A DNA stretch of 64,000 nucleotides from Nemertoderma westbladi. Lineage: Eukaryota; Animalia; Xenacoelomorpha. Under the pieces are notes generated by a model. The model worked only from the letters and a program-made list of their open reading frames with translations, ran no database searches and was not told the origin of the DNA. Made by a program: the position numbers and the translations under genes. Shown here piece after piece: positions 1 through 64,000 of the stretch (positions are counted from its first letter, which is position 1; each line of letters opens with the position of its first letter). The stretch is from positions 15,234 to 79,233 of the forward strand of contig JAUCBJ010007105.1 of assembly GCA_032718475.1 (NCBI GenBank). Direction: 5' to 3'.

Positions 1-329
1 CTGTTTCGAGGGTATACAGGAACTGTTTCTGCAGCTGCTAACTTAACTGCTTCTGTAAAGGCAGTATAGCCCTCACAGTGATCGTTGAGAGCAGAAACTG
101 TGAACTCTGACCAAAGATTTGATTTAGGCAAGGTGGCATCAGTAATTTGAGCTCTGGAAAATATAATGTAATAATTGTCAATATAAAGTGTTGGCTTCGA
201 TAGTATGAAGTTTCATTTGTGTAATAGCATTATTATTTCAATAAATTGAGTAATTGGGTGTACTAACATATTATATATTTAAATGAGACATCATACCTCG
301 AACCATGAGGAATCACAGGCATCATACCT

Positions 330-760
330 CGAACCATGACAAATCACAGGCAAGACCTGGCGGAAGTCACCAACGCCGACCACAATTTTGCTTCCCAAAA
401 GGTAAGTCTTCTCGAGTAACATCCCTGAGAGCTCGATCTAACCCTTCAAGATGATGGCGGTGCATCATTGGATCTTCATCCCAAACTATGAGCTTCGACA
501 TTTCAATAAGTTGGAAGGTGGCATAGTTCATGGAAAAGTTAAAGGTTTCAGTCTCACTATGCTATAATTGAACCTTAAATCGTGAGTGGAATGTGTGCCC
601 TTTGGAAAGTAGAAGTGCGGCAACAGCACTCGACGATGTAGCAAGAGCAACATTTGTTTGTTCCTTTGAAGTCCGAGATGCTGCTAGCAACGTGTTAAGT
701 AGAAATGTTTTGCCAGTCCCTCCGCGAGCCGATATAAACATGGCTAAAGATTGGTCTGTA
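330..760 (-). pseudogene. Helitron Pif1-like helicase exon fragment (degenerate)
   Basis: Minus-strand translation gives ARGGTGKTFLLNTLL (Walker A), HTFHSRFKV, IVWDEDPMMHRHHLEGLDRALRD (Walker B region) and VGDFRQVLPV; contains frameshifts. Confidence 0.85.
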
Positions 761-1446
761 AAAAATAATTATTTTCACAATTATGAATTAGATTAAAAAA
801 ATTGGGTTCTTTAAAGTCATTATTATTATCCACTCCTTCCTGCTGGTGCACATATTTTTCTTAAATTTATTGTACATATAAAGTTATTTATAAAAACATA
901 AAAACACAGATAAAAATATGGCAAAATAACAACGTACTATTATTGATGCATTCCATCACTTTATTGCAAATAGCCAGTTGATCTTCTTTTAATAACGCGA
1001 TTCTCCATTGGTGTTCTAGTACTTTTTCATCAAAGTCCAAACTTAGCTCATCCTAAATAAAAAACATTATTTGAACACATTAGGATTGTTGGTTCTTTCT
1101 AATGAAAATTATTATTATTACATCATATCATTATAATATTCTTAGTAATACTATTCCAATCTTTGTTCTCAAGGGTGTCGAGTTCGATACCATGGTGGGA
1201 TATTTTAACAAAAACCCAAGCCTAATGAGCCTCTAGTTCTTTCTTGAAATTAGAATAATGAGGTACCATTATTTTTTTGGAAAAAGTAAAGTCCATGTGT
1301 CCAGCCAGAGGTCCATGTCCAAGGCCCAAGCTGAGACTATCTTTAATTACATTTTTTTAAAGTGTTGTCTACGCCTAAATGATTTTGCAAATGGATTCTA
1401 ACCTGTATAATGACAGGGAAATGGGGTTGACTCTCTGAGAGTAGAA

Positions 1447-1820
1447 TTATGTCAGGCGTATGTCTCCCTGAGTTGGAGTAGGAAGCCCAAAGTCTTTCAG
1501 TTGTTTATCTTTCTGCTGTAGTTTAGTTTGTATATCATTGAGGAGTAGAATTTGAATATCATCAACAGAGGAGTTCGGGAAGCGGCGGCTGAAGTCGTGA
1601 GTCCACTCGTGTTGATGTGCGTTAAACAATGCTAATGGATTAGAGGGATTGCAGTGAATTAGAATTACTACAAATAAACTGCGAATTGCAGGGCACAGTT
1701 TCATCTCATCAGCCTCCCTCAGAACACTATCCCATTCACCGTTGTCTTCTAAGAGGCCAATTCGTAGACATACTTCCTTGTATGTTGCTGCCTCGAACTG
1801 ATCCACTGTTAACATATCCT
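1447..1820 (-). pseudogene. Helitron Rep-helicase linker exon
   Basis: TYKEVCLRIGLLEDNGEWDSVLREA...IRSLFVVILIHCNPSNPLALF...LKDFGLP is typical of Helitron RepHel; preceded by an acceptor-like tttcag at ~1820. Confidence 0.85.
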
Positions 1821-2147
1821 GAAATAGTAAAACTCCACCTATTATTAATGATTTCGGGAGCACCATTATGCGATCCGGCTATAGTTGACCAATGTTCAGC
1901 ATCCTACACAATAATATATTGCGTTATTAATGTTCAAATTTGTTAAAAGAAGAATTAAAAAAAAATCCACACTGAATATTGAATAAAAGTAAAATAAACA
2001 ATACGCTAAACGTGTTATATATAAATTATAGTAAAAAAACACCTTTTCTCTTGTTTAGTAAGTAAGATGTAGTAGTATCCTGAGATATAGTAGTAATAAC
2101 CTTGAAACTAATTTTATAATTTATGTATTATTTATATATTTTAAACT

Positions 2148-2383
2148 GGACTTTGGATGAATAACTCTATTACAAATGAGCGAAAAAATGAACTCGCCAC
2201 CACCAGCGGGGTTCGAAACCTTGTCTCCCAATAACCGTTCAGGTATGCAGACCACAGCAGACACTTGCCTTCATGGTGTAGTGGTCAGCATACCTGAACT
2301 TTTATCGGGAGACTTGGGCCGCTTGTGGTGAGTTCAATTTTTCCCTCCATTTACAATAGAGCTGTTCATCCAATTAAGGTCCA
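2148..2383. repeat. Imperfect palindrome made of two inverted tRNA-like segments (MITE/SINE-like)
   Basis: Arms tggatgaataactctattacaaatgag / ctccatttacaatagagctgttcatcca and gttcaggtatgcagaccac / gtggtcagcatacctgaac; A-box-like TGGTGTAGTGG and B-box-like GGTTCGAAACC. Confidence 0.6.
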
Positions 2384-2439
2384 AAATAATTAATAATTTA
2401 TACAATTTATAGATATGTTAATCATAAAAAGAAATAACC

Positions 2440-2520
2440 TTGAAACTTATTTTGCCCTTGCTTATGGTTGTGGTTAAGTAGCAATCTAAGATAGAATTCA
2501 TCCCCTGCTAGGGGATGCGC
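2440..2520 (-). pseudogene. Helitron RepHel exon fragment
   Basis: HPLAGDEFYLRLLLNHNHKQG motif, homologous to the fragment at 20.9-21.0 kb, followed by a GT donor. Confidence 0.75.
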
Positions 2521-3109
2521 GGTATTTATTTATTTATTTATTTTATTTTAATCCGGGCCACTGACGCCCATAGAGATTACACAGATATAACTAGAACTAT
2601 AGAATATTATAAAAAAAAGGACAAGGATGTTCCCCCAACCATTGTACTACTTCAATCAATGAATTTAAAAATAACAAAACACAAGCAAACTTAAGTCAAA
2701 GAGAAAATGAAGAAGTTAAAGGCAAGCAACCATACAAACAAATGATCAAGTAGCAACAAATCAAACAACAGGGGACTCTACGAGGTGGTCCATGGTTCCT
2801 AATACCCCACCGCACCCCCCCCCCCCCACCCGACGGAACAGACTTACATGCCCCACCCCCCCCCCCCCCCTCACCAATGAAACAGACTAACTTACACACC
2901 CCCCTCCCCACTTAGCTTTCTTATTTTGTCGATATTGTTATACTTTATATTGGAGTAGCAATTCAAAGTAAGTCTAAATTTAGATGGTTGAGTTTGAATT
3001 TAAATTTAAATTAAATCTTGAAGGTTAATGTAAATCCTCTGCTATAAATGTGAAAGACATACAAATGCAATGTGTGCAATAACAAGCGTGTTAAATAAGT
3101 AATACATGA

Positions 3110-3566
3110 TTATTTTCTTGGATGCCTAGGCCTAGTACCTGCAGCAGTATTAGGACCAGTAATACCTTCTGCCATCTCTGCTCTCACAATTGGTTCCAAT
3201 CGCCCTGCTGGCAGTGCCTGATTGAAAGCTCCCGGCATTATCTGACGGGCAGCAACTTCTCTTGCTTGTTCAGGCATGTCAACTTGAAGATTATCGTCTT
3301 CCTCCCCTTTTCCTTGTGAAGCATCTTCACCATTATCTTCTTCATTGAATAGCTCTTCCTCCTCCACCACTTCATCTACAAAAGGCTGGAAATCGTTCGA
3401 CATTAATGCTATGAGAGTTACCATTTGCTCCCTAACTCCTACATCATCTACAGGTACTCTTCTAGATTCTGCTGGCGCCTGTTCCACTTGCTCCTGTGGT
3501 TCAGCTCCACCAGCTTGAAATGTCACATTGCTAAGAGCTCCTTTTGGTATTCTCACATTGTTTCCT
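3110..3566 (-). other. Acidic exon-like ORF of unknown origin (possibly an N-terminal Helitron exon)
   Basis: ~150 open codons, E/D-rich, preceded by acceptor-like tttctttattag; same strand as and upstream of the Helitron exons; no recognisable motif. Confidence 0.35.
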
Positions 3567-4158
3567 AATAAAGAAAAAATGAACAGCAAAAACCAGGTAA
3601 AAAAAGGTATTTAAAAACTGGTGATAAAATAAGAATGTAAAAACCAATAATAAAGAAATTGGAAGAAAACCAGTAAGAAAAAACGGCAAATAAAGTCTGG
3701 TAGGCCTAATAGAAAAGGAAAGTAAAAACTGGAAATTGGTAATAGAAAAGGAAAATAAAAACTGATAGATTGCACAACCACATGATACCTCCTTGGTTTG
3801 GCCGCTGGTTCATTGCTACGTTGACCTTTCTATCTAAACCATGTACCGGTACTTCACACATTCATTTTAATCTCTTTGGGTTGTAAACTCATAACTCAGT
3901 TCTACCCGGTAGTTACTGGTATGATTCACAACTCTATCTTGTAGTTCAATTTTAATTTTAATAGCGCTCAAAGTACTTTCACACCTAACATACTGATGTT
4001 ACTCTTATTCCACTGTGCCACTATTTTAATGTCATTATTACACGTAGGCCTTCATTCAATTAATTACTTAAATTTACTGTGCAAATATTCAATTATAATT
4101 AAATTAAAATTGTATTCATACCTTAAAATAATTGTGCAGTCATTTTCACATATATACA

Positions 4159-5928
4159 TATGAATATGATATATATTGTTCCAAAACATTTGGAAATAAA
4201 ATGGCATGCCCAATATAAATAAAATTATTAGTCTAAAAGGTCGCGCGTAAAATTAATTAAATACATGGCGTAACGTAGGTCGGAGGTGCAGCTAGGGATG
4301 GCTGGGCACGAGGTGTAGTGGTCGGCGGAGTTGGCTGGCTGGTCGCATGCCCAGCAGGTACACGTACTCGTAGGGCGCCAACATTTATTTGTCCCGCAAA
4401 GTTTGTGGTGGAACCCGTTGCTTAGTAACTGGGCCGCGGCACGCCGTCTGACTCCTGTCAGGCGGGACAGATTTATGTCGCACATCTGCGGGTTGTCAAC
4501 GGCGTTTAGTATTGCCGAAGATGAAGCAAATTTGCTGACACCGCACCAGACCTTCCAATAGAAAGCTCTGGTGCGGCGGATGTGATCCAAACTTGCGATG
4601 TCATCGGCGGCGGTGAATGTTAGACAACCATATGTGATTGCCGGGTACACCACAGCACTCCAGAGACGTTTCGCGCTGTCCATATAGATTACAGAGAAGT
4701 TGATTTTCGATGCGAGTCCTATCGAACTGACAATACCTTTTTTATAAAGATGTTCGTAGTGAGCTGTTGAGTGGTTTTTAGTTGATAATACAACACCTAA
4801 ATAGTTGAAGGAGTTCACAAATTCCAGTGGATGTCCATTGTACATAAGTTTATCATTACGTGAAAGGCGGCCTCCACGTCGAAACTTTACAACTTTCGTT
4901 TTTGCAATATTTACGGTGAGGTCGTTTTCTTTACAATAGGTCTCCAGGTTGTCCAGTGCTGTCTGAACCTCCTGTAAGGATTTTCCGCATATGACTAGGT
5001 CGTCGGCGTACATAAACGCCAGGCAACCAGCAGCGATGATAACGAGTGGTAGATCAACCACATATAAAATAAACAATAGAGGGGATAATTTATCCCCCTG
5101 GAGAACCCCAATTGTTTGAGTTATCGGATCTAATGTGTATGAACCGATGCAAACACATACATAATTTATAGCCATAATTGCCCATAGACTAGCAATAAAT
5201 CGTCTACTAACCCCTAGACCAGACAGTTTCGTACAAAGCATTGTTCTATTTATAGAGTCAAATGCCTTTCGGAAGTCGACAAACACGCAATATGCGTGTC
5301 CGCCGGGAAGTTGGATAGCGTCATGGATGTAGTCGTATATTGCTTTCACAGCCATAAGAGTAGATCGCAATTTACGGAAACCAAACTGTTCCGGGGGTAG
5401 AATATTGTGCGACTCAGCCCATTTATATAAACGCGTTGCGAGAATCGATGTGTATGTCTTTAGGAGGCAGGATAATAGCGCTATGCCACGATAACAGTCT
5501 GGTGCAGTTCGACTGCCTTTACCTTTGTAGAGAGGCAAGAGATATGAGGTGAGCCATGTTATGGGACATAACCCCATGGAAAGGCAGGTTGTGAATAAAA
5601 TAAGTAAATATGGCAGCAGATGGCAAATCCCGGACTTCAACACGTCGTTTGTGATGCCATCCGGGCCCGCGGCTTTCCGGGGTTTATTCGAGTTTACAGC
5701 TGCAGTGACTTCCGCTGCATCGATCGGGTCGTCTAGTGGGAAGCTAGAGTTCTCTGGTATATTAGGCATCTGTGTGTCGGTATCGGTTGTTAATAAAGTA
5801 GTGAAATGGTTGGCCCAGATTTCCTCTGGAACTTGCTGCGCGACTGGTTGCGAGTTATGCTTGCTCCTTAATATGTTCCAAAACGAAGATTTATCTTTCT
5901 CGCACCGATCCATATATCTCGCACCGAT
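4159..5928 (-). mobile_element. 5'-truncated LINE (RT plus C-terminal Cys/His finger)
   Basis: ORF 4228-5973: KAAGPDGI, YRGIALLS, EQFGFR, FVDFRKAFDSI, GVLQGDKLSPLLF, YADDL, YLGV and CxCxxC...H...C; candidate low-complexity 11-bp TSD ACATATATACA at 4148-4158 and 5929-5939. Confidence 0.9.
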
Positions 5929-6594
5929 ACATATATACAATATACATATAATAAATGCAATACAATTATACAAATTCAGTTCATATAGGTGACAAGTATA
6001 ATTGCTTTACTTCCAGTTACTTTTACTCATTTCATAAAGGTATTATGTATAATTGCAGTAATTCAAGTTACTTTTTTACTCAGATCATAATGTTGTCAAA
6101 TATAATTGCTTTACTCAAGCAAGTATTATTGCAGTAATTCAAGTTACTTTTTTTAATCAGTTCGTAAAGGTGTCAAATATAATTTCTCTACTCCAGTTAA
6201 TATGATTCAGTTCGTAAAGGTTTAGAAGTATACTTGCACTATTTCAATTTACTTTTATTTCCAATATCTTGCTGAATGTTTGATACATCTGATGCAGAAA
6301 ACAATATTTGTTTTTGTCAAGGATTTGCAGAAATCGTTTATCTTAAAGGAACAAAATAAGAAATCTACACAGATCAGATATAGTGCTGTCAGTTGAGTAG
6401 TAAGGATATTTCCGATCTTCTTTTAGGACAAAACTTGCCAGTGTATATCCTGTGTATATGCCAGGGTATATACAGTAGTTAATTCGTCACCTGATGCAAA
6501 CTTTTCTCTTGATATTGGTACCGGCAGACATGGCTATTAAGTTATCTCTCTAATCGTTGCAGATTTGTTGCATATATGATCCATTCCACAGGAA

Positions 6595-6689
6595 ATGACT
6601 GACAAACAACTAATACCGGTACATAATGTAACTGGCATTTGTTTCAAACAAATGCCAGTTACATTATGTATAACTTGTTTGTTAGTCAT
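6595..6689. repeat. Palindrome with perfect 25-bp arms and imperfect outer arms
   Basis: TACATAATGTAACTGGCATTTGTTT-C-AAACAAATGCCAGTTACATTATGTA (6620-6670), flanked by atgactgacaaacaa / ttgtttgttagtcat. Confidence 0.9.
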
Positions 6690-7204
6690 GTTGCGTCGTT
6701 ATGGCAAACCCCACCATCCATAAAGTGTAAAGCTAAATGAGTAAATCTAAATAACAACAAAATGTCCGTTAAATAAGTTACAAATAATAGTTTTTAAATC
6801 AAAATATTTAATTTAACAATCCAGTAAGCAAGTTAAAAAAACACATTACAGATAGAGAGATGCAGAGTATGCACTATGTAAACTCTATAATTACTAATTG
6901 CCAGTCAACCCTTGACTGCCTTGGTATAAATGCGTGAACTCTATTATCAGTGAAACAAGCAAAATATTTAATTTTAATACCTGTATGTTTGAAGTGTGAC
7001 ACGATACATTCGACAGAGGAAGTAGAGGCTCAATGAATATAAGAAAGATATTGCCGGTACTTTAAGTAGATTCGATATTGTCTATCGGAAATAAATTTAT
7101 TGCATTTTTATATTTCTGACACTTATTTGATTGATTTTAATCCAGCTTATTCAAATTCAGTCACACTTTTAGCTGAAGTAAAATAATATTGCAAAGTGGA
7201 TGGG

Positions 7205-7545
7205 AATAAGACCCTACCGTTCCATCCACATGTAACAACACACTACCATTGTTAGTCCCTTCCTTTCCCTTCACCTGTTACTCCCTCCCGTTCGACACAC
7301 CTGTTACATCCACTTGTAACACCCTACCGTTCCACCCACCAGCACTGTTATGAACTCTAACAACCTTACCAGCACCGTTACCCACTCTAACAATATTACC
7401 AGCATCATTATAAACTTTAAGAACATTACAACCACCATTACGAACTGGAACAACCTTGGCGGCATCGTTACCAAATCTAATAAGATTAGCAGCTTTGTTA
7501 CGATCTCTAACAACCTCACCAGCATCATTACCAACTCAGAAAACA
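7205..7545. repeat. Degenerate ~39-bp minisatellite
   Basis: Repeated aacaaccttaccagcaccgttacgaactct-like units. Confidence 0.7.
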
Positions 7546-9704
7546 TTACATTACATATGGATAGATAACAAACTTACATGGAAAAATCACTGCGCGTATG
7601 TACTAAAAAAAATCTCAAAATCAATAGGTATATTCTTCAAATTACGTCACATCCTACCATTAGGCATTATGAAATTACTTTACTACGCTTTGATACAACC
7701 GTATATTACGTACGGTATAGTGATCTGGGGAACTGCTAAACATGTTCATATTAATCCGATTAAAACTAAAATAAACAAATTAATTAGAGCAATTACCTTC
7801 AGTCACTACCGGAAACATGCACCACCACTATACAGACAATTAAATATACTACCTATAGACAAATTACACATACTTGAAACAGCTAAACTAATCTGGGAAA
7901 TCCGTAATAACAAAAAAACGATCTTTTATAACATCATTGTTCCAACAAACATCCACTTTACATACTTACAATACTACTACTACTAGGATCGGCATGCTGC
8001 ATTGCAGCTGCATTTTTAAGAATGCTGTGCCGGCTTGTCAACAAAATTGCAACTCCCTATCACCCATGACATTTGCTAGATCATCCGCATCTTTAAGGCC
8101 AGTGTCCTTTAAGATGCGTCTCAAGAAAGTCATGGGCTGTCCACCATGCTTATTCACTCCATGAGGCTGCCAAAGTACAAGATTATGCACTGGCTGGTCC
8201 TCACGGCGAAAGCAATGTCCTGCAAAGCGGAGGCGATTTTGTTCTAGTGTCAAGCTTGGGGGAACCAATGAGACACCTCCAATGTTATATAGTGTCTGGT
8301 TGGAGATGTGTGCATTGTACTTGACACAATGTACCCGGCGTAGCATTCTTGTGAATGTGCCATCCAGAGATTTGGTGTCCTCAGCAGTTAGAGCCCAGCA
8401 TGGACTCCCGTAGAGGAGTACTGGAACTACTGCTGCTCTAAATAATCGGACCTTAAGTTTCCGATTAATTCTAGGTGACTTCCAAATCCTGGAAAGCCTA
8501 TTCAAGGCTGCCCATGCCTTTCCCTTACGTATTCGAAGGTCCTCACCTGACTTCCGGATCCATGATCCCAGGTAACAGAAGTCGTCCACATGCTCAAGCA
8601 TACCATCCTTTGAGCTTATGCTCATCCGATCAGAGACTTGCTGAGGACTTTCAAAGTTAACTGTCAGAATTTTGGTCTTTCTGGAGTTAATAAAAAGACC
8701 AACACTAGAAGCAGCATGTTCTAATGAGCTGAGGAGCCGCTGGGCTCCCTCTAATGATTCTGAGAGTACTCCTAAGTCATCAGCAAAGTCTAGATCAGTT
8801 AGGTACTTGGCAGGATTTCCTCGACTTCTGGAGCCAGTAGGTGGAGTTATCATCACCCCATCATCATTATGATGATCTAAGGACATGCGTAGAACATAGT
8901 CAACCACAATAATGAACAAGAATGGTGCAAGTGTGTCTCCTTGGAGGACGCCCCATAACACTTCAAATGGTTCTGTGTCACCATCAACAGTAGACACAAA
9001 TGTTGTCGAACCATCGTATACTGATCTGATTGCTGCAATGCAATACTTACAATACTCGATCAACGACACGCCAAAACTACTTTATACCTCGGACCCGACT
9101 ATTACAAACTCAAAATTCATTAAAATATCACGGCGCCATTGTCTGGAACTCCTTAGACACCGACATAAAACAAAGCAAATCGAAAAAAACACTAGGTAGG
9201 AAACTAAAAATCAAATTAATTAATGAACTACAGTAAAAACAAAAATGATATAAATTAAATACAAATAAATATCAAACCTAATCTTCCAAAAAATAAGAAT
9301 TTAATTATTTACAACAGATATCACAGGTAAAAAATAGTTGGAATACAACTATTGGTTATGGTTATGGATATGGCAGAATTGAACTTAGTAGTGGCTGGCG
9401 GCATCCCTTGAAATTCTCCCCCCCCCCCCCTCCCCCCTCCCCCACCCACCCCTGATTGACCGATGGCAGGAACCGGCATTACTAGCTACCGGTACCACTA
9501 CTGTCAGTTCCTGCCAGGGCACTTAAACATAATAGCACACAAAAAAATTGCAGAACATACAAACAAATTTGAAATGCTCTCAAGGTGAATTATATTTTAA
9601 TTTGTTTTGTGAACTACTGTTTATTTAAATATTGTCTGTAAATTGTGTGTGGTCATTCTGGAACAAAATATAAGAGCCCTTGCAGGCTCACATCAATCAA
9701 TCAA
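7545..9704 (+). mobile_element. 3' end of a CR1/L2/Crack-like LINE, interrupted by an RTE insertion
   Basis: IDNKLTWKNH...SKSIGIFFKLRHILP...LYYALIQPYITYGIVIWG (7545-7975) continues after the insert as HTYNTRSTTRQ...SLKYHGAIVWNSL (9043-9236); (ATCA)n tail at ~9691-9704. Confidence 0.85.
7976..9042 (-). mobile_element. 5'-truncated RTE-like LINE
   Basis: GVLQGDTLAPFLF, LDFADDL, FCYLGS, PVLLYGSPCW, RLRFAGHCFR; (TAG)n tail; 14-bp TSD ATACTTACAATACT at 7962-7975 and 9043-9056. Confidence 0.93.
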
Positions 9705-10274
9705 GCTATGCATGTCATCTGTTTGTGACTTATGTAAAGATAAGTTTGATGCAAAGTATGTAAGTGACCTTGATAGTTCTATATTTCTATATTTCTATTT
9801 CTTTTTATAGTTCTATATATTCTACATTATTCTTATAATGGGAACTGTTTTGGACGTTGAAGCTCAATAAGGGGCTTGCTAGTTCGAAGTTAGATATTGA
9901 GTAATTTCTTGGACATCGAAGCCGAAAAAGAGATCAATTTATTATTGAATTTATCAATTTGATTTATTTAGTATAATAGTTGTGACATGGTAATTTTGAG
10001 CAGATTTATTACATTTTTTAAATAGATGTTTATTTTAATAGTGTACAATAAATCAACAGTGCATACAGCACTTAAGGCCAACACCGTCACCAACTAACAA
10101 AATCTAAAAAGAATTTAGTAGATTAAGAGCCAGAGTTTGTTCATTCTTGTATCCTTCGAGACATTTATGATGTCGGCCGAGAAAGACCTTCAAGTAGACT
10201 AGGAGAGTGAGTGGAAGGAGTCGATGTCGAGCAATGTGGCAATGTGACAGCAATAAATAAATAAAATAAATCCG

Positions 10275-10505
10275 GTTATCAGTACCCGGTTACCAATTTT
10301 AGTACCCAGTTACGAATTTCAGTGCCCTGTTACTAATTTCAGTACCCAGTTACCAATTTCAGTACCCGGTTACTAATTTCAAGACGCGGTTACTAATTTC
10401 ACTATCCGGTTACTATTTTCAGTACCAGGTAAGTTACTATTTTCATTCCCAGTTACTAATTTTAGTATCCAGTTACTAATTTTAGTACCTAGTTACTAAT
10501 TTTAG
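10275..10505. repeat. ~21-bp minisatellite
   Basis: About 11 units of cagtacccggttactaattt-like sequence. Confidence 0.85.
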
Positions 10506-11089
10506 TTTTTAATTTGACCCATTTGATGAGTGGAATATCTGTGGGTGTTAGCGCTTTTAGTAAATTATGTTCTTTCACTCTCAATTTTCATATATTTTGA
10601 CTCTTTTCTGTTACTTAATAAACCATGCAAAATTGAAGGCAAGATGTCTGGTCTGATACAATAAACGGGATTGCGCTAGTGTACCTGTTAACAAGGGCCG
10701 CTCACTGTATCTGTTTCTTTGCCCTTTTTCCCTTCGATGCATACATTTGCTCTATATTTCACTTAGTTCAATACGGTATTTGATTATCTATTGTATTTGA
10801 CTGAGACACTATACCGGGAGGGTGTGACAACACAGTATAACACGTTCGTGGGGCCTTCGCGCAGCACGAGGCCCAGTTATGAGATACAAATTAAAATTGT
10901 GCGACTGTATCACAAAATCAGGTTATGAGATATTAACCCACACCACCAATTAATCAAAGAAAGGGGGACAGTACGTGTTCACCCCTTTTAATCTGCACAC
11001 CCCCCCCCCCCCTCCCCCCACCCACCAATTCATAACCGCGACATCTACCACCCACGGAAGGGTAGCACGAACTTATTTCCAATCGCACG

Positions 11090-11380
11090 TTAAATATGCA
11101 AAGCCAGGTGGTTTATAGGAATATAATAAACGCAGTACTCGTTTTCATTATAAGCCTCTTTGCGTTCGTCCTGTTTTGTATTTAAATATATTTCTTAAAC
11201 GCAGGCTAGGACGATCTTTATAATAATAATAACTAGGGATGCGATCAATATGTGAAGCCAGGTGGTTTATATAACAATTTAGTCAACGCAGTACTCGTCT
11301 TCATTATATGCCTCGTTGCGCTCGTCGCTTGTCCTGATTTGTCATAAAATATTTTTCCTAAACGCAGACTGACGATCTTT
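11090..11380. repeat. Diverged ~160-bp tandem duplication
   Basis: aagccaggtggtttata...aacgcagtactcgt...aaacgcag...gacgatcttta occurs twice. Confidence 0.75.
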
Positions 11381-12370
11381 ATACAGTTATAACTATGCGA
11401 AGTTTCGAAACTGTGCGAGTAACTGTTGATACATATATGTGGAGATGTGTGATACAACGCCAACGCATCTTATGCCGATGTAGTAATATGGGTATTGAAA
11501 TAATATTAAATCAATGTACACTCTTAAAGCTGCAGCGAAAAAATGTAGCTAATTTCCTAGGTTACATATAAAATAATAATATTATTTTTAAGAACATTAA
11601 TTTTACTACTTTGCAAAAATTCAATTAAAAAATAACCAGACATATACATTGTGGAATAAACTATTTCAGAAGCCTACACAACAGCCATGCCATGGATTGT
11701 ATTTATGTTATTATATCTGTCATTTACCTGAGATAGCAATACAACACTTATAGTAGAGTCAATACAGGAAGGATGTTGGGATGTTGGATTTCAATAATGA
11801 TGTCTGGGCTGGAATAGCAATACTGGTTGCCTATTACAGTACAATTCCTCTCTGGTTAGTCTACAGCCACAACTCCAAGCCAGCTAGCTCCACACCAGCA
11901 GAGACTTGACCAATAATCATTCCCAGCAAATAGCTGCCTTACACACACATCCTTCCATCGTACCAGCATGTTAGCCAATAAATGAGCAGTATTTAATGAG
12001 AATCAATTTTTTATGACGTTTTAATTACTTTAGATCAATTAAAGACACAATTAATAAAGCAAATCACTTGAACTAATTAAAAACTATAATAGAATGGCGT
12101 ATGTGGATTACATCTGTATAATTTTTAAGTATAATTATTTAAATCTTATACTGTAAAACAATTAATTTCCTTTAAAAGGCAGGTTGAAAATGGTGTTTTT
12201 ACCGTAATCAACTTAATTAACTAATTAACTGCTATTATCTTAGCTTCTCGAAGGCCACACGGAAATTCTACTTGGAAAATTTCTAAACTTTTGCCAAACA
12301 ACATGTGTACCAAGTTTGGATAGATTTCATCAAAGATTGGCTGAGTTATTAACGTTTAAAATTGGACGCG

Positions 12371-12498
12371 ACAGAACGACAGGTTGATTAATGGTACCAC
12401 TACGCTAAGGCTCACTCACTTCGTGGCTCGCCCCACAGAACGACAGGTTGATTAATGGTACCACTACGCTAAGGCTCACTCACATCGTGGCTCGCCCC
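12371..12498. repeat. 64-bp tandem duplication, probably the end of a non-autonomous (Helentron-like) repeat
   Basis: Two near-identical copies of acagaacgacaggttgattaatggtaccactacgctaaggctcactcacttcgtggctcgcccc; the family assignment is inference. Confidence 0.7.
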
Positions 12499-13652
12499 AC
12501 AAGCAAATGACTGACTAATTAATTCTGTAAGAACTCAAGTCTGGTGATTGTGTTTCCCTTTAGGGGAAACGTATAGAGACAAGTCTTCGGGTCTAATTAT
12601 ATTGATATCGCTACAGTATTCAATTTGTGACAACTCTCAATCGTGATGCAATTAATAATGAGAGCTTTGCTTACATTAATGGTCTGAAATATCGCCATAT
12701 ATTAATTATTTAGTAAGTCAGAGATATAACAGCACACAAATCTGATACAATTGTCCATATTATCACTGATACTTACTTACAGCAACCCACCTGTTGTGGC
12801 ACGTGTAAAACCTCCTTGATTACATAATATCGGCGATATATTAAGCAAATAATAAAGATAAATTGAATAAACCAGTAGAATATACAATGTAGCAATGAAT
12901 AATTATAATTCAATTATTAACTCTTTAATTTTAGACCTTAGGCCTGTAATAACCACCAGTCAGTTAAACCTGACCGGGGAATAAAGCCTCTACATGGGCA
13001 GTGCGACTTCTTCTGTCAAACAATACCAAAAAGAGAGAGTAAAATCAATCATAGCACAACCGCACTTATATACTAGCTTTATCAGGAAGGAGCATAGCCA
13101 ATAAGCGTCACGTATTCCATTTGAGGCTTAGTAGGCCATACAACAGAAATTAGATCGAATATAGGTGTAATAGCACAAGATGGCGTAAGAACCTTTACTA
13201 AAGAATAATTTGTAAGAAACAAATCAATATGATACCGTAACTGGTCCTTTATCACTAAATATACAGTATTTTGGGTAAATTGGTAAAATAAGTAATTTTA
13301 AAGGCAGGATTTATACCTGCAGCAACACCGCTTCCATTCATTTAGCTACCATTAAAGTCAAGACAGAAGTTCAAATTTGTACATAAAAATAACCTAATAA
13401 TTAAATAATTCAGTTATCTATCTCAATTTCTATATCAATCTCTATTTACTTTGATCTACGAATTGTTCTACGAATTTTATCAACTCAACTGCAATATTTG
13501 CATTCTTCTATAAATATTATTTTTTCGATATACTCAATTTCTACATCAATCTGTATTATCTTTGATCTACGAATTGTTCTATTAACTTTATAACCTCAAC
13601 TGCAATTTGATTTATTATTTCTTTTTTCACTCTCCACTCTTTCTTATCTAAT

Positions 13653-16440
13653 ATGTCTTATTCTGATTCTGATGATTCTGCCCCAACTGGCACTGGACCC
13701 TCCAAAGTAATTCCTTCGAAACCAATCCGCCATATAATCGACTGCACTATCTGCGATCCCCCTAGGCCACAGAAGTACCTCTCTACACATCTTCAGAAAG
13801 TTCATAATTTAAGTAAGGAAGAATCCAAACTACGAATGCAAGAATTTAAAGAAGCATGGTCCCAATCTAAATCTACAAAGGTCATCAATAATCTAGAAGA
13901 TTATATTTATACAGTAGTTAGGCAAATTATGGTTTCAAACAATGTTGGGGAGGGGGCTGAGTATTGTCTGATTGGGATATTTTATGGCTAGGTAAAAAAG
14001 TTGATAAGGGTGTCCCAAACAAAGTTATATCATTAAGAGGCAATGACTTTATAAAATATAGAAACGTAGGAAGTCAGGCAGGTAATGGTATTGGCAACGG
14101 GAGACCTTAATGATGGGCAGATTGCTGTAGAAATTCCTTCAGCATCACCTTCAACGATAAACTTGCATTCCCCTACCACACCTTGTTCAGTCATCCTTGC
14201 AAGGTGCGACTCTGTCCTTAAGGATAAAGGTTGTAGGAGGAACTTGAGTTTTTGGTTTTCCTCAGATGATGCCAGATAGTGAAGGAGAGATCATACGACC
14301 TCCTAAACGCCCCAGAGTGATGATGATAGTGATTGAGAAGAGGTGGTAGGGAAGTGTGTCACAACTGGCTATGACTGGGGTGCGCAATCGGTTAAGGGCA
14401 AGCTTGCTATACATGATTTTGACCTAAGGTTTGATCCGACCCATGTACAGGTTCTCCAGAAATGGAAGGACTCCATGGCGGCAGATCAACGTAACAGTCA
14501 AAAATATGTCAAGCAAAACCTTAACACGGTTGCTACTATTGCATTCCAGTTTCAGAGGTGGTTGGGCACTACTGATAAGGGTTTTGTAGAACTGTCAGTC
14601 TGTGACCTTGGGCAGTTGAAGTTGGTGATGGCAGAGGAGCATGATAAATGTGGCATAAAGGGTGAAAGTTTAGATGGCCAACTGAAGTGCCTACTGAGGT
14701 TCTTTCAGTTCAGATCTGGATCAACTGGTGCAGATGAAATATCATCTCACCTACGATCCAAGATCTCCTTGGTCAGAGAGGCTATCAAGAGCTTCCACAA
14801 AAATATCACCTTTTGGTCATCCCTAGAGAGACAGAAGGCGCTAAACTCAATGATTGAGTTTCATGATAAGACTCCAGCAGATGCCCTGTTTCTTGTGAAG
14901 GATGAGAAAATCCTTCATTCTGTGATTGAGGCCCAGAGGAAACTTCACATAGGGTGGATTGATTGCATATTATATTCGTTCTATGTTCGGTACCTCATGG
15001 CCATTATCATAGTTGGGGAGCACCAACGCCCTAGTGTTGCTGGAAAGATGAAGATGGTGGAATTCCGTCGGGCATATAAGCCGCCCTTTGTGTCAGAATC
15101 AAGGCAGCACTTGATTTTGGTTGCTGACCATAAGACAAAGGCAACAAATAATGCTGCAGTTGTCCTCCCGCTACAGGATGATTCAACATTATTGCGATGT
15201 GATTAGATGCTAAAGCAAGCGGGTGTCTCACATAGCAACTATGTGTTCATCAATGGTAGAGGGAAGTTTTATGGGGTCTCTCCCTCTCAGGAGATTGAGC
15301 GGATTCATGAAAGCCTCCATCTTGAGTTTAAGCCTTGTGCCACTCAGATCTGGAAGATAGTTGAGACTGCTGCCTCTAAGCTATCTTGCCAAGAAACTCG
15401 AGATAAGCTGGCATCTTATCTGTCACTATGTGGTTACGAGAGATCATAATTACATATTCGACACAACTAAGAGCTTTGATGGTCATGAATGTATTAAATT
15501 GCTGGCACAAGGCAACGAGCCAGAGCTCATTTCAGAGATCTTTGATGGCTACCAAAGTAGGAACTTCTGGAACTACAAGTCCAAAGACTGCATCTTCTTC
15601 CAAATGACAGTGGACCAGTCCATTGAAAGGAAAGGATGCAGTAATTCAGCTTAAAGAGGCCAAAGAGCAACTTCTGGCCATATACTCTCCAACACACAGT
15701 GTAAAGATTACCCCAGATGATGGAATGCTGCGGGATGCCCTTCTGCACTCTGGTTTAGAGTGCAGTCGCTCTCTCATAAAAATCTAAGAACATACTGGGG
15801 GCATTGGCAGACCATCGAAAGGCAACACTATATATACAAAGTGTATAAAAGAGGTCAGCACTCATTAGACACGAGACACATCCCTCTGAAGTTTTTGGTC
15901 AGTGTCTTATAACTACCAAATCCTTCATATGTGGTGATGTGATCTGCGACTACAATGGGGAACTAATCCCGACAACCAAGTCTGTATGTACAGAGAAACA
16001 AAAAAAAAATGAGGAATTTAGACAATTGCTACAATTTCTTCTTCCAACACCAGCACTCATTAGGACACCTCAAAGTCGAGACACATCCCTCTGAAGTTTT
16101 TGGTCAGTGTCTTATAACTACCAAATCCTTCATATGTGGTGATGTGATCTGCGACTACAATGGGGAACTAATCCCGACAACCAAGTCTGTATATACAGAG
16201 AAACAAAAAAAAAATGAGGAATTAGACAATTGCTACAATTTCTTCTTCCAACACAGATCACAATATTATTATATTAACCCCCAAGATGTATCTTCCTTTG
16301 GCAAGTTCATTATGCATTCCAAGGATGGCAATGTACGGCCAAAGCAAGAAATACATCTTGGAAAGGTTTGTATTATATTTTATGCGATCAAGAACATAAA
16401 GGTTGGATAAATTCTGGCATATGATTATAATGATAGGAGA
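13653..16440 (+). pseudogene. Decayed Crypton-like element: zinc finger + tyrosine recombinase + SET domain
   Basis: CTIC...HLQKVH finger; YR box I (QRPSVAGKMKMVEF...VADHKT) and degenerate box II (ATQIWKIVET...LASYL..H...DHNY across a frameshift); SET motifs GDVICDYNGEL, YNFFF, FGKFIMHS, FYAIKNIKVG*ILAYDYND; several stops and frameshifts. Confidence 0.75.
15856..16254. repeat. ~200-bp tandem duplication inside the SET domain
   Basis: cagcactcatta...ttcttccaacac present at 15856-16050 and 16051-16254. Confidence 0.9.
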
Positions 16441-16486
16441 TCTTGCTCCACAGTTGCAGATTTCTGCAATGCTTGATTTGCAACTA

Positions 16487-16992
16487 TGTAACGTTACAGC
16501 TGTTGTTCCTGGGCTCCACGTCAGTTGGCCCCCTGGCTGATGAGTCTCTACTCAGGCATCTTGCGTGAATGCCAGAATACAGAAATGAAATATAATTACA
16601 TAATTCAGAAGTTTATTTAGTTTTGATGTATATGGCCTAGTATGCTACAGAACAGATAAGCGAACTCTGAATGACTGCATGAAGACTGATAATAATATTG
16701 TAATTCTGAAGACTGAAACTATGAAAAACGACACTGAACTAATACCTTGGGCTTATATACTACTACTACTACTAGGTCGAGCGAACTCGGCTTATATAGT
16801 AATCGAATAATGTCGTCATTGCTGGAAGTGATGACACCAAATTTTCCTAGCAACAAAATATAAACGATAAAATATTGGTCCAGCAAATATATTGTATACA
16901 GCAGCAGTAAAATTTAAATTTCAGTAAATGTATTCAACAGAATAAATGCAAATGAATTAATTTACGTTTAGGGTAAATATAAAATTGTTACG
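16487..16992 (-). mobile_element. Possible degenerate solo LTR
   Basis: Ends TGTAAC...GTTAC; minus-strand TATATAA (~16795) followed by AATAAA (~16615); no TSD found. Confidence 0.3.
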
Positions 16993-18014
16993 ACTTGCCA
17001 CAAATTGATATAAAATATAATAATCCTAATCAAGTGGCTCATCCAGAGTGGCTAAGATAAAGGAGTCTTTCTGGGGGATCACCATTTTCCTACTTACTGT
17101 AGATCACTATGGTTTGTATCCACAAAATACCTTTTCCTTATATTCTCTATTGTTTGAATTCGCTCAGATTATTCTTCACGTAGATCAATGTATGAAACAG
17201 AAGGAAAATCTGTAGATAAATGACCATTGGAGAACAATATATCATCAATTGCTGCAATGGTATTTTTTAGATATTTCTAAAATTGTCTGGCGCCAAAAGA
17301 ATAAGTTTGCAGTTGTTCTTCTACATAGTGCCTACTAATGAGGTTGGCTTCTTCCCTTATTGAAATCAGCAACCATCCCAGCATTCTGGAATGCTATAGG
17401 GAAGGAAGCAACTTCCATAACATCCTCCCGAGCGTTAAAACCAAATGATAAAGAAACTTTGTCCGATGATGGGGAGCGACGGATGATTTTACGGCAATTG
17501 CCTCCTTACAATTTGGGGGGGGAGGGGGGGGGGGGGGGGGTAGCGCATTTTCTGACCAAAAATACGAATTTTTGAAACATATCCTATCTAATGCAGAATT
17601 TCATGCTGAATCCAAATATAGAAACCGTTTTCCCATATCTTGCTTGGTTTTCGAGATAGCTGGGATAGAAGATACTGGCTCCGATATATCGCGTTATCAG
17701 TAAAGGCAATGAAGTTTGGGGTTTGCATTCAATTTCTGCAAATTTATGTGCCCAGTGGTGCCAATTGGATATCTCCACGAGAAGGTATTTTTTTATGATT
17801 ATTGGACCTACTTGTCAGTTTATAAGACCACTTCAAGTCTCCGGAATGAAGACGGGACTCGAATAAGCGACTCTGCGGTCTTTGCGGGATTACACGGGAT
17901 TACACTTTCGGGACATCTAGTTTGGGCGCGGAGAAGTCGATGTCGCCCAGGTACCGGTACTGCTCGATCTCGATCTTCGTAGGTCACCTGGCGTTAATGT
18001 TGATCGATTCTATT

Positions 18015-18557
18015 CACTGGGGAACACAATTTTTGTTGAGTTAGATCTGACAGTTGTTTTTAACTAATTTTGGGCTGCTGAATCCAAAAATGATATCAGC
18101 TTTTCTCTACCACTTTTTGAACTATAGGATCATTCGCTTTATTTTAAATATCAGAAAAACTCTGCGGTTAAAAGATACATAAAATATAATGTTTTTAACT
18201 ATTGCATAGATAGAGATCAAAGACATTGCATTACAACGTTTAGAAATTAGGTAATAGCCACATTAAGGTTATTATAGGGATATATGGCTACTGAAAGTAT
18301 GTTTTAAGGTAAAAATTTACGCTTATAGCTTTTCCTTGAGTGTTCAATCTTTGGACAATCGCGCTTGATGCTCCAGCAATAGTCCGCCATCATATGTGCA
18401 TCCCACCTACCCTGATAACGCTCTTCCATGACCTTCAAATCTTGGTGAAATCGTTCACCCTGCTCATCACTGACAGCACCAAGATTTTCCGGGAAGCTAT
18501 CAAGGTGACTATGAAGAAAGTTCAGTTTTATGCTCATGTTGCAACCGAGTGCTTTGG
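18015..18557 (-). mobile_element. 3' part of a Chapaev3-like (CMC) DNA transposon
   Basis: LGCNMSIKLNFLHSHLDSFPENLGAVSDEQGERFHQDLKVMEERYQGRW...MMADYCW; a CACTGGGGAACA terminus-like sequence at 18015. Family assignment is from recalled motifs. Confidence 0.7.
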
Positions 18558-18759
18558 TATTATACTCAAGATGTGTCAATAAAAAATATTATACTTAAGA
18601 TGTATCTAAATTCTCGGCCGAGATTCTCGGCCGAGTTTTTCTCGGCCGAGATCTCGGCCGAGTTTTCTCTGCCGAGTTTTTCTCGGCCGAGAATCTCGGC
18701 CGAGAATTTAGTTACATCTTAAGTATAATATTTTTTATTGACACATCTTGAGTATAATA
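18558..18759. repeat. 202-bp foldback element containing seven CTCGGCCGAG palindromes
   Basis: Near-perfect inverted arms TATTATACTCAAGATGTGTCAATAAAAAATATTATACTTAAGATGTA... and its reverse complement; internal units at 18613, 18626, 18641, 18653, 18667 (variant), 18682 and 18695. Confidence 0.92.
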
Positions 18760-18856
18760 TTTATTCAGATAGTTTTGGCGTAAACGGCGCTTCATACTGT
18801 AGGTTTAACTGTATTATACCTAATAAGCTTATTATCATTTATTAATTTTTTACAAC

Positions 18857-19060
18857 ATGGTGCGGACATACACACGTCGTAAGCCAGGGAAACGAGGTTA
18901 CCAAAATTATACTTCGGAGAGTATGGAAGCAGCAATTAAAGCCATTTCCAAGGGGACATCGATTAAAAAAGCCTCAAAAATCCATAAAATTCCTTATGGA
19001 ACTCTTTGGACCCATGTTCACAAATATAAAGATGGGAAAGTTGGGGCACCTATTTTCTTT
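18857..19060 (+). pseudogene. pogo/Fot1-like transposase N-terminus (Psq HTH)
   Basis: MVRTYTRR...YTSESMEAAIKAISKGTSIKKASKIHKIPYGTL; truncated. Confidence 0.8.
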
Positions 19061-19899
19061 GCTAGATCAATGAATGCAACAAAGTCTTCACGTATAGCAT
19101 TATCTAAGACATATCGAAGTGAAGTACTAAGCTGTGACTTACAACTTATGTTTGTTGACTCATCAGCTAAAATACAGTAAAATATTTAGCTCTCTTTACA
19201 TCAGCAATGATGTTCTGTCGAATTAGATTCCCCATGAGGCCTATCAGTTCATTCTGAATAACTTCAGACATATATGAAGCATTCTTTGGGGCGTTGTATG
19301 TAAGACTTTTGGTATTCTCATCCGCAGCTTTCAACCTTATTGCAGCTCAGAACACTCCATCATTATGTGATATCAGCTCTTCGGTTAAAGGCCCACAATC
19401 ATGATGGCCTCTCAAGGGGAGTTCTTGGCTTCCACAGAACTCTATGATGCTAGTTCTATTATGTGAGAATGCATGTATATCAGGTTGATTGTACATACAG
19501 TACAATTATAGTGTTTCCCCTACTCCCCAACCACCCCCAACACTAACCACCCCTACCGCACCCCCACCTCCAAAACCGACCCCCCACGTCACCCCCCCCC
19601 CCTCCCCCACCCCCACATCCACACTCCCACACTCGTCCCACACTCGTGTCAGTCATCTGCTGTTTTCATTATTTGATTGTGGGGCTCTAAATTAAAAGAG
19701 CCACTCAGAAATTATATAATAGTGCTTTTACTTTTTTTATAGTGAGTGTTTAACAGCTGTGAAGAGGGAGTGGTGTAGTGTGGCTTATAACTTGCCTTGG
19801 CCACTAGCCGATAGATGTATACCATGTGAGTCAAGAATGTTTCCGCCCTCAACTCGCTGGCTTAGTGTGCCACCCATCCGAATAGCGGATGTATAGTTG

Positions 19900-20355
19900 G
19901 ATAGTGGTATAGACAACTATTTCATTTCTTCATACTTGGAAAAAAGCACCAAGCAATCATTTAGACACAATTACCTACAGTTGGCTCAATTTACCCTCCT
20001 ATTTTTAGAAGGCAATGTTTTAATTGTGGGTGGCCAGCCATCACAATCATGCCATCATGCAAAATGGATGTCCAAGGATATGCATTCAAGATGCCTTCTT
20101 ACGATCTGAAATCCAGAATGTTTATCTTTTAATTGATCAGCTTGATTCAATCACCAGCCTGGCTATATTTATATCAGTATTCTTAACTAAAGCCTGGCTG
20201 ACTTCTACCTCTGTACAGGATGCCACTCAGAACGACGTCGATTTAATGAAGATGTTTTTCAATGCCAAGTTTGCCAGTCAACTTCAGCTCACTAGTTGGT
20301 GCTTCTCGCAATAAGTTGGAAAACTACTTGTGGTATTTATCTGAACGCCTTGTAA
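19900..20355 (+). pseudogene. Degenerate DNA transposase fragment, superfamily unassigned
   Basis: CHHAKWMSK, FISVFLTKAW...A.QND, and LWYLSERL motifs across frameshifts. Confidence 0.55.
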
Positions 20356-20357
20356 CC

Positions 20358-20632
20358 CATATACTGTATATTACTGCATTATCTAAACCCACCCTTGACC
20401 CATATAGACTACTGCAACCTGCATATATCTAAACCCACCCTCCACCCATATAGACTACTGCAACCTGCATATATCTAAACCCACCCTCCACACATATACT
20501 GTATATTATTACTGCTTATCTAAACCCACCCTCGACCTATATAGACTACTGCATACTGCATGTATCTAAACCTACCCTCCACCTATATACTGTACATTAC
20601 TGCATTATCTATAAATCCACCCTCCACTCATA
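20358..20632. repeat. ~46-48-bp minisatellite
   Basis: Six tatctaaacccaccctccacccatata units. Confidence 0.85.
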
Positions 20633-20899
20633 CTTATTTATTTTACCCACTAAAAACGTTTAACAAATTATTATTGACGTTTTCCGTCATTTATCTGCCA
20701 GCAACATTATTTTAATATAAAAATGTAAAAATTAAAATAGATAGAAGATACCTAGATAGTAGATACCTACCCTACATAATGGTAAAAAAATGTAATGAAT
20801 ATAATAAGTAAATTTTAAAAAGAAATAAGCAACACTTACTTTTTAGTCCCAATGTATAGCACATTTAAATGGCACAGACTGCTATGCCTTGATGTGTTT

Positions 20900-21350
20900 C
20901 TCAGTTGTGACCTGAAAGCTGGTTTTCCCCTTGCAATGGTTCTGATGGAGTAACAGTCGTAGGTAAAATTCATAACCGGACAAAGGATGGACAGTATGAA
21001 CACGCCTGACTGTAAAACCGCGCTTACGTTTGTGCCACTTCTTCGTAGAGTGGTTAAACGTAAATTTCTTTGGAAAATCTACGTAGGAAACATCAGTCCC
21101 AGGATTGGTGGCGTTATAGTTAAAGAAGGATGTTAATTCAGTGTTGTGCGACTTCTCTGAAATGACATTTTGAAGATCAGCCTCCTGGCATAATATGACC
21201 ATTTGATCATTCTCCAGATAAATTCGGAGAGCCTGAATGGGGGAATCTGCTGCGTGATTTCGAAGCTCAGGGTGTACCATGCAGCCTCGGGGGCGCCGAT
21301 GTAATGCATATTCTGGTAGCTGGTGATCACGTTGACATCCATGGCATCAA
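20900..21350 (-). pseudogene. Second Helitron RepHel fragment
   Basis: YIGAPEAAWYTLSFEI, LENDQMV, TELTSFF, YVDFPKKFTF, WHKRKRG, VHPLSGYEFYLRLLL...KGKTSF; one frameshift. Confidence 0.85.
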
Positions 21351-21359
21351 GCATGAGCT

Positions 21360-21960
21360 GATCGCCCCCTTAGAATACCTGACCTGACCCGCAAATTTCC
21401 CACATACAACACACCTGTCACGTTTCTTACTATAGTACCTCCAGTACTGCTCCCATTACCTTCAGATATTCCAGACAGCCTATCTGATGTAACCCTTGAT
21501 TTTACAACAACCTTGTCCCATTTCTCCTTATTCCTTATCTCGCACACAAAACCCACAATACTCCTCTCCACCCAACATCGTCTTGCTACACCTTCCACAA
21601 TTTTTCCCAAGCTCCCCGTCAGATCTACTCCCTGCAACATTAATCCTTATCAAGTTAGTTGACCTGTACTTTCTCTTTCTCCTAAACACAGGAATCCAAT
21701 CTGCTCCCTCACAAACAGGCATCTCCACTTTCTCAACCTCACCATTACTCTTTACACAGTCTGAGACCAGAATATCATTCAGATCAGTAGGTTTAACAGT
21801 AGGGGTAATTGGGGATGTAACAGTTGGTGTGACAGTCGAAATGTGAGTATGAGTAGCGACAGGGGTAGGGATAGCATTAGAACAGATGGGACAAGAGCAT
21901 AGCTTCTTACTGTAAAGCTTAGTGCATTTAGAAAAGCGAGACCAACCTGAAGATTTCCTA
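21360..21960 (-). other. Possible decayed Cys-rich ORF1-like fragment
   Basis: CSCPICS and CGRC...CGFC clusters with a Thr/Pro linker; broken by stops; no family recognised. Confidence 0.3.
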
Positions 21961-22379
21961 GTAGTCTTTGTTAGTATTACCAATAATATGAGATATACAA
22001 CTGACAAATGAAAAAAAGTAGAATAAAATGAATAAATAATGACAATAAAATAGTAACTATTATATAAATTATTATTGTAGTTTATACTTATCCATGCAAC
22101 AATGTTGTCGTTCAAAAACAAAAATTAATTTGAAAAGCTGAAAAATAATTAAATATGTAAACTTAGAGATAAACTAGAAATCAAATATATAACCAAAGGA
22201 TGCTTATGTATTTATATTCCACTGTGTAGTGTGTATGATGAATTATTTCACTATAAGGTAGCATTTGTAGTTTAACTTTAACGTAAAAACTTTTGAAAAT
22301 CCGACGTATTTTGATTAAATTACAGTAATGTAATATGCCTATTCATATTTGTACACATAAAACCCTTAGGTACTCTCGT

Positions 22380-22447
22380 GGCGTAGTGGTCAGATGGTTA
22401 AGGCGTTGGTTACATTACGTAGGTTACGAGTTCGAATCCCAGTCGGG
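22380..22447 (+). promoter_or_regulatory. tRNA-like Pol III A/B-box module in the LTR (second copy 37296-37363)
   Basis: GTGGTCAGATGGTTAAGGCGTTGG resembles the D-arm region of tRNA-Ser/Leu; B box GAGTTCGAATCCC; no complete cloverleaf. Confidence 0.6.
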
Positions 22448-22494
22448 AAATTTGTATTTTGGGGCCATTTATTTTCGTGTGGTGCTAATTGGTA

Positions 22495-22740
22495 GGCCAA
22501 TGAGAAGCGTACAGCGTAGCGAATGATGAGCCAGGCCAATCATAGGGCATAAATTATCTTATTGCTCAAATGTGAGGCAGTGGAAAATTCTGTTAGGATT
22601 CCATGTCCCAGATTAGTGTAAGGGCTGGACTGCGTTGAACGATGAGCTGGGCCAATCATAGGGCACGAAGCACTTCATTGCTCAATTGTGAAGCTGTGGA
22701 AATTTCTGTTTAGTTTCCATGTGCAATTTCTAGTATAAAA
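22495..22740 (+). promoter_or_regulatory. LTR Pol II promoter: CCAAT boxes and TATA
   Basis: Three GGCCAAT sites, two within a ~115-bp direct repeat (ggccaatcatagggca...attgctcaa.tgtga.gc.gtggaaa.ttctgtt), then TATAAAA at 22734-22740. Confidence 0.7.
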
Positions 22741-25458
22741 GACCGGTTTGCCTTCGGTTATCACGTTATTATCACCTTATGTTATGTCACTTCTTAGCAC
22801 TTTGTAAAACTCTTACTTTAGTTTCCATTTAGTTTATTTCGGTTTCTTGTTGAAACTTTATTTGATAAATCCTTTTGTAAAACTGTAAATATACTGCAAT
22901 TTCCTGACATGTTTTCTTTTGGTCCGACTTCGGGACAGCCGAACACCAGGGAGATGGCAGCCTAGACCGTTAGGCCGTAAGCAACGCAGGGAAGGGATGT
23001 CCACAACACGCTAGCGCCCACATTTGGATTGACCGCGCACCCCCTTTGCCCCTTCGAAATGCTCAACTTGCTATGCAGCGCCCGCTTTGTGAGAAAGGTA
23101 AGACTTTGTTCGACGCCCTTGCCCGCCGTAAGACCTATAGATCAGGGTAAGCGTGACACCGCACTGGACGCCGCAAATTTAGGATCAAATAATTATATCC
23201 AGACACCCCCCCTTTGTCAAGTCCTACGAACCCCTGGGTTAACCTGTACTTCCTACAGGTGCGAACTATTGCCATTCGTCAGTACGCGAGTACATATTAG
23301 GTACGGACAGCATATGTTCCATAATTTAGTGAGTCGTAGCACTGACTGTTTGGTACCGGTTCGCTTTGTAGAATGTACATTAGTACCCCCCCCCCCCCCC
23401 CCCTGTCTGGAGTTAGCTATTTGATCAGGCAAGGAGCATTTCTGCTACCGGCACACTGCTTGGCCTAGGGAGGTTTATTAATATCCTACCGCGCCTTGCC
23501 ACGTACTGATAGGTATTGCTGCTAACTACCGCAGCAACAAAGTTCTAGAATTAAATTAGTATACCAGATCAGCTAACGTACGGTAGCGATTAACCCCTAT
23601 TCTTATCTTACAACCAGAATCTGGTATTAGTGCCGATCACGGGTGTAGTTACTAACACTGTGGTTGCCCATTGGGTTGTGGATAGGAAGGAGAGAGCTTT
23701 GACGTCATTCGTGAGTATAAAGTTCTACAAACGCGACTAGTTTATTTTAGTAGCTAGCGCACGGTATCATTTTAGTCAGAAAATCACTAAAACCTAGTAA
23801 AAGGAATTACACGAAATTGTTTTATTTGTAACACACCCACACACACACGCCCTAAAACATATCGCCCTTAAAGTTCTACTAGCTATAGCGTACTATACAT
23901 TACGTTAGGTGGAAATTATTTGTATTTGTAAAATTAGGATCTGATTTGATTGCGGCAAGATAAGGAGTATTTCACTTTCGTTATTAAACTGTTGTTTGTC
24001 TGGACAACGGTATTGTTACATTTAGGCCTGACCCTTTAGACTGATTTCGTACAGGGGGATCAGTTATCGTTACATTTAGGCACGACCCCTTTTCGACTGA
24101 TTTAGGACTGTCAGTGTTGTTACGCTAGGTCTGTTAACCCACTAGCTCGTATATAAACCATATAAATCACACCGCGGCAAGTTACTGTATTTAGGACTGT
24201 CAGTGATAGTTAGGATTCGCTGCGCGGGGATTGTTTTCCCGTGAGTTTGGTCTGTTACTGTAACTGTACATCTGCCTTACCGGTTAGAGGACAGGTATCC
24301 TTCTGTCTAGTACGTAGGCATTAGACCCGCTCACGTACATAGAATAGATACAAGGCTCTGTTCCTCGCCAGTAGTCGTTTGTGTACTATATCTGTTTGTT
24401 TAGATATCCTGGACTGGGATTTGTTGTCAGATACTGTACAAGCCCGTATACATTACTAGAGTCTCATAGTAAGATACATCGTTACTAGGATCTGGTAAGC
24501 GGTATACTACTGGACCCTTACAGTAGGAAGTATTTATATAAATTAGTATATATAGTATTTCCGCCGTAGCGTATAGTATAGTTTAGAATTGTTAGCTATT
24601 GAAAGTAGGAGATATTTAAAAATTTAAGGTTAGTAAATTTAGTAATTTAGAACGTCCCCTGCTTCAGTAGGCTTTTAGGGTAGCTAGTACTTTCGTATTT
24701 AATATTTGACTAGCTAACAGTTAGTTTGTAGCACTTTGTTTTACGCCGTGTGTGTGCGGTGTTACTTTTCGGTACTTGAAAAGGTACATAGGGTTTAAAG
24801 ACCAATTTGTATCGGTACCTAGGAAGATTTTTCGTAAGCGTAGAAGTAAAACTCTCACCTTCGACCTTTTCAGGACTCAAGGACTCATTTCTGGACCGCT
24901 TCGAGGATTAGACCGCTTTTCGCAAAGTTTGGGAGACAATAAATTCGTCCGCGCCGCCGAAAAACGGAAAGACCCACGTCCGGTTTGTATTTGGGAATTT
25001 GTACGACTGGAAGATCAAAGGAACGTAAGTTTTACGACTCGCGTCGTTCAAACTTAAGAAAGCACAGTAGTACTCAAAATTTGTGGGTTTCACTGTCTAT
25101 TTAGTAGTGTTGTTGGTACATATTTTCCCGTTAGACGTTGCTGTTTGGCCTATTGTTTATACTTGTTGATCTACATTTTGTTAACGTATACCGTTATCTC
25201 ACTTATTCGTACAAATTTAGCCGGTAGGCTAGATTACTACTTATTTTATTATATACCTTGTTAGTTTATTTGTACCGGTTAGGGTATATATATGATGTAT
25301 ATATATATCAAGGTAAGTTCGACATTTGTACATTTCGACATTTTGACATTTCGACATTCTGACTTGTTGATTTATTTGTACCGGTTAGGTAAGTTTGACA
25401 CTTCAACATTCAGACACTTTGACATTTTATTACCCGTACTTGACGTATATAATAAGAC

Positions 25459-28400
25459 ATGAGTGACACACCCCATTCGACGAGATACCCACCTACCGAC
25501 TATGACTCGTGCGACCCGGACAGATCGACAGTAGACGAACCGAGAAGGAGAACCCGAGATTCCACCGATGTCACACCGCTTGCGTCGCCGGTACCCCGAA
25601 CGGAAATACCGGAAACCGCAACGCGTGGCGACGGCAGAATCGAAGATTTCCTTACCGTCCCGCAGACTAGATCGCGGGAACCGGACATGGTAAGTTCGAC
25701 TGGGAGCCAGGAGAACGTTATTAGAAGTATAGGAGGACACATGGCCCAGATTACTCGAAACCTCGGAGAAGGTTTTCGCGTTTTACGCGAGTTAACCGCC
25801 CCGATGTCGAGATACGAGTTCTACACCTTACAGGTAAGGATAGAAAGTAGGGTACATGCCTCCGTAGATAAACTTAAAGGTTTGCACGAACTTGCAGAGT
25901 TGCGTGGCGACAACTTTACTCAGGTAACGATAGTAGATAAATTGGTAAGTGCGAGAGAAAGCCTTATCCAGTTTAAGTCGGTGATAAGATTGGCTCAACA
26001 GGAGCAGTTTGACCAACTGCTAGGTGAGTCAGTTTCGGACGCGTTGTTACAACCCGAAGAGGAAGAAGAACTCTACTGCCTGGACGGAAGGTTGGAAACG
26101 CTGACCAATTTTCTTCGTAGATGCGGCGTACCGATCGACGAACCGGAAGTCGAACCGCGAGGGACGACGGAAGTTCTCACTACGGAAGGCTCGCGAGCCT
26201 ACCAACATCCACCACTGGATAGATCGTTCGTTAGCGTACGGAGCGACGTTGGCAACGTTGGCGACGTTAGTAGAACAGCGTCTGGAATTACTCGACAACA
26301 ACAGGAGGTGGCACGCCGACAACAAGTCGCCGAGGAAGAAGCGCGACACCAGATGGCACAGATCGCCATCGAAGGAGAGAAACAACGTAGAGAAGACGAG
26401 GCAAGAATTGCACAACTCAAGGCGCAAGCTGAATTCGAAGCATCAGAAATGCGCAGACTGGAGGAGGACTTAGCACGGCAGAAGGCAGCATCCGACGCTC
26501 GTGCCAAGTTGGAGGCGCGGCAAATAAACGCTCGATTAGCTATACAGGAAGCGGAATTAGCGGCACAACAACAGGATGCAGATCGACGCGAAAGGGAGAT
26601 GCAACTACAGTTCGAATTGAATCGTAGATCGCGCGAGACAGCGAACGCGCAAGCGGACCTCGAACTCGACGCGAGAGATAGATCTATGAGATCGCGAACT
26701 GGACACGACTTGTCTGCCCTGGATCGTATGGAAGCTCGATATCGCGGAATACAGAAGCGGATCGAGGAAGGAAGCGTGGGAGCAATAGATCGAGGAGAGG
26801 AGTTCGTCGAGGATTACTGTAAACGTTTTCCCCAAGTTATTCCTATGCTCAAACCCACGACTCCGATAAAACCGGTCTTTGTTACGAAACCTAAGGAAAT
26901 AACGCCTGTGCGCCCGACGCAAGGTAGCAGGTTTGTTGTGACGGAAATACCGCAACCTAGGGCGACTTCATCGCCGATTCTCGCAGGTAACATAACTAGT
27001 CCACCTACTGTAAGCCGTAGTTTACTTGTGGAGAGAGACGAACCTGCGTTTATGACAGTAAAACAGGTGAGTAAACCATTGCAAGTTAAACCTGTGACGT
27101 GCTGCGCGAACCCAGTCATTTATAAACCTACAGTAGAACTTAACTCAGATGTTTTTACTAGACCTCTCACCCAATGTTTAACGAGACCTACGACTTCGTG
27201 GAAGGCTTGCGAGCCTACCGAACAACGAGGAGCCGTAGATCCCAGACCACGACGAACTCGACCAAGGATAATACGCCGGACGCGAACCCGCCAACCACCT
27301 TATCCGGACGACAGCGACTCATCTAGCGACTCGGAGTCGACGGAACGGGAAATATTCCGTACTGGAGCGGCAGCGGCAGCGGATTACAAACAGGAGGAAC
27401 GATCGACGAACCCATACATCGACAATCCACCTCGAGAAACACCCCAACAGAAACCCACGTTGCAACCAGCGGAAGCGATTAGCACCAACAGACTCGCCGA
27501 AATAATGCGACCTGTAGCGGACCGACTAGCTCAGATAGAAGAGCGACTCGAAGCGCAACCGTCGGATCGATCACGAACCAGCGTGGAATTGGAACAACCT
27601 AGACAACATCGACCACCGAGGAGAGAACAGGAGACTAGACGGACTCCGACACATCGAGAAGATGATCCCGTTAATAATTCCTACCGACGAACAACGCGCG
27701 GAAGGGAGCGACTGGACGACGCCACCGAACAGGGACGCGGACAGTTGGATTTAGTTAGCGAGATTGCGAAATTCGCGGCTAGACACGGATTACCGGCACA
27801 GCAACCGCCGAAGTTCTCTGGCAACGCGAAACACTGGCGCACACTGGTAGACTACGTAGAGTCCCAGATCGCTAAGTGTGCTTTCACCTCGACGGAGAAG
27901 TTTAACTACTTGCTCCAAGTTCTGTCTGGTGAGCCGAAACGATTAGCGGAAACCTTTATTGGTGTTCCCGATGCCTTTGAGTTGGCGTACGACCGTTTAT
28001 ATTCGATTTACGGCGGTAATGTCGCCATGGCTAAATCCATTATTGAAGACCTCTGCAGAGGAGGCAATATTTCGAGACCGATCGACCTTTTACGACTCGC
28101 GGACGAAATAAAGAACGCTATAGGGACTTTACGGTCCATTGGACAACTCGAGTACGCTAACGCACCGACGGTTCTCATTCGAATAATCGGTCGACTTCAC
28201 CATCGACTACGACGAGAATGGCGACGCATCGAGTACCAGCGCGAAGAGGCCGGAGGGTTATTAAAACACACCGATGTCTATCAACTTATTTCACGGGAGG
28301 CCGTGATCGAGACTCGATCGAACTATACCGATCACCATATCGCGGCGGAAGGGATAACTGTTTCTGCGCCGAATCGGACTAAACCTTTTCCGACGAACGC

Positions 28401-31400
28401 GAAGGCCGTTACTTACGCCACCCCTACTGAGACTTCTAAAGTTCTGACGCCTATCGGCACCACGCAGCCACGACAACAGTTGCCGGCGGACTTTGTGGGA
28501 TGCTCATACTGCGAGCGGAATGGCAGAAACCATAGCGGACATAAACTACGTGCATGTCGCGCTTTTAAAGAGTTAGGGATCGAGGAGAGGAGACTCCAAA
28601 TCCGATCTCTAGATTCCTGTTGGAGATGTATGAAGCCAGGACACGTCCGGAAGGATTGCCCGAGCGACGATACATGTTCTCTGTGTGGACGTAACCATGA
28701 CGCGTTGCTTCACACAACCAGTCATACTCCGACCAGACGCTTTCGACGAGAGCATCCAGATAAAGCGGCTAGATGCGACGCGCTTTATAAGGAGCGTGCG
28801 CCGCGCGAGATCCGTACCTTTTATACCGACTGTATGGATCAGTCAGGATCATCGGACGAGGACGAGGAGGAAGACGACACTTTCTACGTGCATGCAGGTG
28901 AGGAACAGCCATCGATAACGCTCCTCACACAGAACCAATTGAAAGGGTTTAGCGTGATTCCTATAAAGATTACCGGAACCCGAGGGAGCAAGCGCATATA
29001 CGCCATCTTAGACTCTGCGTCATCGCATAGCTATGTCGACGAACAAGTAGCTGACGTAGTTACGGACTTGAGTCAAGGTAAGACTGCTCAGTATACTGTA
29101 AGCAGCATGCATGGTAAGAGAGCGATCCCTGTGACAAGAGTAAAACTAACTTTAGACACTCTTCTTTCCAAAGCGGAACACAGCAAGGAGGAGCGCTCAT
29201 TACTTCCGGTAAGAAATTTGACCTTTGCAGCTACGAAGGACTTTAGTAACTTGCTCGGCCCTGTGCCAGAGCAATCTCCGGAAGATCGTAAGTATTTCCG
29301 ACACCTTGGAATACCGGAATGTCCTGTTAATTATCGTTCCATTGCGATGTTAATTGGGACAGACCAGTTTAACTTACATCAGGTATGGGAGACACGCCCA
29401 TCTGTTATTACAGCGGGCAACCCCTACGCATGTAGAACTCCCATAGGTTGGTATACTAGAGCACCAATACGTTCACTAGAGGTAAGTGACCAGGAGGACG
29501 ACGTTTTGAGTACGTGTAGTTTATTGACTAACACGATAGATAATTCTCCTTCACACTCCTGTGGTCCAATTGTACGGACGGCACTACGACAGACTTGCGT
29601 CACTAACGCAGACGCCACCGATACTGACGTAACCGATCTGGACACGACCATACGGACCTCTGACTTACAACTACTTGCAGTAGACCAGGTTGTATTGACT
29701 ACTGAAGACCTGAGGGTTGTTGCCGTGGATGACTCGATGAACGAGGATTTTGGAAGGCTTGTGAGCCTACCGAAAAATCCGAAGGTCATTGACCCCACCC
29801 ACCAGGCCTCGACACCGGTCGTTGATCTTGGAAGGCTTGCGAGCCTACCGATAGATCAAGAGGTTGTCAAACCGCCGCACGACAATTCGACGCCGACTAG
29901 TGACACCGGAAGGCTTGCGAGCCTACCAGACACATTGACACTAGCCACCGCAGCGGACGAAGACGTGGACGAGGACCATGGCGCAGTGCAAGCAGCGCTT
30001 GACCGACTGCTGACTGAACGGACCATACAATGGTTGGAACAGGACTCAGCAGAACCCGGTAGTTACGAGACCGCTATGTCAGAACAGGAAAAACGGTCAT
30101 TAAATATTATGAGAGATACCATTCGCCAGACCGCGAATGGCCACTATGAGGTTGGTATGTTGTGGCGCAATGGACAACCAAAGCTCGTTAACAATTACCC
30201 GCTTGCTTTGAGGCGACTCAAATCAATAAGGCAGCGATTGTTGCGAGACGAGATGGCCCATATGCAATACAATACACAACTTCAGACGTATCTCCAAAAG
30301 GGATACGCCATTAGGATGCTAAATCCTGAGGTAACTACAGAACAGACATATTACCTGCCACATCATTTTGTTCGACACCCGGACAAACCTGGCAAGGTGC
30401 GTGTAGTCAACGACTGCGCTGCGCTTTACCAAGGGATGTCTATGAATAGCGAACTGATGGACGGGCCGAATATGAATAATTACCTCATGGGAGTCCTAAT
30501 GCGTTTTAGACAACGCAAAGTGGCTTTCACCTGTGACGTAGAGGCCATGTTTCACCAGGTTAAGGCTTTGGAGCGGGACAGGGACAGTTTAAGGTTTCTT
30601 TGGTATCCGGACGGAAATTTACAACTTCCGCCAGAAACTTACCAAATGCAGGTAAGAGTATTTGGAGCCAGGGACAGCCCCAACTGCACCATGTACGCAT
30701 TAAAGCAGACAGCATTGGACAGACGAGACCAATTTGACCCAGAAGTAGTTCGGACCGTGGAACGAGATTTCTACGTGGATGACGGCCTCAAGAGTTGTGA
30801 CACCTTGGAGCGCGCTACAACCGTAGCACACCAACTCCAGGATTGTCTCGCTGAGGGCGGATTTCACCTGACGAAGTTCGCTTCCAACGAACCCGAACTG
30901 GTGAACTCATTTGACCCGACGGATCGTAGCGGAGGTGATTTAGACTTAGACCTAGAACCACTGCCGACGACCAAAGTATTAGGACTTAGTTGGGACCCTA
31001 ACACCGACAATTTTAGGGTACGTGTAAGGTCCAACGACCAGACTAGACCTCTCACTAAGAGGACTTGCTTATCGACCATGAGTCGATTGTATGACCCATT
31101 GTGTTTCATTAGTCCAGTGATCCTACATGCTAGGATCATACTCCGCAGCATTTGGCAAGCCGGACTGGAATGGGACGATCCCATCCCAGAAAAGTTAGCT
31201 GAGCGATGGAGGGACTGGGAAGCCCAACTGACGTTCCTACAAGACTATACCATACCGAGGGTATACTTTCCTTTGCAAACCACCTTTCCTGCCGATTTAG
31301 AGCTTCACAGCTTTAGTGACGCTAGCAAGGATGGATTGGGGGTTACATTATACCTTAGACGACAAGTGACATCGGACAGCTACGATGTATCTCTCGTTAC

Positions 31401-32391
31401 TTCAAGAGCTAGAACAATGCCATTGAAGTATATGACTGTACCTCGTGGGGAGCTGCAAGCCGGGACGATATCCACCGATATTGTCAGTCTAGTTCAACGC
31501 GAGCTGGAGGCTAACTTGAAGGTCACATATTGGACGGATGCGACGTTGGTACTTTGGTACATAAACAACGAAACATTCGAGTTCAAGACTTTCGTAGCCA
31601 ACAGACGGGCTGAAATACTAGACCGGTCGCTCAAACAAGATTGGCGTCACTGTCCAGGGAAGCTGAACCCAGCTGACATCGCGTCACGGGGGATGCAACC
31701 ACTTGACTTTTGTAAACCGGACAATAAATCCTTTTGGTTTAGAGGACCCGATTTCCTACAGCGACCATCAGACGAATGGCCACCGTTATTCGACGCGACA
31801 ACCAACACCATACCAGAGGGTGCCGAGATAAAACTCGACAAGGTTGTCAAGTCTAAAGCGAAAGCCAACGCCAAGGTCAAGAGGAAAAAAGGACGGACGA
31901 AATCTGATGACCTGGACGCCAGACCTGACATTACGCCAGACGTCTCGCCAGACACTCGACCAGACGCTTGTACGAATCCTTCGCCGGATGTTCCGCGGGA
32001 GATTTCACCAGACGTTTCGCCGGATTGTTCACCAGATTACTCGCCAGATTATTCACCAGAAGAGATACCAGATTGTTCTCCGGATTGTTCGCCAGATTGT
32101 TTGATGGAACTCTCGACAGAATGTCTACCGGACGTCTCACCAGACTGTTCACCAGACATCTCGACCGACTGTCCACCAGACTTTGAACCAGACTTTCTGA
32201 CGGAAGTTACGCTAGACAGACTTTGGGACCGACGACCGGACATTTCGCCGGATGTTCCGCGCTATGTCTCACCAGACGTCTCACCAGACTGTTCACCAGA
32301 CGCTTCGCCAGACTGTCTACTAGACACTCCATTAGAAGACCCATTGGAGCGGACTTTTAGAGACGTACCTAAAGAGGTGAGGTCTCTATAG
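25459..32391 (+). CDS. BEL/Pao Gag-protease-RT-RNase H polyprotein without integrase (2310 aa)
   Basis: Coiled coil, PPKFSGN, three Cys/His knuckles (CWRCMKPGHVRKDC, CSLCGRNHDALLH), AILDSAS protease, YYLPHH, FYVDDGL, HSFSDAS, PRGELQA, YWTDA, NPADIASRG; uninterrupted. Confidence 0.95.
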   Translation: MSDTPHSTRYPPTDYDSCDPDRSTVDEPRRRTRDSTDVTPLASPVPRTEIPETATRGDGRIEDFLTVPQTRSREPDMVSSTGSQENVIRSIGGHMAQITRNLGEGFRVLRELTAPMSRYEFYTLQVRIESRVHASVDKLKGLHELAELRGDNFTQVTIVDKLVSARESLIQFKSVIRLAQQEQFDQLLGESVSDALLQPEEEEELYCLDGRLETLTNFLRRCGVPIDEPEVEPRGTTEVLTTEGSRAYQHPPLDRSFVSVRSDVGNVGDVSRTASGITRQQQEVARRQQVAEEEARHQMAQIAIEGEKQRREDEARIAQLKAQAEFEASEMRRLEEDLARQKAASDARAKLEARQINARLAIQEAELAAQQQDADRREREMQLQFELNRRSRETANAQADLELDARDRSMRSRTGHDLSALDRMEARYRGIQKRIEEGSVGAIDRGEEFVEDYCKRFPQVIPMLKPTTPIKPVFVTKPKEITPVRPTQGSRFVVTEIPQPRATSSPILAGNITSPPTVSRSLLVERDEPAFMTVKQVSKPLQVKPVTCCANPVIYKPTVELNSDVFTRPLTQCLTRPTTSWKACEPTEQRGAVDPRPRRTRPRIIRRTRTRQPPYPDDSDSSSDSESTEREIFRTGAAAAADYKQEERSTNPYIDNPPRETPQQKPTLQPAEAISTNRLAEIMRPVADRLAQIEERLEAQPSDRSRTSVELEQPRQHRPPRREQETRRTPTHREDDPVNNSYRRTTRGRERLDDATEQGRGQLDLVSEIAKFAARHGLPAQQPPKFSGNAKHWRTLVDYVESQIAKCAFTSTEKFNYLLQVLSGEPKRLAETFIGVPDAFELAYDRLYSIYGGNVAMAKSIIEDLCRGGNISRPIDLLRLADEIKNAIGTLRSIGQLEYANAPTVLIRIIGRLHHRLRREWRRIEYQREEAGGLLKHTDVYQLISREAVIETRSNYTDHHIAAEGITVSAPNRTKPFPTNAKAVTYATPTETSKVLTPIGTTQPRQQLPADFVGCSYCERNGRNHSGHKLRACRAFKELGIEERRLQIRSLDSCWRCMKPGHVRKDCPSDDTCSLCGRNHDALLHTTSHTPTRRFRREHPDKAARCDALYKERAPREIRTFYTDCMDQSGSSDEDEEEDDTFYVHAGEEQPSITLLTQNQLKGFSVIPIKITGTRGSKRIYAILDSASSHSYVDEQVADVVTDLSQGKTAQYTVSSMHGKRAIPVTRVKLTLDTLLSKAEHSKEERSLLPVRNLTFAATKDFSNLLGPVPEQSPEDRKYFRHLGIPECPVNYRSIAMLIGTDQFNLHQVWETRPSVITAGNPYACRTPIGWYTRAPIRSLEVSDQEDDVLSTCSLLTNTIDNSPSHSCGPIVRTALRQTCVTNADATDTDVTDLDTTIRTSDLQLLAVDQVVLTTEDLRVVAVDDSMNEDFGRLVSLPKNPKVIDPTHQASTPVVDLGRLASLPIDQEVVKPPHDNSTPTSDTGRLASLPDTLTLATAADEDVDEDHGAVQAALDRLLTERTIQWLEQDSAEPGSYETAMSEQEKRSLNIMRDTIRQTANGHYEVGMLWRNGQPKLVNNYPLALRRLKSIRQRLLRDEMAHMQYNTQLQTYLQKGYAIRMLNPEVTTEQTYYLPHHFVRHPDKPGKVRVVNDCAALYQGMSMNSELMDGPNMNNYLMGVLMRFRQRKVAFTCDVEAMFHQVKALERDRDSLRFLWYPDGNLQLPPETYQMQVRVFGARDSPNCTMYALKQTALDRRDQFDPEVVRTVERDFYVDDGLKSCDTLERATTVAHQLQDCLAEGGFHLTKFASNEPELVNSFDPTDRSGGDLDLDLEPLPTTKVLGLSWDPNTDNFRVRVRSNDQTRPLTKRTCLSTMSRLYDPLCFISPVILHARIILRSIWQAGLEWDDPIPEKLAERWRDWEAQLTFLQDYTIPRVYFPLQTTFPADLELHSFSDASKDGLGVTLYLRRQVTSDSYDVSLVTSRARTMPLKYMTVPRGELQAGTISTDIVSLVQRELEANLKVTYWTDATLVLWYINNETFEFKTFVANRRAEILDRSLKQDWRHCPGKLNPADIASRGMQPLDFCKPDNKSFWFRGPDFLQRPSDEWPPLFDATTNTIPEGAEIKLDKVVKSKAKANAKVKRKKGRTKSDDLDARPDITPDVSPDTRPDACTNPSPDVPREISPDVSPDCSPDYSPDYSPEEIPDCSPDCSPDCLMELSTECLPDVSPDCSPDISTDCPPDFEPDFLTEVTLDRLWDRRPDISPDVPRYVSPDVSPDCSPDASPDCLLDTPLEDPLERTFRDVPKEVRSL
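29740..29930 (+). repeat. Three 78-bp-spaced repeats in the PR-RT linker, each carrying the hairpin motif
   Basis: Motif starts at 29752, 29830 and 29908 (GRLxSLP). Confidence 0.9.
31924..32320 (+). repeat. 12-bp coding repeat (PDxS)n at the polyprotein C-terminus
   Basis: PDVS/PDCS/PDYS/PDIS/PDAS units. Confidence 0.9.
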
Positions 32392-33594
32392 GGGTGCGTC
32401 TAACAGGCGGCGGCAGACTCGTGAGGGTCTGGGGGCACGCTAAATCTAAATATAGTGCTAGGGAGTCACTGAAGGCCCTCGTGTCTAACGAACCATGAAT
32501 TGCCATGGTGCCGTGGTACCGTCTAGTCGGCCTGTTGCCGTACTGCCAGTCCTGTACACAGTAGGGGTGGTGGCATGGCGTGATTTGTGGTTCATGTGGT
32601 GTGAACTATGTTTTGTATGTGGGCGATCAGTGGCAGTTTGCTTGGGGCTTGGATGGTTCCATTGACCGTCAGCTGTTCCGTTTTTTTGATACTATATGTT
32701 ATTGTCTCCATGTTCAGTTGATTGGTCTTTGGTGGCATTGGAAAAACCGTCGGGTCTTGAGTTTTCTGTTGCTGTGGGTACGTGAGTACACGTGATTGTA
32801 TGTGTGGCCACTGCGAGTGGGTATGGGAACCCTTGCCAGTTGGACAAGACGCCGCTGGTATTAGTAGGACCATATCTCTACTGCGCCCCAGCATACTTTG
32901 TGCACACAAAGTTATTTTACCCTGTCAGTAAAATAAGGTACTCTCGACTTGGTGGTTGGTCGATACAATTTGTCCCCTCTGATTTGTCTTTCTCGATTTT
33001 GACCCCGATTTTGTCTTTCCCGATTTTGTCTTCTGTGTGTGCATGGTATGTGTCAGATTTTGTGTTTACCGTAGTGTACTTGATTTCGTGAACATCTGTT
33101 GAGTACACGTGTACAGGACGGGTAAGTGGTTACTTGTTCCTAGCTTTCGAGCTAGTCAGTATTGTTGAGGAACGGTGTCCCTTCAATACTGCCGGCGAGG
33201 CAGGTGAAAACGTGTCAATATTCCATGTTGGGTAGCGCAAGCCCACGTGGGACAAGACCGTCGGTTAGGCCCAAGGGCGACCTTGGTGCTCGATCGCTAT
33301 CGACTGGTCCACCTGCCGGTTGACTCTTTGTTATACTTTGAGTTGGCTCAATGTACAGTCAGGCCACAGTAAGTTGACAGTAGCCGCCCATCTGGCTACA
33401 CGTTCGACGAGCTGTGCTGGTGTGATCGGGGGACCGAAAACAGAACCCGGGAAGCATCGGGCCACCCTGCGGCCCGGTTATGTCTAAACGACTGATAGAA
33501 ATGTCAGTCGGACTGGCCCCCAGGGTGGTGGAAACACGTCCGCCTTAGTGGGTGCGCCTCGGGGAGGAGCCCAGAAGGACGAAAGTGACCAAAT
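32392..33594 (+). other. Non-coding, hairpin-rich spacer between RNase H and integrase ORFs (candidate structured cis-acting RNA)
   Basis: Stops in the frames checked; stems capped by GTGA (32414-32431), TTCG (33140-33155), GCGA (33271-33286) and GAAA (33489-33510). Confidence 0.6.
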
Positions 33595-35412
33595 TTGACT
33601 TCTTTGGACGACAGAGTTGTGGCCACAGGGATTACACTCCGCTCGAAGAAGGTACTTGACTTACCTACAGGTAAAGTGGTGACTAAGGTTAGGAAGCTTA
33701 CAGGCTCACAGGAACACACTGACACTGTAGAGTTGAAACCATTACTGCCAGTCGACACATTAGGTGCGGACGGCAAAGGTAAGACCGTAGAGATTGACGT
33801 ACTTGGGGACTCAGACAAACCTACCGGAAGGCCCGTGGGCCTACCAAGTCCAGACAAGTATCCACACTACGACTACACCTTACCCGATGACGTCACTAAC
33901 ACTTACGTTGACAGGATAGTGAACCTAACTAGATCATGGACTGACGCGTGCCGCAAGTTAGCATGGCTCAAACGATTGAGACAATATGCCAGAGGCAAAC
34001 GCGACTTTCCTAGAAGACTTACCTTAAAGGAAATTGAACACTGTGAAGTTGATATCATTCGACATTATCAATTGCGATATTTCGCACGAGAGTTCACAGC
34101 GATCAAACAAGGTAAACAGATTAAGTCTTCACCGATTTTGAGTTGGAGTCCGATTATTTACCGGGGCTTACTTTGTCACAAGTCCAGACTCCAAAACATC
34201 GACTTTGCACTTGACTTTAGGTATCCTATCATCATACCGCAACACCATGAGTTACAGCGCGCTATGATACTGGACGCACATGTACAACTCAAACACGTAG
34301 GTAGACACCACTGTCTATCATACTTACGCTCGAGGTTTGTACTGATTAGACCTAGTAAGGCACTGAGTTCAGTAACACGGAACTGTATTATTTGTAAGAA
34401 GGTGCACGCGAGGATAGGACACCAAGAAATGAGTGAACTACCATTAGCTAGATTACAGGCATTTAGACCCCCTTTCACTGAGACAGGGATAGACTGTTTT
34501 GGACCCATAATCGCGAAACGCGGAAGGGTACAGGTAAAACGTTGGGGATTGATCTTCACTTGCATGGCCAGCAGAGCTGTCCATATAGAGCGAGTGACAG
34601 ACTTGTCCACCAATGCCTTTATCCTAGCCTTACGGCGATTTATCGCTAGACGTGGATTGGTCAAATCCATATACTGCGACCAAGGGACAAACTTTGTGGG
34701 TGCACGGAACGAGATAACCAGAGCTTTGAGAAAATTGGACCAAAACCAGATTTCCGAGGAACTACGTCCTCACCGTATTGTTTGGTTTTTCAACACTCCA
34801 GACAGTCCGTGGAGAGGCGGCGTTTGGGAAAGGCTGATTGGCTCAATAAAGACAGCTATGGCTAAAGTAGTACCGACGCAACACATCTTGACAGACGACC
34901 AACTGACGACGTTACTAATAGAAATCGAAGCAATCTTAAATACCAGACCGATCGCTTTGATCCCAGACAATAACGACGTACGGTTTGCCTTGACACCAGC
35001 GCACCTGCTTATGCAGGCGCCGACGACATTGTTGCCCATTTCGGTACCCGTTGATAGTGACGGATACGGCAACAAGGCTTGGAAAATCACTCTATTACTT
35101 GCAAATAAATTCTGGGAAATATGGCAGAAATATTATTTGCCCTCTATTTCGACCAGAACCTCTTGGTATCTAAATACCCGATGTTTAAGACGTGGTGACC
35201 ATGTCTTATTGGCTGAAGCTAATCTGAGAAGACGGTTTTGGCTGACTGGAGTCATTTTGACCACGCACCCTACATCTGGTGTAGTGAGGACAGTTACTGT
35301 ACGGACTATCGACGGACGTACCGTAGATAGGCCTGTACAACGTCTCGTACTCCTTGAGGAGACTAGAAACGAGACGGGAGACTACAAATCTCCACCCAAT
35401 ATTAGTAAATAG
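33595..35412 (+). CDS. Separate BEL/Pao integrase ORF (true start unknown; first ATG at 34264)
   Basis: H..H...CxxC (HVQLKH...CIICKK), GIDCFGP, YCDQGTNFVG, GVWERLIGSIK, LNTRPI, LTPAHLL, GVVRTVTV, RPVQRL; catalytic D-D-E intact. Confidence 0.93.
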   Translation: MTSLDDRVVATGITLRSKKVLDLPTGKVVTKVRKLTGSQEHTDTVELKPLLPVDTLGADGKGKTVEIDVLGDSDKPTGRPVGLPSPDKYPHYDYTLPDDVTNTYVDRIVNLTRSWTDACRKLAWLKRLRQYARGKRDFPRRLTLKEIEHCEVDIIRHYQLRYFAREFTAIKQGKQIKSSPILSWSPIIYRGLLCHKSRLQNIDFALDFRYPIIIPQHHELQRAMILDAHVQLKHVGRHHCLSYLRSRFVLIRPSKALSSVTRNCIICKKVHARIGHQEMSELPLARLQAFRPPFTETGIDCFGPIIAKRGRVQVKRWGLIFTCMASRAVHIERVTDLSTNAFILALRRFIARRGLVKSIYCDQGTNFVGARNEITRALRKLDQNQISEELRPHRIVWFFNTPDSPWRGGVWERLIGSIKTAMAKVVPTQHILTDDQLTTLLIEIEAILNTRPIALIPDNNDVRFALTPAHLLMQAPTTLLPISVPVDSDGYGNKAWKITLLLANKFWEIWQKYYLPSISTRTSWYLNTRCLRRGDHVLLAEANLRRRFWLTGVILTTHPTSGVVRTVTVRTIDGRTVDRPVQRLVLLEETRNETGDYKSPPNISK

Positions 35413-36201
35413 ATGTGGGACCTTGGTTGGCCGCCACATAGACCTACTGTATTTTAGTTATTTGTATTTGTATTACTGTACGTGCATTTGTAATCCTCTT
35501 CACTGTAGATAGAGACAGCGGTGGAATTCCATTGTCTTTATACGTGAACATGGAGGGTAGTACCCTTATGTATCACATAGGAGCGGGATTGTGTGTACAG
35601 TAGGAATGGAATTCCACTTGGAACCCACAAGTGAGACAATTTTTCAAAAATTATTAGACAAATCCATTTGTTTGGATTTAAATTTAAGAAAAACGATTCT
35701 CCAGTGAAAGCAAATTCTAGAATACAGCTAGATAAAATTAAAATTGGGGAGGACAAGAGCGGATGGAAGGCTTGCGAGCCTACCGATAAATTTTTTTTGG
35801 AAAAAGAAAATCGGCCTTGTTCTACGTAGTCGTGTCTACTATTATTTTGACCAATTAATTCTCGACTGCACTATTTTCTTGGGAAACGTAGTTTGGGAAA
35901 TTAAAAGGTGAGTATTTTAGACTCGCGGCTAGTTTACCCGGAATTCGTTTTTTATCGGCACATTTTTGGATTAGGAGCCAGTGCGAAATCACGCGAACCC
36001 GAAGTCATTAGGCAAAATGGGTTGGGGTTTAGAGCAGAGTTGAGCCAAAAGCCGACAAACTCTAAGTCACCTCACATCTAACCTCTGTTTGTGCTTCCTC
36101 TAGTAGAAACACTATTATCAAAGATCCACGCAGGAATAGGAGCACCAGGCGCCGTTCAACCGATATGGGGCCAAAACTTTAACCTGTTTGGAGTGGAGAG
36201 T

Positions 36202-36696
36202 ATGGCTAGGAGTACAGCCAAGCTTGCTAAATCCAAGGCGGATCCAAACGTCACGCGACAGCGATTGGACGCTTATAACAAAACAGCGGAGGAGTTACGC
36301 GCGGAGTTCAAAGCGTTGTACCCCTACGATGCGTTATGCGACGCCAGCGACGTTTGCGAGAACCCCGAGCTGATATTAGCCAAACCACCAAAGTCTGCGT
36401 TACCAAGAAGGCGGTCGTTTCATCTCCCGTCGTCCCCTTTCCTAGCGTTTTGGAACCACCGACAACTCGACGCCGAAGTCCGAGCCCAGTTCGACCTCGA
36501 CCACCACCCAATCGCAATAGAGGACGTGGACGAGCCCGCTCAGCGAAGGAATAGGAAGCGAGTGGAAGGAAGGCTTGCGAGCCTACCGATTTGGATATTA
36601 TATTTGGATATTATATTTGGGTATTTATATCGGACGTTGGGTTTGGAAGAACGAGATATGGAAAGGAAGGCTTGCGAGCCTACCGTTAGCAATTGA
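36202..36696 (+). CDS. Additional 3' ORF of unknown function (~164 aa from the ATG)
   Basis: ATG in good context (agtATGG); GC-rich coding-like island between AT-rich UTR segments; hydrophobic stretch near the C-terminus. Confidence 0.5.
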   Translation: MARSTAKLAKSKADPNVTRQRLDAYNKTAEELRAEFKALYPYDALCDASDVCENPELILAKPPKSALPRRRSFHLPSSPFLAFWNHRQLDAEVRAQFDLDHHPIAIEDVDEPAQRRNRKRVEGRLASLPIWILYLDIIFGYLYRTLGLEERDMERKACEPTVSN

Positions 36697-37151
36697 TGCT
36701 CAGGAGAATATATCCAGACCAGCAGGACGAACTTTTCAGTTCGTCAGGAGGACATTATTGAAAGTTATTAGCGCATTATGTTTATATTAAATTTGGACTG
36801 ATTTAATTTGGTGAAGGTTTATTATGTATATTTACAATATATAAAGATTTATCGAAAGAGTTTGATTTATTTGTTCGATTTGTTTGATTTATTTGTTCTG
36901 ATTTGTTTATTTGCTTATATTGATAACCGAAAGCCTTTTTTTTGTATTTTAGGCACTAAAGTTAATTCGTAAATTTGTATTTGTATGTACGATCGATTGT
37001 ATTTACGCCGTATCTGCAATATTAAGTATGCAATGATTAGATAGTGATTATATTTTATATTTTAGGCCCTACCAGTAAATTTAGAAATAGTTTGTAGATA
37101 TTTTATATTTGATTGGTGAAAACAGTCTTACTTACTGTTTTCATGGAGCGG

Positions 37152-39454
37152 TGATGAATTATTTCACTATAAGGTAGCATTTGTAGTTTAACTTTAACGT
37201 AAAAACTTTTGAAAATCCGACGTATTTGGATTAAATTACAGTAATGTAATATGCCTATTCATATTTGTACACATAAAACCCTTAGGTACTCTCGTGGCGT
37301 AGTGGTCAGATGGTTAAGGCGTTGGTTACATTACGTAGGTTACGAGTTCGAATCCCAGTCGGGAAATTTGTATTTTGGGGCCATTTATTTTCGTGTGGTG
37401 CTAATTGGTAGGCCAATGAGAAGCGTACAGCGTAGCGAATGATGAGCCAGGCCAATCATAGGGCATAAATTATCTTATTGCTCAAATGTGAGGCAGTGGA
37501 AAATTCTGTTAGGATTCCATGTCCCAGATTAGTGTAAGGGCTGGACTGCGTTGAACGATGAGCTGGGCCAATCATAGGGCACGAAGCACTTCATTGCTCA
37601 ATTGTGAAGCTGTGGAAATTTCTGTTTAGTTTCCATGTGCAATTTCTAGTATAAAAGGCCGGTTTGCCTTCGGTTATCACGTTATTATCACCTTATGTTA
37701 TGTCACTTCTTAGCACTTTGTAAAACTCTTACTTTAGTTTCCATTTAGTTTATTTCGGTTTCTTGTTGAAACTTTATTTGATAAATCCTTTTGTAAAACT
37801 GTAAATATACTGCAATTTCCTGACATGTTTTCTTTTGGTCCGACTTCGGGACAGCCGAACACCAGGGAGATGGCAGCCTAGACCGTTAGGCCGTAAGCAA
37901 CGCAGGGAAGGGATGTCCACAACACGCTAGCGCCCACATTTGGATTGACCGCGCACCCCCTTTGCCCCTTCGAAATGCTCAACTTGCTATGCAGCGCCCG
38001 CTTTGTGAGAAAGGTAAGACTTTGTTCGACGCCCTTGCCCGCCGTAAGACCTATAGATCAGGGTAAGCGTGACACCGCACTGGACGCCGCAAATTTAGGA
38101 TCAAATAATTATATCCAGACACCCCCCCTTTGTCAAGTCCTACGAACCCCTGGGTTAACCTGTACTTCCTACAGGTGCGAACTATTGCCATTCGTCAGTA
38201 CGCGAGTACATATTAGGTACGGACAGCATATGTTCCATAATTTAGTGAGTCGTAGCACTGACTGTTTGGTACCGGTTCGCTTTGTAGAACGTACATTAGT
38301 ACCCCCCCCCCCCCCCCCCCCTGTCTGGAGTTAGCTATTTGATCAGGCAAGGAGCATTTCTGCTACCGGCACACTGCTTGGCCTAGGGAGGTTTATTAAT
38401 ATCCTACCGCGCCTTGCCACGTACTGATAGGTATTGCTGCTAACTACCGCAGCAACAAAGTTCTAGAATTAAATTAGTATACCAGATCAGCTAACGTACG
38501 GTAGCGATTAACCCTTATTCTTATCTTACAACCAGAATCTGGTATTAGTGCCGATCACGGGTGTAGTTACTAACACTGTGGTTGCCCATTGGGTTGTGGA
38601 TAGGAAGGAGAGAGCTTTGACGTCATTCGTGAGTATAAAGTTCTACAAACGCGACTAGTTTATTTTAGTAGCTAGCGCACGGTATCATTTTAGTCAGAAA
38701 ATCACTAAAACCTAGTAAAAGGAATTACACGAAATTGTTTTATTTGTAACACACCCACACACACACACCCACACACACACGCCCTAAAACATATCGCCCT
38801 TAAAGTTCTACTAGCTATAGCGTACTATACATTACGTTAGGTGGAAATTATTTGTATTTGTAAAATTAGGATCTGATTTGATTGCGGCAAGATAAGGAGT
38901 ATTTCACTTTCGTTATTAAACTGTTGTTTGTCTGGACAACGGTATTGTTACATTTAGGCCTGACCCTTTAGACTGATTTCGTACAGGGGGATCAGTTATC
39001 GTTACATTTAGGCACGACCCCTTTTCGACTGATTTAGGACTGTCAGTGTTGTTACGCTAGGTCTGTTAACCCACTAGCTCGTATATAAACCATATAAATC
39101 ACACCGCGGCAAGTTACTGTATTTAGGACTGTCAGTGATAGTTAGGATTCGCTGCGCGGGGATTGTTTTCCCGTGAGTTTGGTCTGTTACTGTAACTGTA
39201 CATCTGCCTCACCGGTTAGAGGACAGGTATCCTTCTGTCTAGTACGTAGGCATTAGACCCGCTCACGTACATAGAATAGATACAAGGCTCTGTTCCTCGC
39301 CAGTAGTCGTTTGTGTACTATATCTGTTTGTTTAGATATCCTGGACTGGGATTTGTTGTCAGATACTGTACAAGCCCGTATACATTACTAGAGTCTCATA
39401 GTAAGATACATCGTTACTAGGATCTGGTAAGCGGTATACTACTGGACCCTTACA
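37152..39454 (+). repeat. 3' LTR (2303 bp)
   Basis: Preceded by a short purine-rich GGAGCGG (PPT-like) and followed by TSD GTGTA. Confidence 0.96.
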
Positions 39455-39479
39455 GTGTAACTTAATGAAAATTCAAATC

Positions 39480-39891
39480 GTGACATACACACAAGGATTT
39501 TTACACATACACATGTGGTATAGTAAGTTACACACAAGATTGAGTATGTTACACACATAGTACAGTAAATTACGTAAATGGTACAGTTAGTTACAAATAT
39601 GATTGAATAAGTTACACATGTGGTACAATAAGTTACACATGATTGAGAACGTCACACATGTGGTACAATAAGTTATGCATGCACATGGTTAAGTAAGTTA
39701 TACATGTGGTTCAGTAAGTTACATACTGTATTTGGTATGGTACATTAAGTTACACAAATGGTAAAGAAAGTTACACACACGGTTCAGTAAGTTACAAACA
39801 TGATTGAGTAAGTCACTCACGTGGTACAGTAAGTTACATATGTGGTCCATTAAGCTACACATGATTGAGTACGTTACACACACACGTGGTT
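39480..39891. repeat. Degenerate ~22-bp minisatellite
   Basis: acatgtggtacagtaagttac-like units. Confidence 0.8.
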
Positions 39892-41620
39892 CAGTGCTCG
39901 CGTATATGGTGTAAACCGAGGACTTTCGCGTAGTACATTACCCGCGAACTGAGGACTTGTAACGAACCCAGGACGTCCTCGGTTCGCAGTGACGGCAGAA
40001 ATAGTGGCTGAGTGGTAGTGTAGTGCAGTAGTTTGTGATTGTGATGATATACGGTACTGTCAGGGTCAGCTATAGGCCTATACAACAGATATATCAGTAG
40101 GCTTATTATGACTGTATGATATTGCTGTGGCAGCTGGTACTCCAAGATATATCATAGGGCAGTAGGGCCTACATTACTGTATTATTGTATATTACACATC
40201 AGAATTACTCCGATATTCCGAATTCTGATACGGGCCTAATAAATAATGGCGTCCACTCATTGCACTCCTAATCGTAAATCACCGATTTGGGATTACTTTC
40301 AAATCGATTCTGTTGACAATTCGACAGCAGTTTGCATAGTTGGTGGAGATTGCAACACGCGTATTTCGAGGGGAACCAAAAATAAACCACATACTTTCGG
40401 CACAGGGAATTTATTCGGCCATCTGAAAGCAAAACACAAAACTCAATTCCACCAAGCAAAACGAGACCAAGATGAAACGAAGAAAGCGAAGGAAATTTAC
40501 AAAAATAAGAAAAGTTCTATCTATATCATTGATAAAGATAACGGGAGTAGGTCTACCGGTCATGGTCTCTCTCTCTCCAGTTCCAGTACGAGTTCTATTA
40601 GTACCTGTACTGGTAGTACCGTTAATATCTGTACTACAACTCCATCCACTCAAGTGGTTGATTTGACAGATGCCCCTAAATATCCTGTAGATACCCTGTA
40701 GCGCCAGCTGTAGCGACCCCTGCCGTTCATACTAGGTCTATGCCTTTAAGACAGACGAGTCTCGCGGAGCTGATGTTACGAAAGGAACCCTATTCAAAAG
40801 GTAACGAACATCAGATAGATCTTAACTATTTACTAACGGAAATGTTGGTGGATGAAATGTTGCCGTACAACCTAGTTAATAAACGATCCTTCCAAGTTTT
40901 CATTAATGCACTTAATCCACGTTTTGTGATTCCAAGCGATTTTCTAATTCGCACGGTAATAATGCCGGATATTTACACTAGAGTGCGGGGAAAGGTCATG
41001 GAAGTGATGAAGAACATTACTTGGTTTGCTGGTACGACAGATATATAGAGTTCAGAACGTAAGGACTCGTATATCAGCTTTACATGTCACTATATCGACG
41101 AGTCCTGGGAAAGAAAATGTGCAGTTCTCGAATGTCTTCCCTTCCCCGGTTATCATTCTGGCGATCGTATTGCGGCGGCCTTAAAAGAAGCAGTTGACGA
41201 CTGGGGACTAGGTTCTAAACTCCACTTAATTTTGCGTGATAATGCGTTGAATATGGTTAATGGGATGGGGTTAAACGGATGGAGAAATTGTGGATGCTTT
41301 CCCCATGGCCTACATCTAGTAGTGGTGACCAACGCAATTGATTCACAACCTTCACTTAAGTTAACAATTTCTAAGATACGGAAAACCGTAGCTTTCTTCC
41401 GCAGAAGCAATTTAGCCATGAATGAGTTGCGTAAAGCACAGCAAATCGAACGCCAACCGCAAAGAACCTTTCTCATTGATTCTGCCACTCGGTGGTCAAG
41501 TTTATACCATATGATAACTCGTTTCGTTGAACAAAAACACGATATCTTAAGGGCCCTTGCAGAGCTGGGGAAGACCGTGAGGTTAAATACTTTAGACTGG
41601 GAGATTGTACAGAAGGTAAG
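39892..41620 (+). mobile_element. Decayed hAT transposon (BED finger plus transposase)
   Basis: SPIWDYF...AVCIV..C...NLFGHLKAKH BED finger; TTDI*SS...SYISFTCHYID; RDNALNM; CFPHGLHLVV; DSATRWSSLYHMITRF; candidate CAGTGCTCG terminus at 39892; right end not found. Confidence 0.88.
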
Positions 41621-43254
41621 ATTTTCTTTACATTGCATGTTATTCAATCGATTTTATAAAATTTTCGATCGATTATCAATGATTTTCGATTAAATTACCA
41701 ATGTAAAATATAAAAAGATTTCAATAATTTATTGGTTACTAATAGAAAAATTTTCTTTGTAAAAAGAAGATAATGTTTAATATTTCTTAATAGTTCTATT
41801 CTTACTAGGTGGCGGATGGAGAACCGATTGTCTGATGGTGGCAAGAAACCACCTATAGCATTACTTTGGCACTCATAATTACGCATACGCATAATTCGTA
41901 TATATACGATAAAGAAAATAACTGTGCTATAGGGTCATCGAAAAAGACCTTTGTGAAAGCTCTGGTGGAACTGGAGCAACAGGAGGATTAATAGGACATA
42001 TATATTACATATATACTGGAACATGATGATTGATGAGTATATATATATTGAGATTATAGATTGAGATATATTGAGACTGAACCTTATAGATTAGTTTGTT
42101 TTTTTATATTAATTTCTAGGGGTTAACAGTAAACTTTATTTATTTTATTTGTATTTGTAAAATTTTGTATTTGTATAAATTGTTTAACACGATCACAATC
42201 ATGATAAAGCAAAATACCATATCTTGAAAATTGTCATTTGAAAATCAAGATTACATATCTCCTCTTCCTCAACTCTCGTTCTGGAACTAGTCAATGAACA
42301 AACCTTTATGTATCACATTCTATTTAAATTCCCGGGAATATATACATATTATTATTAACAACATATATATTGTCAAACTGGTCGGCTACAATAACTCTTC
42401 AAAATTGCTAAATAACATTGTCTATTTAACCAAACTGAAAACTGCAGGATATTTATATAATTAATTTCACAAAACTCAAAAAATTATATTCTGAAATTAA
42501 CAAGATATAAATTGTCAAATTGTTTAGCTACAAAAATAATGAAATTTGTTTGACCGGTGTTATCCATAGAATCAGAGGGCGGTTGTTCCGTTTCGGGTCA
42601 GTGTGAACTGAGTTCTTCTACCATCAACTCATATTTGTGCATCAATTAACCCATTAAGCTGGTTCTTATATCTTTGTGTTTTTCTAATGCCCTTCACACC
42701 ATCAATAATCCTTCCAAGTTCAAACAGTCTAATAGTAACCCGTGGCTGCCTCTGAAAAACAGGCAATTGCACCTCAGCATTAGCCAGGTGCCAGATATCC
42801 TCATCACCCCATATGGTATGGCCTTTGGTTGGTTTTGGTTACAAAAAATATAATAATAGCAATAGGCAGATAGCAGATAGGTACCATAATAATTCACAAA
42901 AAATAATAACAAACAGCTTACAGCTTATAGAGAAATTAACAACAGCGAACATACTATACTATACAGCAAACTTTGTTCCGATTTTAGTGAATTTTGTTCC
43001 AATGAAAATTAATAATTCTGCCTCCTCACTCGCAAATCGATGGCGAATTTTGTTCCTAAGAAGGCGAATGTATTCTGCATTAAGTATATATATATAAAAA
43101 AATATATAAATATATAAAAATATAAATATCTTTTAAATATATATATCTTATTAATAAATACTCCAAATACATAAAATGAAAGTAATTTTCAGAATTGGAT
43201 CAAAGTTCGCAATGATAGAAACAAAGTTCGCACTACTAATTGGAACATAATTAA

Positions 43255-43527
43255 TCTATACCTATAAAAATCAAATTCTCTCTCTCTCTCTCTCTCTCTG
43301 TGTTCGAACTCCTCCAAAACGGGCAAAGGGATTGCGCTGGAACTTGGCATGTGTGTATAACTTTAACCAGCGGTCGTTATAGGCCACTTTTCGAAAAGTT
43401 TAATTCACGTTCAGTACCGGTACTAGGTACCGGTACGTCAGTAGGCCTATACCGGTACCAGTACGCCAGTAGGCCTATGCCGGTAGTGGGAAATACCGGG
43501 TAACATGCCTCGGGTATTGCCTGCTAG
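43255..43527 (+). mobile_element. Non-autonomous Helitron (273 bp)
   Basis: A|TC start, internal (TC)n, subterminal hairpin aataccggg...tcgggtatt and CTAG|T end. Confidence 0.8.
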
Positions 43528-44856
43528 TTATATATAAGATAAAAGAATCAGTCGAAACTTCTGGATTTTGATACTAGAAAATATAATATAAGGTTATTAC
43601 GTAAAGCAATTATAGGCCTAGAATAATAGTGTAAATTATTCTTAAGGGCAATGAGTTAACCCTATTCAACTAATAGATCAACTAATTGTAAATTATTATT
43701 TCTATACAGTAGGGCGGTATTTAATATGCTATTTACTTAATTACTATTTAGATTAATTACGATATTCCTGACATGACATCACTTTACTAACAATAACATC
43801 ATTAAAACACTCAATCATGTGCTTTAATTATTTAAAGTTAATTATTTACTTATATATTACTTATATATAACGCATGATTATATCTATCAACATGTTTAGC
43901 TGGACTATAAAATTTTGTGTTACTATGCTGTTAATAGTTACTTGGTGCTGTGACTGCCATGTTTAATATTTTATAGTCGATAATAATATATATATATATG
44001 GCGTCTCTCTTTGAATATTCACATCTTGAACTCAATATTTATTGAGGTCTATCGAATCGACTACATCCAATTCCTCAAATCCATCAAAGCTATTATCATC
44101 ACTCCAATCACTGTCACAATCAATTACAGATACTTCTGCATCTGATTCATTTTCGGGGTCAGAAATATCCGCATCCGGAAATATAATAAGTTGTCGTTCT
44201 ATACCATCACCATGTGGTCTACGGAGCTTAGATCTATACTCTATATTTGAGTCCATTGCCATAATTGACAAAATTATTAAAACTATACGACTACCAACCA
44301 TGGAGAAAGTTACTCTACTAAGTACTAGACTTTTGAACTACTGAGTACTGGGTACTGAGTATGAACTTATCTCTTATCACCAATGAAAGTCAGCAGACAA
44401 AATAATAAACGTAGAACTAAGTAACATCAATATAAGTATTGCTTGAAATTTGAAATTCCCGCCAATAGCTAAATATGTCTTGAAGCCGGGTGTTGCCATA
44501 TGGATACAGTGAAACATTGCAATAATATGGGAAAAGTATGAAATTAATAAAAAAAGTGAATTCATGGATCAATTCTACACACATTTATTGTACCGAGGCT
44601 ATTTTTTCAGTTGCTGAATTTAGGGGACCATGTAATAAACATTATAAATTGGACAAACTAATATGTATGAGTCAACTATGGATATATATGGATCAACTAT
44701 AGACTTTTTGCGACTATATAGTAAAGAGATAGTTGATCTCCACCCCCAAAACAACAAAAGTTAAAATTCTTATAAACCTGCAGCATGGCGGCATTGCCAA
44801 TATGTCGTTTCCATTTGGCAACAGTAGGTACAAACGGGTTAAAGATGGCAAACGCT

Positions 44857-45420
44857 TCAGTCAATGTCATTATCAAATGCCGTTTTTTGTTTTTTCAGTT
44901 TTTGACCTTCCACTATAACTGTAACCACATCAGCTTTCCCTGGCGAAATACGTGAAGTCTCATCATTCGAATAATATTCGACAATGGTGTTAATTGTATC
45001 TTGATCTATCCCACTGTTAATAGTTGTCGCTTTTCCTGGCTTTATGATAGCGATTCCCTCGGACATGGCGAGTTTCCTTATAACTTCAGACTTCTTGCGT
45101 GGACTGTTAGGCATCGACCGTTTCGCACGCTGAACGACTTTACATAGTGATTGAATCGTAGTATACCGACTTGAAGGCGACATACTTGTGGTGGCATTAG
45201 AAGTGGCAGTTTGAGAAAGTTTGACAGATTTTAGTTTCCTGAATTTTTGAACTCGTAATCTAGTCTCGACTCGAAGTTTATTCAAAGTTTCCATTGATAA
45301 TTCTTGGCGTTTTTTGCTCTTCCTCTCTCTATCTAGCCGAAGAAACTCATATTTATCCAATACCTTCCGAAGTTGAATATATTCTTTCTGTCTCTCTGCA
45401 TTTGATTTCGGTTTTCCCAT
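44857..45420 (-). pseudogene. Sola2-like transposase N-terminal fragment
   Basis: SNAERQKEY, MPNSPRKKSEV, EYYSNDETSRISPGKADVV, KKQK; family name is from recalled motifs. Confidence 0.6.
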
Positions 45421-45636
45421 GCTCTGATAGGCCTACTGTAATTAAATATAGATTAATTCCGCTATTAAATAAGGCACAGTTAAAGCAATAATTGTTGTAA
45501 AAGTAAATTTCGGCTTTTCAGTGGTACTGTACCTATCAAAAACAAATAATATAAACACGATATAGAGAGCGATTATATTAGATCAAAGTAGAGCCAAGAC
45601 TCACTTAATTTTTCACTTTGTGCCAGCTTGCGGTGT

Positions 45637-45743
45637 AACTAGAAAGTCCGTGGCCGAAGGCCGCGGACTTCTGAGGCGGGTACCCAAATAGACTGGGGTA
45701 GAGACGAGTTTATCAAACCTGTCGCAAAGCGGACTTTCTAGTT
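45637..45743. mobile_element. Small element with 14-bp inverted ends
   Basis: AACTAGAAAGTCCG...CGGACTTTCTAGTT with internal hairpin gaaagtccgtggcc-gaa-ggccgcggacttc. Confidence 0.6.
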
Positions 45744-45849
45744 GTAATAATAAATATATAAAAATATAATATATAAAAAATATAATATGTCTGTGAATAC
45801 TTATATACGAGATTGCAAGTTTCAAAGGGATTGCGTATTATAGGAAGCC

Positions 45850-46200
45850 AAGGAAGACATTCAATATTAAGTGATGCCCAGGAATCAGATTTAGCAAACT
45901 GTATGGAAAGCATGGCTGCGATGGGCTTTGCCCTGATAAGAAAGCAAATTCACGGGATTGTTGAAACTTACTGTATGCTTGGAATGGGATAATGTATAAG
46001 CCTGGCACCTCTACTATATGGTGTCCGGGAAGGGATTGGCTACAATTGTTCATGGCCCGGAATAAACTAAGCAGCAAAAAAACTAAAACAATGCAAGCAG
46101 GGAGAGTCAGTGCAATAAAAAACCCTTTCATCATCAATGATTTTTACGATAAACTTGAAAATATTTTTCATACAACTGATCTGAAAGATAAACCTGCTAA
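45850..46200 (+). pseudogene. pogo/Tigger-like transposase fragment (CENP-B-type HTH)
   Basis: PGRDWLQLFMARNKLS.KK...MQAGR...NPFIINDFYDKLE. Confidence 0.7.
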
Positions 46201-46980
46201 TAAACCTGCCCTTCGTTTAGAGATTTATATAGTATTATTATTCATACAGTCATATATACAGTATACATATTCTGATAGCTTCGAGAACATTGCAATCTGT
46301 TGTCGGATGATAGGTTTCAGAGTTTAGTATACAACCCTATGTGATTACTATACTGCAGTACTGACGTGCATATTATACTGACTGGAATTATTGTCCAGTC
46401 TGCATGTCTGCCTATGTCGTGTAAACGCTAGTATTTTTTGCACCACACAGACTATATATTTTTGGTAGATATCAATGTCAATCAGTCACAGGTTCTGTCA
46501 GTCGACAATTAATAGTTAGGTTGTTTGTATTACTGTTTATATTAACCTGTGCCTGTACCGTCTGATATAATAAAGCCCAAAGGAGTTCTTGTGCGTATGA
46601 ACAAAGTACTATAGTTTTCATCACCTGCATAGGTTTACCTGGACTACCGCAAGTTGGCATACGTCAGTACGTGAATGGACGATGACACCGTGCGGTATTC
46701 ACAACCGCTCACAGCCTCTAAAGGAAATTGTAAATATGACATAAATCAAATACAACTAGAAGTATATTAAAATAATAGGCAAACAAATAATAAAATGGAA
46801 CAGAATACAAAAAATCACCAATACATATATATGTCAATCACAAAAATAGTAACACACTGACATTCATGATACTAAATCAAATTGCACTGCCATATTAGGC
46901 AGTTTTACCCATAATTTTGTATAAAATGTCAATTTTTATACACTTCCTGCTGGAAGTGTATAACCATGTCAAAATGCTAG

Positions 46981-48110
46981 TTGAGGAACACTGTCATAGT
47001 AGAAGAGCCTGGTGGGAAGTATTTGGGACACGTTGCTCCACAATCAGGCTCTGCCATTAGCATCAAAGATGCAATGGTTGACTTCTTTGACCATGAAAAC
47101 ATTCTTCTTAGTTATCTTCATATAATTGGCAGTGATGGGACAAACGTCAATACTGGAAGATCAGGTGGTGTCATTCGGCTATTAGAGATGCAAATTATGC
47201 GTCCACTTCAATGGGTGATATGTTTGCTCCATGTCAATGAGCTGCCTCTCCGGCATCTCTTCATTAAACTTGATGGTCCAACAACTGGTCCAAAGGCTTT
47301 TAAAGGCCCAATTGGGAAACAAATTAACAATAACGCTTTACCCTCGATTGCTTCATTACCAGTCATCCCTTAGTGTTCATTTGAATCACCAACTTTTATG
47401 CGTCTTGACAATAATGTTATTTGTACTCTCAGTACTGATCAGAAATATCTGTATCAGAAAACATTAGCAATTATTGATGGGAAGTGTCCCGATCATCTGG
47501 CAAAGTGTGATCCTGGAAAAATGGCACACTCTAGATGGGTTACTACAGCAAATAGAATTTGCCGCCTCTACATCAGTACACAGAAGCCAACAAATGCCCT
47601 TGAAACACTTGTAAGTTTTATTGTAACTGTTTATTCACCAATATGGTTTCAGATAAAACGTCAGTGCCGAATTCAGGATGGTTCACGTAATTTCCACTTG
47701 ATGGTGGAGTCAACACGTAACTTAGGAGAACATGTTTGTAAAACTGTTTATCCTGTGTTACAGCGCAACGCATTCTCAGCTCACCCAGAGAACTTGCTCT
47801 ACTCAATGCTTCATGATGAGCAACGGTGTATTCGTGAGCTTGCAGTCCGTCGGATTTGGAAAGCCCGTGAAACAAAAAGTGTTGGAACATCACCAAGGGA
47901 ATTCACAGTTCCAACTATCAACTTCGCTGCATTCAACTACTATGATCTCATCAATTGGAATGCAATTCGCATCACTTCTCCACCAATTGTTGATGATATA
48001 CCATCTGACAAACTGTTTGAGAAGTTTGTTGATACTTCTCCATAACCACATACCCAAATCATAGCCAAGGTGTAGAACGAATGGTGCATGCTGTCACTCA
48101 AGTTTCATCT
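46981..48110 (+). pseudogene. DDE transposase C-terminal half with CxxH motif, superfamily unassigned
   Basis: EEPGGKYLGH, GSDGTNVNTG, WVICLLHVNELPLRHL, HSRWVTTANR, HPENLL, HSQGVERMV; stop codons present. Confidence 0.75.
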
Positions 48111-48239
48111 ATGCTACCGTATCGCCTACACTATCTCTTCCAGCATGGCCTATAGTATATGCAGTAAGGCCTACAGTATGTCCTGCAGTCTGCCTGTGTC
48201 CTTCCGGACAGAAGTTTAATCTTCTCGAATATTCCAAGA

Positions 48240-49578
48240 AGTCATCCCCGTGACTACCGTACTCTCGATCGGCAGCTATGTTCCGTCGGGAAGTTTCTCT
48301 TCGATCCCCTCTCCTGTCCTTGTCCTCGCACCGGTACATCCTGTACCCTTCTCCCGGTGTGTGGTATATCTCACCGGCTTGCATCTCTCCGGGGTGACGG
48401 CAATCTCCCGGAGTTCAACCCCACCGACTCTCTAACTCCATCTCTGCTACCGACGGTTTACTGTCCGTCCTTCCTCTCCGGTTGCTCGTAGCAACCGGAG
48501 AGGAAGGTAGTTATCTTCAGTTCATCTCACTTCAGTATAGTGATCCTCCTCGTGAGATCTCGCTTCGACCTCCCGGATAAACTCCACTGTTCTTCTTCCG
48601 TCTTCCGACTGGGCTCGACCTCTTCTCGCTTGCCCGCTCACGGCGCCAACATCTCTCTCTCTGCCCGTTTGGACGGTCCTGGGGATACTCGCAATCCCCC
48701 TACTAATCTCTGTCGCTGGGTGCCGCGGTTCACCTAACTCGCTGTGCGCATCGGCCGCCGACGCTTGTGGGACATTCTCTGCCCCCCCCCCCCCCCCCCT
48801 CTCGCCACTAATCTATCGCGGTGGGGTGCTCATAGCCCCCATTCGCCACCTCCTACTTTGCTTCTACGCCCCTCTCTAGTTGACGCACTATCTCTACCCT
48901 CGCTGGGTCTACTCACCCCCTCTTCTCCCTGTGCTACTGCGTGGCCTTGCAGGCTCCCGTTGGATTGACTCACCCCCGCTACTCCCTGCGTAACGACGTG
49001 GCCTTGCAGGCTCTCGTTGGCTGGGCCATCTGTTCCCCCTGCGTTTGTATTAATCGCACCATTATTAATAATATTATTTTGATTAATTTCCTCGGGGTTA
49101 TTATTTAACGTAATATTGTTACCTAAATTATTATTTAAATTATTTTGTTCAGAATTAGGGTTGTTATTTGGATTATTTTGCACATTTAAATTAGAATTAT
49201 TATTTGGATTATTTTGCACATTTAAATTAGAATTATTATTTTGCACATTTAAATTAGAATTATTATTACCGGATAAAATATTATTGCCAGTATTTTATTT
49301 GCCTTATTGCCAGTAGTGAAATTCGAGATAGCGGAGGAAAAAGTCGGTTCGTCTTCTTCGCCCCAGTTGAGCGTCGTAGTCTGCGTCGCCTGAGGTACCG
49401 GTACCAATACCGGTAAACGTTTCGGATCTGGGGAGGCTACAGGTGAGGAATGAGACATTGCACTGTAAGAACGTTTGGACGGACCATCACTACGATTTAA
49501 TTCTGTTTCTGTCATGCGAGTGCAAGTTCCCGTTGCCGTTGGGTTCATTTCGCAGCAGGAAGGATAGCAGCGAGCCAA
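48240..49578 (-). pseudogene. Decayed low-complexity ORF (Asn-rich repeats), possibly a retroelement ORF1
   Basis: Adjacent minus-strand ORFs with NNNSNLNVQ repeats and R/E/G-rich segments; no diagnostic motif. Confidence 0.35.
48469..48507. repeat. Perfect 18-bp-stem hairpin
   Basis: CCTTCCTCTCCGGTTGCT-CGT-AGCAACCGGAGAGGAAGG. Confidence 0.9.
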
Positions 49579-50042
49579 TAGAACGACGGTAGGCCTATGT
49601 AGTACGGTACAATTTATTAAAAGCCTGAAATTGGTGTATTGGGACTAGGATGTGCACTAGGCCTCCATATTATATACTTTCATTATGGGATTCCTGATGA
49701 AATTATTGCAGCAATTCTGAGATTGTCACCATCAACTTAGATAATATACAGAAATGTATCCCATGGAAATCAGGAAATGTATTCGCTCCCAAAGCACTTT
49801 ATCCATTACCAGTTGAGGCTACAGATCCCATTTTTTCTTCTACGCCCTACCGGCAGACCAGTACCGATGGCCGCCACTGGTACAGTTGTGCAGTCGTGGT
49901 CATCTATTAACAGTCTTCTGTAACATCAAAACCAAATAACAGTCTGTTAATCTAATAAATGTGTTACTTTTAAGTGTCCAGTGTTGTGCTGGTGCAACGA
50001 ATGCCTAAAACTTTAACAAATTACCTGATGATGACCTGATGA

Positions 50043-50399
50043 TTAACTGATATTGCATCACTAGAGCTAATGCCCGAAGAAATCTGTAAACCGGAAGTAA
50101 AGAAGTTTTGGCTTCATAGACCAGACTTTCTACAACGATCGTCACTTCAATGTCCATCGTTATTTGACGCTGCTTCCAACAGTATTCCTAAGGAGGCCGT
50201 GATAAAAACAAACTCCACTGTGGAATCAAAGGAGAAAGCTAAGGTAAGCAAAAAACCGGTCGTTCCGCCAGACTGTCCACCAGATTTTCCACCAGTCTTT
50301 CCACCAGATTTTCCACCAGAAACCTCGCCGTATACGTCTCAAGACGTGTCACTGCACATTTCGCTGGATGTTCCGCGAGATGTTTCTCTTCATGTGTAA
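50043..50399 (+). pseudogene. Fragment of a diverged relative of BEL element 1 (RNase H end plus PDxP repeats)
   Basis: DIAS..LMPEEICKPEVKKFWLHRPDFLQRSS...LFDAASNSIPKEAVIK aligns to DIASRGMQPLDFCKPDNKSFWFRGPDFLQRPS...LFDATTNTIPEGAEIK. Confidence 0.85.
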
Positions 50400-50638
50400 A
50401 GAACTTGTCCAGTTGGCTAAGGAATGGTCGAGGGCTGAAGTTTGGAATTCCTATGATTTGGAGGGAGCAACAAAATCATGTCACTGATTGCTACTTCTGC
50501 ATGGTTCCTCTCATAGCTGGTCACAACAAGAAAACCAAGAAATCTCTTGTGTATCCAAAAGTTCCGTCTGTGATACTTCCAGTAGAGCACTGTGACCAGA
50601 TTCCAGTGCCAGTTCCTATTAGTATCAGTTCCTATTAA
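50400..50638 (+). pseudogene. Chapaev3-like transposase N-terminal fragment
   Basis: FGIPMIWREQQNHVTDCYFCM...YPKVPSVILPVEH motif. Confidence 0.65.
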
Positions 50639-51566
50639 GGAAACTGACGATTCAACAACTGGAACTGACGACGTTTATCATATAGTTGTATATTTTTAGG
50701 TTCATTGTCATTGTCAAAGTAATATAATATAATATAAAATGTAAAATAATTTGTTCTAATAATTAAGGACCTCATAACAGGAAAAATATATCAGCCCAAT
50801 AATTGGTAAGCAGAATATAAATAGGTCAAATTAACAATATATCAGAGGTCACATAAACTTGTTTTGCAACCGACCCATATACTATATTCCACGAATTTAT
50901 GTCAGTTGGTCATGCCGTACCTTCAATGGCTTTAATTAAGTGATGAAATTCCTCCATTATGTAATCTCCTCCCAGGAGACAATGTGCGTGACATTGCCTC
51001 GGTTTGTCTGATGTGTTCCAGAATATTGTCTGTCAAGCGAAGATGTTGGGTGAGATAATATGATGAGATCATCTGATAGGTTGGATGTCTCATGATTGAT
51101 GAAAATTTCACCATGGCTGCCATATTCTTTCTTACCCCAATGTTCGCGGTATTTCAACTTTTCATAACGCGAGTTGAATATTTTTGTATTTTATTTAAAA
51201 TTGATTATTCCGATATTACTACTGGGTGCGGGACCATGGGTTTTGGGCACATTCAATAAACTGGGGGCGATTTATGGGCGAACTTTGGGGCAACTTACAG
51301 GGTACGGGAATAATTTCATAGTTATAAGGGCCAGGGGGGATGGAAAATGCAAGCAGTATTCAGGTTAGCCTGAGTACTATTAGGCCCTGGCCAACTTCCT
51401 GCTGCCTGTAGGGGTGGATTTGGTAATGCGCCAGGCCTAAAGGACAAGGACTGCCCTTAGCGGTCCCTGGCCAACAGCAGCCATTACGAGACTGAAAAGA
51501 ACTCGGACCGCTGACTGCTTGTGTCAGGGATTTGCGACGGGCACCGACGGCCCCTTAGTAGCCAAG

Positions 51567-52333
51567 CCGTTCTGGTTCTCGATGATCGAACCCCGGGGTT
51601 CGTGAGGGGTGGAGCGGACACGCGAACAGGTGGCCAACTAACGACTGCCCCCTGACCTAAGCCGTACTGGTTCTCGATGACCGATCCCTTCGGGGTTCGT
51701 GAGGGGTGGGACGGACATGCGAAAGGGCTGGCCACAGGACAGGTTTGACAAGGACTGCCCTTAGCGGTCTCTGGTCAACGGCAGCTACTACGAGCCTGAA
51801 AAGAACTCGGAACGCTGACTGCTTGTACTGGGATTTGCGACGGGAACCGACGACAGACCCCTTAGCCAAGCCGTTCTGGTTCTCGATGATCGTTCCCTTC
51901 GGGGTTCGTGAGGGGTGGAGCGGACACGCGATGGGGTCGAAAGACAAAGGACTAGACTCGACTAGACTCTACTGGCCTACCGACTGTTCGGAGCAGTTTC
52001 TCGGCTGCCGAAGCGACTACGAGCCTGAAACGGACTCGGAAAGCCTAGGTGGTTGGGTTTCTGTGACGAACCGACGGACCCCTAGCCAAGCCGTTCTGGT
52101 TCTCGATGATCGAACCCTTCGGGGTTCGTGAGGGGTGGAACGGACACGCGAACGGGTCCACCGACACGACAGACTCCTAGCCAAGCCGTACTGGTTCTCG
52201 ATGACCGAACCCTTCGGGGTTCGTGAGGGGTGGTACGGATACGCGACAGAGTCTACCGACTGGACCGACCCTTAGCCAAGCCGTGCTGGTTCTCGATGAC
52301 CGTTCCCTTCGGGGTTCGTGAGGGGTAGAACGG
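51567..52333 (+). repeat. Six ~53-nt structured repeats (kink-turn-like plus cUUCGg hairpin)
   Basis: CCGTTCTGGTTCTC-GAT-GA-Y-CGAACCC-TTCG-GGGTTCG-T-GA-GGGGTGGAACGG at 51567, 51662, 51871, 52091, 52186 and 52281. Confidence 0.85.
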
Positions 52334-52970
52334 ACACGCGACAGGGTCGACCGACACCGACACTTCGGCACTAAGACTGGGACTGAGGGAAAATCTGGGG
52401 AACATTAGGTAGGCTAAAATTCTGAGCGAACAGTGGGTTATTAAATAATATACCGTAGGGATTTATATTATCGTGTATAATTATTGTGAATATTTGGTGT
52501 ATATTGATTTGGGGAAGCCCAAAATTATTCTTAATCAAGGTTCAACAGAGTTCAGTTACATTAAAGAGTATATCCAACTAATGCAGCTTTTTCTCGACCG
52601 CAAACTTGCATCTCAGAAAATATTCCCTCCCCACAATCAATATCCGGTGACTGGCCGGGGCTCGGTGGTCTGTTAAGTCACGTCTCCAGCATCGGCGTTT
52701 TTCCCCCCTGGTGTAGGAATAACGGCAACAAAATTAAGAATAATTAATGCGGTTAATTTTGACACGGTGTCAAAATTAAGGATAATTACGGTCAACTTCA
52801 ACTGGTGGAAGTTGAAAATCCTTCAATACTCTCTACGTGCTTGCCAGCACCCACTACGAGGAAACTCTGGTATTTGAGTTGAGACAAAGTCGTGGTTTAA
52901 TTAATCAGCAAACTCGATCTAACCAACTCGTAGTCGGCAGATCACATATTTGGAGAGTTGTTAACAGGGA

Positions 52971-53162
52971 ATGGAAGTATCGATCACACCCATTGATATA
53001 ATTCAAGTTGAGCCAGGAATCTGGCACGTCGAAGTTGAGGTACAAGGAACGAACGTTGGACGATTCAGGATTACTGTTCGGGTGGTCCAAGCTGAGTACA
53101 ATACCTACGAGGAACTGTTTTACGACATCGCGTATCTAGCCATCGACGAGGCGTTACAATGA
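52971..53162 (+). CDS. 63-aa upstream ORF overlapping the gag start (ATGA)
   Basis: ggaATGG context; protein-like amphipathic pattern; its TGA overlaps the gag ATG at 53159. Confidence 0.5.
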   Translation: MEVSITPIDIIQVEPGIWHVEVEVQGTNVGRFRITVRVVQAEYNTYEELFYDIAYLAIDEALQ

Positions 53163-56100
53163 CAACAAATAACGTATCCGATACCGACGAGATGGATCAC
53201 CATGCAGACTCGGAAACCGACGAGGTACCAAATGTCAAGAACATGACCCGTCGGTTAGGGGCCCTTAAAGGCGGAGTAACCCGAGCGTATCAACGGATGG
53301 AGAAACAACTCAAGGGAGTCAAAACCCCCCTCAATGAGGTACAAACTCAGCTTCAAAGTATCCGAAATATCCTACAGCGGTACGAAAGAATGATACAGGC
53401 GTACCAAGATCTCGTTCCCTCCACCGATCAGGAAAACTACCCCAAGTTGGAAGAACACGTTGTACATCTAGATGGGTTCCGCAAACAACACCGGAGGACC
53501 CTCAGCCTTGTGAGAGGATATGAGGAACAGTACTACAAAAGGGCTGAAAGAACGGACGCGGAATCAGTACGATCCTCCAGCATCAGGACGGCAGTACATC
53601 AAAAAAGAACGGGGTCCGCTAGAAATCAGCACTCCAGCGCTAGGAGCGAGAGATCCGGCTCAGCGCATAGCTCTCAAGGGGGTCAGCCACTCCGAGACCA
53701 ACTGCGAGAACGGAAGGCATTAGCCCTCAAAGCTCGGATGGAAGATGAGTATATTCAACTGCAAGCCGAGCAAGATGTATTAGCCGCCGAAACACAAAAG
53801 CGAGAGGCCGAACAAGAGGTCGAACGACGGGTCGAACAACGCAGACAGGAGATCGAACAACGTGAACAAGAGGCCCAACGAGAGATCGAACAACGTGAAC
53901 GAGAGGCCCAACGGGAGATCGAACAACGTGAACGAGAGGCCAAACGAGAGATCGAACAACATGAACGAGAGGCCAAACAAGAGATCGAACAACGTAAATG
54001 GGAAGCAGAAATGCGTAAACAACACGCCGAGGCCCAAGCGATTCTCACTCACAAAAAGAATGCAGATATTGCGAAACTGGCGGAATACGAGGCCGCACTT
54101 ATAGAACGAGATATTCAACTCTACGAGGACTGGGAAAGGGATATAGATCAGGAATATGAACCAATTCCGATACCGGAGTTAGAAAAGTCATTTACACCAA
54201 CAGCGACGAAACCTCCGAAACTCGAGATCCCGCCTACCAAACAGTCTACGCTATCGGCACAAGCCCCGGTGTTCCATCCCCCACCGGCTACGTTAAAGAA
54301 TGAGGAACCCTATTTCCCATCCAACACCACGACAGCGAGTGTACCCAAGTACGAGCCTGAAAAGGACTCGGAACGGGACGCCACTCCCCGATCAAACAAC
54401 CCATTTACATCAACACCACAAACTCGCAGCCACGTCATTATTAAAACTCCGCCTATCATTGATCCATCAAGTATGGGAGTGAGTGCCAATAACTATAACC
54501 CTCCGAGTCACTCCAGTTCAGACGACGTCAGCATCATCCGGGCGTTGGAGAACCGCCTTGCCATGCCGAAGATGGAGATTCGCACCTTCGAAGGAGATCC
54601 CGTCGATTACCTCAGATTCAAGAAACGGTTCTTTGCGCAGATTGGATCAATGGACATAGCCGACGCACAGAAATTTGTATATTTATCACAATACCTGGGT
54701 GACAAACCACGCAGAATTGTTGCATGTTTTGAAGGAGGTTCTCATGAGGCATACTATGACGCATGGAAAACTCTAGACAAAAGATACGGAAATACCGGAA
54801 CTATAATTAATAAAACTCTAGAGAGACTGATACAGGATGCGGGATCACTAGGGGACCCACAGAACATACAGGAATTCTCCGACTCTATGAAAGATGCCTA
54901 TTATACTCTGAAACCCTTAAATAAAAGAGGACCAGGTGAACAACATTCTAAACCTACGACAGATCGCCTGGAAGTTCCCCGGATGGCTACAAAGTAAGTG
55001 GGCTTATAAATGTGTAGATCTCCGGCGCAGACATCCAGATCGAGATCCTAGCTTCCTTGAAATGTCGGCATTCCTGTACGATATCTCCGAAGCCATGAAT
55101 GACTCGATGTTTTCAAAACAAAGTCTCGCAAAGTTGGACGGAATAGAGAGCAACTCTAGGAGTAAGATAACCCCTCCGAAACCGAGATTCCGCCCCCCAC
55201 CGGTAAGTACGATGGCCATTACCATGGCCGAGGATTCCGACGACGAAGACTACGAGGAACCGACATCCGCTGAGGAATGGGCATGTTATCTCGAGAGTTG
55301 GGCACCCGAAAGGGAAGGCATCACAAATTCCCTGCTCTGTCTCTTCTGTGGGGAGAAACACAAAGTGGAATTCTGCAGAAAGTTTCAGTTCGCCGAACTC
55401 GTCCCAGGCTTCGAGGCGATAATGAAACACCGAGGATGCTTCCGGTGTCTTGGAACAGGTCACTATGTTCGGGAGTGCGACCAAAGATCATGCTGTGCTG
55501 TCTGTAACGACCAACGCCATCACACGCTCCTCCACATCCCCGCGAACTTCGATTTTACTACCCTCCCCTTTCGGATCGAAGCCAGGCGAAGAGGAGAAAC
55601 AAACCACGTCTTCAAAGGAACCCGGACAACCCAACGGAGAGAAACCAACCCGTTTAAAATCTACACCGATACACCACAAGTAACCAATATTTCGGCCACG
55701 ATTAATCTTATAAATCGCCGATACATGGTCTTCGCAAAGGTGATCCCAGTAAGGATCCAAGGAGTCGGCAAATCTTTGACGACACTCGCGTTCCTCGATA
55801 ACGGGTCCGACGGAACCATCATCGACCGGGATTTCCTCGAGCAACTCGGCCTAGAATATGAACCTTGTAAACGGCCCATACAAACCATCACCGATAACAA
55901 AGAAGTAGAGTCCGGGGAGGTGCAACTCCAGATGGAAGGAGTGATGAAGGGCTACGAAATGGCTAAGTTAACCATCAAGAACGCCTTGGTACACACAGAC
56001 CTCCGGGTGCGGTTCCGACAATCAGCCGAGTACGCCCCCCTCATACAATTGGATCGAGACGATGTAGACCTGAGGTGTCCGCAGTTGGACGTGAACCGTA

Positions 56101-59100
56101 TCACCCTACTGATCGGACTTGATACACCGGAACTACACATCCCCACCGGAGATATCGCTCGATCTATAAACCAGGATGATGGATTTTATGCTGAACGAAC
56201 AATAATGGGATGGACACTCTGCGGCATTAAGGAGGAAACTATGGACACCTATACCTACCTTCCTAAATGTCAGATTAAAGAGAATGTAACCTCTGTGGGT
56301 TATTGCTCAGCTTCGGATCTTGACGAGGATTTGTTCCTGGAAACCGAGAAAACCCAATGAGAGATGACGAAATATTTTAATTTGGAAACCCAGGAGTTCG
56401 CGGAAAAGGACGAAAACCCATCCGAAGAGGACCAATATTGTATGGACGTTCTCGACCAGGCCACGTTTAAAGACGGACATTGGTGTTCACCTATGTTATG
56501 GAAGGACCCAAACAAACCAATGGCAAACAACGCCAGCATGGCACTTAGGCGACTTAAAGGGATTCTACGCCGGCTGAATGACCAACCCGAGATAAAGGAG
56601 AAGTATAACACCGTAATCCAAGGATATCTCGATGATGGATTAGCAGAAATGGTACCACGGAACGAACTGCAAGGTGGTAAAAGAACATATTATCTCCCGA
56701 CCCACTATGTAGTAGAAGCCCACAAAGGCGGGAAAATCCGAGTGGTAAATGATGCTGCCGCTATATACCAGGGCGAATCCCTAAACAGTCAACTTTATAC
56801 GGGACCCAACATATATAGCACACTTATCGGCGTATTGATCAGGTTCAGGGAAAACCGGGTAGCATTCACCTGTGACATCAAGGCCATGTTTCATCAAGTT
56901 CGTACATTACCAAGAGACTCGGACTGTCTACGTATCCTATGGACGGATAAAACGCTTACTCAACAGGAGATTAGCCAACTCACGATAAAGGACGTAGACG
57001 TAATGCGTATGGTCGTCAGGATCTTCGGCGCTAAGGACTCGCCGGTAGCATGCAGTGACATGCTAAAGAGGACGGCAACCATGTGCGAAAACGAGTTCCC
57101 TCCAACCGTCATAGAAACCATTCGACGATGCTTCTACGTGGACGACGGATGCGCTGGCGCGGATAATGTAGATGAGGCGTATCAGCTAGCAATGGGGATG
57201 GTAGAATGTCTAAAGAAAGGAGGGTTTCCACTCGTGAAGTTCAGATCCCACGACAAAACACTTATGGAAAAGTTTCCGGAGGACATCCGGCTGGAAAATA
57301 ACAAGATGTATTCGGAGGATGTGGAACATCGTGTACTCGGGATTGAATGGGACATAGAATCAGATGAATTCATCTTCAAATATAAACCCCTACCCAAGCC
57401 TATGACAAAAAGGGGATGTTTGTCGATAAAAAGTGCAATCTTCGACCCACTAAATTTCATATCTCCAGTAACCTTGGCTGGAATGAACCTGATTAAGGAA
57501 ATGTGGATAGAAGGACTGGGATGGGACGAAGAGCTTCCCCCATACCTTAGCGTCAAATGGAGAAAATGGACGGAGCAGCTCGAACATCTACATCTTATGC
57601 GGATACCTAGACCGTTCTTCCTCGATAAACTGCCCACCGATATCTTCCAGCTCCACACCTTTTCGGATGCTTCAAATACCGGAATCGGCGTAGTAACCTT
57701 CTTACGGAGACTAAGTAGCGATGGAAACGGCGATACAAGCTTCTTGTTCTCCAAAGCAAAGACAGTATCCGGGGAATTCGTAGCAACGATTCCGAGACTC
57801 GAGCTACAAGCTGCAGTTTGGGCAGTAAGACAGAATCGCATGGCCATGCGGAACCTACGGATCCCCATAGAATCTCAGCACTTCTGGGTAGATTCGAGTA
57901 TAGTTCTCTATTATCTCCACTCTCCATCACGGCGTCACACCACGTTTGTTGCAAACCGAGCCACGGAGATTAAACAGTGTACCGGCCGAGAACAGTGGCA
58001 TCACGTGAACGGGAAGGAAAACCCAGCGGACTTATCAAGCCGAGGCGCCACCCCAAAACAACTCGGTAAAAGTAAACTCTGGCTTACAGGCCCGGAATTC
58101 CTACGGCAGCCACAGTTGACATGGAGTACCCGATTCGACCCCGAACTCGATAGTGGAAAATACTCCGAGGACGATAAAGAGATCCGTAAAATCCATCGAA
58201 GCAACGCGGTGGAAATTTATAGTTGCCTGACTGAGCCTGCAAAGGACTCGGGCAGGCACTATAACGTCGCGACGATCACTCAACTAGCGGCGTCTTTACA
58301 TCAGTTGATCGAGCGAACCTCATCCATGAGACGGCTCGTCCATCACGTTATAACCCTTCGCAACTTCCTACGGTGGAAAAACAACAAACCGATAGTTCAA
58401 CGGAATATACAAGAACTCATTATTGCGGAGAAGTGTATTGTCAGATATGTCCAGAAAGAAAGTTTCCCCGATGAATGGGAACAACTTAGTGTGGGCAAAA
58501 CGTTGAAACCGGACAGCCCAGTCTACCAACTGAGACCAATGATGGGAGAGGACGGACTGATCCGACTGAATACCCGGATGGCAAACGCCCCGGTCGAATA
58601 TGAGGTTAAATACCCGGCGCTTCTGCCCGGAACGTCGACACTAGCTAAGCTATTAATTCTACAATGTCACGAGGACAACCACCACGCAGGACAGAATTGG
58701 ATTATAGCTAATATAAGACAAAGATATTGGATCACCCACATCCAGCCACTGATCCGGAAAGTGTTGAAACGTTGCTTCACCTGCAGACGTTACCTAGCGC
58801 CACCAATCACCCAAAAGATGGCCGACTTACCAGCCACCCGTCTACAAGCGGATTCCCCACCATTCTACGTCACCAGAGTGGACTGTTTCGGACCGTTCAC
58901 GGTTATTGAACGACGATCCAACATCAAATGCTGGGGAGCCATCTTCACCTGCCTAAGATCTAGGGCAATTTACCTAGATATCGTGGTAAATCTGACACAA
59001 CACGCATTCATCAACGCTCTGCGTCGGTTCGTGGCAAACAACGGGACATGCCGCCACATGTATTCCGATAATGGTACAAACTTTGTGGGAGGAGAAAGGG

Positions 59101-59840
59101 AACTTAGAGAGGCGATCGAGGGATGGTTTACCGATAACACTGCATCCCAAGTCTGGAAGGAACACCAGATACAGTGGCACTTCCAGACCCCCTTAGCACC
59201 CCATACGAGCGGGGTATGGGAGAAACTGATCGACCTAGTGAAACGATCCATGCGCGTCGCTCTAGGCGACACCCGGGTAACCCATGACACCCTCCGCACA
59301 ACATTCTGCGAGATCACGGCTACCCTGAACAACCGACCCATTGTTCCTATCCGCGACGACCCCACAGACCTGGAACCCCTCACTCCTAACCACCTACTGG
59401 GGAGACCCAAAACCCACCTCCTCTCGGAAACCATGTTCCCGGATCCCAACGAGATCGCGAAACATACAAACTGGAAAAAGGCCCAAGCGTTGGCAGCGCA
59501 TTGGTGGAGAATTTGGGCCCAGGAATACCTCATAACCCTCCGGACCAGGAGGAAATGGAACAACACCTACCGGAACGTCGCAGTTGGCGACATGGTGCTA
59601 GTTAAAGAAGATCTCAAAGACCGCGTTCACTGGCCTGTGGCGCGGGTCGTGACCATACACCCAAGCAAAGACGGACTTGCGAGGACTGTGACGATACGAA
59701 CGAAAGCGGGCCACTACCAACGCCCCATCCAGAAGCTGTGCCTTCTTGAAGGCAATGACAGTGGTGATTCTACAAGAGGTGATAAGTTCCCGACTACGGA
59801 TCCTGCTGCAGACATCGGTGACAATGATAAATGCGTTTAA
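53159..59840 (+). pseudogene. BEL/Pao gag-pol with one frameshift (~54925) and one in-frame stop (56358-56360)
   Basis: IRTFEGDP, CLFC, CFRCLGTGHYVREC, CAVC...HHTLLH, AFLDNGSD, FYVDDG, HTFSDAS, IPRLELQAA, NPADLSSRG, VDCFGP, YSDNGTNFVG, GVWEKL. Confidence 0.92.
53849..54005 (+). repeat. 33-bp coding repeat (EIEQREREAQR)x~5 in the gag coiled coil
   Basis: gagatcgaacaacgtgaacgagaggcccaac units. Confidence 0.9.
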
Positions 59841-60109
59841 ACCCTTCTCATCATGTTGACAAACTCTTATAAACTGTGATTTATCGACAACGGATTATGG
59901 ACCCCCTTTAAACCAACTGTAACCACGCATGGTATTTGTGTTTCCTCGTGTGTTATGTGGAGTCCAGCGTCACCCTGCAGATGTTTCGACTGACGCAGGG
60001 TCGTTTATGCATTGTTTACCCTGATTTTGGTCATTGGGACCAACGATATTGGATTATTGGAAATGGAAAAGATTTGAAGTGGAATTCATTGTATTCATTG
60101 CAGTATGTT

Positions 60110-60540
60110 ATGTTGTCCGTTGCGTGCGCAGTTCGGGGCGTAGGCGGTGTAACGAGTCCAGCTGTAGATCTTGGATTGCCGCGCAACACCCCCTCTATCC
60201 CGTTATTCTGGTGGGTCCATGGTGCATCCACATGACTTCGACGATAGAGGGTTTTATGTTTCTCAGTCGCGTTATTCTGGTGGGACCGTTGCGTGGATTT
60301 TGGGGCGTAGGCGGTGTAACGAGTCCAGCTGTAGATCCCAGAATGTTGCGTAACCCATCCCACATGACTTCGTCGACTGAGCTTTATGTTGTTGGGAGTG
60401 TTATTCTGGTGGGTCCCTGGTGCATTCCACGTGACTTCACTCTCAGCGTCTTCATTGTCCGTTACGTGCGCAGTTTGGGGCGTAGGCGGTGTAACGAGTC
60501 CAGCTGTAGATCCCAGATTGCCGCGTAACACCCCTTCCAC
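60110..60540 (+). repeat. Three ~170-bp-spaced repeats in the element 2 3' UTR
   Basis: Identical 36-mer GGGGCGTAGGCGGTGTAACGAGTCCAGCTGTAGATC at 60135, 60302 and 60477; GTTATTCTGGTGGG also occurs three times. Confidence 0.9.
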
Positions 60541-60824
60541 GACAAAGATTAACCAAAGAAAATGATTGAATATAGTTGGAAACGATGAAAAGGATCAGAC
60601 AACTCTACTATAAACCTGAATGATGACGCGTATACTGATGAAAATGAAATGATGCGCACCCTGGTGCTGCGCTTATAACCAATGATGATAGCCGGGGGGC
60701 TATAAACCCAATGATGATGTGGAAATAAATGGTGGAACTAAATGTTGAAATATATGTGGAAATAAATGAAATGAGATGAAATAATAATGAAATGAAAAAA
60801 GACAAAAAAAAGGTATAAAAAAGG

Positions 60825-62735
60825 TCAAAGAAAACCCCCAACCTCCTGTAAATCCTCCCAGATACAGTAGATGATCGCCTTCCCGATGACGCGACGCAGG
60901 ACCTCACCAATACCTATCGGCCTGATGCCCGGGTTCTTATTGAGCGCCAGTAACCGGGCGTTCAGCAGCTTGGAGAGAGATTCGGGTGGAACAACGACCT
61001 GGGCGATCTGTTTCGCCCACTCCGCGATCTGGCTGGCCAACTCGGTCGACTGAGTCCTAAACTTCGTCAGCAGGTGTTTCCACCCCTGAACGTCGACGCC
61101 CGACGGCCCAGCAGCGTTCCCCTTCATCCGGAGTAGGCTAGACAGTATTACTTCTCCATCTATCCCCTCGAAGATGACGCCGTGATGTTCAGGGGCGCCA
61201 GGATACTCTGCTGGGTCGATGAGTATGGACTCATCCGCTGGTTGAGCTGGTGGATGTTTGTCACGTAAAACATCTCTCACCGTCTTCGTGACGCCGTCTT
61301 TGTCGAGAAACGACTCCCCCAACTTCATTGGCGCCCCACGATTAGCCGCACTCAGACACCGTGTGGCTGCTGAGATGTTGCCGCTCAACATGTGGCGGAC
61401 GAATGCCTTCTGTAGAGCGACGGTTTGGGAGGCGGTCTGTCGAGGTTTGGGGAGATGGTATTGTATCACCCGGGCCTCGACCATCAGTTCCTGGAACTGA
61501 CCTCCCTGCCAGCTCACCAGCCGTCGCTGTAAAACACGCCGATGTGTCGCCGTTGTTGAGTTGCGGCTGGGCTTCTGTTGGAGTAAAGCCGGCAGCAACA
61601 TCAACAACGTACCGGCGATGTCTCTCAGTGGATTGTCAGACACAGTTAGGGATATAAGACGGGACATCTCAGTCACTACCTGGCGACCCACCGCCCCCTG
61701 AGGCATCAAAAACAAATTCGATCGCCAGTGAACGATTTCATCGTATGTCTGGTTTATGGTGGAATAAAACTCAGACTTTGGGAATCGTTTCATCCCCCAA
61801 GTAACTTCGCCGGTCTGGGACGTTGCTGTCGATGACGTGGTGGTAGAGGGGCCCGAGGATGACGAGATGGGAGTGGGGCCAACGGAACCCGACGATGACG
61901 TGGTGGAGGTGGGGCCAACGGAACCCGACAATGACGTGGTGGTAGTGGGGCCCGAGGATGACGAGGTGGGAGTGGGGCCAACGGAACCCGATGATGACGT
62001 GGTGGGAGTGGGGCCAACGGAACCCGACGATGACGTGGTGGAAGTGGGGCCAACGGAACCCGACGATGACGTGGTGGGAGTGGGGCCAGCGGAACCCGAC
62101 GATGTTGTTGTGGGGCCAACGGAACCCGACGATGACGTGGTGGAAGCAGGGCCAGCGGAACCCGACGATGTGGTTGTGGGGCCAACGGATCCCGACGATG
62201 TTGTTGTTGGGCCAGCGGAACCCGACGATGTTGTTGTGGGGCCAGCGGATCCCGACGATGTTGTTGTTGGGCCAGCGGAACCCGACGATGTTGTTGTGGG
62301 GCCAGCGGTACCCGACGATGTTGTTGTGGAGCCAACGGAACCCGACGATGACGATCCTATAGTTTGTAACGAGAGGGGGAGACAATCCCGTGGGGTTGAG
62401 GGGACCAGAGTCACGTCCAAGTCTACCAGTGTTGTGTCGTCATCACTGGTAGTGTCGCTGGCTAATGCCGATAATCGCCCCCCATCCTGGGAATAGAAGA
62501 CGGGGGCCGAAACGTCGGGATTGTCACGCACTGGTAGCGGCTGCGACTGATGAAGCGCTCTGGTGTCAGACAATACCGGTGCAACCGGTATTTGTGTACC
62601 AGCTTGTCCCCTATTTCTACAATTATTTTTCCCCCCAGGGGCACAGTTTGTACATAACCTCCCCTGCCGTGCACAAACACACTTGGCGCATCGCCCCGTT
62701 GTCGCATTACAGCTGCAACAAGCCGATCCCGACAT
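60825..62735 (-). mobile_element. CRE-like non-LTR retrotransposon ORF, 3'-truncated within RT
   Basis: Cys-rich N-terminus, YDEIVHWRSNLF..P.GAVG, LQQKPS, LRDKHP, AAGPSGVD..GW, RLLALNKNPGIRPIGIGEVLRRVIGKA. Confidence 0.8.
61835..62350 (-). repeat. 30-36-bp coding repeat (GPTTTSSGSA/V)n
   Basis: About 15 gggccaacggaacccgacgatg units in frame with the CRE-like ORF. Confidence 0.9.
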
Positions 62736-62759
62736 GTCCTCTATCCTCTATATCCTCTA

Positions 62760-63740
62760 TATATATGTACTATATATGTACATATATAGTACATATATAG
62801 TACATATATAGTACATATATACACATATAGTACATATATAGTACATATATAGTACATATATACACATATAGTACATATATAGTACATATATAGTACATAT
62901 AGTACATATATAGTACATATATAGTACATATAGTACATATATACACATATAGTACATATATAGTACATATATAGTACATATATACACATATAGTACATAT
63001 ATAGTACATATATAGTACATATATAGTACATATATAGTACATATAGTACATATATACACATATAGTACATATATAGTACATATATAGTACATATATACAC
63101 ATATAGTACATATATAGTACATATATAGTACATATAGTACATATATAGTACATATATACACATATAGTACATATATAGTACATATATAGTACATATATAG
63201 TACATGTATAGTACATATAGTACATATATAGTACATATATACACATATAGTACATATATGGTACATATATAGTACATATATAGTACATATATAGTACATA
63301 TAGTACATATATACACATATAGTACATATATAGTACATATATACACATATAGTACATTACATATATAGTACATATATAGTACATATATAGTACATATAGT
63401 ACATATATACACATATAGTACATATATAGTACATATATAGTACATATATAGTACATATAGTACATATATACACATATAGTACATATATAGTACATATATA
63501 GTACATATATAGCACATATAGTACATATATAGCACATATAGTACATATAGTACATATATACACATATAGTACATATATACACATATAGTACATATATAGT
63601 ACATATATAGTACATATATAGTACACATATAGTACATATATAGTACATATATAGTACATATAGTACATATATACACATATAGTACATATGTAGTACATAT
63701 ATAGTACATATATACACATATAGTACATATATAGTACATA
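62760..63740. repeat. Satellite built from AGTACATATAT / AGTACATAT / ACACATAT units
   Basis: About 1 kb of 9-11-bp units. Confidence 0.95.
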
Positions 63741-64000
63741 CTACTACTACTACTAGGATCGGCATGCTGCATTGCAGCTGCATTTTTAAGAATGCTGTGC
63801 CGGCTTGTCAACAAAATTGCACCGCCACAACTCCCTATCACCCATGACATTTGCTAGATCATCCGCATCTTTAAGGCCAGTGTCCTTTAAGATGCGTCTC
63901 AAGAAAGTCATGGGCTGTCCACCATGCTTATTCACTCCATGAGGCTGCCAAAGTACAAGATTATGCACTGGCTGGTCCTCACGGCGAAAGCAATGTCCTG
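63741..64000 (-). mobile_element. 3' end of a second copy of the RTE-like LINE
   Basis: Matches 7975-8222 including the (TAG)n tail, except for 7 extra bases that the first copy lacks. Confidence 0.95.

Follow-up and report, generated by a model that had tools for sequence, protein, structure and literature searches.

Nine near-identical hairpins along a BEL/Pao retrotransposon of Nemertoderma westbladi as candidate family-specific RNA tags

The stretch of DNA analyzed here (the window; 64 kb of contig JAUCBJ010007105.1 of Nemertoderma westbladi) contains a 17.2-kb BEL/Pao LTR retrotransposon, BEL element 1, the features of which are on the forward (+) strand. Its two LTRs (about 22236..24522 and about 37152..39454) are 2.3 kb each, have TG...CA ends, are 99.1% identical, and are accompanied by a 5-bp target duplication. 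ORF1 (25456..32391) has profile matches to Gag (DUF1759), the protease, RT, and an RNase H region (Peptidase_A17), and its Gag contains three Cys/His knuckles (aa 1016-1086; 28501..28713). The integrase ORF (33589..35412; Integrase_H2C2 and DUF5641) stands apart from ORF1, and a further ORF of 204 codons (36082..36696), hereafter the extra ORF, is located 3' of it. The BEL/Pao hallmarks DUF1759, Peptidase_A17, DUF5641, three Gag knuckles, and an integrase in the last position are all present. A single gag-pol ORF is the usual state in BEL/Pao elements; however, element 1 departs from it in that a 1.2-kb stretch precedes the separate integrase ORF. BEL/Pao elements also feature a tRNA primer-binding site starting with TGG directly 3' of the 5' LTR, and a TGG-type site was not found just past the 5' LTR of element 1. 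The span of 29 LTR-bounded BEL relatives has a median of approximately 7 kb, in contrast to the 17.2 kb of element 1. The closest protein relative of the integrase ORF was at 43% (among the best 120 of 558 matches), and the protease-RT region gave nine protein matches. Many copies of the element 1 family were present in DNA runs from three studies.

A 20-nt motif occurs nine times along element 1, always on the sense strand, and the nine starts given in the earlier note were all correct. Copies 1 (26184..26203) and 2 (27200..27219) are in gag linkers; copy 1, in the N-terminal linker, begins 1662 nt past the 5' LTR and within gag. Copies 3 (29752..29771), 4 (29830..29849), and 5 (29908..29927) belong to tandem units 1, 2, and 3 in the linker between the protease and RT. 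Copy 6 (33826..33845) is in the integrase ORF, as previously noted, but in the unconserved N-terminal linker (aa 80) outside the integrase core. Copy 7 (35765..35784) is in non-coding DNA 3' of the integrase, copy 8 (36568..36587) is within the extra ORF, and copy 9 (36665..36684) is at its end. Since copies 3-5 form a 78-nt tandem array and copies 8 and 9 start 97 nt apart, there are about six separate sites rather than nine.

Eight sites on the + strand matched the motif with 0-1 mismatches, and no match was obtained in any of 100 shuffles; the ninth site, at 33826, has four mismatches. When up to six mismatches were permitted, a scan of the 64-kb window returned only the nine sites and their own reverse complements, and the absence of the motif from both LTRs was confirmed. 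Sixteen of the 20 positions are invariant across the nine copies. Eight copies are inside ORFs, at codon offset 0 (29752, 29830, 29908, 33826, and 36568), offset 1 (27200 and 36665), or offset 2 (26184), while the copy at 35765 is non-coding; the codon offsets bear out the claim that the motif is read in all three frames and also occurs in non-coding DNA. Copies 1-6 are at places where only 0-6 of 60 other BEL polyproteins align, and, therefore, the motif occupies lineage-specific linkers. Peptides encoded by the motif were absent from the 129 relative proteins checked.

The fold that had been proposed, with two base pairs, an A.A mismatch, five base pairs, and a 4-nt loop, was reproduced in all nine copies, and the asymmetry of the A.A mismatch was retained in each of them. 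Loop positions 2 and 4 are G in 9/9 copies, and loop variation is restricted to pyrimidines: copy 1 has a CGCG loop, copy 6 has a CGUG loop above a C-G closing pair, and copy 3 has a UGUG loop. This UGUG loop is private to the copy at 29752 because nearly all family contigs carry another letter at 29762. All loop variants are self-complementary if G-U pairs are permitted, which fits dimerization. The compensatory T-A to C-G change reported at 33826 is present; however, the covariation amounts to one event, is not significant, and was reached by 58 of 500 shuffles. In a 320-nt context, the hairpin was predicted (P>0.5) for six of the nine copies on the sense strand and for five on the antisense strand. 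Thus, the sense strand does not stand out in the folding predictions. The local fold z-score was weaker than -2 in five of the nine copies. Longer lower stems were predicted for copies 3 and 4, and were rejected as a general feature of element 1 because only one of the nine copies exceeded random flanks. A search of Rfam yielded no match in the window at the gathering score and none at E<=5 in 35400-37500, and in 32200-33750 the matches were limited to three weak ones (E 0.5-5.3).

Conservation of the motif exceeds that of its own flanks. The tandem units of copies 3 and 4 are identical at 19 of 20 positions in the motif versus 30 of 58 downstream (P=4e-4). Among the six separate sites, mean identity is 18.5/20 in the motif versus 4.7/20 and 5.5/20 in the flanks, and falls to background at the motif edges. 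Variation among family contigs was assessed with 40 of 43 variants in 29700-29980, from two samples, over a range that we selected (29730-29955); one further data set contributed no contig to 29700-29980. In this test, which covers three copies and in which the motif may seed the contig alignment, 3 of 38 variable places fell in the 60 motif bases versus 10.1 expected (P=0.002, rising to 0.04 if the three variants beyond these 40 all fell in motifs). One of the three motif variants is the private loop letter of the window copy (29762). None of the 14 variable third-codon positions was inside a motif (P=0.015), and, among the same variants, 13 of 17 CpGs in the flanks vary versus neither of the two loop CpGs. 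Since three reading frames are used and variable third-codon positions are lacking in the motifs, the constraint appears to act on the nucleic acid rather than on the protein, in agreement with the earlier note. We conclude that the motif has probably been selected.

A neutral origin was considered, in which template switching, or mobility as a repeat, spread a tiny palindrome within the element and conversion homogenized its copies. Conversion among copies may also reduce variation in the test described above. Joints in family contigs showed that the tandem unit has been gained and lost among copies, so that its number varies, and copy 8 was missing from one family contig. Furthermore, the copies are at places that tolerate insertions, and template switching gives direct repeats. 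On the other hand, identity falls to background at the motif edges, and the invariance of the motif beside varying synonymous sites, seen in part and for three copies, is not expected from neutral spread. The features of mobile palindromic repeats (RPE/MITE-like) were also lacking in the window: no copy is present outside element 1, all copies share one orientation, and target duplications are inconsistent, with none at five of the nine copies and matches of 3-5 nt at the other four. Moreover, the neighboring element described below repeats the pattern with a different motif. Based on these results, we consider a neutral origin to be very unlikely. The hairpin copies may instead have arisen by short duplications and would subsequently have been kept by selection; gain and loss of copies continue in the tandem units.

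What is new in the present analysis is a second element beside element 1 with a different hairpin of its own in five copies. BEL element 2 is in the same window (gag-pol, 53096-59840), and its pol is 36-39% identical to that of element 1. The two elements were sisters in a tree of 194 integrase sequences, with weak support (0.74) and long branches. The hairpin of element 2 has a 3' bulge and a loop that reads GAAA or GCAA, and all five copies are on the + strand: three with a GAAA loop in the 5' region (starting at 51487, 51791, and 52020; 51487..52039), one in a gag linker (54352..54371), and one between RNase H and the integrase (58232..58251), for which a GCAA loop and a long lower stem were predicted. 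Of the 11 predicted pairs, five are disrupted in one copy or two. The leader of element 2 (51559..52346, + strand) also contains six units of a longer hairpin, with a UUCG loop in five of the six and G-U pairs that are conserved on the + strand. GNRA and UUCG are common stable RNA tetraloops. The possession by element 2 of RNA-type hairpins of its own favors an RNA code, and these predicted structures are the best support for a code that is family-specific and acts at the RNA level.

The earlier note had interpreted the copies as a dispersed cis-acting RNA code. Constraint on the nucleic acid, conservation against the flanks, and the RNA-type hairpins of element 2 are consistent with this interpretation, whereas the covariation is not significant, folding is neutral as to strand, and a single orientation also fits a DNA site. 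The case for RNA from element 1 alone is modest; counting for it are the A.A asymmetry retained in all nine copies, the two fixed G residues in a loop that otherwise varies only between pyrimidines, and the self-complementary loop variants. Taken together, the explanations in which a protein would bind the motif as an RNA hairpin are likely.

The alternative at the DNA level is an imperfect palindrome bound as a double-stranded site by a dimer of the element or the host, for example in family-specific anti-silencing of the type described for the VANC proteins of VANDAL transposons. The symmetric double change at 33826 also suits a dimer site, and the unvarying loop CpGs beside variable flank CpGs may reflect protection from methylation. 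VANC motifs are described as short and family-specific, present in many copies, spread through tandem repeats that are gained and lost, and different in a sister family (PMC5735166). Copies in a single orientation, as in element 1, are compatible with a DNA site, given that VANC motifs form one-directional arrays as well (PMC5735166). However, the VANC motifs in that account are 9-bp DNA sites in plant DNA transposons and are mostly non-coding, in contrast to a 20-nt hairpin with 8/9 copies in the ORFs of a retroelement. In addition, the half-sites differ at the A.A position in all nine copies, the LTR promoter has no copy, and the motifs of element 2 show GNRA or UUCG loops, a one-sided bulge, and G-U pairs. 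Therefore, a DNA site is an unlikely explanation.

We examined whether similar hairpin families are present in other BEL elements. The comparison set of 104 loci was drawn from 526 confirmed metagenome matches, of which the best 80 were taken, and from a genome collection, which contributed 24 of 24 loci. The set probably includes some duplicates, and 64 of its loci had either paired LTRs or an ORF of 1200 codons or more. Three detectors were used, all of which recovered both elements of the window, while an element 2-like pattern would be missed in short loci. A dispersed hairpin family comparable to that of either window element was not detected in the 104 loci, and neither motif was present in them at up to four mismatches. 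Five loci (L056, L091, L094, L102, and L108) had non-hairpin repeats only. L086 had flanking repeats, one of which folds but is outside the element and occurs in both orientations. Hairpin pairs were equally rare as direct (11) and inverted (12) pairs in 772 kb of the other loci. Since no such family was found in these 104 loci, the trait appears to be restricted to this lineage or host, and ordinary BEL packaging does without a hairpin family. Four motif matches in IMG/VR were single-copy, had one shared flank, and were not retroelement-like; they were taken as unrelated, and IMG/VR contained no relative of the BEL integrase. The literature searched, which excluded most subscription journals and supplements, contained no such description for BEL/Pao elements and nothing useful on extra ORFs of BEL elements.

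One candidate reader of the hairpins is the product of the extra ORF. According to this explanation, an accessory protein translated from spliced RNA would bind the hairpins as response elements and would export or stabilize the unspliced genomic RNA, in the manner of Rev or CERV. An ORF of this length was equaled by only 1 of 1000 shuffles, and it encodes two Arg-rich patches. A predicted 3' splice site with a branch point, a pyrimidine tract, and AG (36078..36106, + strand) is at its start and is the single match to this sequence pattern in the 12.6-kb internal region. Seven of the nine copies are upstream of the predicted acceptor. Since the other two are downstream, spliced RNA would also carry them. 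The combination of a GNRA loop and a bulge in element 2 recalls the targets of arginine-rich peptides, which also counts for an accessory reader. CERV of the LTR element Cer1 is described as the product of a spliced mRNA that is required for export of the genomic RNA, and, similar to the extra ORF behind its predicted acceptor, it is encoded by an ORF with no homologue (PMC10309623). In contrast to element 1, the RRE is one large structure; the extra ORF is unrelated to these proteins by sequence search, and the RNA target of CERV is unnamed in the source (PMC10309623). Furthermore, the extra ORF has no Pfam family and no homologue among 325 candidates, its predicted model (pLDDT 40, from a single sequence) is uninformative, its end runs through a short tandem repeat, and splicing is a prediction. 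A pattern search of element 2 found no comparable acceptor, and the 3' ORF of element 2 overlaps repeats. We consider an accessory protein encoded by the extra ORF to be a rather doubtful reader.

A host RNA-binding protein may alternatively have been recruited for export, germ-line transport, or escape from surveillance. In some retroviruses, RNA export is described as proceeding via a structure to which host NXF1 binds directly (PMC10309623). Both elements reside in one host, and a fixed host partner would explain why the copies are near-identical. However, two elements of the same host carry unrelated hairpins, consistent with a partner that differs between elements, and Rfam provided no match. 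Recruitment of a host protein is quite unlikely.

We tentatively favor, at somewhat less than an even chance, the explanation that the nine copies are family-specific RNA hairpin tags and candidate targets of the element's own Gag zinc knuckles in packaging or dimerization. The three knuckles in Gag and the G residues that occupy the second and fourth loop positions of all nine copies count for it on the level of sequence. The HIV-1 knuckles are described as binding G9 and G11 of the G8-G9-U10-G11 tetraloop of SL2 (PMC7599994), and the N-terminal knuckle of RSV as binding a UGCG tetraloop (PMC5035970). The invariant G residues at loop positions 2 and 4 would be presented to the knuckle pockets of Gag, and the many copies may provide avidity along the 15-kb RNA. 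Gag knuckles would thereby select, and possibly pair, the long genomic RNA of their own family. In the same sources, findings that count against this explanation are the change of the RSV loop from UGCG to GAGA, which left the in vitro specificity of Gag undiminished (PMC5035970), and HIV-1 packaging, which was unaffected by GGAG loop swaps (PMC7599994). Moreover, the GNRA loop of element 2 is not of the G2/G4 type, and, thus, one knuckle rule cannot cover both elements. The lack of such a family in the 104 other BEL loci and the two copies downstream of the predicted splice acceptor, which spliced RNA would share, also count against this explanation.

The proposed tags share features with known packaging signals. 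UGCG is the loop of RSV SL-C, G at positions 2 and 4 is as in HIV-1 SL2, and Cys/His knuckles are present in Gag in these retroviruses and in element 1 (PMC5035970, PMC7599994). However, retroviral psi is described as a set of different hairpins clustered in the 5' leader, whereas element 1 has one hairpin repeated from gag to the 3' end and a leader without a copy (PMC5035970, PMC7599994). It is known that ssRNA viruses and HBV have multiple dispersed packaging signals; similar to the copies in element 1, these are short stem-loops, many in number, that share a motif and are found along the packaged strand, coding regions included (PMC6281560). In contrast, the signals in that account are bound by capsid protein and differ from one another in both sequence and affinity, whereas the copies of element 1 are near-identical over 20 nt, are in the lineage-specific linkers of an LTR element, and are candidate binding sites (PMC6281560). 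The target of phage Mu Com, also a short hairpin, is recognized by a small zinc finger and matches the motif by eye at 15 of 19 letters (PMC6483171). However, the loop motif of the Com target, CC(N)2-3GAG, is not matched in element 1, which has C-U (PMC6483171). This comparison was made after the fact, and the resemblance is probably a coincidence or convergence.

Apart from a few models, the selection of their own RNA by LTR retrotransposons is, to our knowledge, poorly defined. The hairpin array of element 1 is real, appears to be lineage-specific, and has probably been selected. We speculate that each family of this lineage may have its own hairpin as a self-recognition code. More broadly, it is possible, though not probable, that a giant, complex BEL lineage has evolved family-specific RNA barcodes, in which a family's own hairpin is repeated in expendable linkers and read by its own protein, either the Gag knuckles or a spliced Arg-rich accessory protein, to discriminate self from non-self among related elements of one host, as an RNA counterpart of VANC. 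A 20-nt, nine-fold, family-specific hairpin and two candidate readers can be tested directly using short RNAs and small protein domains, and the two hairpin codes of two related families in one host represent a natural specificity swap. If true, these codes would add retrotransposons to the systems with dispersed packaging or export signals, and may provide new orthogonal RNA-protein pairs.

In BEL element 1, the 17.2-kb BEL/Pao LTR retrotransposon with nine plus-strand copies of the 20-nt hairpin motif, the RNase H and integrase ORFs are separated by a 1.2-kb stretch (about 32370-33590) with strong computed structure at both ends (z -2.5 and -4.0). Since contigs in three DNA runs skip this stretch, at low depth, we infer that some copies of the element lack it. 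Its left joint places a U.G pair within a predicted hairpin and its final base is G, a combination that recalls group I introns. Read on the minus strand, the stretch has GT..AG ends. A search of Rfam gave nothing here beyond three weak matches (E 0.5-5.3) in 32200-33750.

ORF1 closes with a 12-nt coding repeat (PDxS-like; 31932-32330). A related element has left a short, decayed remnant at about 50.1-50.4 kb (about 50080-50400), which carries the same repeat and lacks the 20-nt hairpin motif.

A splice-acceptor signature marks the beginning of the extra ORF of element 1 (36078-36696 together), and the ORF contains Arg-rich patches. In one diverged contig from the sequencing run X3, a motif copy lies approximately 38 nt ahead of the stretch matching 36406; the window has no copy at that site. 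In the AT-rich DNA downstream of the extra ORF, ARAGORN called a tRNA-Val at 36801-36894. Rfam did not find a tRNA at this position, and the call is probably spurious.

BEL element 2, the second BEL element in the window, has its own dispersed hairpin with a GNRA loop and a 3' bulge (51487, 51791, 52020, 54352, and 58232, all on the plus strand) and six longer hairpins of the UUCG type (51559-52346). Its 3' region contains three repeats of approximately 83 nt (60113-60537), which overlap a 167-codon ORF.

The collection of bacterial and archaeal genomes yielded 24 BEL integrase loci, most of which are probably eukaryotic contamination in MAGs. Two (L098 and L107) were located within a Wolbachia chromosome record.

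Within each 2.3-kb LTR of element 1 lies a stretch that resembles a tRNA and contains sequences similar to an A box and a B box (about 22378-22450 and 37294-37366); ARAGORN made no call on this stretch. CCAAT repeats and a TATA box come after it. A TGG primer-binding site was not found directly after the 5' LTR. The LTR site 23247-23256 resembles a 3' splice site and is also the exact complement of the ten bases that follow the 5' LTR (24523-24532). Because of this complementarity, we suggest, by analogy with the self-priming of Tf1, that element 1 may prime itself in a Tf1-like manner.

What the first reader, a model, noticed from the sequence alone, without database searches (positions are those of the whole stretch)
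32392..33594. Split pol: a tetraloop-rich 1.2-kb spacer precedes an AUG-less integrase ORF (IRES-like dicistronic retrotransposon?)
Established: BEL/Pao elements normally encode integrase in the same ORF as RT-RNase H, as element 2 does here. Seen: in this young element both ORFs are intact but separated by a TAG and 1.2 kb of non-coding sequence with no evident TSD or TE ends. The spacer holds CAGACTC-GTGA-GGGTCTG (32414), TTATTTTAC/GTAAAATAA (32912), CTAGCT-TTCG-AGCTAG (33140), CAGTATTG/CAATACTG (33157-33191), CCAAGG-GCGA-CCTTGG (33271), CGGGCC/GGCCCG (33458) and CGACTGATA-GAAA-TGTCAGTCG (33489). Four of these have GNRA or UUCG loops on the sense strand. The integrase frame opens at 33589 and has no ATG until 34264, downstream of conserved pre-integrase sequence. 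Inference: integrase is expressed by internal non-AUG initiation, by splicing (donor-like GAG|GTGAGG at 32376/7, though I found no convincing in-phase acceptor) or by another recoding event.
Basis: partly seen in the sequence, partly recalled or inferred. Interest (0 to 1): 0.85.

Follow-up and report, generated by a model that had tools for sequence, protein, structure and literature searches.

The report
Self-splicing intron inside an animal retrotransposon
A young jumping gene, in what is probably an animal genome, has its enzyme gene interrupted by a group I intron related to those of giant viruses and fungal mitochondria; the intron likely cuts itself out of the RNA so that integrase is made, which would be the first such intron I could find reported in an LTR retrotransposon.

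Summary
The split is real, but the spacer is not an IRES. It is a 1,221-nt group I intron (32367-33587) in the RNase H-integrase linker of a young BEL/Pao element. DNA runs from three studies hold copies lacking exactly this in-frame segment. Of four possible registers, one gives the group I ends U|...G|. The 3' half holds a complete P3-P8 core. A covariance model built only from viral homologs scores it 104.9 bits (E 2e-25; next 8.9), and the helices covary. The guide sequence sits where homologs have theirs and pairs with this exon through a U-G wobble. Homologs interrupt large-DNA-virus genes and fungal-type cob/cox1, which points to subgroup ID. Rfam misses the family. The TAG and the AUG-less integrase frame are by-products of the intron ends. 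Splicing itself is inferred: no RNA evidence was obtained, and this copy has a bulge in P4. Reviews place nuclear group I introns in rDNA, with protist-virus and shark-ITS exceptions. My searches found none in LTR retrotransposons.

The parts
22236..24522 (+). 5' LTR of the BEL/Pao element (TG..CA; 5-bp TSD GTGTA)
25456..32366 (+). Exon 1 of gag-pol: Gag, protease region, RT, RNase H, then a K-rich and Ser-Pro-Asp repeat linker; ends in U32366, codon phase 2
32367..33587 (+). Group I intron, 1,221 nt (407 codons), ends in omega-G 33587
   Evidence: joint in three DNA runs; register test; covariance model
32361..32401 (+). P1: exon end and first intron bases 32361-32370 pair with internal guide 32392-32401; U32366 opposite G32396; 32393-32395 can also pair with the first three bases of exon 2 (P10)
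   Evidence: a competing local hairpin 32358-32388 also puts U32366 opposite a G
32402..32545 (+). 5' peripheral domain homologous to viral introns (includes the GUGA-loop hairpin and a 42-nt motif at 32490-32531)
32546..33099 (+). U-rich insertion with no homology to the viral introns and no endonuclease remnant
33140..33191 (+). Two hairpins before P3 (P2/P2.1-like; assignment by position, inferred)
33199..33361 (+). Catalytic core: P3 33199-206/33310-317; P4 33210-216/33256-261 (one bulged base); P5 33221-227/33246-252; P6 33262-266/33292-296; P6b 33271-286; P7 33300,33302-306/33356-361 with G33302-C33360 G-binding pair; P8 33318-326/33340-348
33362..33587 (+). P9 domain and extensions; part of it aligns with the viral introns; P9.0 candidate G33362 with U33586
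33588..35412 (+). Exon 2: rest of the linker and integrase (H2C2, core, DUF5641)
37152..39454 (+). 3' LTR, 99.1% identical to the 5' LTR

Best explanation
The spacer is a group I intron, likely of subgroup ID, sitting in frame in the RNase H-integrase linker of a BEL/Pao retrotransposon, and it is predicted to splice itself out of the element's RNA so that integrase is made as part of one polyprotein. Shown: intron fold, homology, boundaries, and DNA copies with and without the segment. Inferred: guanosine-initiated two-step splicing at U32366 and G33587; incomplete or slow splicing, so that unspliced RNA is also packaged and reverse-transcribed (this copy, LTRs 99.1% identical, carries the intron) while spliced RNA gives intron-less copies; arrival by horizontal transfer, most plausibly from a large DNA virus, through reverse splicing into element RNA followed by the element's own reverse transcription.
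For: Joint 32366 to 33588 (1,221 nt, multiple of three) in 3 of 4 runs laid in each, from three studies; one contig has about 350 and 166 nt on the two sides. Only 1 of 4 registers gives exon-U and intron-G. A group I core descriptor hits one site in 128 kb of both strands and 1 of 40,000 shuffles of the spacer. Model R1, built from 32 non-window cores, scores 33194-33364 at 104.9 bits, next best 8.9. On 33 cores, 96.2% of cells pair, 20 of 35 pairs show two-sided change, 0 of 500 shuffles reach this, slid controls pair 28-47%. A perfect 6-bp P1 forms at the homologous guide position in 28 of 41 introns, window included; shifted controls 0-1 of 41. Homologs interrupt capsid, polymerase and reductase genes of large DNA viruses and cob/cox1. 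None of the 29 listed substitutions inside the intron falls in the core (104 rows not shown).
Against: No RNA evidence of splicing was obtained. Intron-less copies could be never-invaded relatives rather than products of splicing. The window copy has a bulged base in P4, absent from all 24 viral matches found without using P4; public copies vary there. In plain folding P4, P6 and P8 have low pair probabilities (0.06-0.44), and the local hairpin beats the homology P1 by about 4 kcal/mol. Two guide positions (32398, 32399) differ in many public copies, and I could not see whether the exon changes with them. The descriptor was written, and relaxed once, after seeing this sequence. The tree does not place the window core with support. 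The joint has short sides (22 and 26 nt) in two of the three runs.
Confidence: 0.8

Rival explanations
1. The segment is a group I intron by descent but no longer splices. Intron-bearing copies make only Gag-RT-RNase H and are mobilised with integrase supplied by intron-less copies.
For: P4 bulge in this copy and a 550-nt foreign insertion; intron-less copies exist; no RNA evidence.
Against: All catalytic helices and junctions are intact and score as well as viral members. The guide matches this exon over 10 bp. Listed substitutions avoid the core while L8 tolerates deletions. ORF2 is open for 607 codons, though the copy is young.
Confidence: 0.14
2. The segment is removed or inserted by another route: an antisense spliceosomal intron (GT..AG on the minus strand in register +2) or a DNA element with a 3-bp target duplication.
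For: The joint has a 3-letter ambiguity, and one register reads GT..AG on the minus strand.
Against: The minus-strand donor is poor, and antisense splicing would not alter the packaged RNA (general knowledge). No terminal inverted repeats. The 3-letter repeat is what P1-extension and P10 pairing require. The homology to group I introns is on the plus strand.
Confidence: 0.03
3. One reading: the spacer is an IRES or recoding signal that starts integrase at a non-AUG codon.
For: No in-frame ATG before 34264; near-cognate codons exist early in ORF2; the 3' half folds well.
Against: No IRES family in Rfam. The structure is explained as a ribozyme core, and ORF2 opens exactly at the predicted 3' splice site.
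Confidence: 0.03

Closest known systems
Group ID introns of fungal mitochondria (cob_393, cox1_715; PMC7595605, first part and passages read; F. oxysporum cob ID1 intron self-splices in vitro, PMC10254303, passages read)
   Same: Loci L037 and L082 carry this core just before the cob exon that starts at codon 132 (numbering recalled), and L044 carries it in cox1. Those sites are published as ID. Large insertions lie 5' of the core in both.
   Different: Here the host is a nuclear retrotransposon gene and there is no homing endonuclease. I could not run the published ID model, so the subgroup is assigned through homologs.
Group I introns in genes of large eukaryotic DNA viruses (e.g. Faustovirus capsid gene, PMC6247863, passages read; viral loci L011-L110)
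   Same: Same core, 5' motif and part of the P9 domain; best core scores are to introns in iridovirus-like capsid genes (L012, L014; the name iridovirus for PDB 6ojn is recalled).
   Different: The viral homologs have 150-260 nt between guide and core against 806 here, and replicate as DNA, so splicing does not erase them.
Nuclear rDNA group I introns, IC1 and IE (PMC3679873, PMC8395846, passages read)
   Same: Self-splicing intron in a nuclear genome with a U-G pair in P1 and a G site in P7.
   Different: Those interrupt rRNA genes of microbial eukaryotes. This one interrupts a protein-coding retroelement gene, is of another subgroup and is probably in an animal.
IStrons (group I intron fused to an IS200/605 transposon; PMC4227781, search listing and start of abstract only)
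   Same: A group I intron tied to a mobile element.
   Different: In IStrons the transposon is inside the intron and moves it as DNA. Here the intron is inside the transposon gene and passes through reverse transcription.
Belpaoviridae / BEL-Pao LTR retrotransposons (PMC8742986, whole text read)
   Same: LTRs, Gag, RT, RNase H, integrase in that order; metazoan hosts.
   Different: [quoted passage not shown] This element is 17.2 kb with 2.3-kb LTRs and an interrupted pol.

Membership tests
Group I intron | P3-P7 pseudoknotted core with P4-P6 domain and P8 | tested here: met
Group I intron | G-binding site in P7 (G-C pair after a bulge) | tested here: met
   G33302-C33360 with bulged C33301; G-C in 33 of 33 aligned cores (partly by construction of the search patterns)
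Group I intron | U-G wobble at the 5' splice site in P1 | tested here: met
   U32366 opposite G32396 at the homologous guide position
Group I intron | Terminal omega-G and P10 | tested here: met
   G33587; three-pair P10 (read from the sequence)
Group I intron | Precise absence in intron-less alleles with an unbroken frame | tested here: met
Group I intron | Guanosine-dependent self-splicing of the RNA | not testable with these tools
   needs an in vitro assay or RNA reads
Group I intron | Match to Rfam RF00028 | tested here: not met
   Rfam also missed 20 of 20 viral homolog loci, so this is a limit of the model
Subgroup ID | Match to the GISSD ID model or P7 pattern | not testable with these tools
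   model not held; figures with the consensus not visible
Subgroup ID | Homologs at published ID sites (cob_393, cox1 near 715) | tested here: met
   codon numbering recalled
Mobile group I intron with homing endonuclease | Intron-encoded endonuclease | tested here: not met
   0 of 27 spacer frames of 35 aa or more hit Pfam
BEL/Pao (Belpaoviridae) | LTRs, TSD and Gag-PR-RT-RH-IN order with Pao-specific domains | tested here: met
BEL/Pao (Belpaoviridae) | tRNA primer-binding site right after the 5' LTR | tested here: inconclusive
   the bases after 24522 do not start with TGG; not pursued
Dicistrovirus-type IGR IRES | Rfam IRES match or pseudoknot abutting the first codon | tested here: not met
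   no Rfam hit; the structure is accounted for otherwise
DNA transposon | Terminal inverted repeats | tested here: not met

The most novel reading that the evidence does not exclude
A virus-derived group I ribozyme has colonised an active animal LTR retrotransposon family and uses it as its vehicle: it reverse-splices into element RNA, is copied by the element's reverse transcriptase, has reached more than one exon context, and persists because partial splicing divides the RNA into integrase-making message and intron-bearing genome.
Probability: 0.35. Interest if true: 0.95.

Novelty: new variant of a known kind. Interest (0 to 1): 0.87.

Why it matters
Reviews state that nuclear group I introns occur only in rRNA genes of microbial eukaryotes (PMC3679873, PMC8395846) and that in animals they are limited to basal lineages plus putative cases in five sharks (PMC10964413). 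A complete one in the pol gene of a multi-copy LTR retrotransposon would extend them to a protein-coding, polymerase II-type transcript in a probable animal nucleus. It also makes an old question testable: PMC3679873 says the full path of intron spread by reverse splicing, reverse transcription and integration has not been shown, and here the intron sits in an RNA that carries its own reverse transcriptase, with intron-plus and intron-minus copies side by side. It raises the puzzle of how an intron survives in an element that copies itself through RNA, and it suggests transfer of a ribozyme from large DNA viruses into an animal genome. In practice, this intron family is invisible to Rfam, so split retrotransposon genes elsewhere may hide more.

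Tried and rejected
No whole genome is held, so copies could be seen only through public contigs. No RNA holder was listed; the one run guessed to be RNA (X5) gave 41 contigs and no joint at this site, which is no evidence either way. Rfam gave nothing meaningful. The first descriptor missed the site because P8 has four G-U pairs; I relaxed that limit once. Protein searches found no close relative: at most 45% identity for RT-RNase H among 120 listed of 925 hits and 4 distant hits for the ORF2 start; lengths outside the searched ranges were not examined. The metagenome scan gave 10 distant BEL loci, none with the core. In prokaryote genomes the P7 pattern found 0 matches; the P4 pattern found 36, of which 4 scored above 100 bits, and these have viral capsid or RNA polymerase flanks. 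A group II reading (GUGYG start, domain V) did not fit the joint, judged by eye. The tree left the window core unplaced. High contig depth over the intron, 5' LTR and 3' region in run X4 may mean a derivative family or another insertion site, but summed contig depth is not copy number. The protein atlas was unreachable three times. A literature search for the core motifs as text found 0 papers. PMC11296320, PMC8208691 and PMC3118150 (term searches) added nothing.

Full report
Observation. The window holds a BEL/Pao element with LTRs at 22236-24522 and 37152-39454, 99.1% identical, and a 5-bp target duplication. ORF1 (25456-32391) carries the Gag and RT-RNase H domains and ORF2 (33589-35412) the integrase. 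They are in the same frame, with 17 in-frame stops between them and no in-frame ATG before 34264. Element 2 has RNase H and integrase in one ORF. The listed hairpins are all there, but folding energy alone does not single the spacer out: best z-scores are -3.3 and -3.05, and coding flanks reach -2.9 and -3.1.

Copies without the spacer. No genome is held. Eleven public runs were listed, six holding part of the element, none on record as RNA. Laying four runs on the element showed a joint from 32366 to 33588 that skips 1,221 nt in three DNA runs of three studies. A second lay on 32200-33760 showed it again in X4, X2 and X1, with 164, 22 and 26 letters on the short side, plus further intron-less variants in X1. 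1,221 is a multiple of three, and both ORF1's TAG and the stop before ORF2 depend on the skipped part. The joint can slide by three letters; only the first register has the exon ending in U and the skipped part ending in G, and no register has inverted repeats. Two other X1 joints link the spacer's 3' end to ORF2 sequence, so other copies carry it in the same context. Two X4 contigs show the spacer's end followed by letters unlike exon 2, a weak hint of another site.

The spacer is a group I intron. All helices P3 to P8 can be drawn at 33199-33361 with correct pairing and typical junctions. A descriptor for this core, relaxed once after a first miss, hits only this site on both strands of the window and 1 of 40,000 dinucleotide shuffles. 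An exact pattern from P7 and J8/7 found 21 loci among viral contigs; 21 of their 24 matches pass the full descriptor, many being near-copies. A P4 pattern found 79 loci, some the same places again. From 37 non-redundant cores I aligned 32, leaving out five long ones. With the window added, 96.2% of 1,155 cells pair, 20 of 35 pairs change on both sides, no shuffle of 500 reaches any measure, and slid partners pair 28-47%. P4, the first P6 pairs and most of P7 are invariant, partly because the patterns selected for them. A model built without the window scores it at 104.9 bits, E 2e-25, with the next hit at 8.9 bits; the five left-out cores score 62-110 bits and 0 of 10 distant BEL loci score at all. 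Rfam sees neither the window intron nor 20 viral loci.

Splice sites predicted independently. In the homologs, six bases just before a conserved landmark pair with the upstream exon: a perfect 6-bp P1 forms in 28 of 41 introns with a landmark, against 0-1 of 41 for ten shifted windows. In the window the same position gives a 10-bp P1 that puts G32396 opposite U32366, the place of the joint, and leaves three bases to pair with exon 2. That pairing explains the three-letter repeat. A local hairpin is about 4 kcal/mol more stable but also sets U32366 against a G. The 5' domain and part of the P9 domain align with viral introns; 32546-33099 does not and holds no endonuclease remnant.

Relatives. 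The homologs interrupt capsid, RNA polymerase, DNA polymerase, reductase and primase genes of large DNA viruses and fungal-type cob and cox1 genes with LAGLIDADG or GIY-YIG frames. Two sit at cob codon 131/132 (numbering recalled), a site published as subgroup ID (PMC7595605), and an F. oxysporum cob ID1 intron self-splices in vitro (PMC10254303; its one supplement gave labels only, figures not seen). Best core alignments are to introns in iridovirus-like capsid genes, but the tree places the window core without support, so a viral donor is inference. Four strong hits in prokaryote bins have viral flanks.

Host. BEL/Pao elements are described as metazoan (PMC8742986). All 19 organism-named hits among 120 listed for RT-RNase H are animals; of 6 organism-named hits for a neighbouring LINE, 4 are insects and 2 carry bacterial bin labels. 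An animal host is likely (about 0.9) but not shown by a host gene.

How it likely works. The intron folds in the element's transcript and splices by the standard two transesterifications (established for group I; not tested here), giving one Gag-Pol frame whose RNase H-to-integrase distance is 533 residues, against a median of 272 in 86 of 120 homologs and 285 in element 2. It sits in a long low-complexity linker that a degraded sister fragment at about 50100-50400 also has. Because this young copy carries the intron, unspliced RNA must sometimes be reverse-transcribed, or the intron re-inserts. Spliced RNA would give the intron-less copies, although these could also be never-invaded relatives. 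Against activity of this copy: a bulged base in P4 not seen in 24 viral matches, at a place where public copies vary, low pair probabilities for P4, P6 and P8 in plain folding, and guide positions that differ among copies without visible exon data. For activity of the family: none of 29 listed substitutions in the intron falls in the core, and deletions fall in loop L8 (104 substitution rows and 49 indel rows were not shown).

Novelty. PMC3679873 and PMC8395846 (passages) restrict nuclear group I introns to rRNA genes of microbial eukaryotes. Exceptions in print: polinton-like viruses in protist genomes (PMC12220804, passages) and putative cases in five sharks (PMC10964413, passages; the original paper, on nuclear ITS, was not read). 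PMC8393795 (passages) lists animal cases as mitochondrial. Searches (listings only; 27 of 33, 23 of 25, 15 of 19 and 25 of 79 shown where cut) returned no paper on a group I intron in an LTR retrotransposon; subscription journals are mostly outside the library. Earlier notes of this scan describe an IC1-type intron in a fungal telomeric retrotransposon; I did not check them, and they concern another host, element and subgroup. Verdict: a new member of a known intron class in a setting I could not find reported; identity as a group I intron about 0.97, active splicing about 0.8.

Noticed in passing
window 26184, 27200, 29752, 29830, 29908, 35765, 36568, 36665 (+): A 20-nt hairpin-like motif recurs at eight places through coding and non-coding parts of element 1 only (0 expected by chance); a possible packaging or protein-binding signal.
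   Followed up: partly
window 51449-52357: Six roughly 95-nt repeats upstream of element 2 fold into long hairpins, most with UUCG loops and tandem G-A motifs that recall a kink-turn (name recalled). No Rfam hit.
   Followed up: partly
window 50080-50400: Degraded fragment of a sister element with the RNase H end and the same Ser-Pro-Asp repeat linker; no intron core nearby.
   Followed up: partly
window 36082-36696: 204-codon open frame between integrase and the 3' LTR with no Pfam match; atlas unreachable.
   Followed up: partly
window about 22370-22450 and 37285-37365: A tRNA-like stretch with A-box and B-box look-alikes lies inside both LTRs (seen by eye; ARAGORN did not call it).
   Followed up: no
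L012, L020, L026, L032, L035, L043, L069, L070, L087, L090, L094: Eleven viral introns at one capsid-gene site have a G-C pair instead of the usual U-G wobble at the predicted 5' splice site.
   Followed up: partly
L016 (also L018, L023): Two related group I introns lie in tandem at the end of a capsid gene, separated by an exon of about 11 nt (read by eye).
   Followed up: no
L112, L126, L127, L145: Contigs in bacterial genome bins carry large-DNA-virus capsid or RNA polymerase genes with these introns, probably mis-binned viral DNA.
   Followed up: partly
run X4 on window 22236-23231, 32196-33689, 36180-37151: Contig depth is far higher over the LTR start, the intron and the 3' region than over gag-pol, which may mark a non-autonomous derivative that keeps the intron.
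   Followed up: no
run X8 on window 33340-33373: A run labelled as another organism matches only the P8-J8/7-P7 stretch with two short contigs; the source of that intron is unknown.
   Followed up: no

Follow-up and report, generated by a model that had tools for sequence, protein, structure and literature searches.

We describe a modular RNA leader ahead of the gag-pol reading frame of a BEL/Pao retrotransposon in the xenacoelomorph Nemertoderma westbladi, in which nine modules of two kinds, A and B, follow each other in the order B A A B A B A A A. The six A modules carry a near-invariant core on covarying outer stems, and this core bears the sequence signature of a kink-turn (k-turn). The leader is a real, likely transcribed and previously undescribed structure, and we infer that its protein partner is Snu13/15.5K and that binding would switch the core between two pairing registers. 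The window, by which we mean the whole stretch of DNA that was analysed, comprises 64,000 nt (contig JAUCBJ010007105.1 of assembly GCA_032718475.1, forward-strand positions 15,234 to 79,233), and positions are counted from its first letter (Table 1).

Table 1. Positions of the leader modules and of the transcript and coding features around them; z, folding z-score; bulge, position of the 3-nt bulge.
Feature	Position	Strand	Remarks
TATA-like box (TATAA)	51323..51327	+	28 nt before likely start site
Likely capped transcription start, C/A initiator	51351	+	Adapter joint in one run
5'-terminal 10-bp hairpin of transcript	51355..51378	+	Predicted
Module B1	51452..51541	+	Long stem, UA/GA internal loop, CGAG/CUCG hairpin capped by C-UGAAA-N-G; z -4.79, 0/200 shuffles
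Module A1	51549..51630	+	K-turn-like core, bulge 51581, loop without TT, 3b:3n U.U; z -2.31
Module A2	51647..51727	+	Bulge 51676, 3b:3n C.U, weakly folding; z +1.15
Module B2	51758..51844	+	z -1.08
Module A3	51856..51938	+	Bulge 51885, 3b:3n U.U; z -2.11
Module B3	51986..52071	+	Apical core as in other B modules, outer stems differ; z -2.00 for 51950-52072
Module A4	52076..52159	+	Bulge 52105, 3b:3n U.U; z -2.82
Module A5	52171..52254	+	Bulge 52200, 3b:3n C.U here, C.A in most other copies; z -2.95
Module A6	52266..52349	+	Bulge 52295, 3b:3n C.U; z -1.14
Gag part of BEL/Pao ORF	53159..54997	+	First ATG 53159, DUF1759; frame change near 54921-54997
Zinc knuckles and aspartyl protease	54921..56360	+	Ends at in-frame TGA 56358-56360
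RT, Pao peptidase A17/RNase H, integrase, DUF5641	56361..59840	+	Best relative 37% identical
Three C modules behind the ORF	60113..60537	+	36-nt invariant core on covarying long stems; design like A, motif different

The assignment of the host element to BEL/Pao, made in a first-pass annotation from the sequence, is correct. Downstream of the array lie, in the domain order of this group, Gag (DUF1759, CCHC), an aspartyl protease, reverse transcriptase (RT), the Pao A17 domain, integrase and DUF5641. The ORF carries two C-x2-C-xn-H-xn-C zinc knuckles, and an integrase zinc finger was also found. The closest of 904 relatives is the one given in Table 1, and the named relatives come from corals, echinoderms, molluscs and fish. 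A frame change and an in-frame TGA interrupt the copy in the window, no LTR pair was found for it there, and it looks truncated. The family is abundant and polymorphic in the host's public sequencing runs, with 4,026, 1,101, 78 and 3 contigs on 51150-52650 in runs X1, X3, X4 and X5, respectively. Contig-run depth cannot rank parts of the element, so no LTR end or short RNA was positioned from the fall in X4 depth behind ~52480 or from the ratios of DNA depth.

The array likely forms part of the element's transcript, as had been supposed. In run X4 (labelled 'DNA?') cover is absent before 51351, while X1, X3 and X5 extend upstream, and an X4 contig is joined at this position to a 17-letter match of the SMARTer template-switch oligo (its 3' end), accompanied by one extra G. 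The oligo sequence is printed in PMC9245221, and according to the accessible part of that paper an untemplated G marks a capped 5' end. The genomic base preceding 51351 is C, which makes the site a C/A initiator, and the TATAA box of Table 1 is 28 nt upstream. A contig end alone is no evidence of a start, whereas an adapter joint is, and this joint, the single adapter-joined start among the X4 loose ends listed, rests on one run. From the joint and its extra G we infer that 51351 is likely a capped transcription start and, with it, that the array is probably within the capped RNA. Counted from this likely start, seen in one run, the modules extend from +95 to +1000 and the six bulges from +231 to +945, which places the array in the 5' part of the genomic RNA, where a packaging signal is looked for. 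The leader measures 1,808 nt to the gag ATG and contains 12 upstream AUGs, and X4 lists no spliced joint in 51150-52650.

Six repeats had been announced for 51567-52333, and six are there: a pattern scan returned six core matches at up to three mismatches where 0.15 were expected, and 0 of 100 shuffles got to six. The cores start at 51576, 51671, 51880, 52100, 52195 and 52290, and the interval 51567-52333 marks the outermost bases of the CCG/CGG stem from the first copy to the last. The letter-by-letter description of the repeat holds apart from the pair above the G.A tandem, the outer-stem change from CCGTTC/GAACGG to CCGTAC/GTACGG is present, and copy 1 does lack the TT of its loop. Because the same 2-nt loss occurs in the public runs, at ~1-2% of summed depth, this absence is not an assembly slip. 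The repeat was drawn too small, however: the module is larger, with an outer stem and two internal loops, and the supposed variable spacers hold three structured B modules.

Each A module is ~85 nt long. A closing stem is followed by two internal loops (UAG/GA and CAAG/ACAC) and by an 8-bp stem that carries the core, and a 7-bp stem topped by a cUUCGg loop completes the module. The closing stem differs from copy to copy, while the core barely changes. In the alignment of the six A modules, 91.4% of 162 cells are paired and 3 of 27 pairs are changed on both sides, values that column shuffles attained in 4/500 and 30/500 trials, respectively. Controls with slid partners paired in 32-55% of cells, a lenient comparison because the structure was derived from the same six sequences. 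For the closing stems of A3-A6, the best partner of every 5' arm is the 3' arm of the same module. Two A modules fold no better than shuffles, 100-nt windows at fixed steps gave no strong folding signal, and when the leader is folded in full, A2 and A3 engage neighbouring sequence rather than forming their local hairpins (P 0.12 and 0.0). The three B modules have a common apical core, CGAG/CUCG capped by C-UGAAA-N-G, and we take this cap to be T-loop-like.

Some contigs of the public runs depart from the arrangement in the window. Loose ends in X4 and X5, inspected by eye, show the B core (51784-51815) between unrelated, mutually complementary flanks, so B also occurs in another stem context, and its core is likely common to another repeat family. 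A contig of organism B in X5 runs from A1 straight into A6 (51586-52301), which leaves it a single A module, and low-depth joints in X1 and X3, skipping 221-714 nt, drop other subsets of modules; these differences in module number may be real copy-number variation or a library artefact.

The first-pass annotation had singled out GATGA and GTGA as invariant. Both are constant among the six window copies, but so is nearly the whole core, in which 5 of 37 columns (52099-52135) vary; the outer stem and linkers have 20 variable columns out of 27. The constancy of these letters is therefore not specific evidence and cannot discriminate between the two folds considered here. As to other genomic copies, in which free variation at the GA/GA positions had been named as a refutation, GTGA carries variants at its T, which reads A in 5-11% of summed depth and G in 7-14%. 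This T is 52129, position 3n, where k-turns allow variation. The G and A beside it have no listed variant, although the variant table omits differences among the window's own copies (52095, 52110), so that a missing row is not proof of invariance. The variants listed across four runs are at 52111, 52113, 52114, 52129 (two alleles) and 52139, together with the 2-nt loop loss. In A5, 52224 T>A makes up 93-96% of depth in X1 and X3 and gives C.A at 3b:3n.

On balance, the chance that the six cores are k-turns is somewhat better than even. In all six, the sequence provides a 3-nt bulge G-A-U followed by G1b.A1n and A2b.G2n, with C:G at -1b:-1n and a C-G pair at 4b:4n. The U.U reported at 3b:3n stands in three copies, and the other three have C.U. 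By the k-turn rules in the accessible part of PMC8191799, C:G at -1 and C at 3b are favourable and 3b:3n may be any pair. The available portion of PMC1874613 adds the preferences of individual proteins: Snu13p prefers a purine at L2, a protruding U and, above the tandem, a non-Watson-Crick pair such as U.U, with helix I length irrelevant, SBP2 requires a purine-pyrimidine pair at position 4, and L30 favours a protruding A or C. Agreement with the k-turn sequence rules and the Snu13/15.5K preferences extends to 6/6 copies, and since the cores fit Snu13p rather than SBP2 or L30, Snu13/15.5K is the best-fitting partner. A search with k-turn descriptors had been proposed at the outset. A strict descriptor derived from these rules found nothing but the six modules on either strand of the window; it matched 9 of 20,000 shuffles of A4 and, in 77 other BEL loci totalling 546,217 nt, a single place. 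A looser descriptor matched 95 of 2,000 shuffles, and the window has 57 matches to it. The common A5 variant keeps a non-Watson-Crick pair, C.A, and deprives the rival register of its closing G.U.

That rival is a slipped register in which GAGGGG pairs with UUCUCG shifted by two, leaving a 5-nt AUGAY bulge and drawing the GA into C-G and U-A pairs. Nearest-neighbour folding makes it the predicted minimum in 6/6 cores, 5.4-6.0 kcal/mol below the k-turn register, with an energy model that leaves k-turn contacts, ions and protein out of account; the fold of the alignment also gives the slipped register, and the predicted probability of the pair closing the k-turn is at most 0.001. In the k-turn register the C helix has four pairs, C-G, U.G, C-G and U.G, followed by a 2-nt bulge. 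A gap of 5.4-6.0 kcal/mol would weaken protein binding. The six-copy alignment contains no covarying pair that separates the two registers, all positions involved being invariant, the population variants are compatible with both, and the six copies are a single evolutionary event. A k-turn-like sequence in SRP/Alu RNA made the G.A pairs but not the kink, according to the accessible part of PMC5579392. The repeated hairpins of the other BEL element in the window are not k-turns, so k-turns are no general need. On these C-helix observations, we file the array cores as candidate k-turns only.

Retroviral and LTR-retrotransposon 5' leaders carry packaging and dimerisation hairpins, and the HIV RRE and CTE-type elements are export elements. 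The array resembles them as a structured cis-element on full-length RNA with candidate multivalent binding and a strong 5'-end hairpin, and differs from the retroviral leaders in consisting of nine tandem modules of two kinds. We know of no k-turn array in retroviral or LTR-retrotransposon leaders or in RRE/CTE elements. With the standard k-turn of the Kt-7 type and the U4 5' stem-loop, as presented in the available portions of PMC8191799 and PMC1874613, respectively, the array has in common the 3-nt bulge, the G.A/A.G tandem, C:G at -1, a purine at L2, U at L3 and a short capping hairpin. Unlike these, it has a weak C helix with a competing Watson-Crick register, and it comprises six copies in an mRNA-type leader, embedded in larger modules and interleaved with a second type. 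By this analogy, the array would act as a sixfold Snu13 site of the U4 type. Synthetic tandem k-turn/K-loop switches likewise place several L7Ae-family sites in a 5' leader (PMC3711428, accessible part); the array differs in being natural and further from the cap, and its host partner would be nuclear Snu13, not archaeal L7Ae.

Other RNA classes with similar cores fit less well. Box C/D RNAs and 15.5K-bound K-loop RNAs (bioRxiv 10.64898/2026.08.03.742641, accessible part) likewise have RU-GA-U / U-GA, as in three copies of the array, and multiple cis sites on a host transcript. The array, however, reads AUGAYC/GUGA rather than RUGAUGA/CUGA, is without a guide and is not terminal to a small RNA. 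The initial reading of the core as a k-turn of the box C/D type did not stand, since AUGAYC and GUGA occur in 6/6 copies with C-G at 4b:4n; we rejected the box C/D motif, the array showing neither RUGAUGA/CUGA nor a match to any Rfam snoRNA family at E up to 10. SECIS elements, which are bound by SBP2, share the AUGA/GA core and a non-Watson-Crick pair above it, and the element has an in-frame TGA. In contrast to them, the array has an upper helix of 7 bp, a UUCG loop, no apical AA and a Py-Pu pair at position 4 (C-G at 4b:4n), and it lies 5' of the ORF; a Py-Pu pair at this position disfavours SBP2 (PMC1874613, available portion). With the apical AA, the long helix II, the purine-pyrimidine pair and the 3' UTR position all lacking, and no Rfam match, SECIS was rejected, and because these features fail, selenocysteine read-through of the in-frame TGA was dropped. 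Hammerheads, including permuted types, were compared on the basis of the accessible part of PMC10085705 and rejected, CUGANGA being absent on both strands of 51351-52450.

We propose that the array docks Snu13/15.5K through protein-switched k-turns, forming a multivalent coat that marks full-length RNA in the nucleus, and we put this at not quite an even chance. The free RNA would rest in the slipped register predicted by folding, with the 5-nt AUGAY bulge and the GA buried. Binding of Snu13/15.5K, which would occur on the nascent RNA, would pull the core into the k-turn register and so make each module a protein-dependent switch. By analogy with known systems, several Snu13 molecules on one RNA might stabilise it in unspliced form. 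Scanning translation, which would have to pass 12 upstream AUGs in the 1.8-kb leader, would then be disfavoured relative to export and packaging. Tertiary contacts made by the B modules could lock the array. Snu13 is nucleolar (PMC1874613, available portion), so a role in the nucleus is likelier, with full-length RNA kept unspliced and passed on for export and packaging. When several L7Ae sites stand in a 5' UTR, their repression of translation adds up, and it is weaker far from the cap (PMC3711428, accessible part); the first core of the array, at +231, is distant in this sense. In the accessible part of bioRxiv 10.64898/2026.08.03.742641, 15.5K-bound K-loops hold introns in a dose-dependent manner and in proportion to their number. 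The most complete form of the proposal, in which six-fold protein-switched k-turns braced by T-loop modules recruit Snu13/15.5K and control splicing, export or packaging, as the first natural k-turn array in a retroelement, is more tentative and in our estimate clearly under an even chance.

The predicted fold also suits a different reader. If the slipped register is kept, the array could be a family-specific packaging or dimerisation signal read by Gag, with six copies raising avidity so that self-RNA is picked among BEL families. Retroviral packaging signals sit in the 5' leader, and the ORF has the two C-x2-C-xn-H-xn-C knuckles; folding of the six cores and of the alignment predicts the slipped register, with its 5-nt bulge and G.U/G.G-rich helix, as the minimum each time, the whole core is invariant, and the same design recurs twice in the window, in the three C modules behind the ORF and in the sevenfold 20-nt hairpin of the other BEL element. 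A Gag signal leaves the strict k-turn/Snu13 match of the loop letters (9/20,000 shuffles) unexplained, however, and the G.U that closes the slipped register is lost in most A5 copies. We regard recognition by Gag, the main rival, as somewhat unlikely, and it is compatible with docking of Snu13. The length of the leader (1,808 nt) and its 12 upstream AUGs could also point to an IRES-like or shunting platform, whose A and B modules recruit the ribosome or bypass the 1.8-kb structured leader. UA/GA internal loops and T-loop-like hairpins recall IRES domains, and X4 lists no spliced joint in the region; yet the array ends 800 nt upstream of the gag ATG, the transcript appears capped and an Rfam IRES match is absent at E up to 10, and we think such a platform improbable.

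Two further explanations address the tandem arrangement itself. Recent duplication of a DNA element, be it an enhancer or a neutral repeat with incidental hairpins, would agree with the variation of module number and order among copies at low depth (joints skipping 221-714 nt), with the two modules that fold no better than shuffles and with the 100-nt windows that lack a strong signal. It sits badly with the compensatory changes in the outer stems, with closing stems in A3-A6 that pair best with their own partners, with the cUUCGg loops, and with the concentration of variable columns outside the core (20/27 versus 5/37), and we give it little probability. Tandem invariant cores on covarying stems are typical of retroelement ribozymes, and GAUGA-stem-GA resembles hammerhead domain 2, which would suit a tandem self-cleaving ribozyme of unknown class, as in Penelope-like and other retroelements. 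Such a ribozyme is nevertheless highly improbable, given that CUGANGA is absent from both leader strands, that no Rfam ribozyme matched 50500-53200 at E up to 10 or the window at gathering score, and that one adapter-joined start is found among the X4 loose ends listed.

How BEL/Pao elements sort full-length RNA between translation and packaging, and how their unspliced RNA leaves the nucleus, has been little studied, and this locus offers a compact cis-element for which a likely start is mapped and a candidate partner can be named. Should Snu13 bind, the array would link a mobile element to snoRNP assembly and would be a natural counterpart of the synthetic L7Ae switches, with a k-turn gated by a register shift. 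The element would then control the fate of its RNA through a core protein of snoRNAs, in a host-protein analogue of Rev/RRE. If Gag binds instead, the repeated motifs, three across two elements of the same genome, would suggest family-specific RNA barcodes for packaging.

Rfam gave no match on the array at E up to 10, four weak matches lying upstream of it, none over the window at gathering score, and nothing meaningful behind the ORF. Pattern scans for homologues of the array in viral contigs gave 2 and 1 matches, read as unrelated coding sequence, and a loose scan gave more than 120, taken for chance. The B motif had 0 matches in metagenome contigs, the A motif 0 in prokaryote genomes, and viral contigs contained no protein relative of the element. 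Among 77 distant BEL loci there was no match to a module-A covariance model at E up to 10 (best blastn E 0.075), which is a weak negative since only 24 of the 77 hold at least 1,000 nt before the first long ORF; a search for direct repeats upstream of 14 of these loci gave none like the array. A diverged homologue able to separate the two folds was found in none of the viral, metagenome, prokaryote and BEL sets, and a search for long-range pairing between the leader and the 3' end produced arms at chance level only. The expectation that such an array had not been reported for an LTR retrotransposon agrees with the literature searched, which was chiefly openly accessible: no k-turn array in a retroelement appears in work that treats k-turns together with retrotransposons or in work on Snu13 with retroviral RNA, including the accessible part of PMC6533054, and none is described in work on BEL/Pao leader structure.

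The window holds further repeats and elements. The three C modules have a GUA/GUA internal loop and a 10-nt apical loop and no Rfam match. In the other BEL element (element 1), one 20-nt hairpin occurs seven times on the plus strand, at 27200, 29752, 29830, 29908, 35765, 36568 and 36665; four copies are inside its ORF, three of these at 78-nt spacing with differing lower stems, and three are behind it. This hairpin is a candidate dispersed packaging or export signal. The LTRs of element 1 (22236-24522 and 37152-39454) are 2.3 kb long and 99% identical, with the target duplication GTGTA; ~1.8 kb of the LTR lies behind the TATA box, and no TGG-type primer site follows the 5' LTR. The ten bases after the 5' LTR (24523-24532) were seen by eye to be complementary to 23248-23257 inside the LTR, which may reflect self-priming or chance; 23248-23257 also reads like a splice acceptor. 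A tRNA-like sequence, likewise noticed by eye, lies in the U3 of element 1 (~22366-22450) and at the matching place of the 3' LTR, and neither ARAGORN nor Rfam called it.

Behind the array-bearing element, 60609-60720 (+) contains three repeats of the form TATAA(A)CC..AATGATGA, one of them then followed by CTGA like a box C/D pair, with a weak SNORD44 match (E 4.2); these are more likely promoter-type repeats of a truncated 3' LTR. On the minus strand, 60825-62747 is a truncated frame of 640 codons with a coding tandem repeat of 30-36 nt and no Pfam match, and its end motif is presumably RT-like. A 12-nt Pro-rich coding repeat is common to the BEL remnant at 50043-50399 and the end of the first ORF of element 1 (~31700-32330, plus strand).
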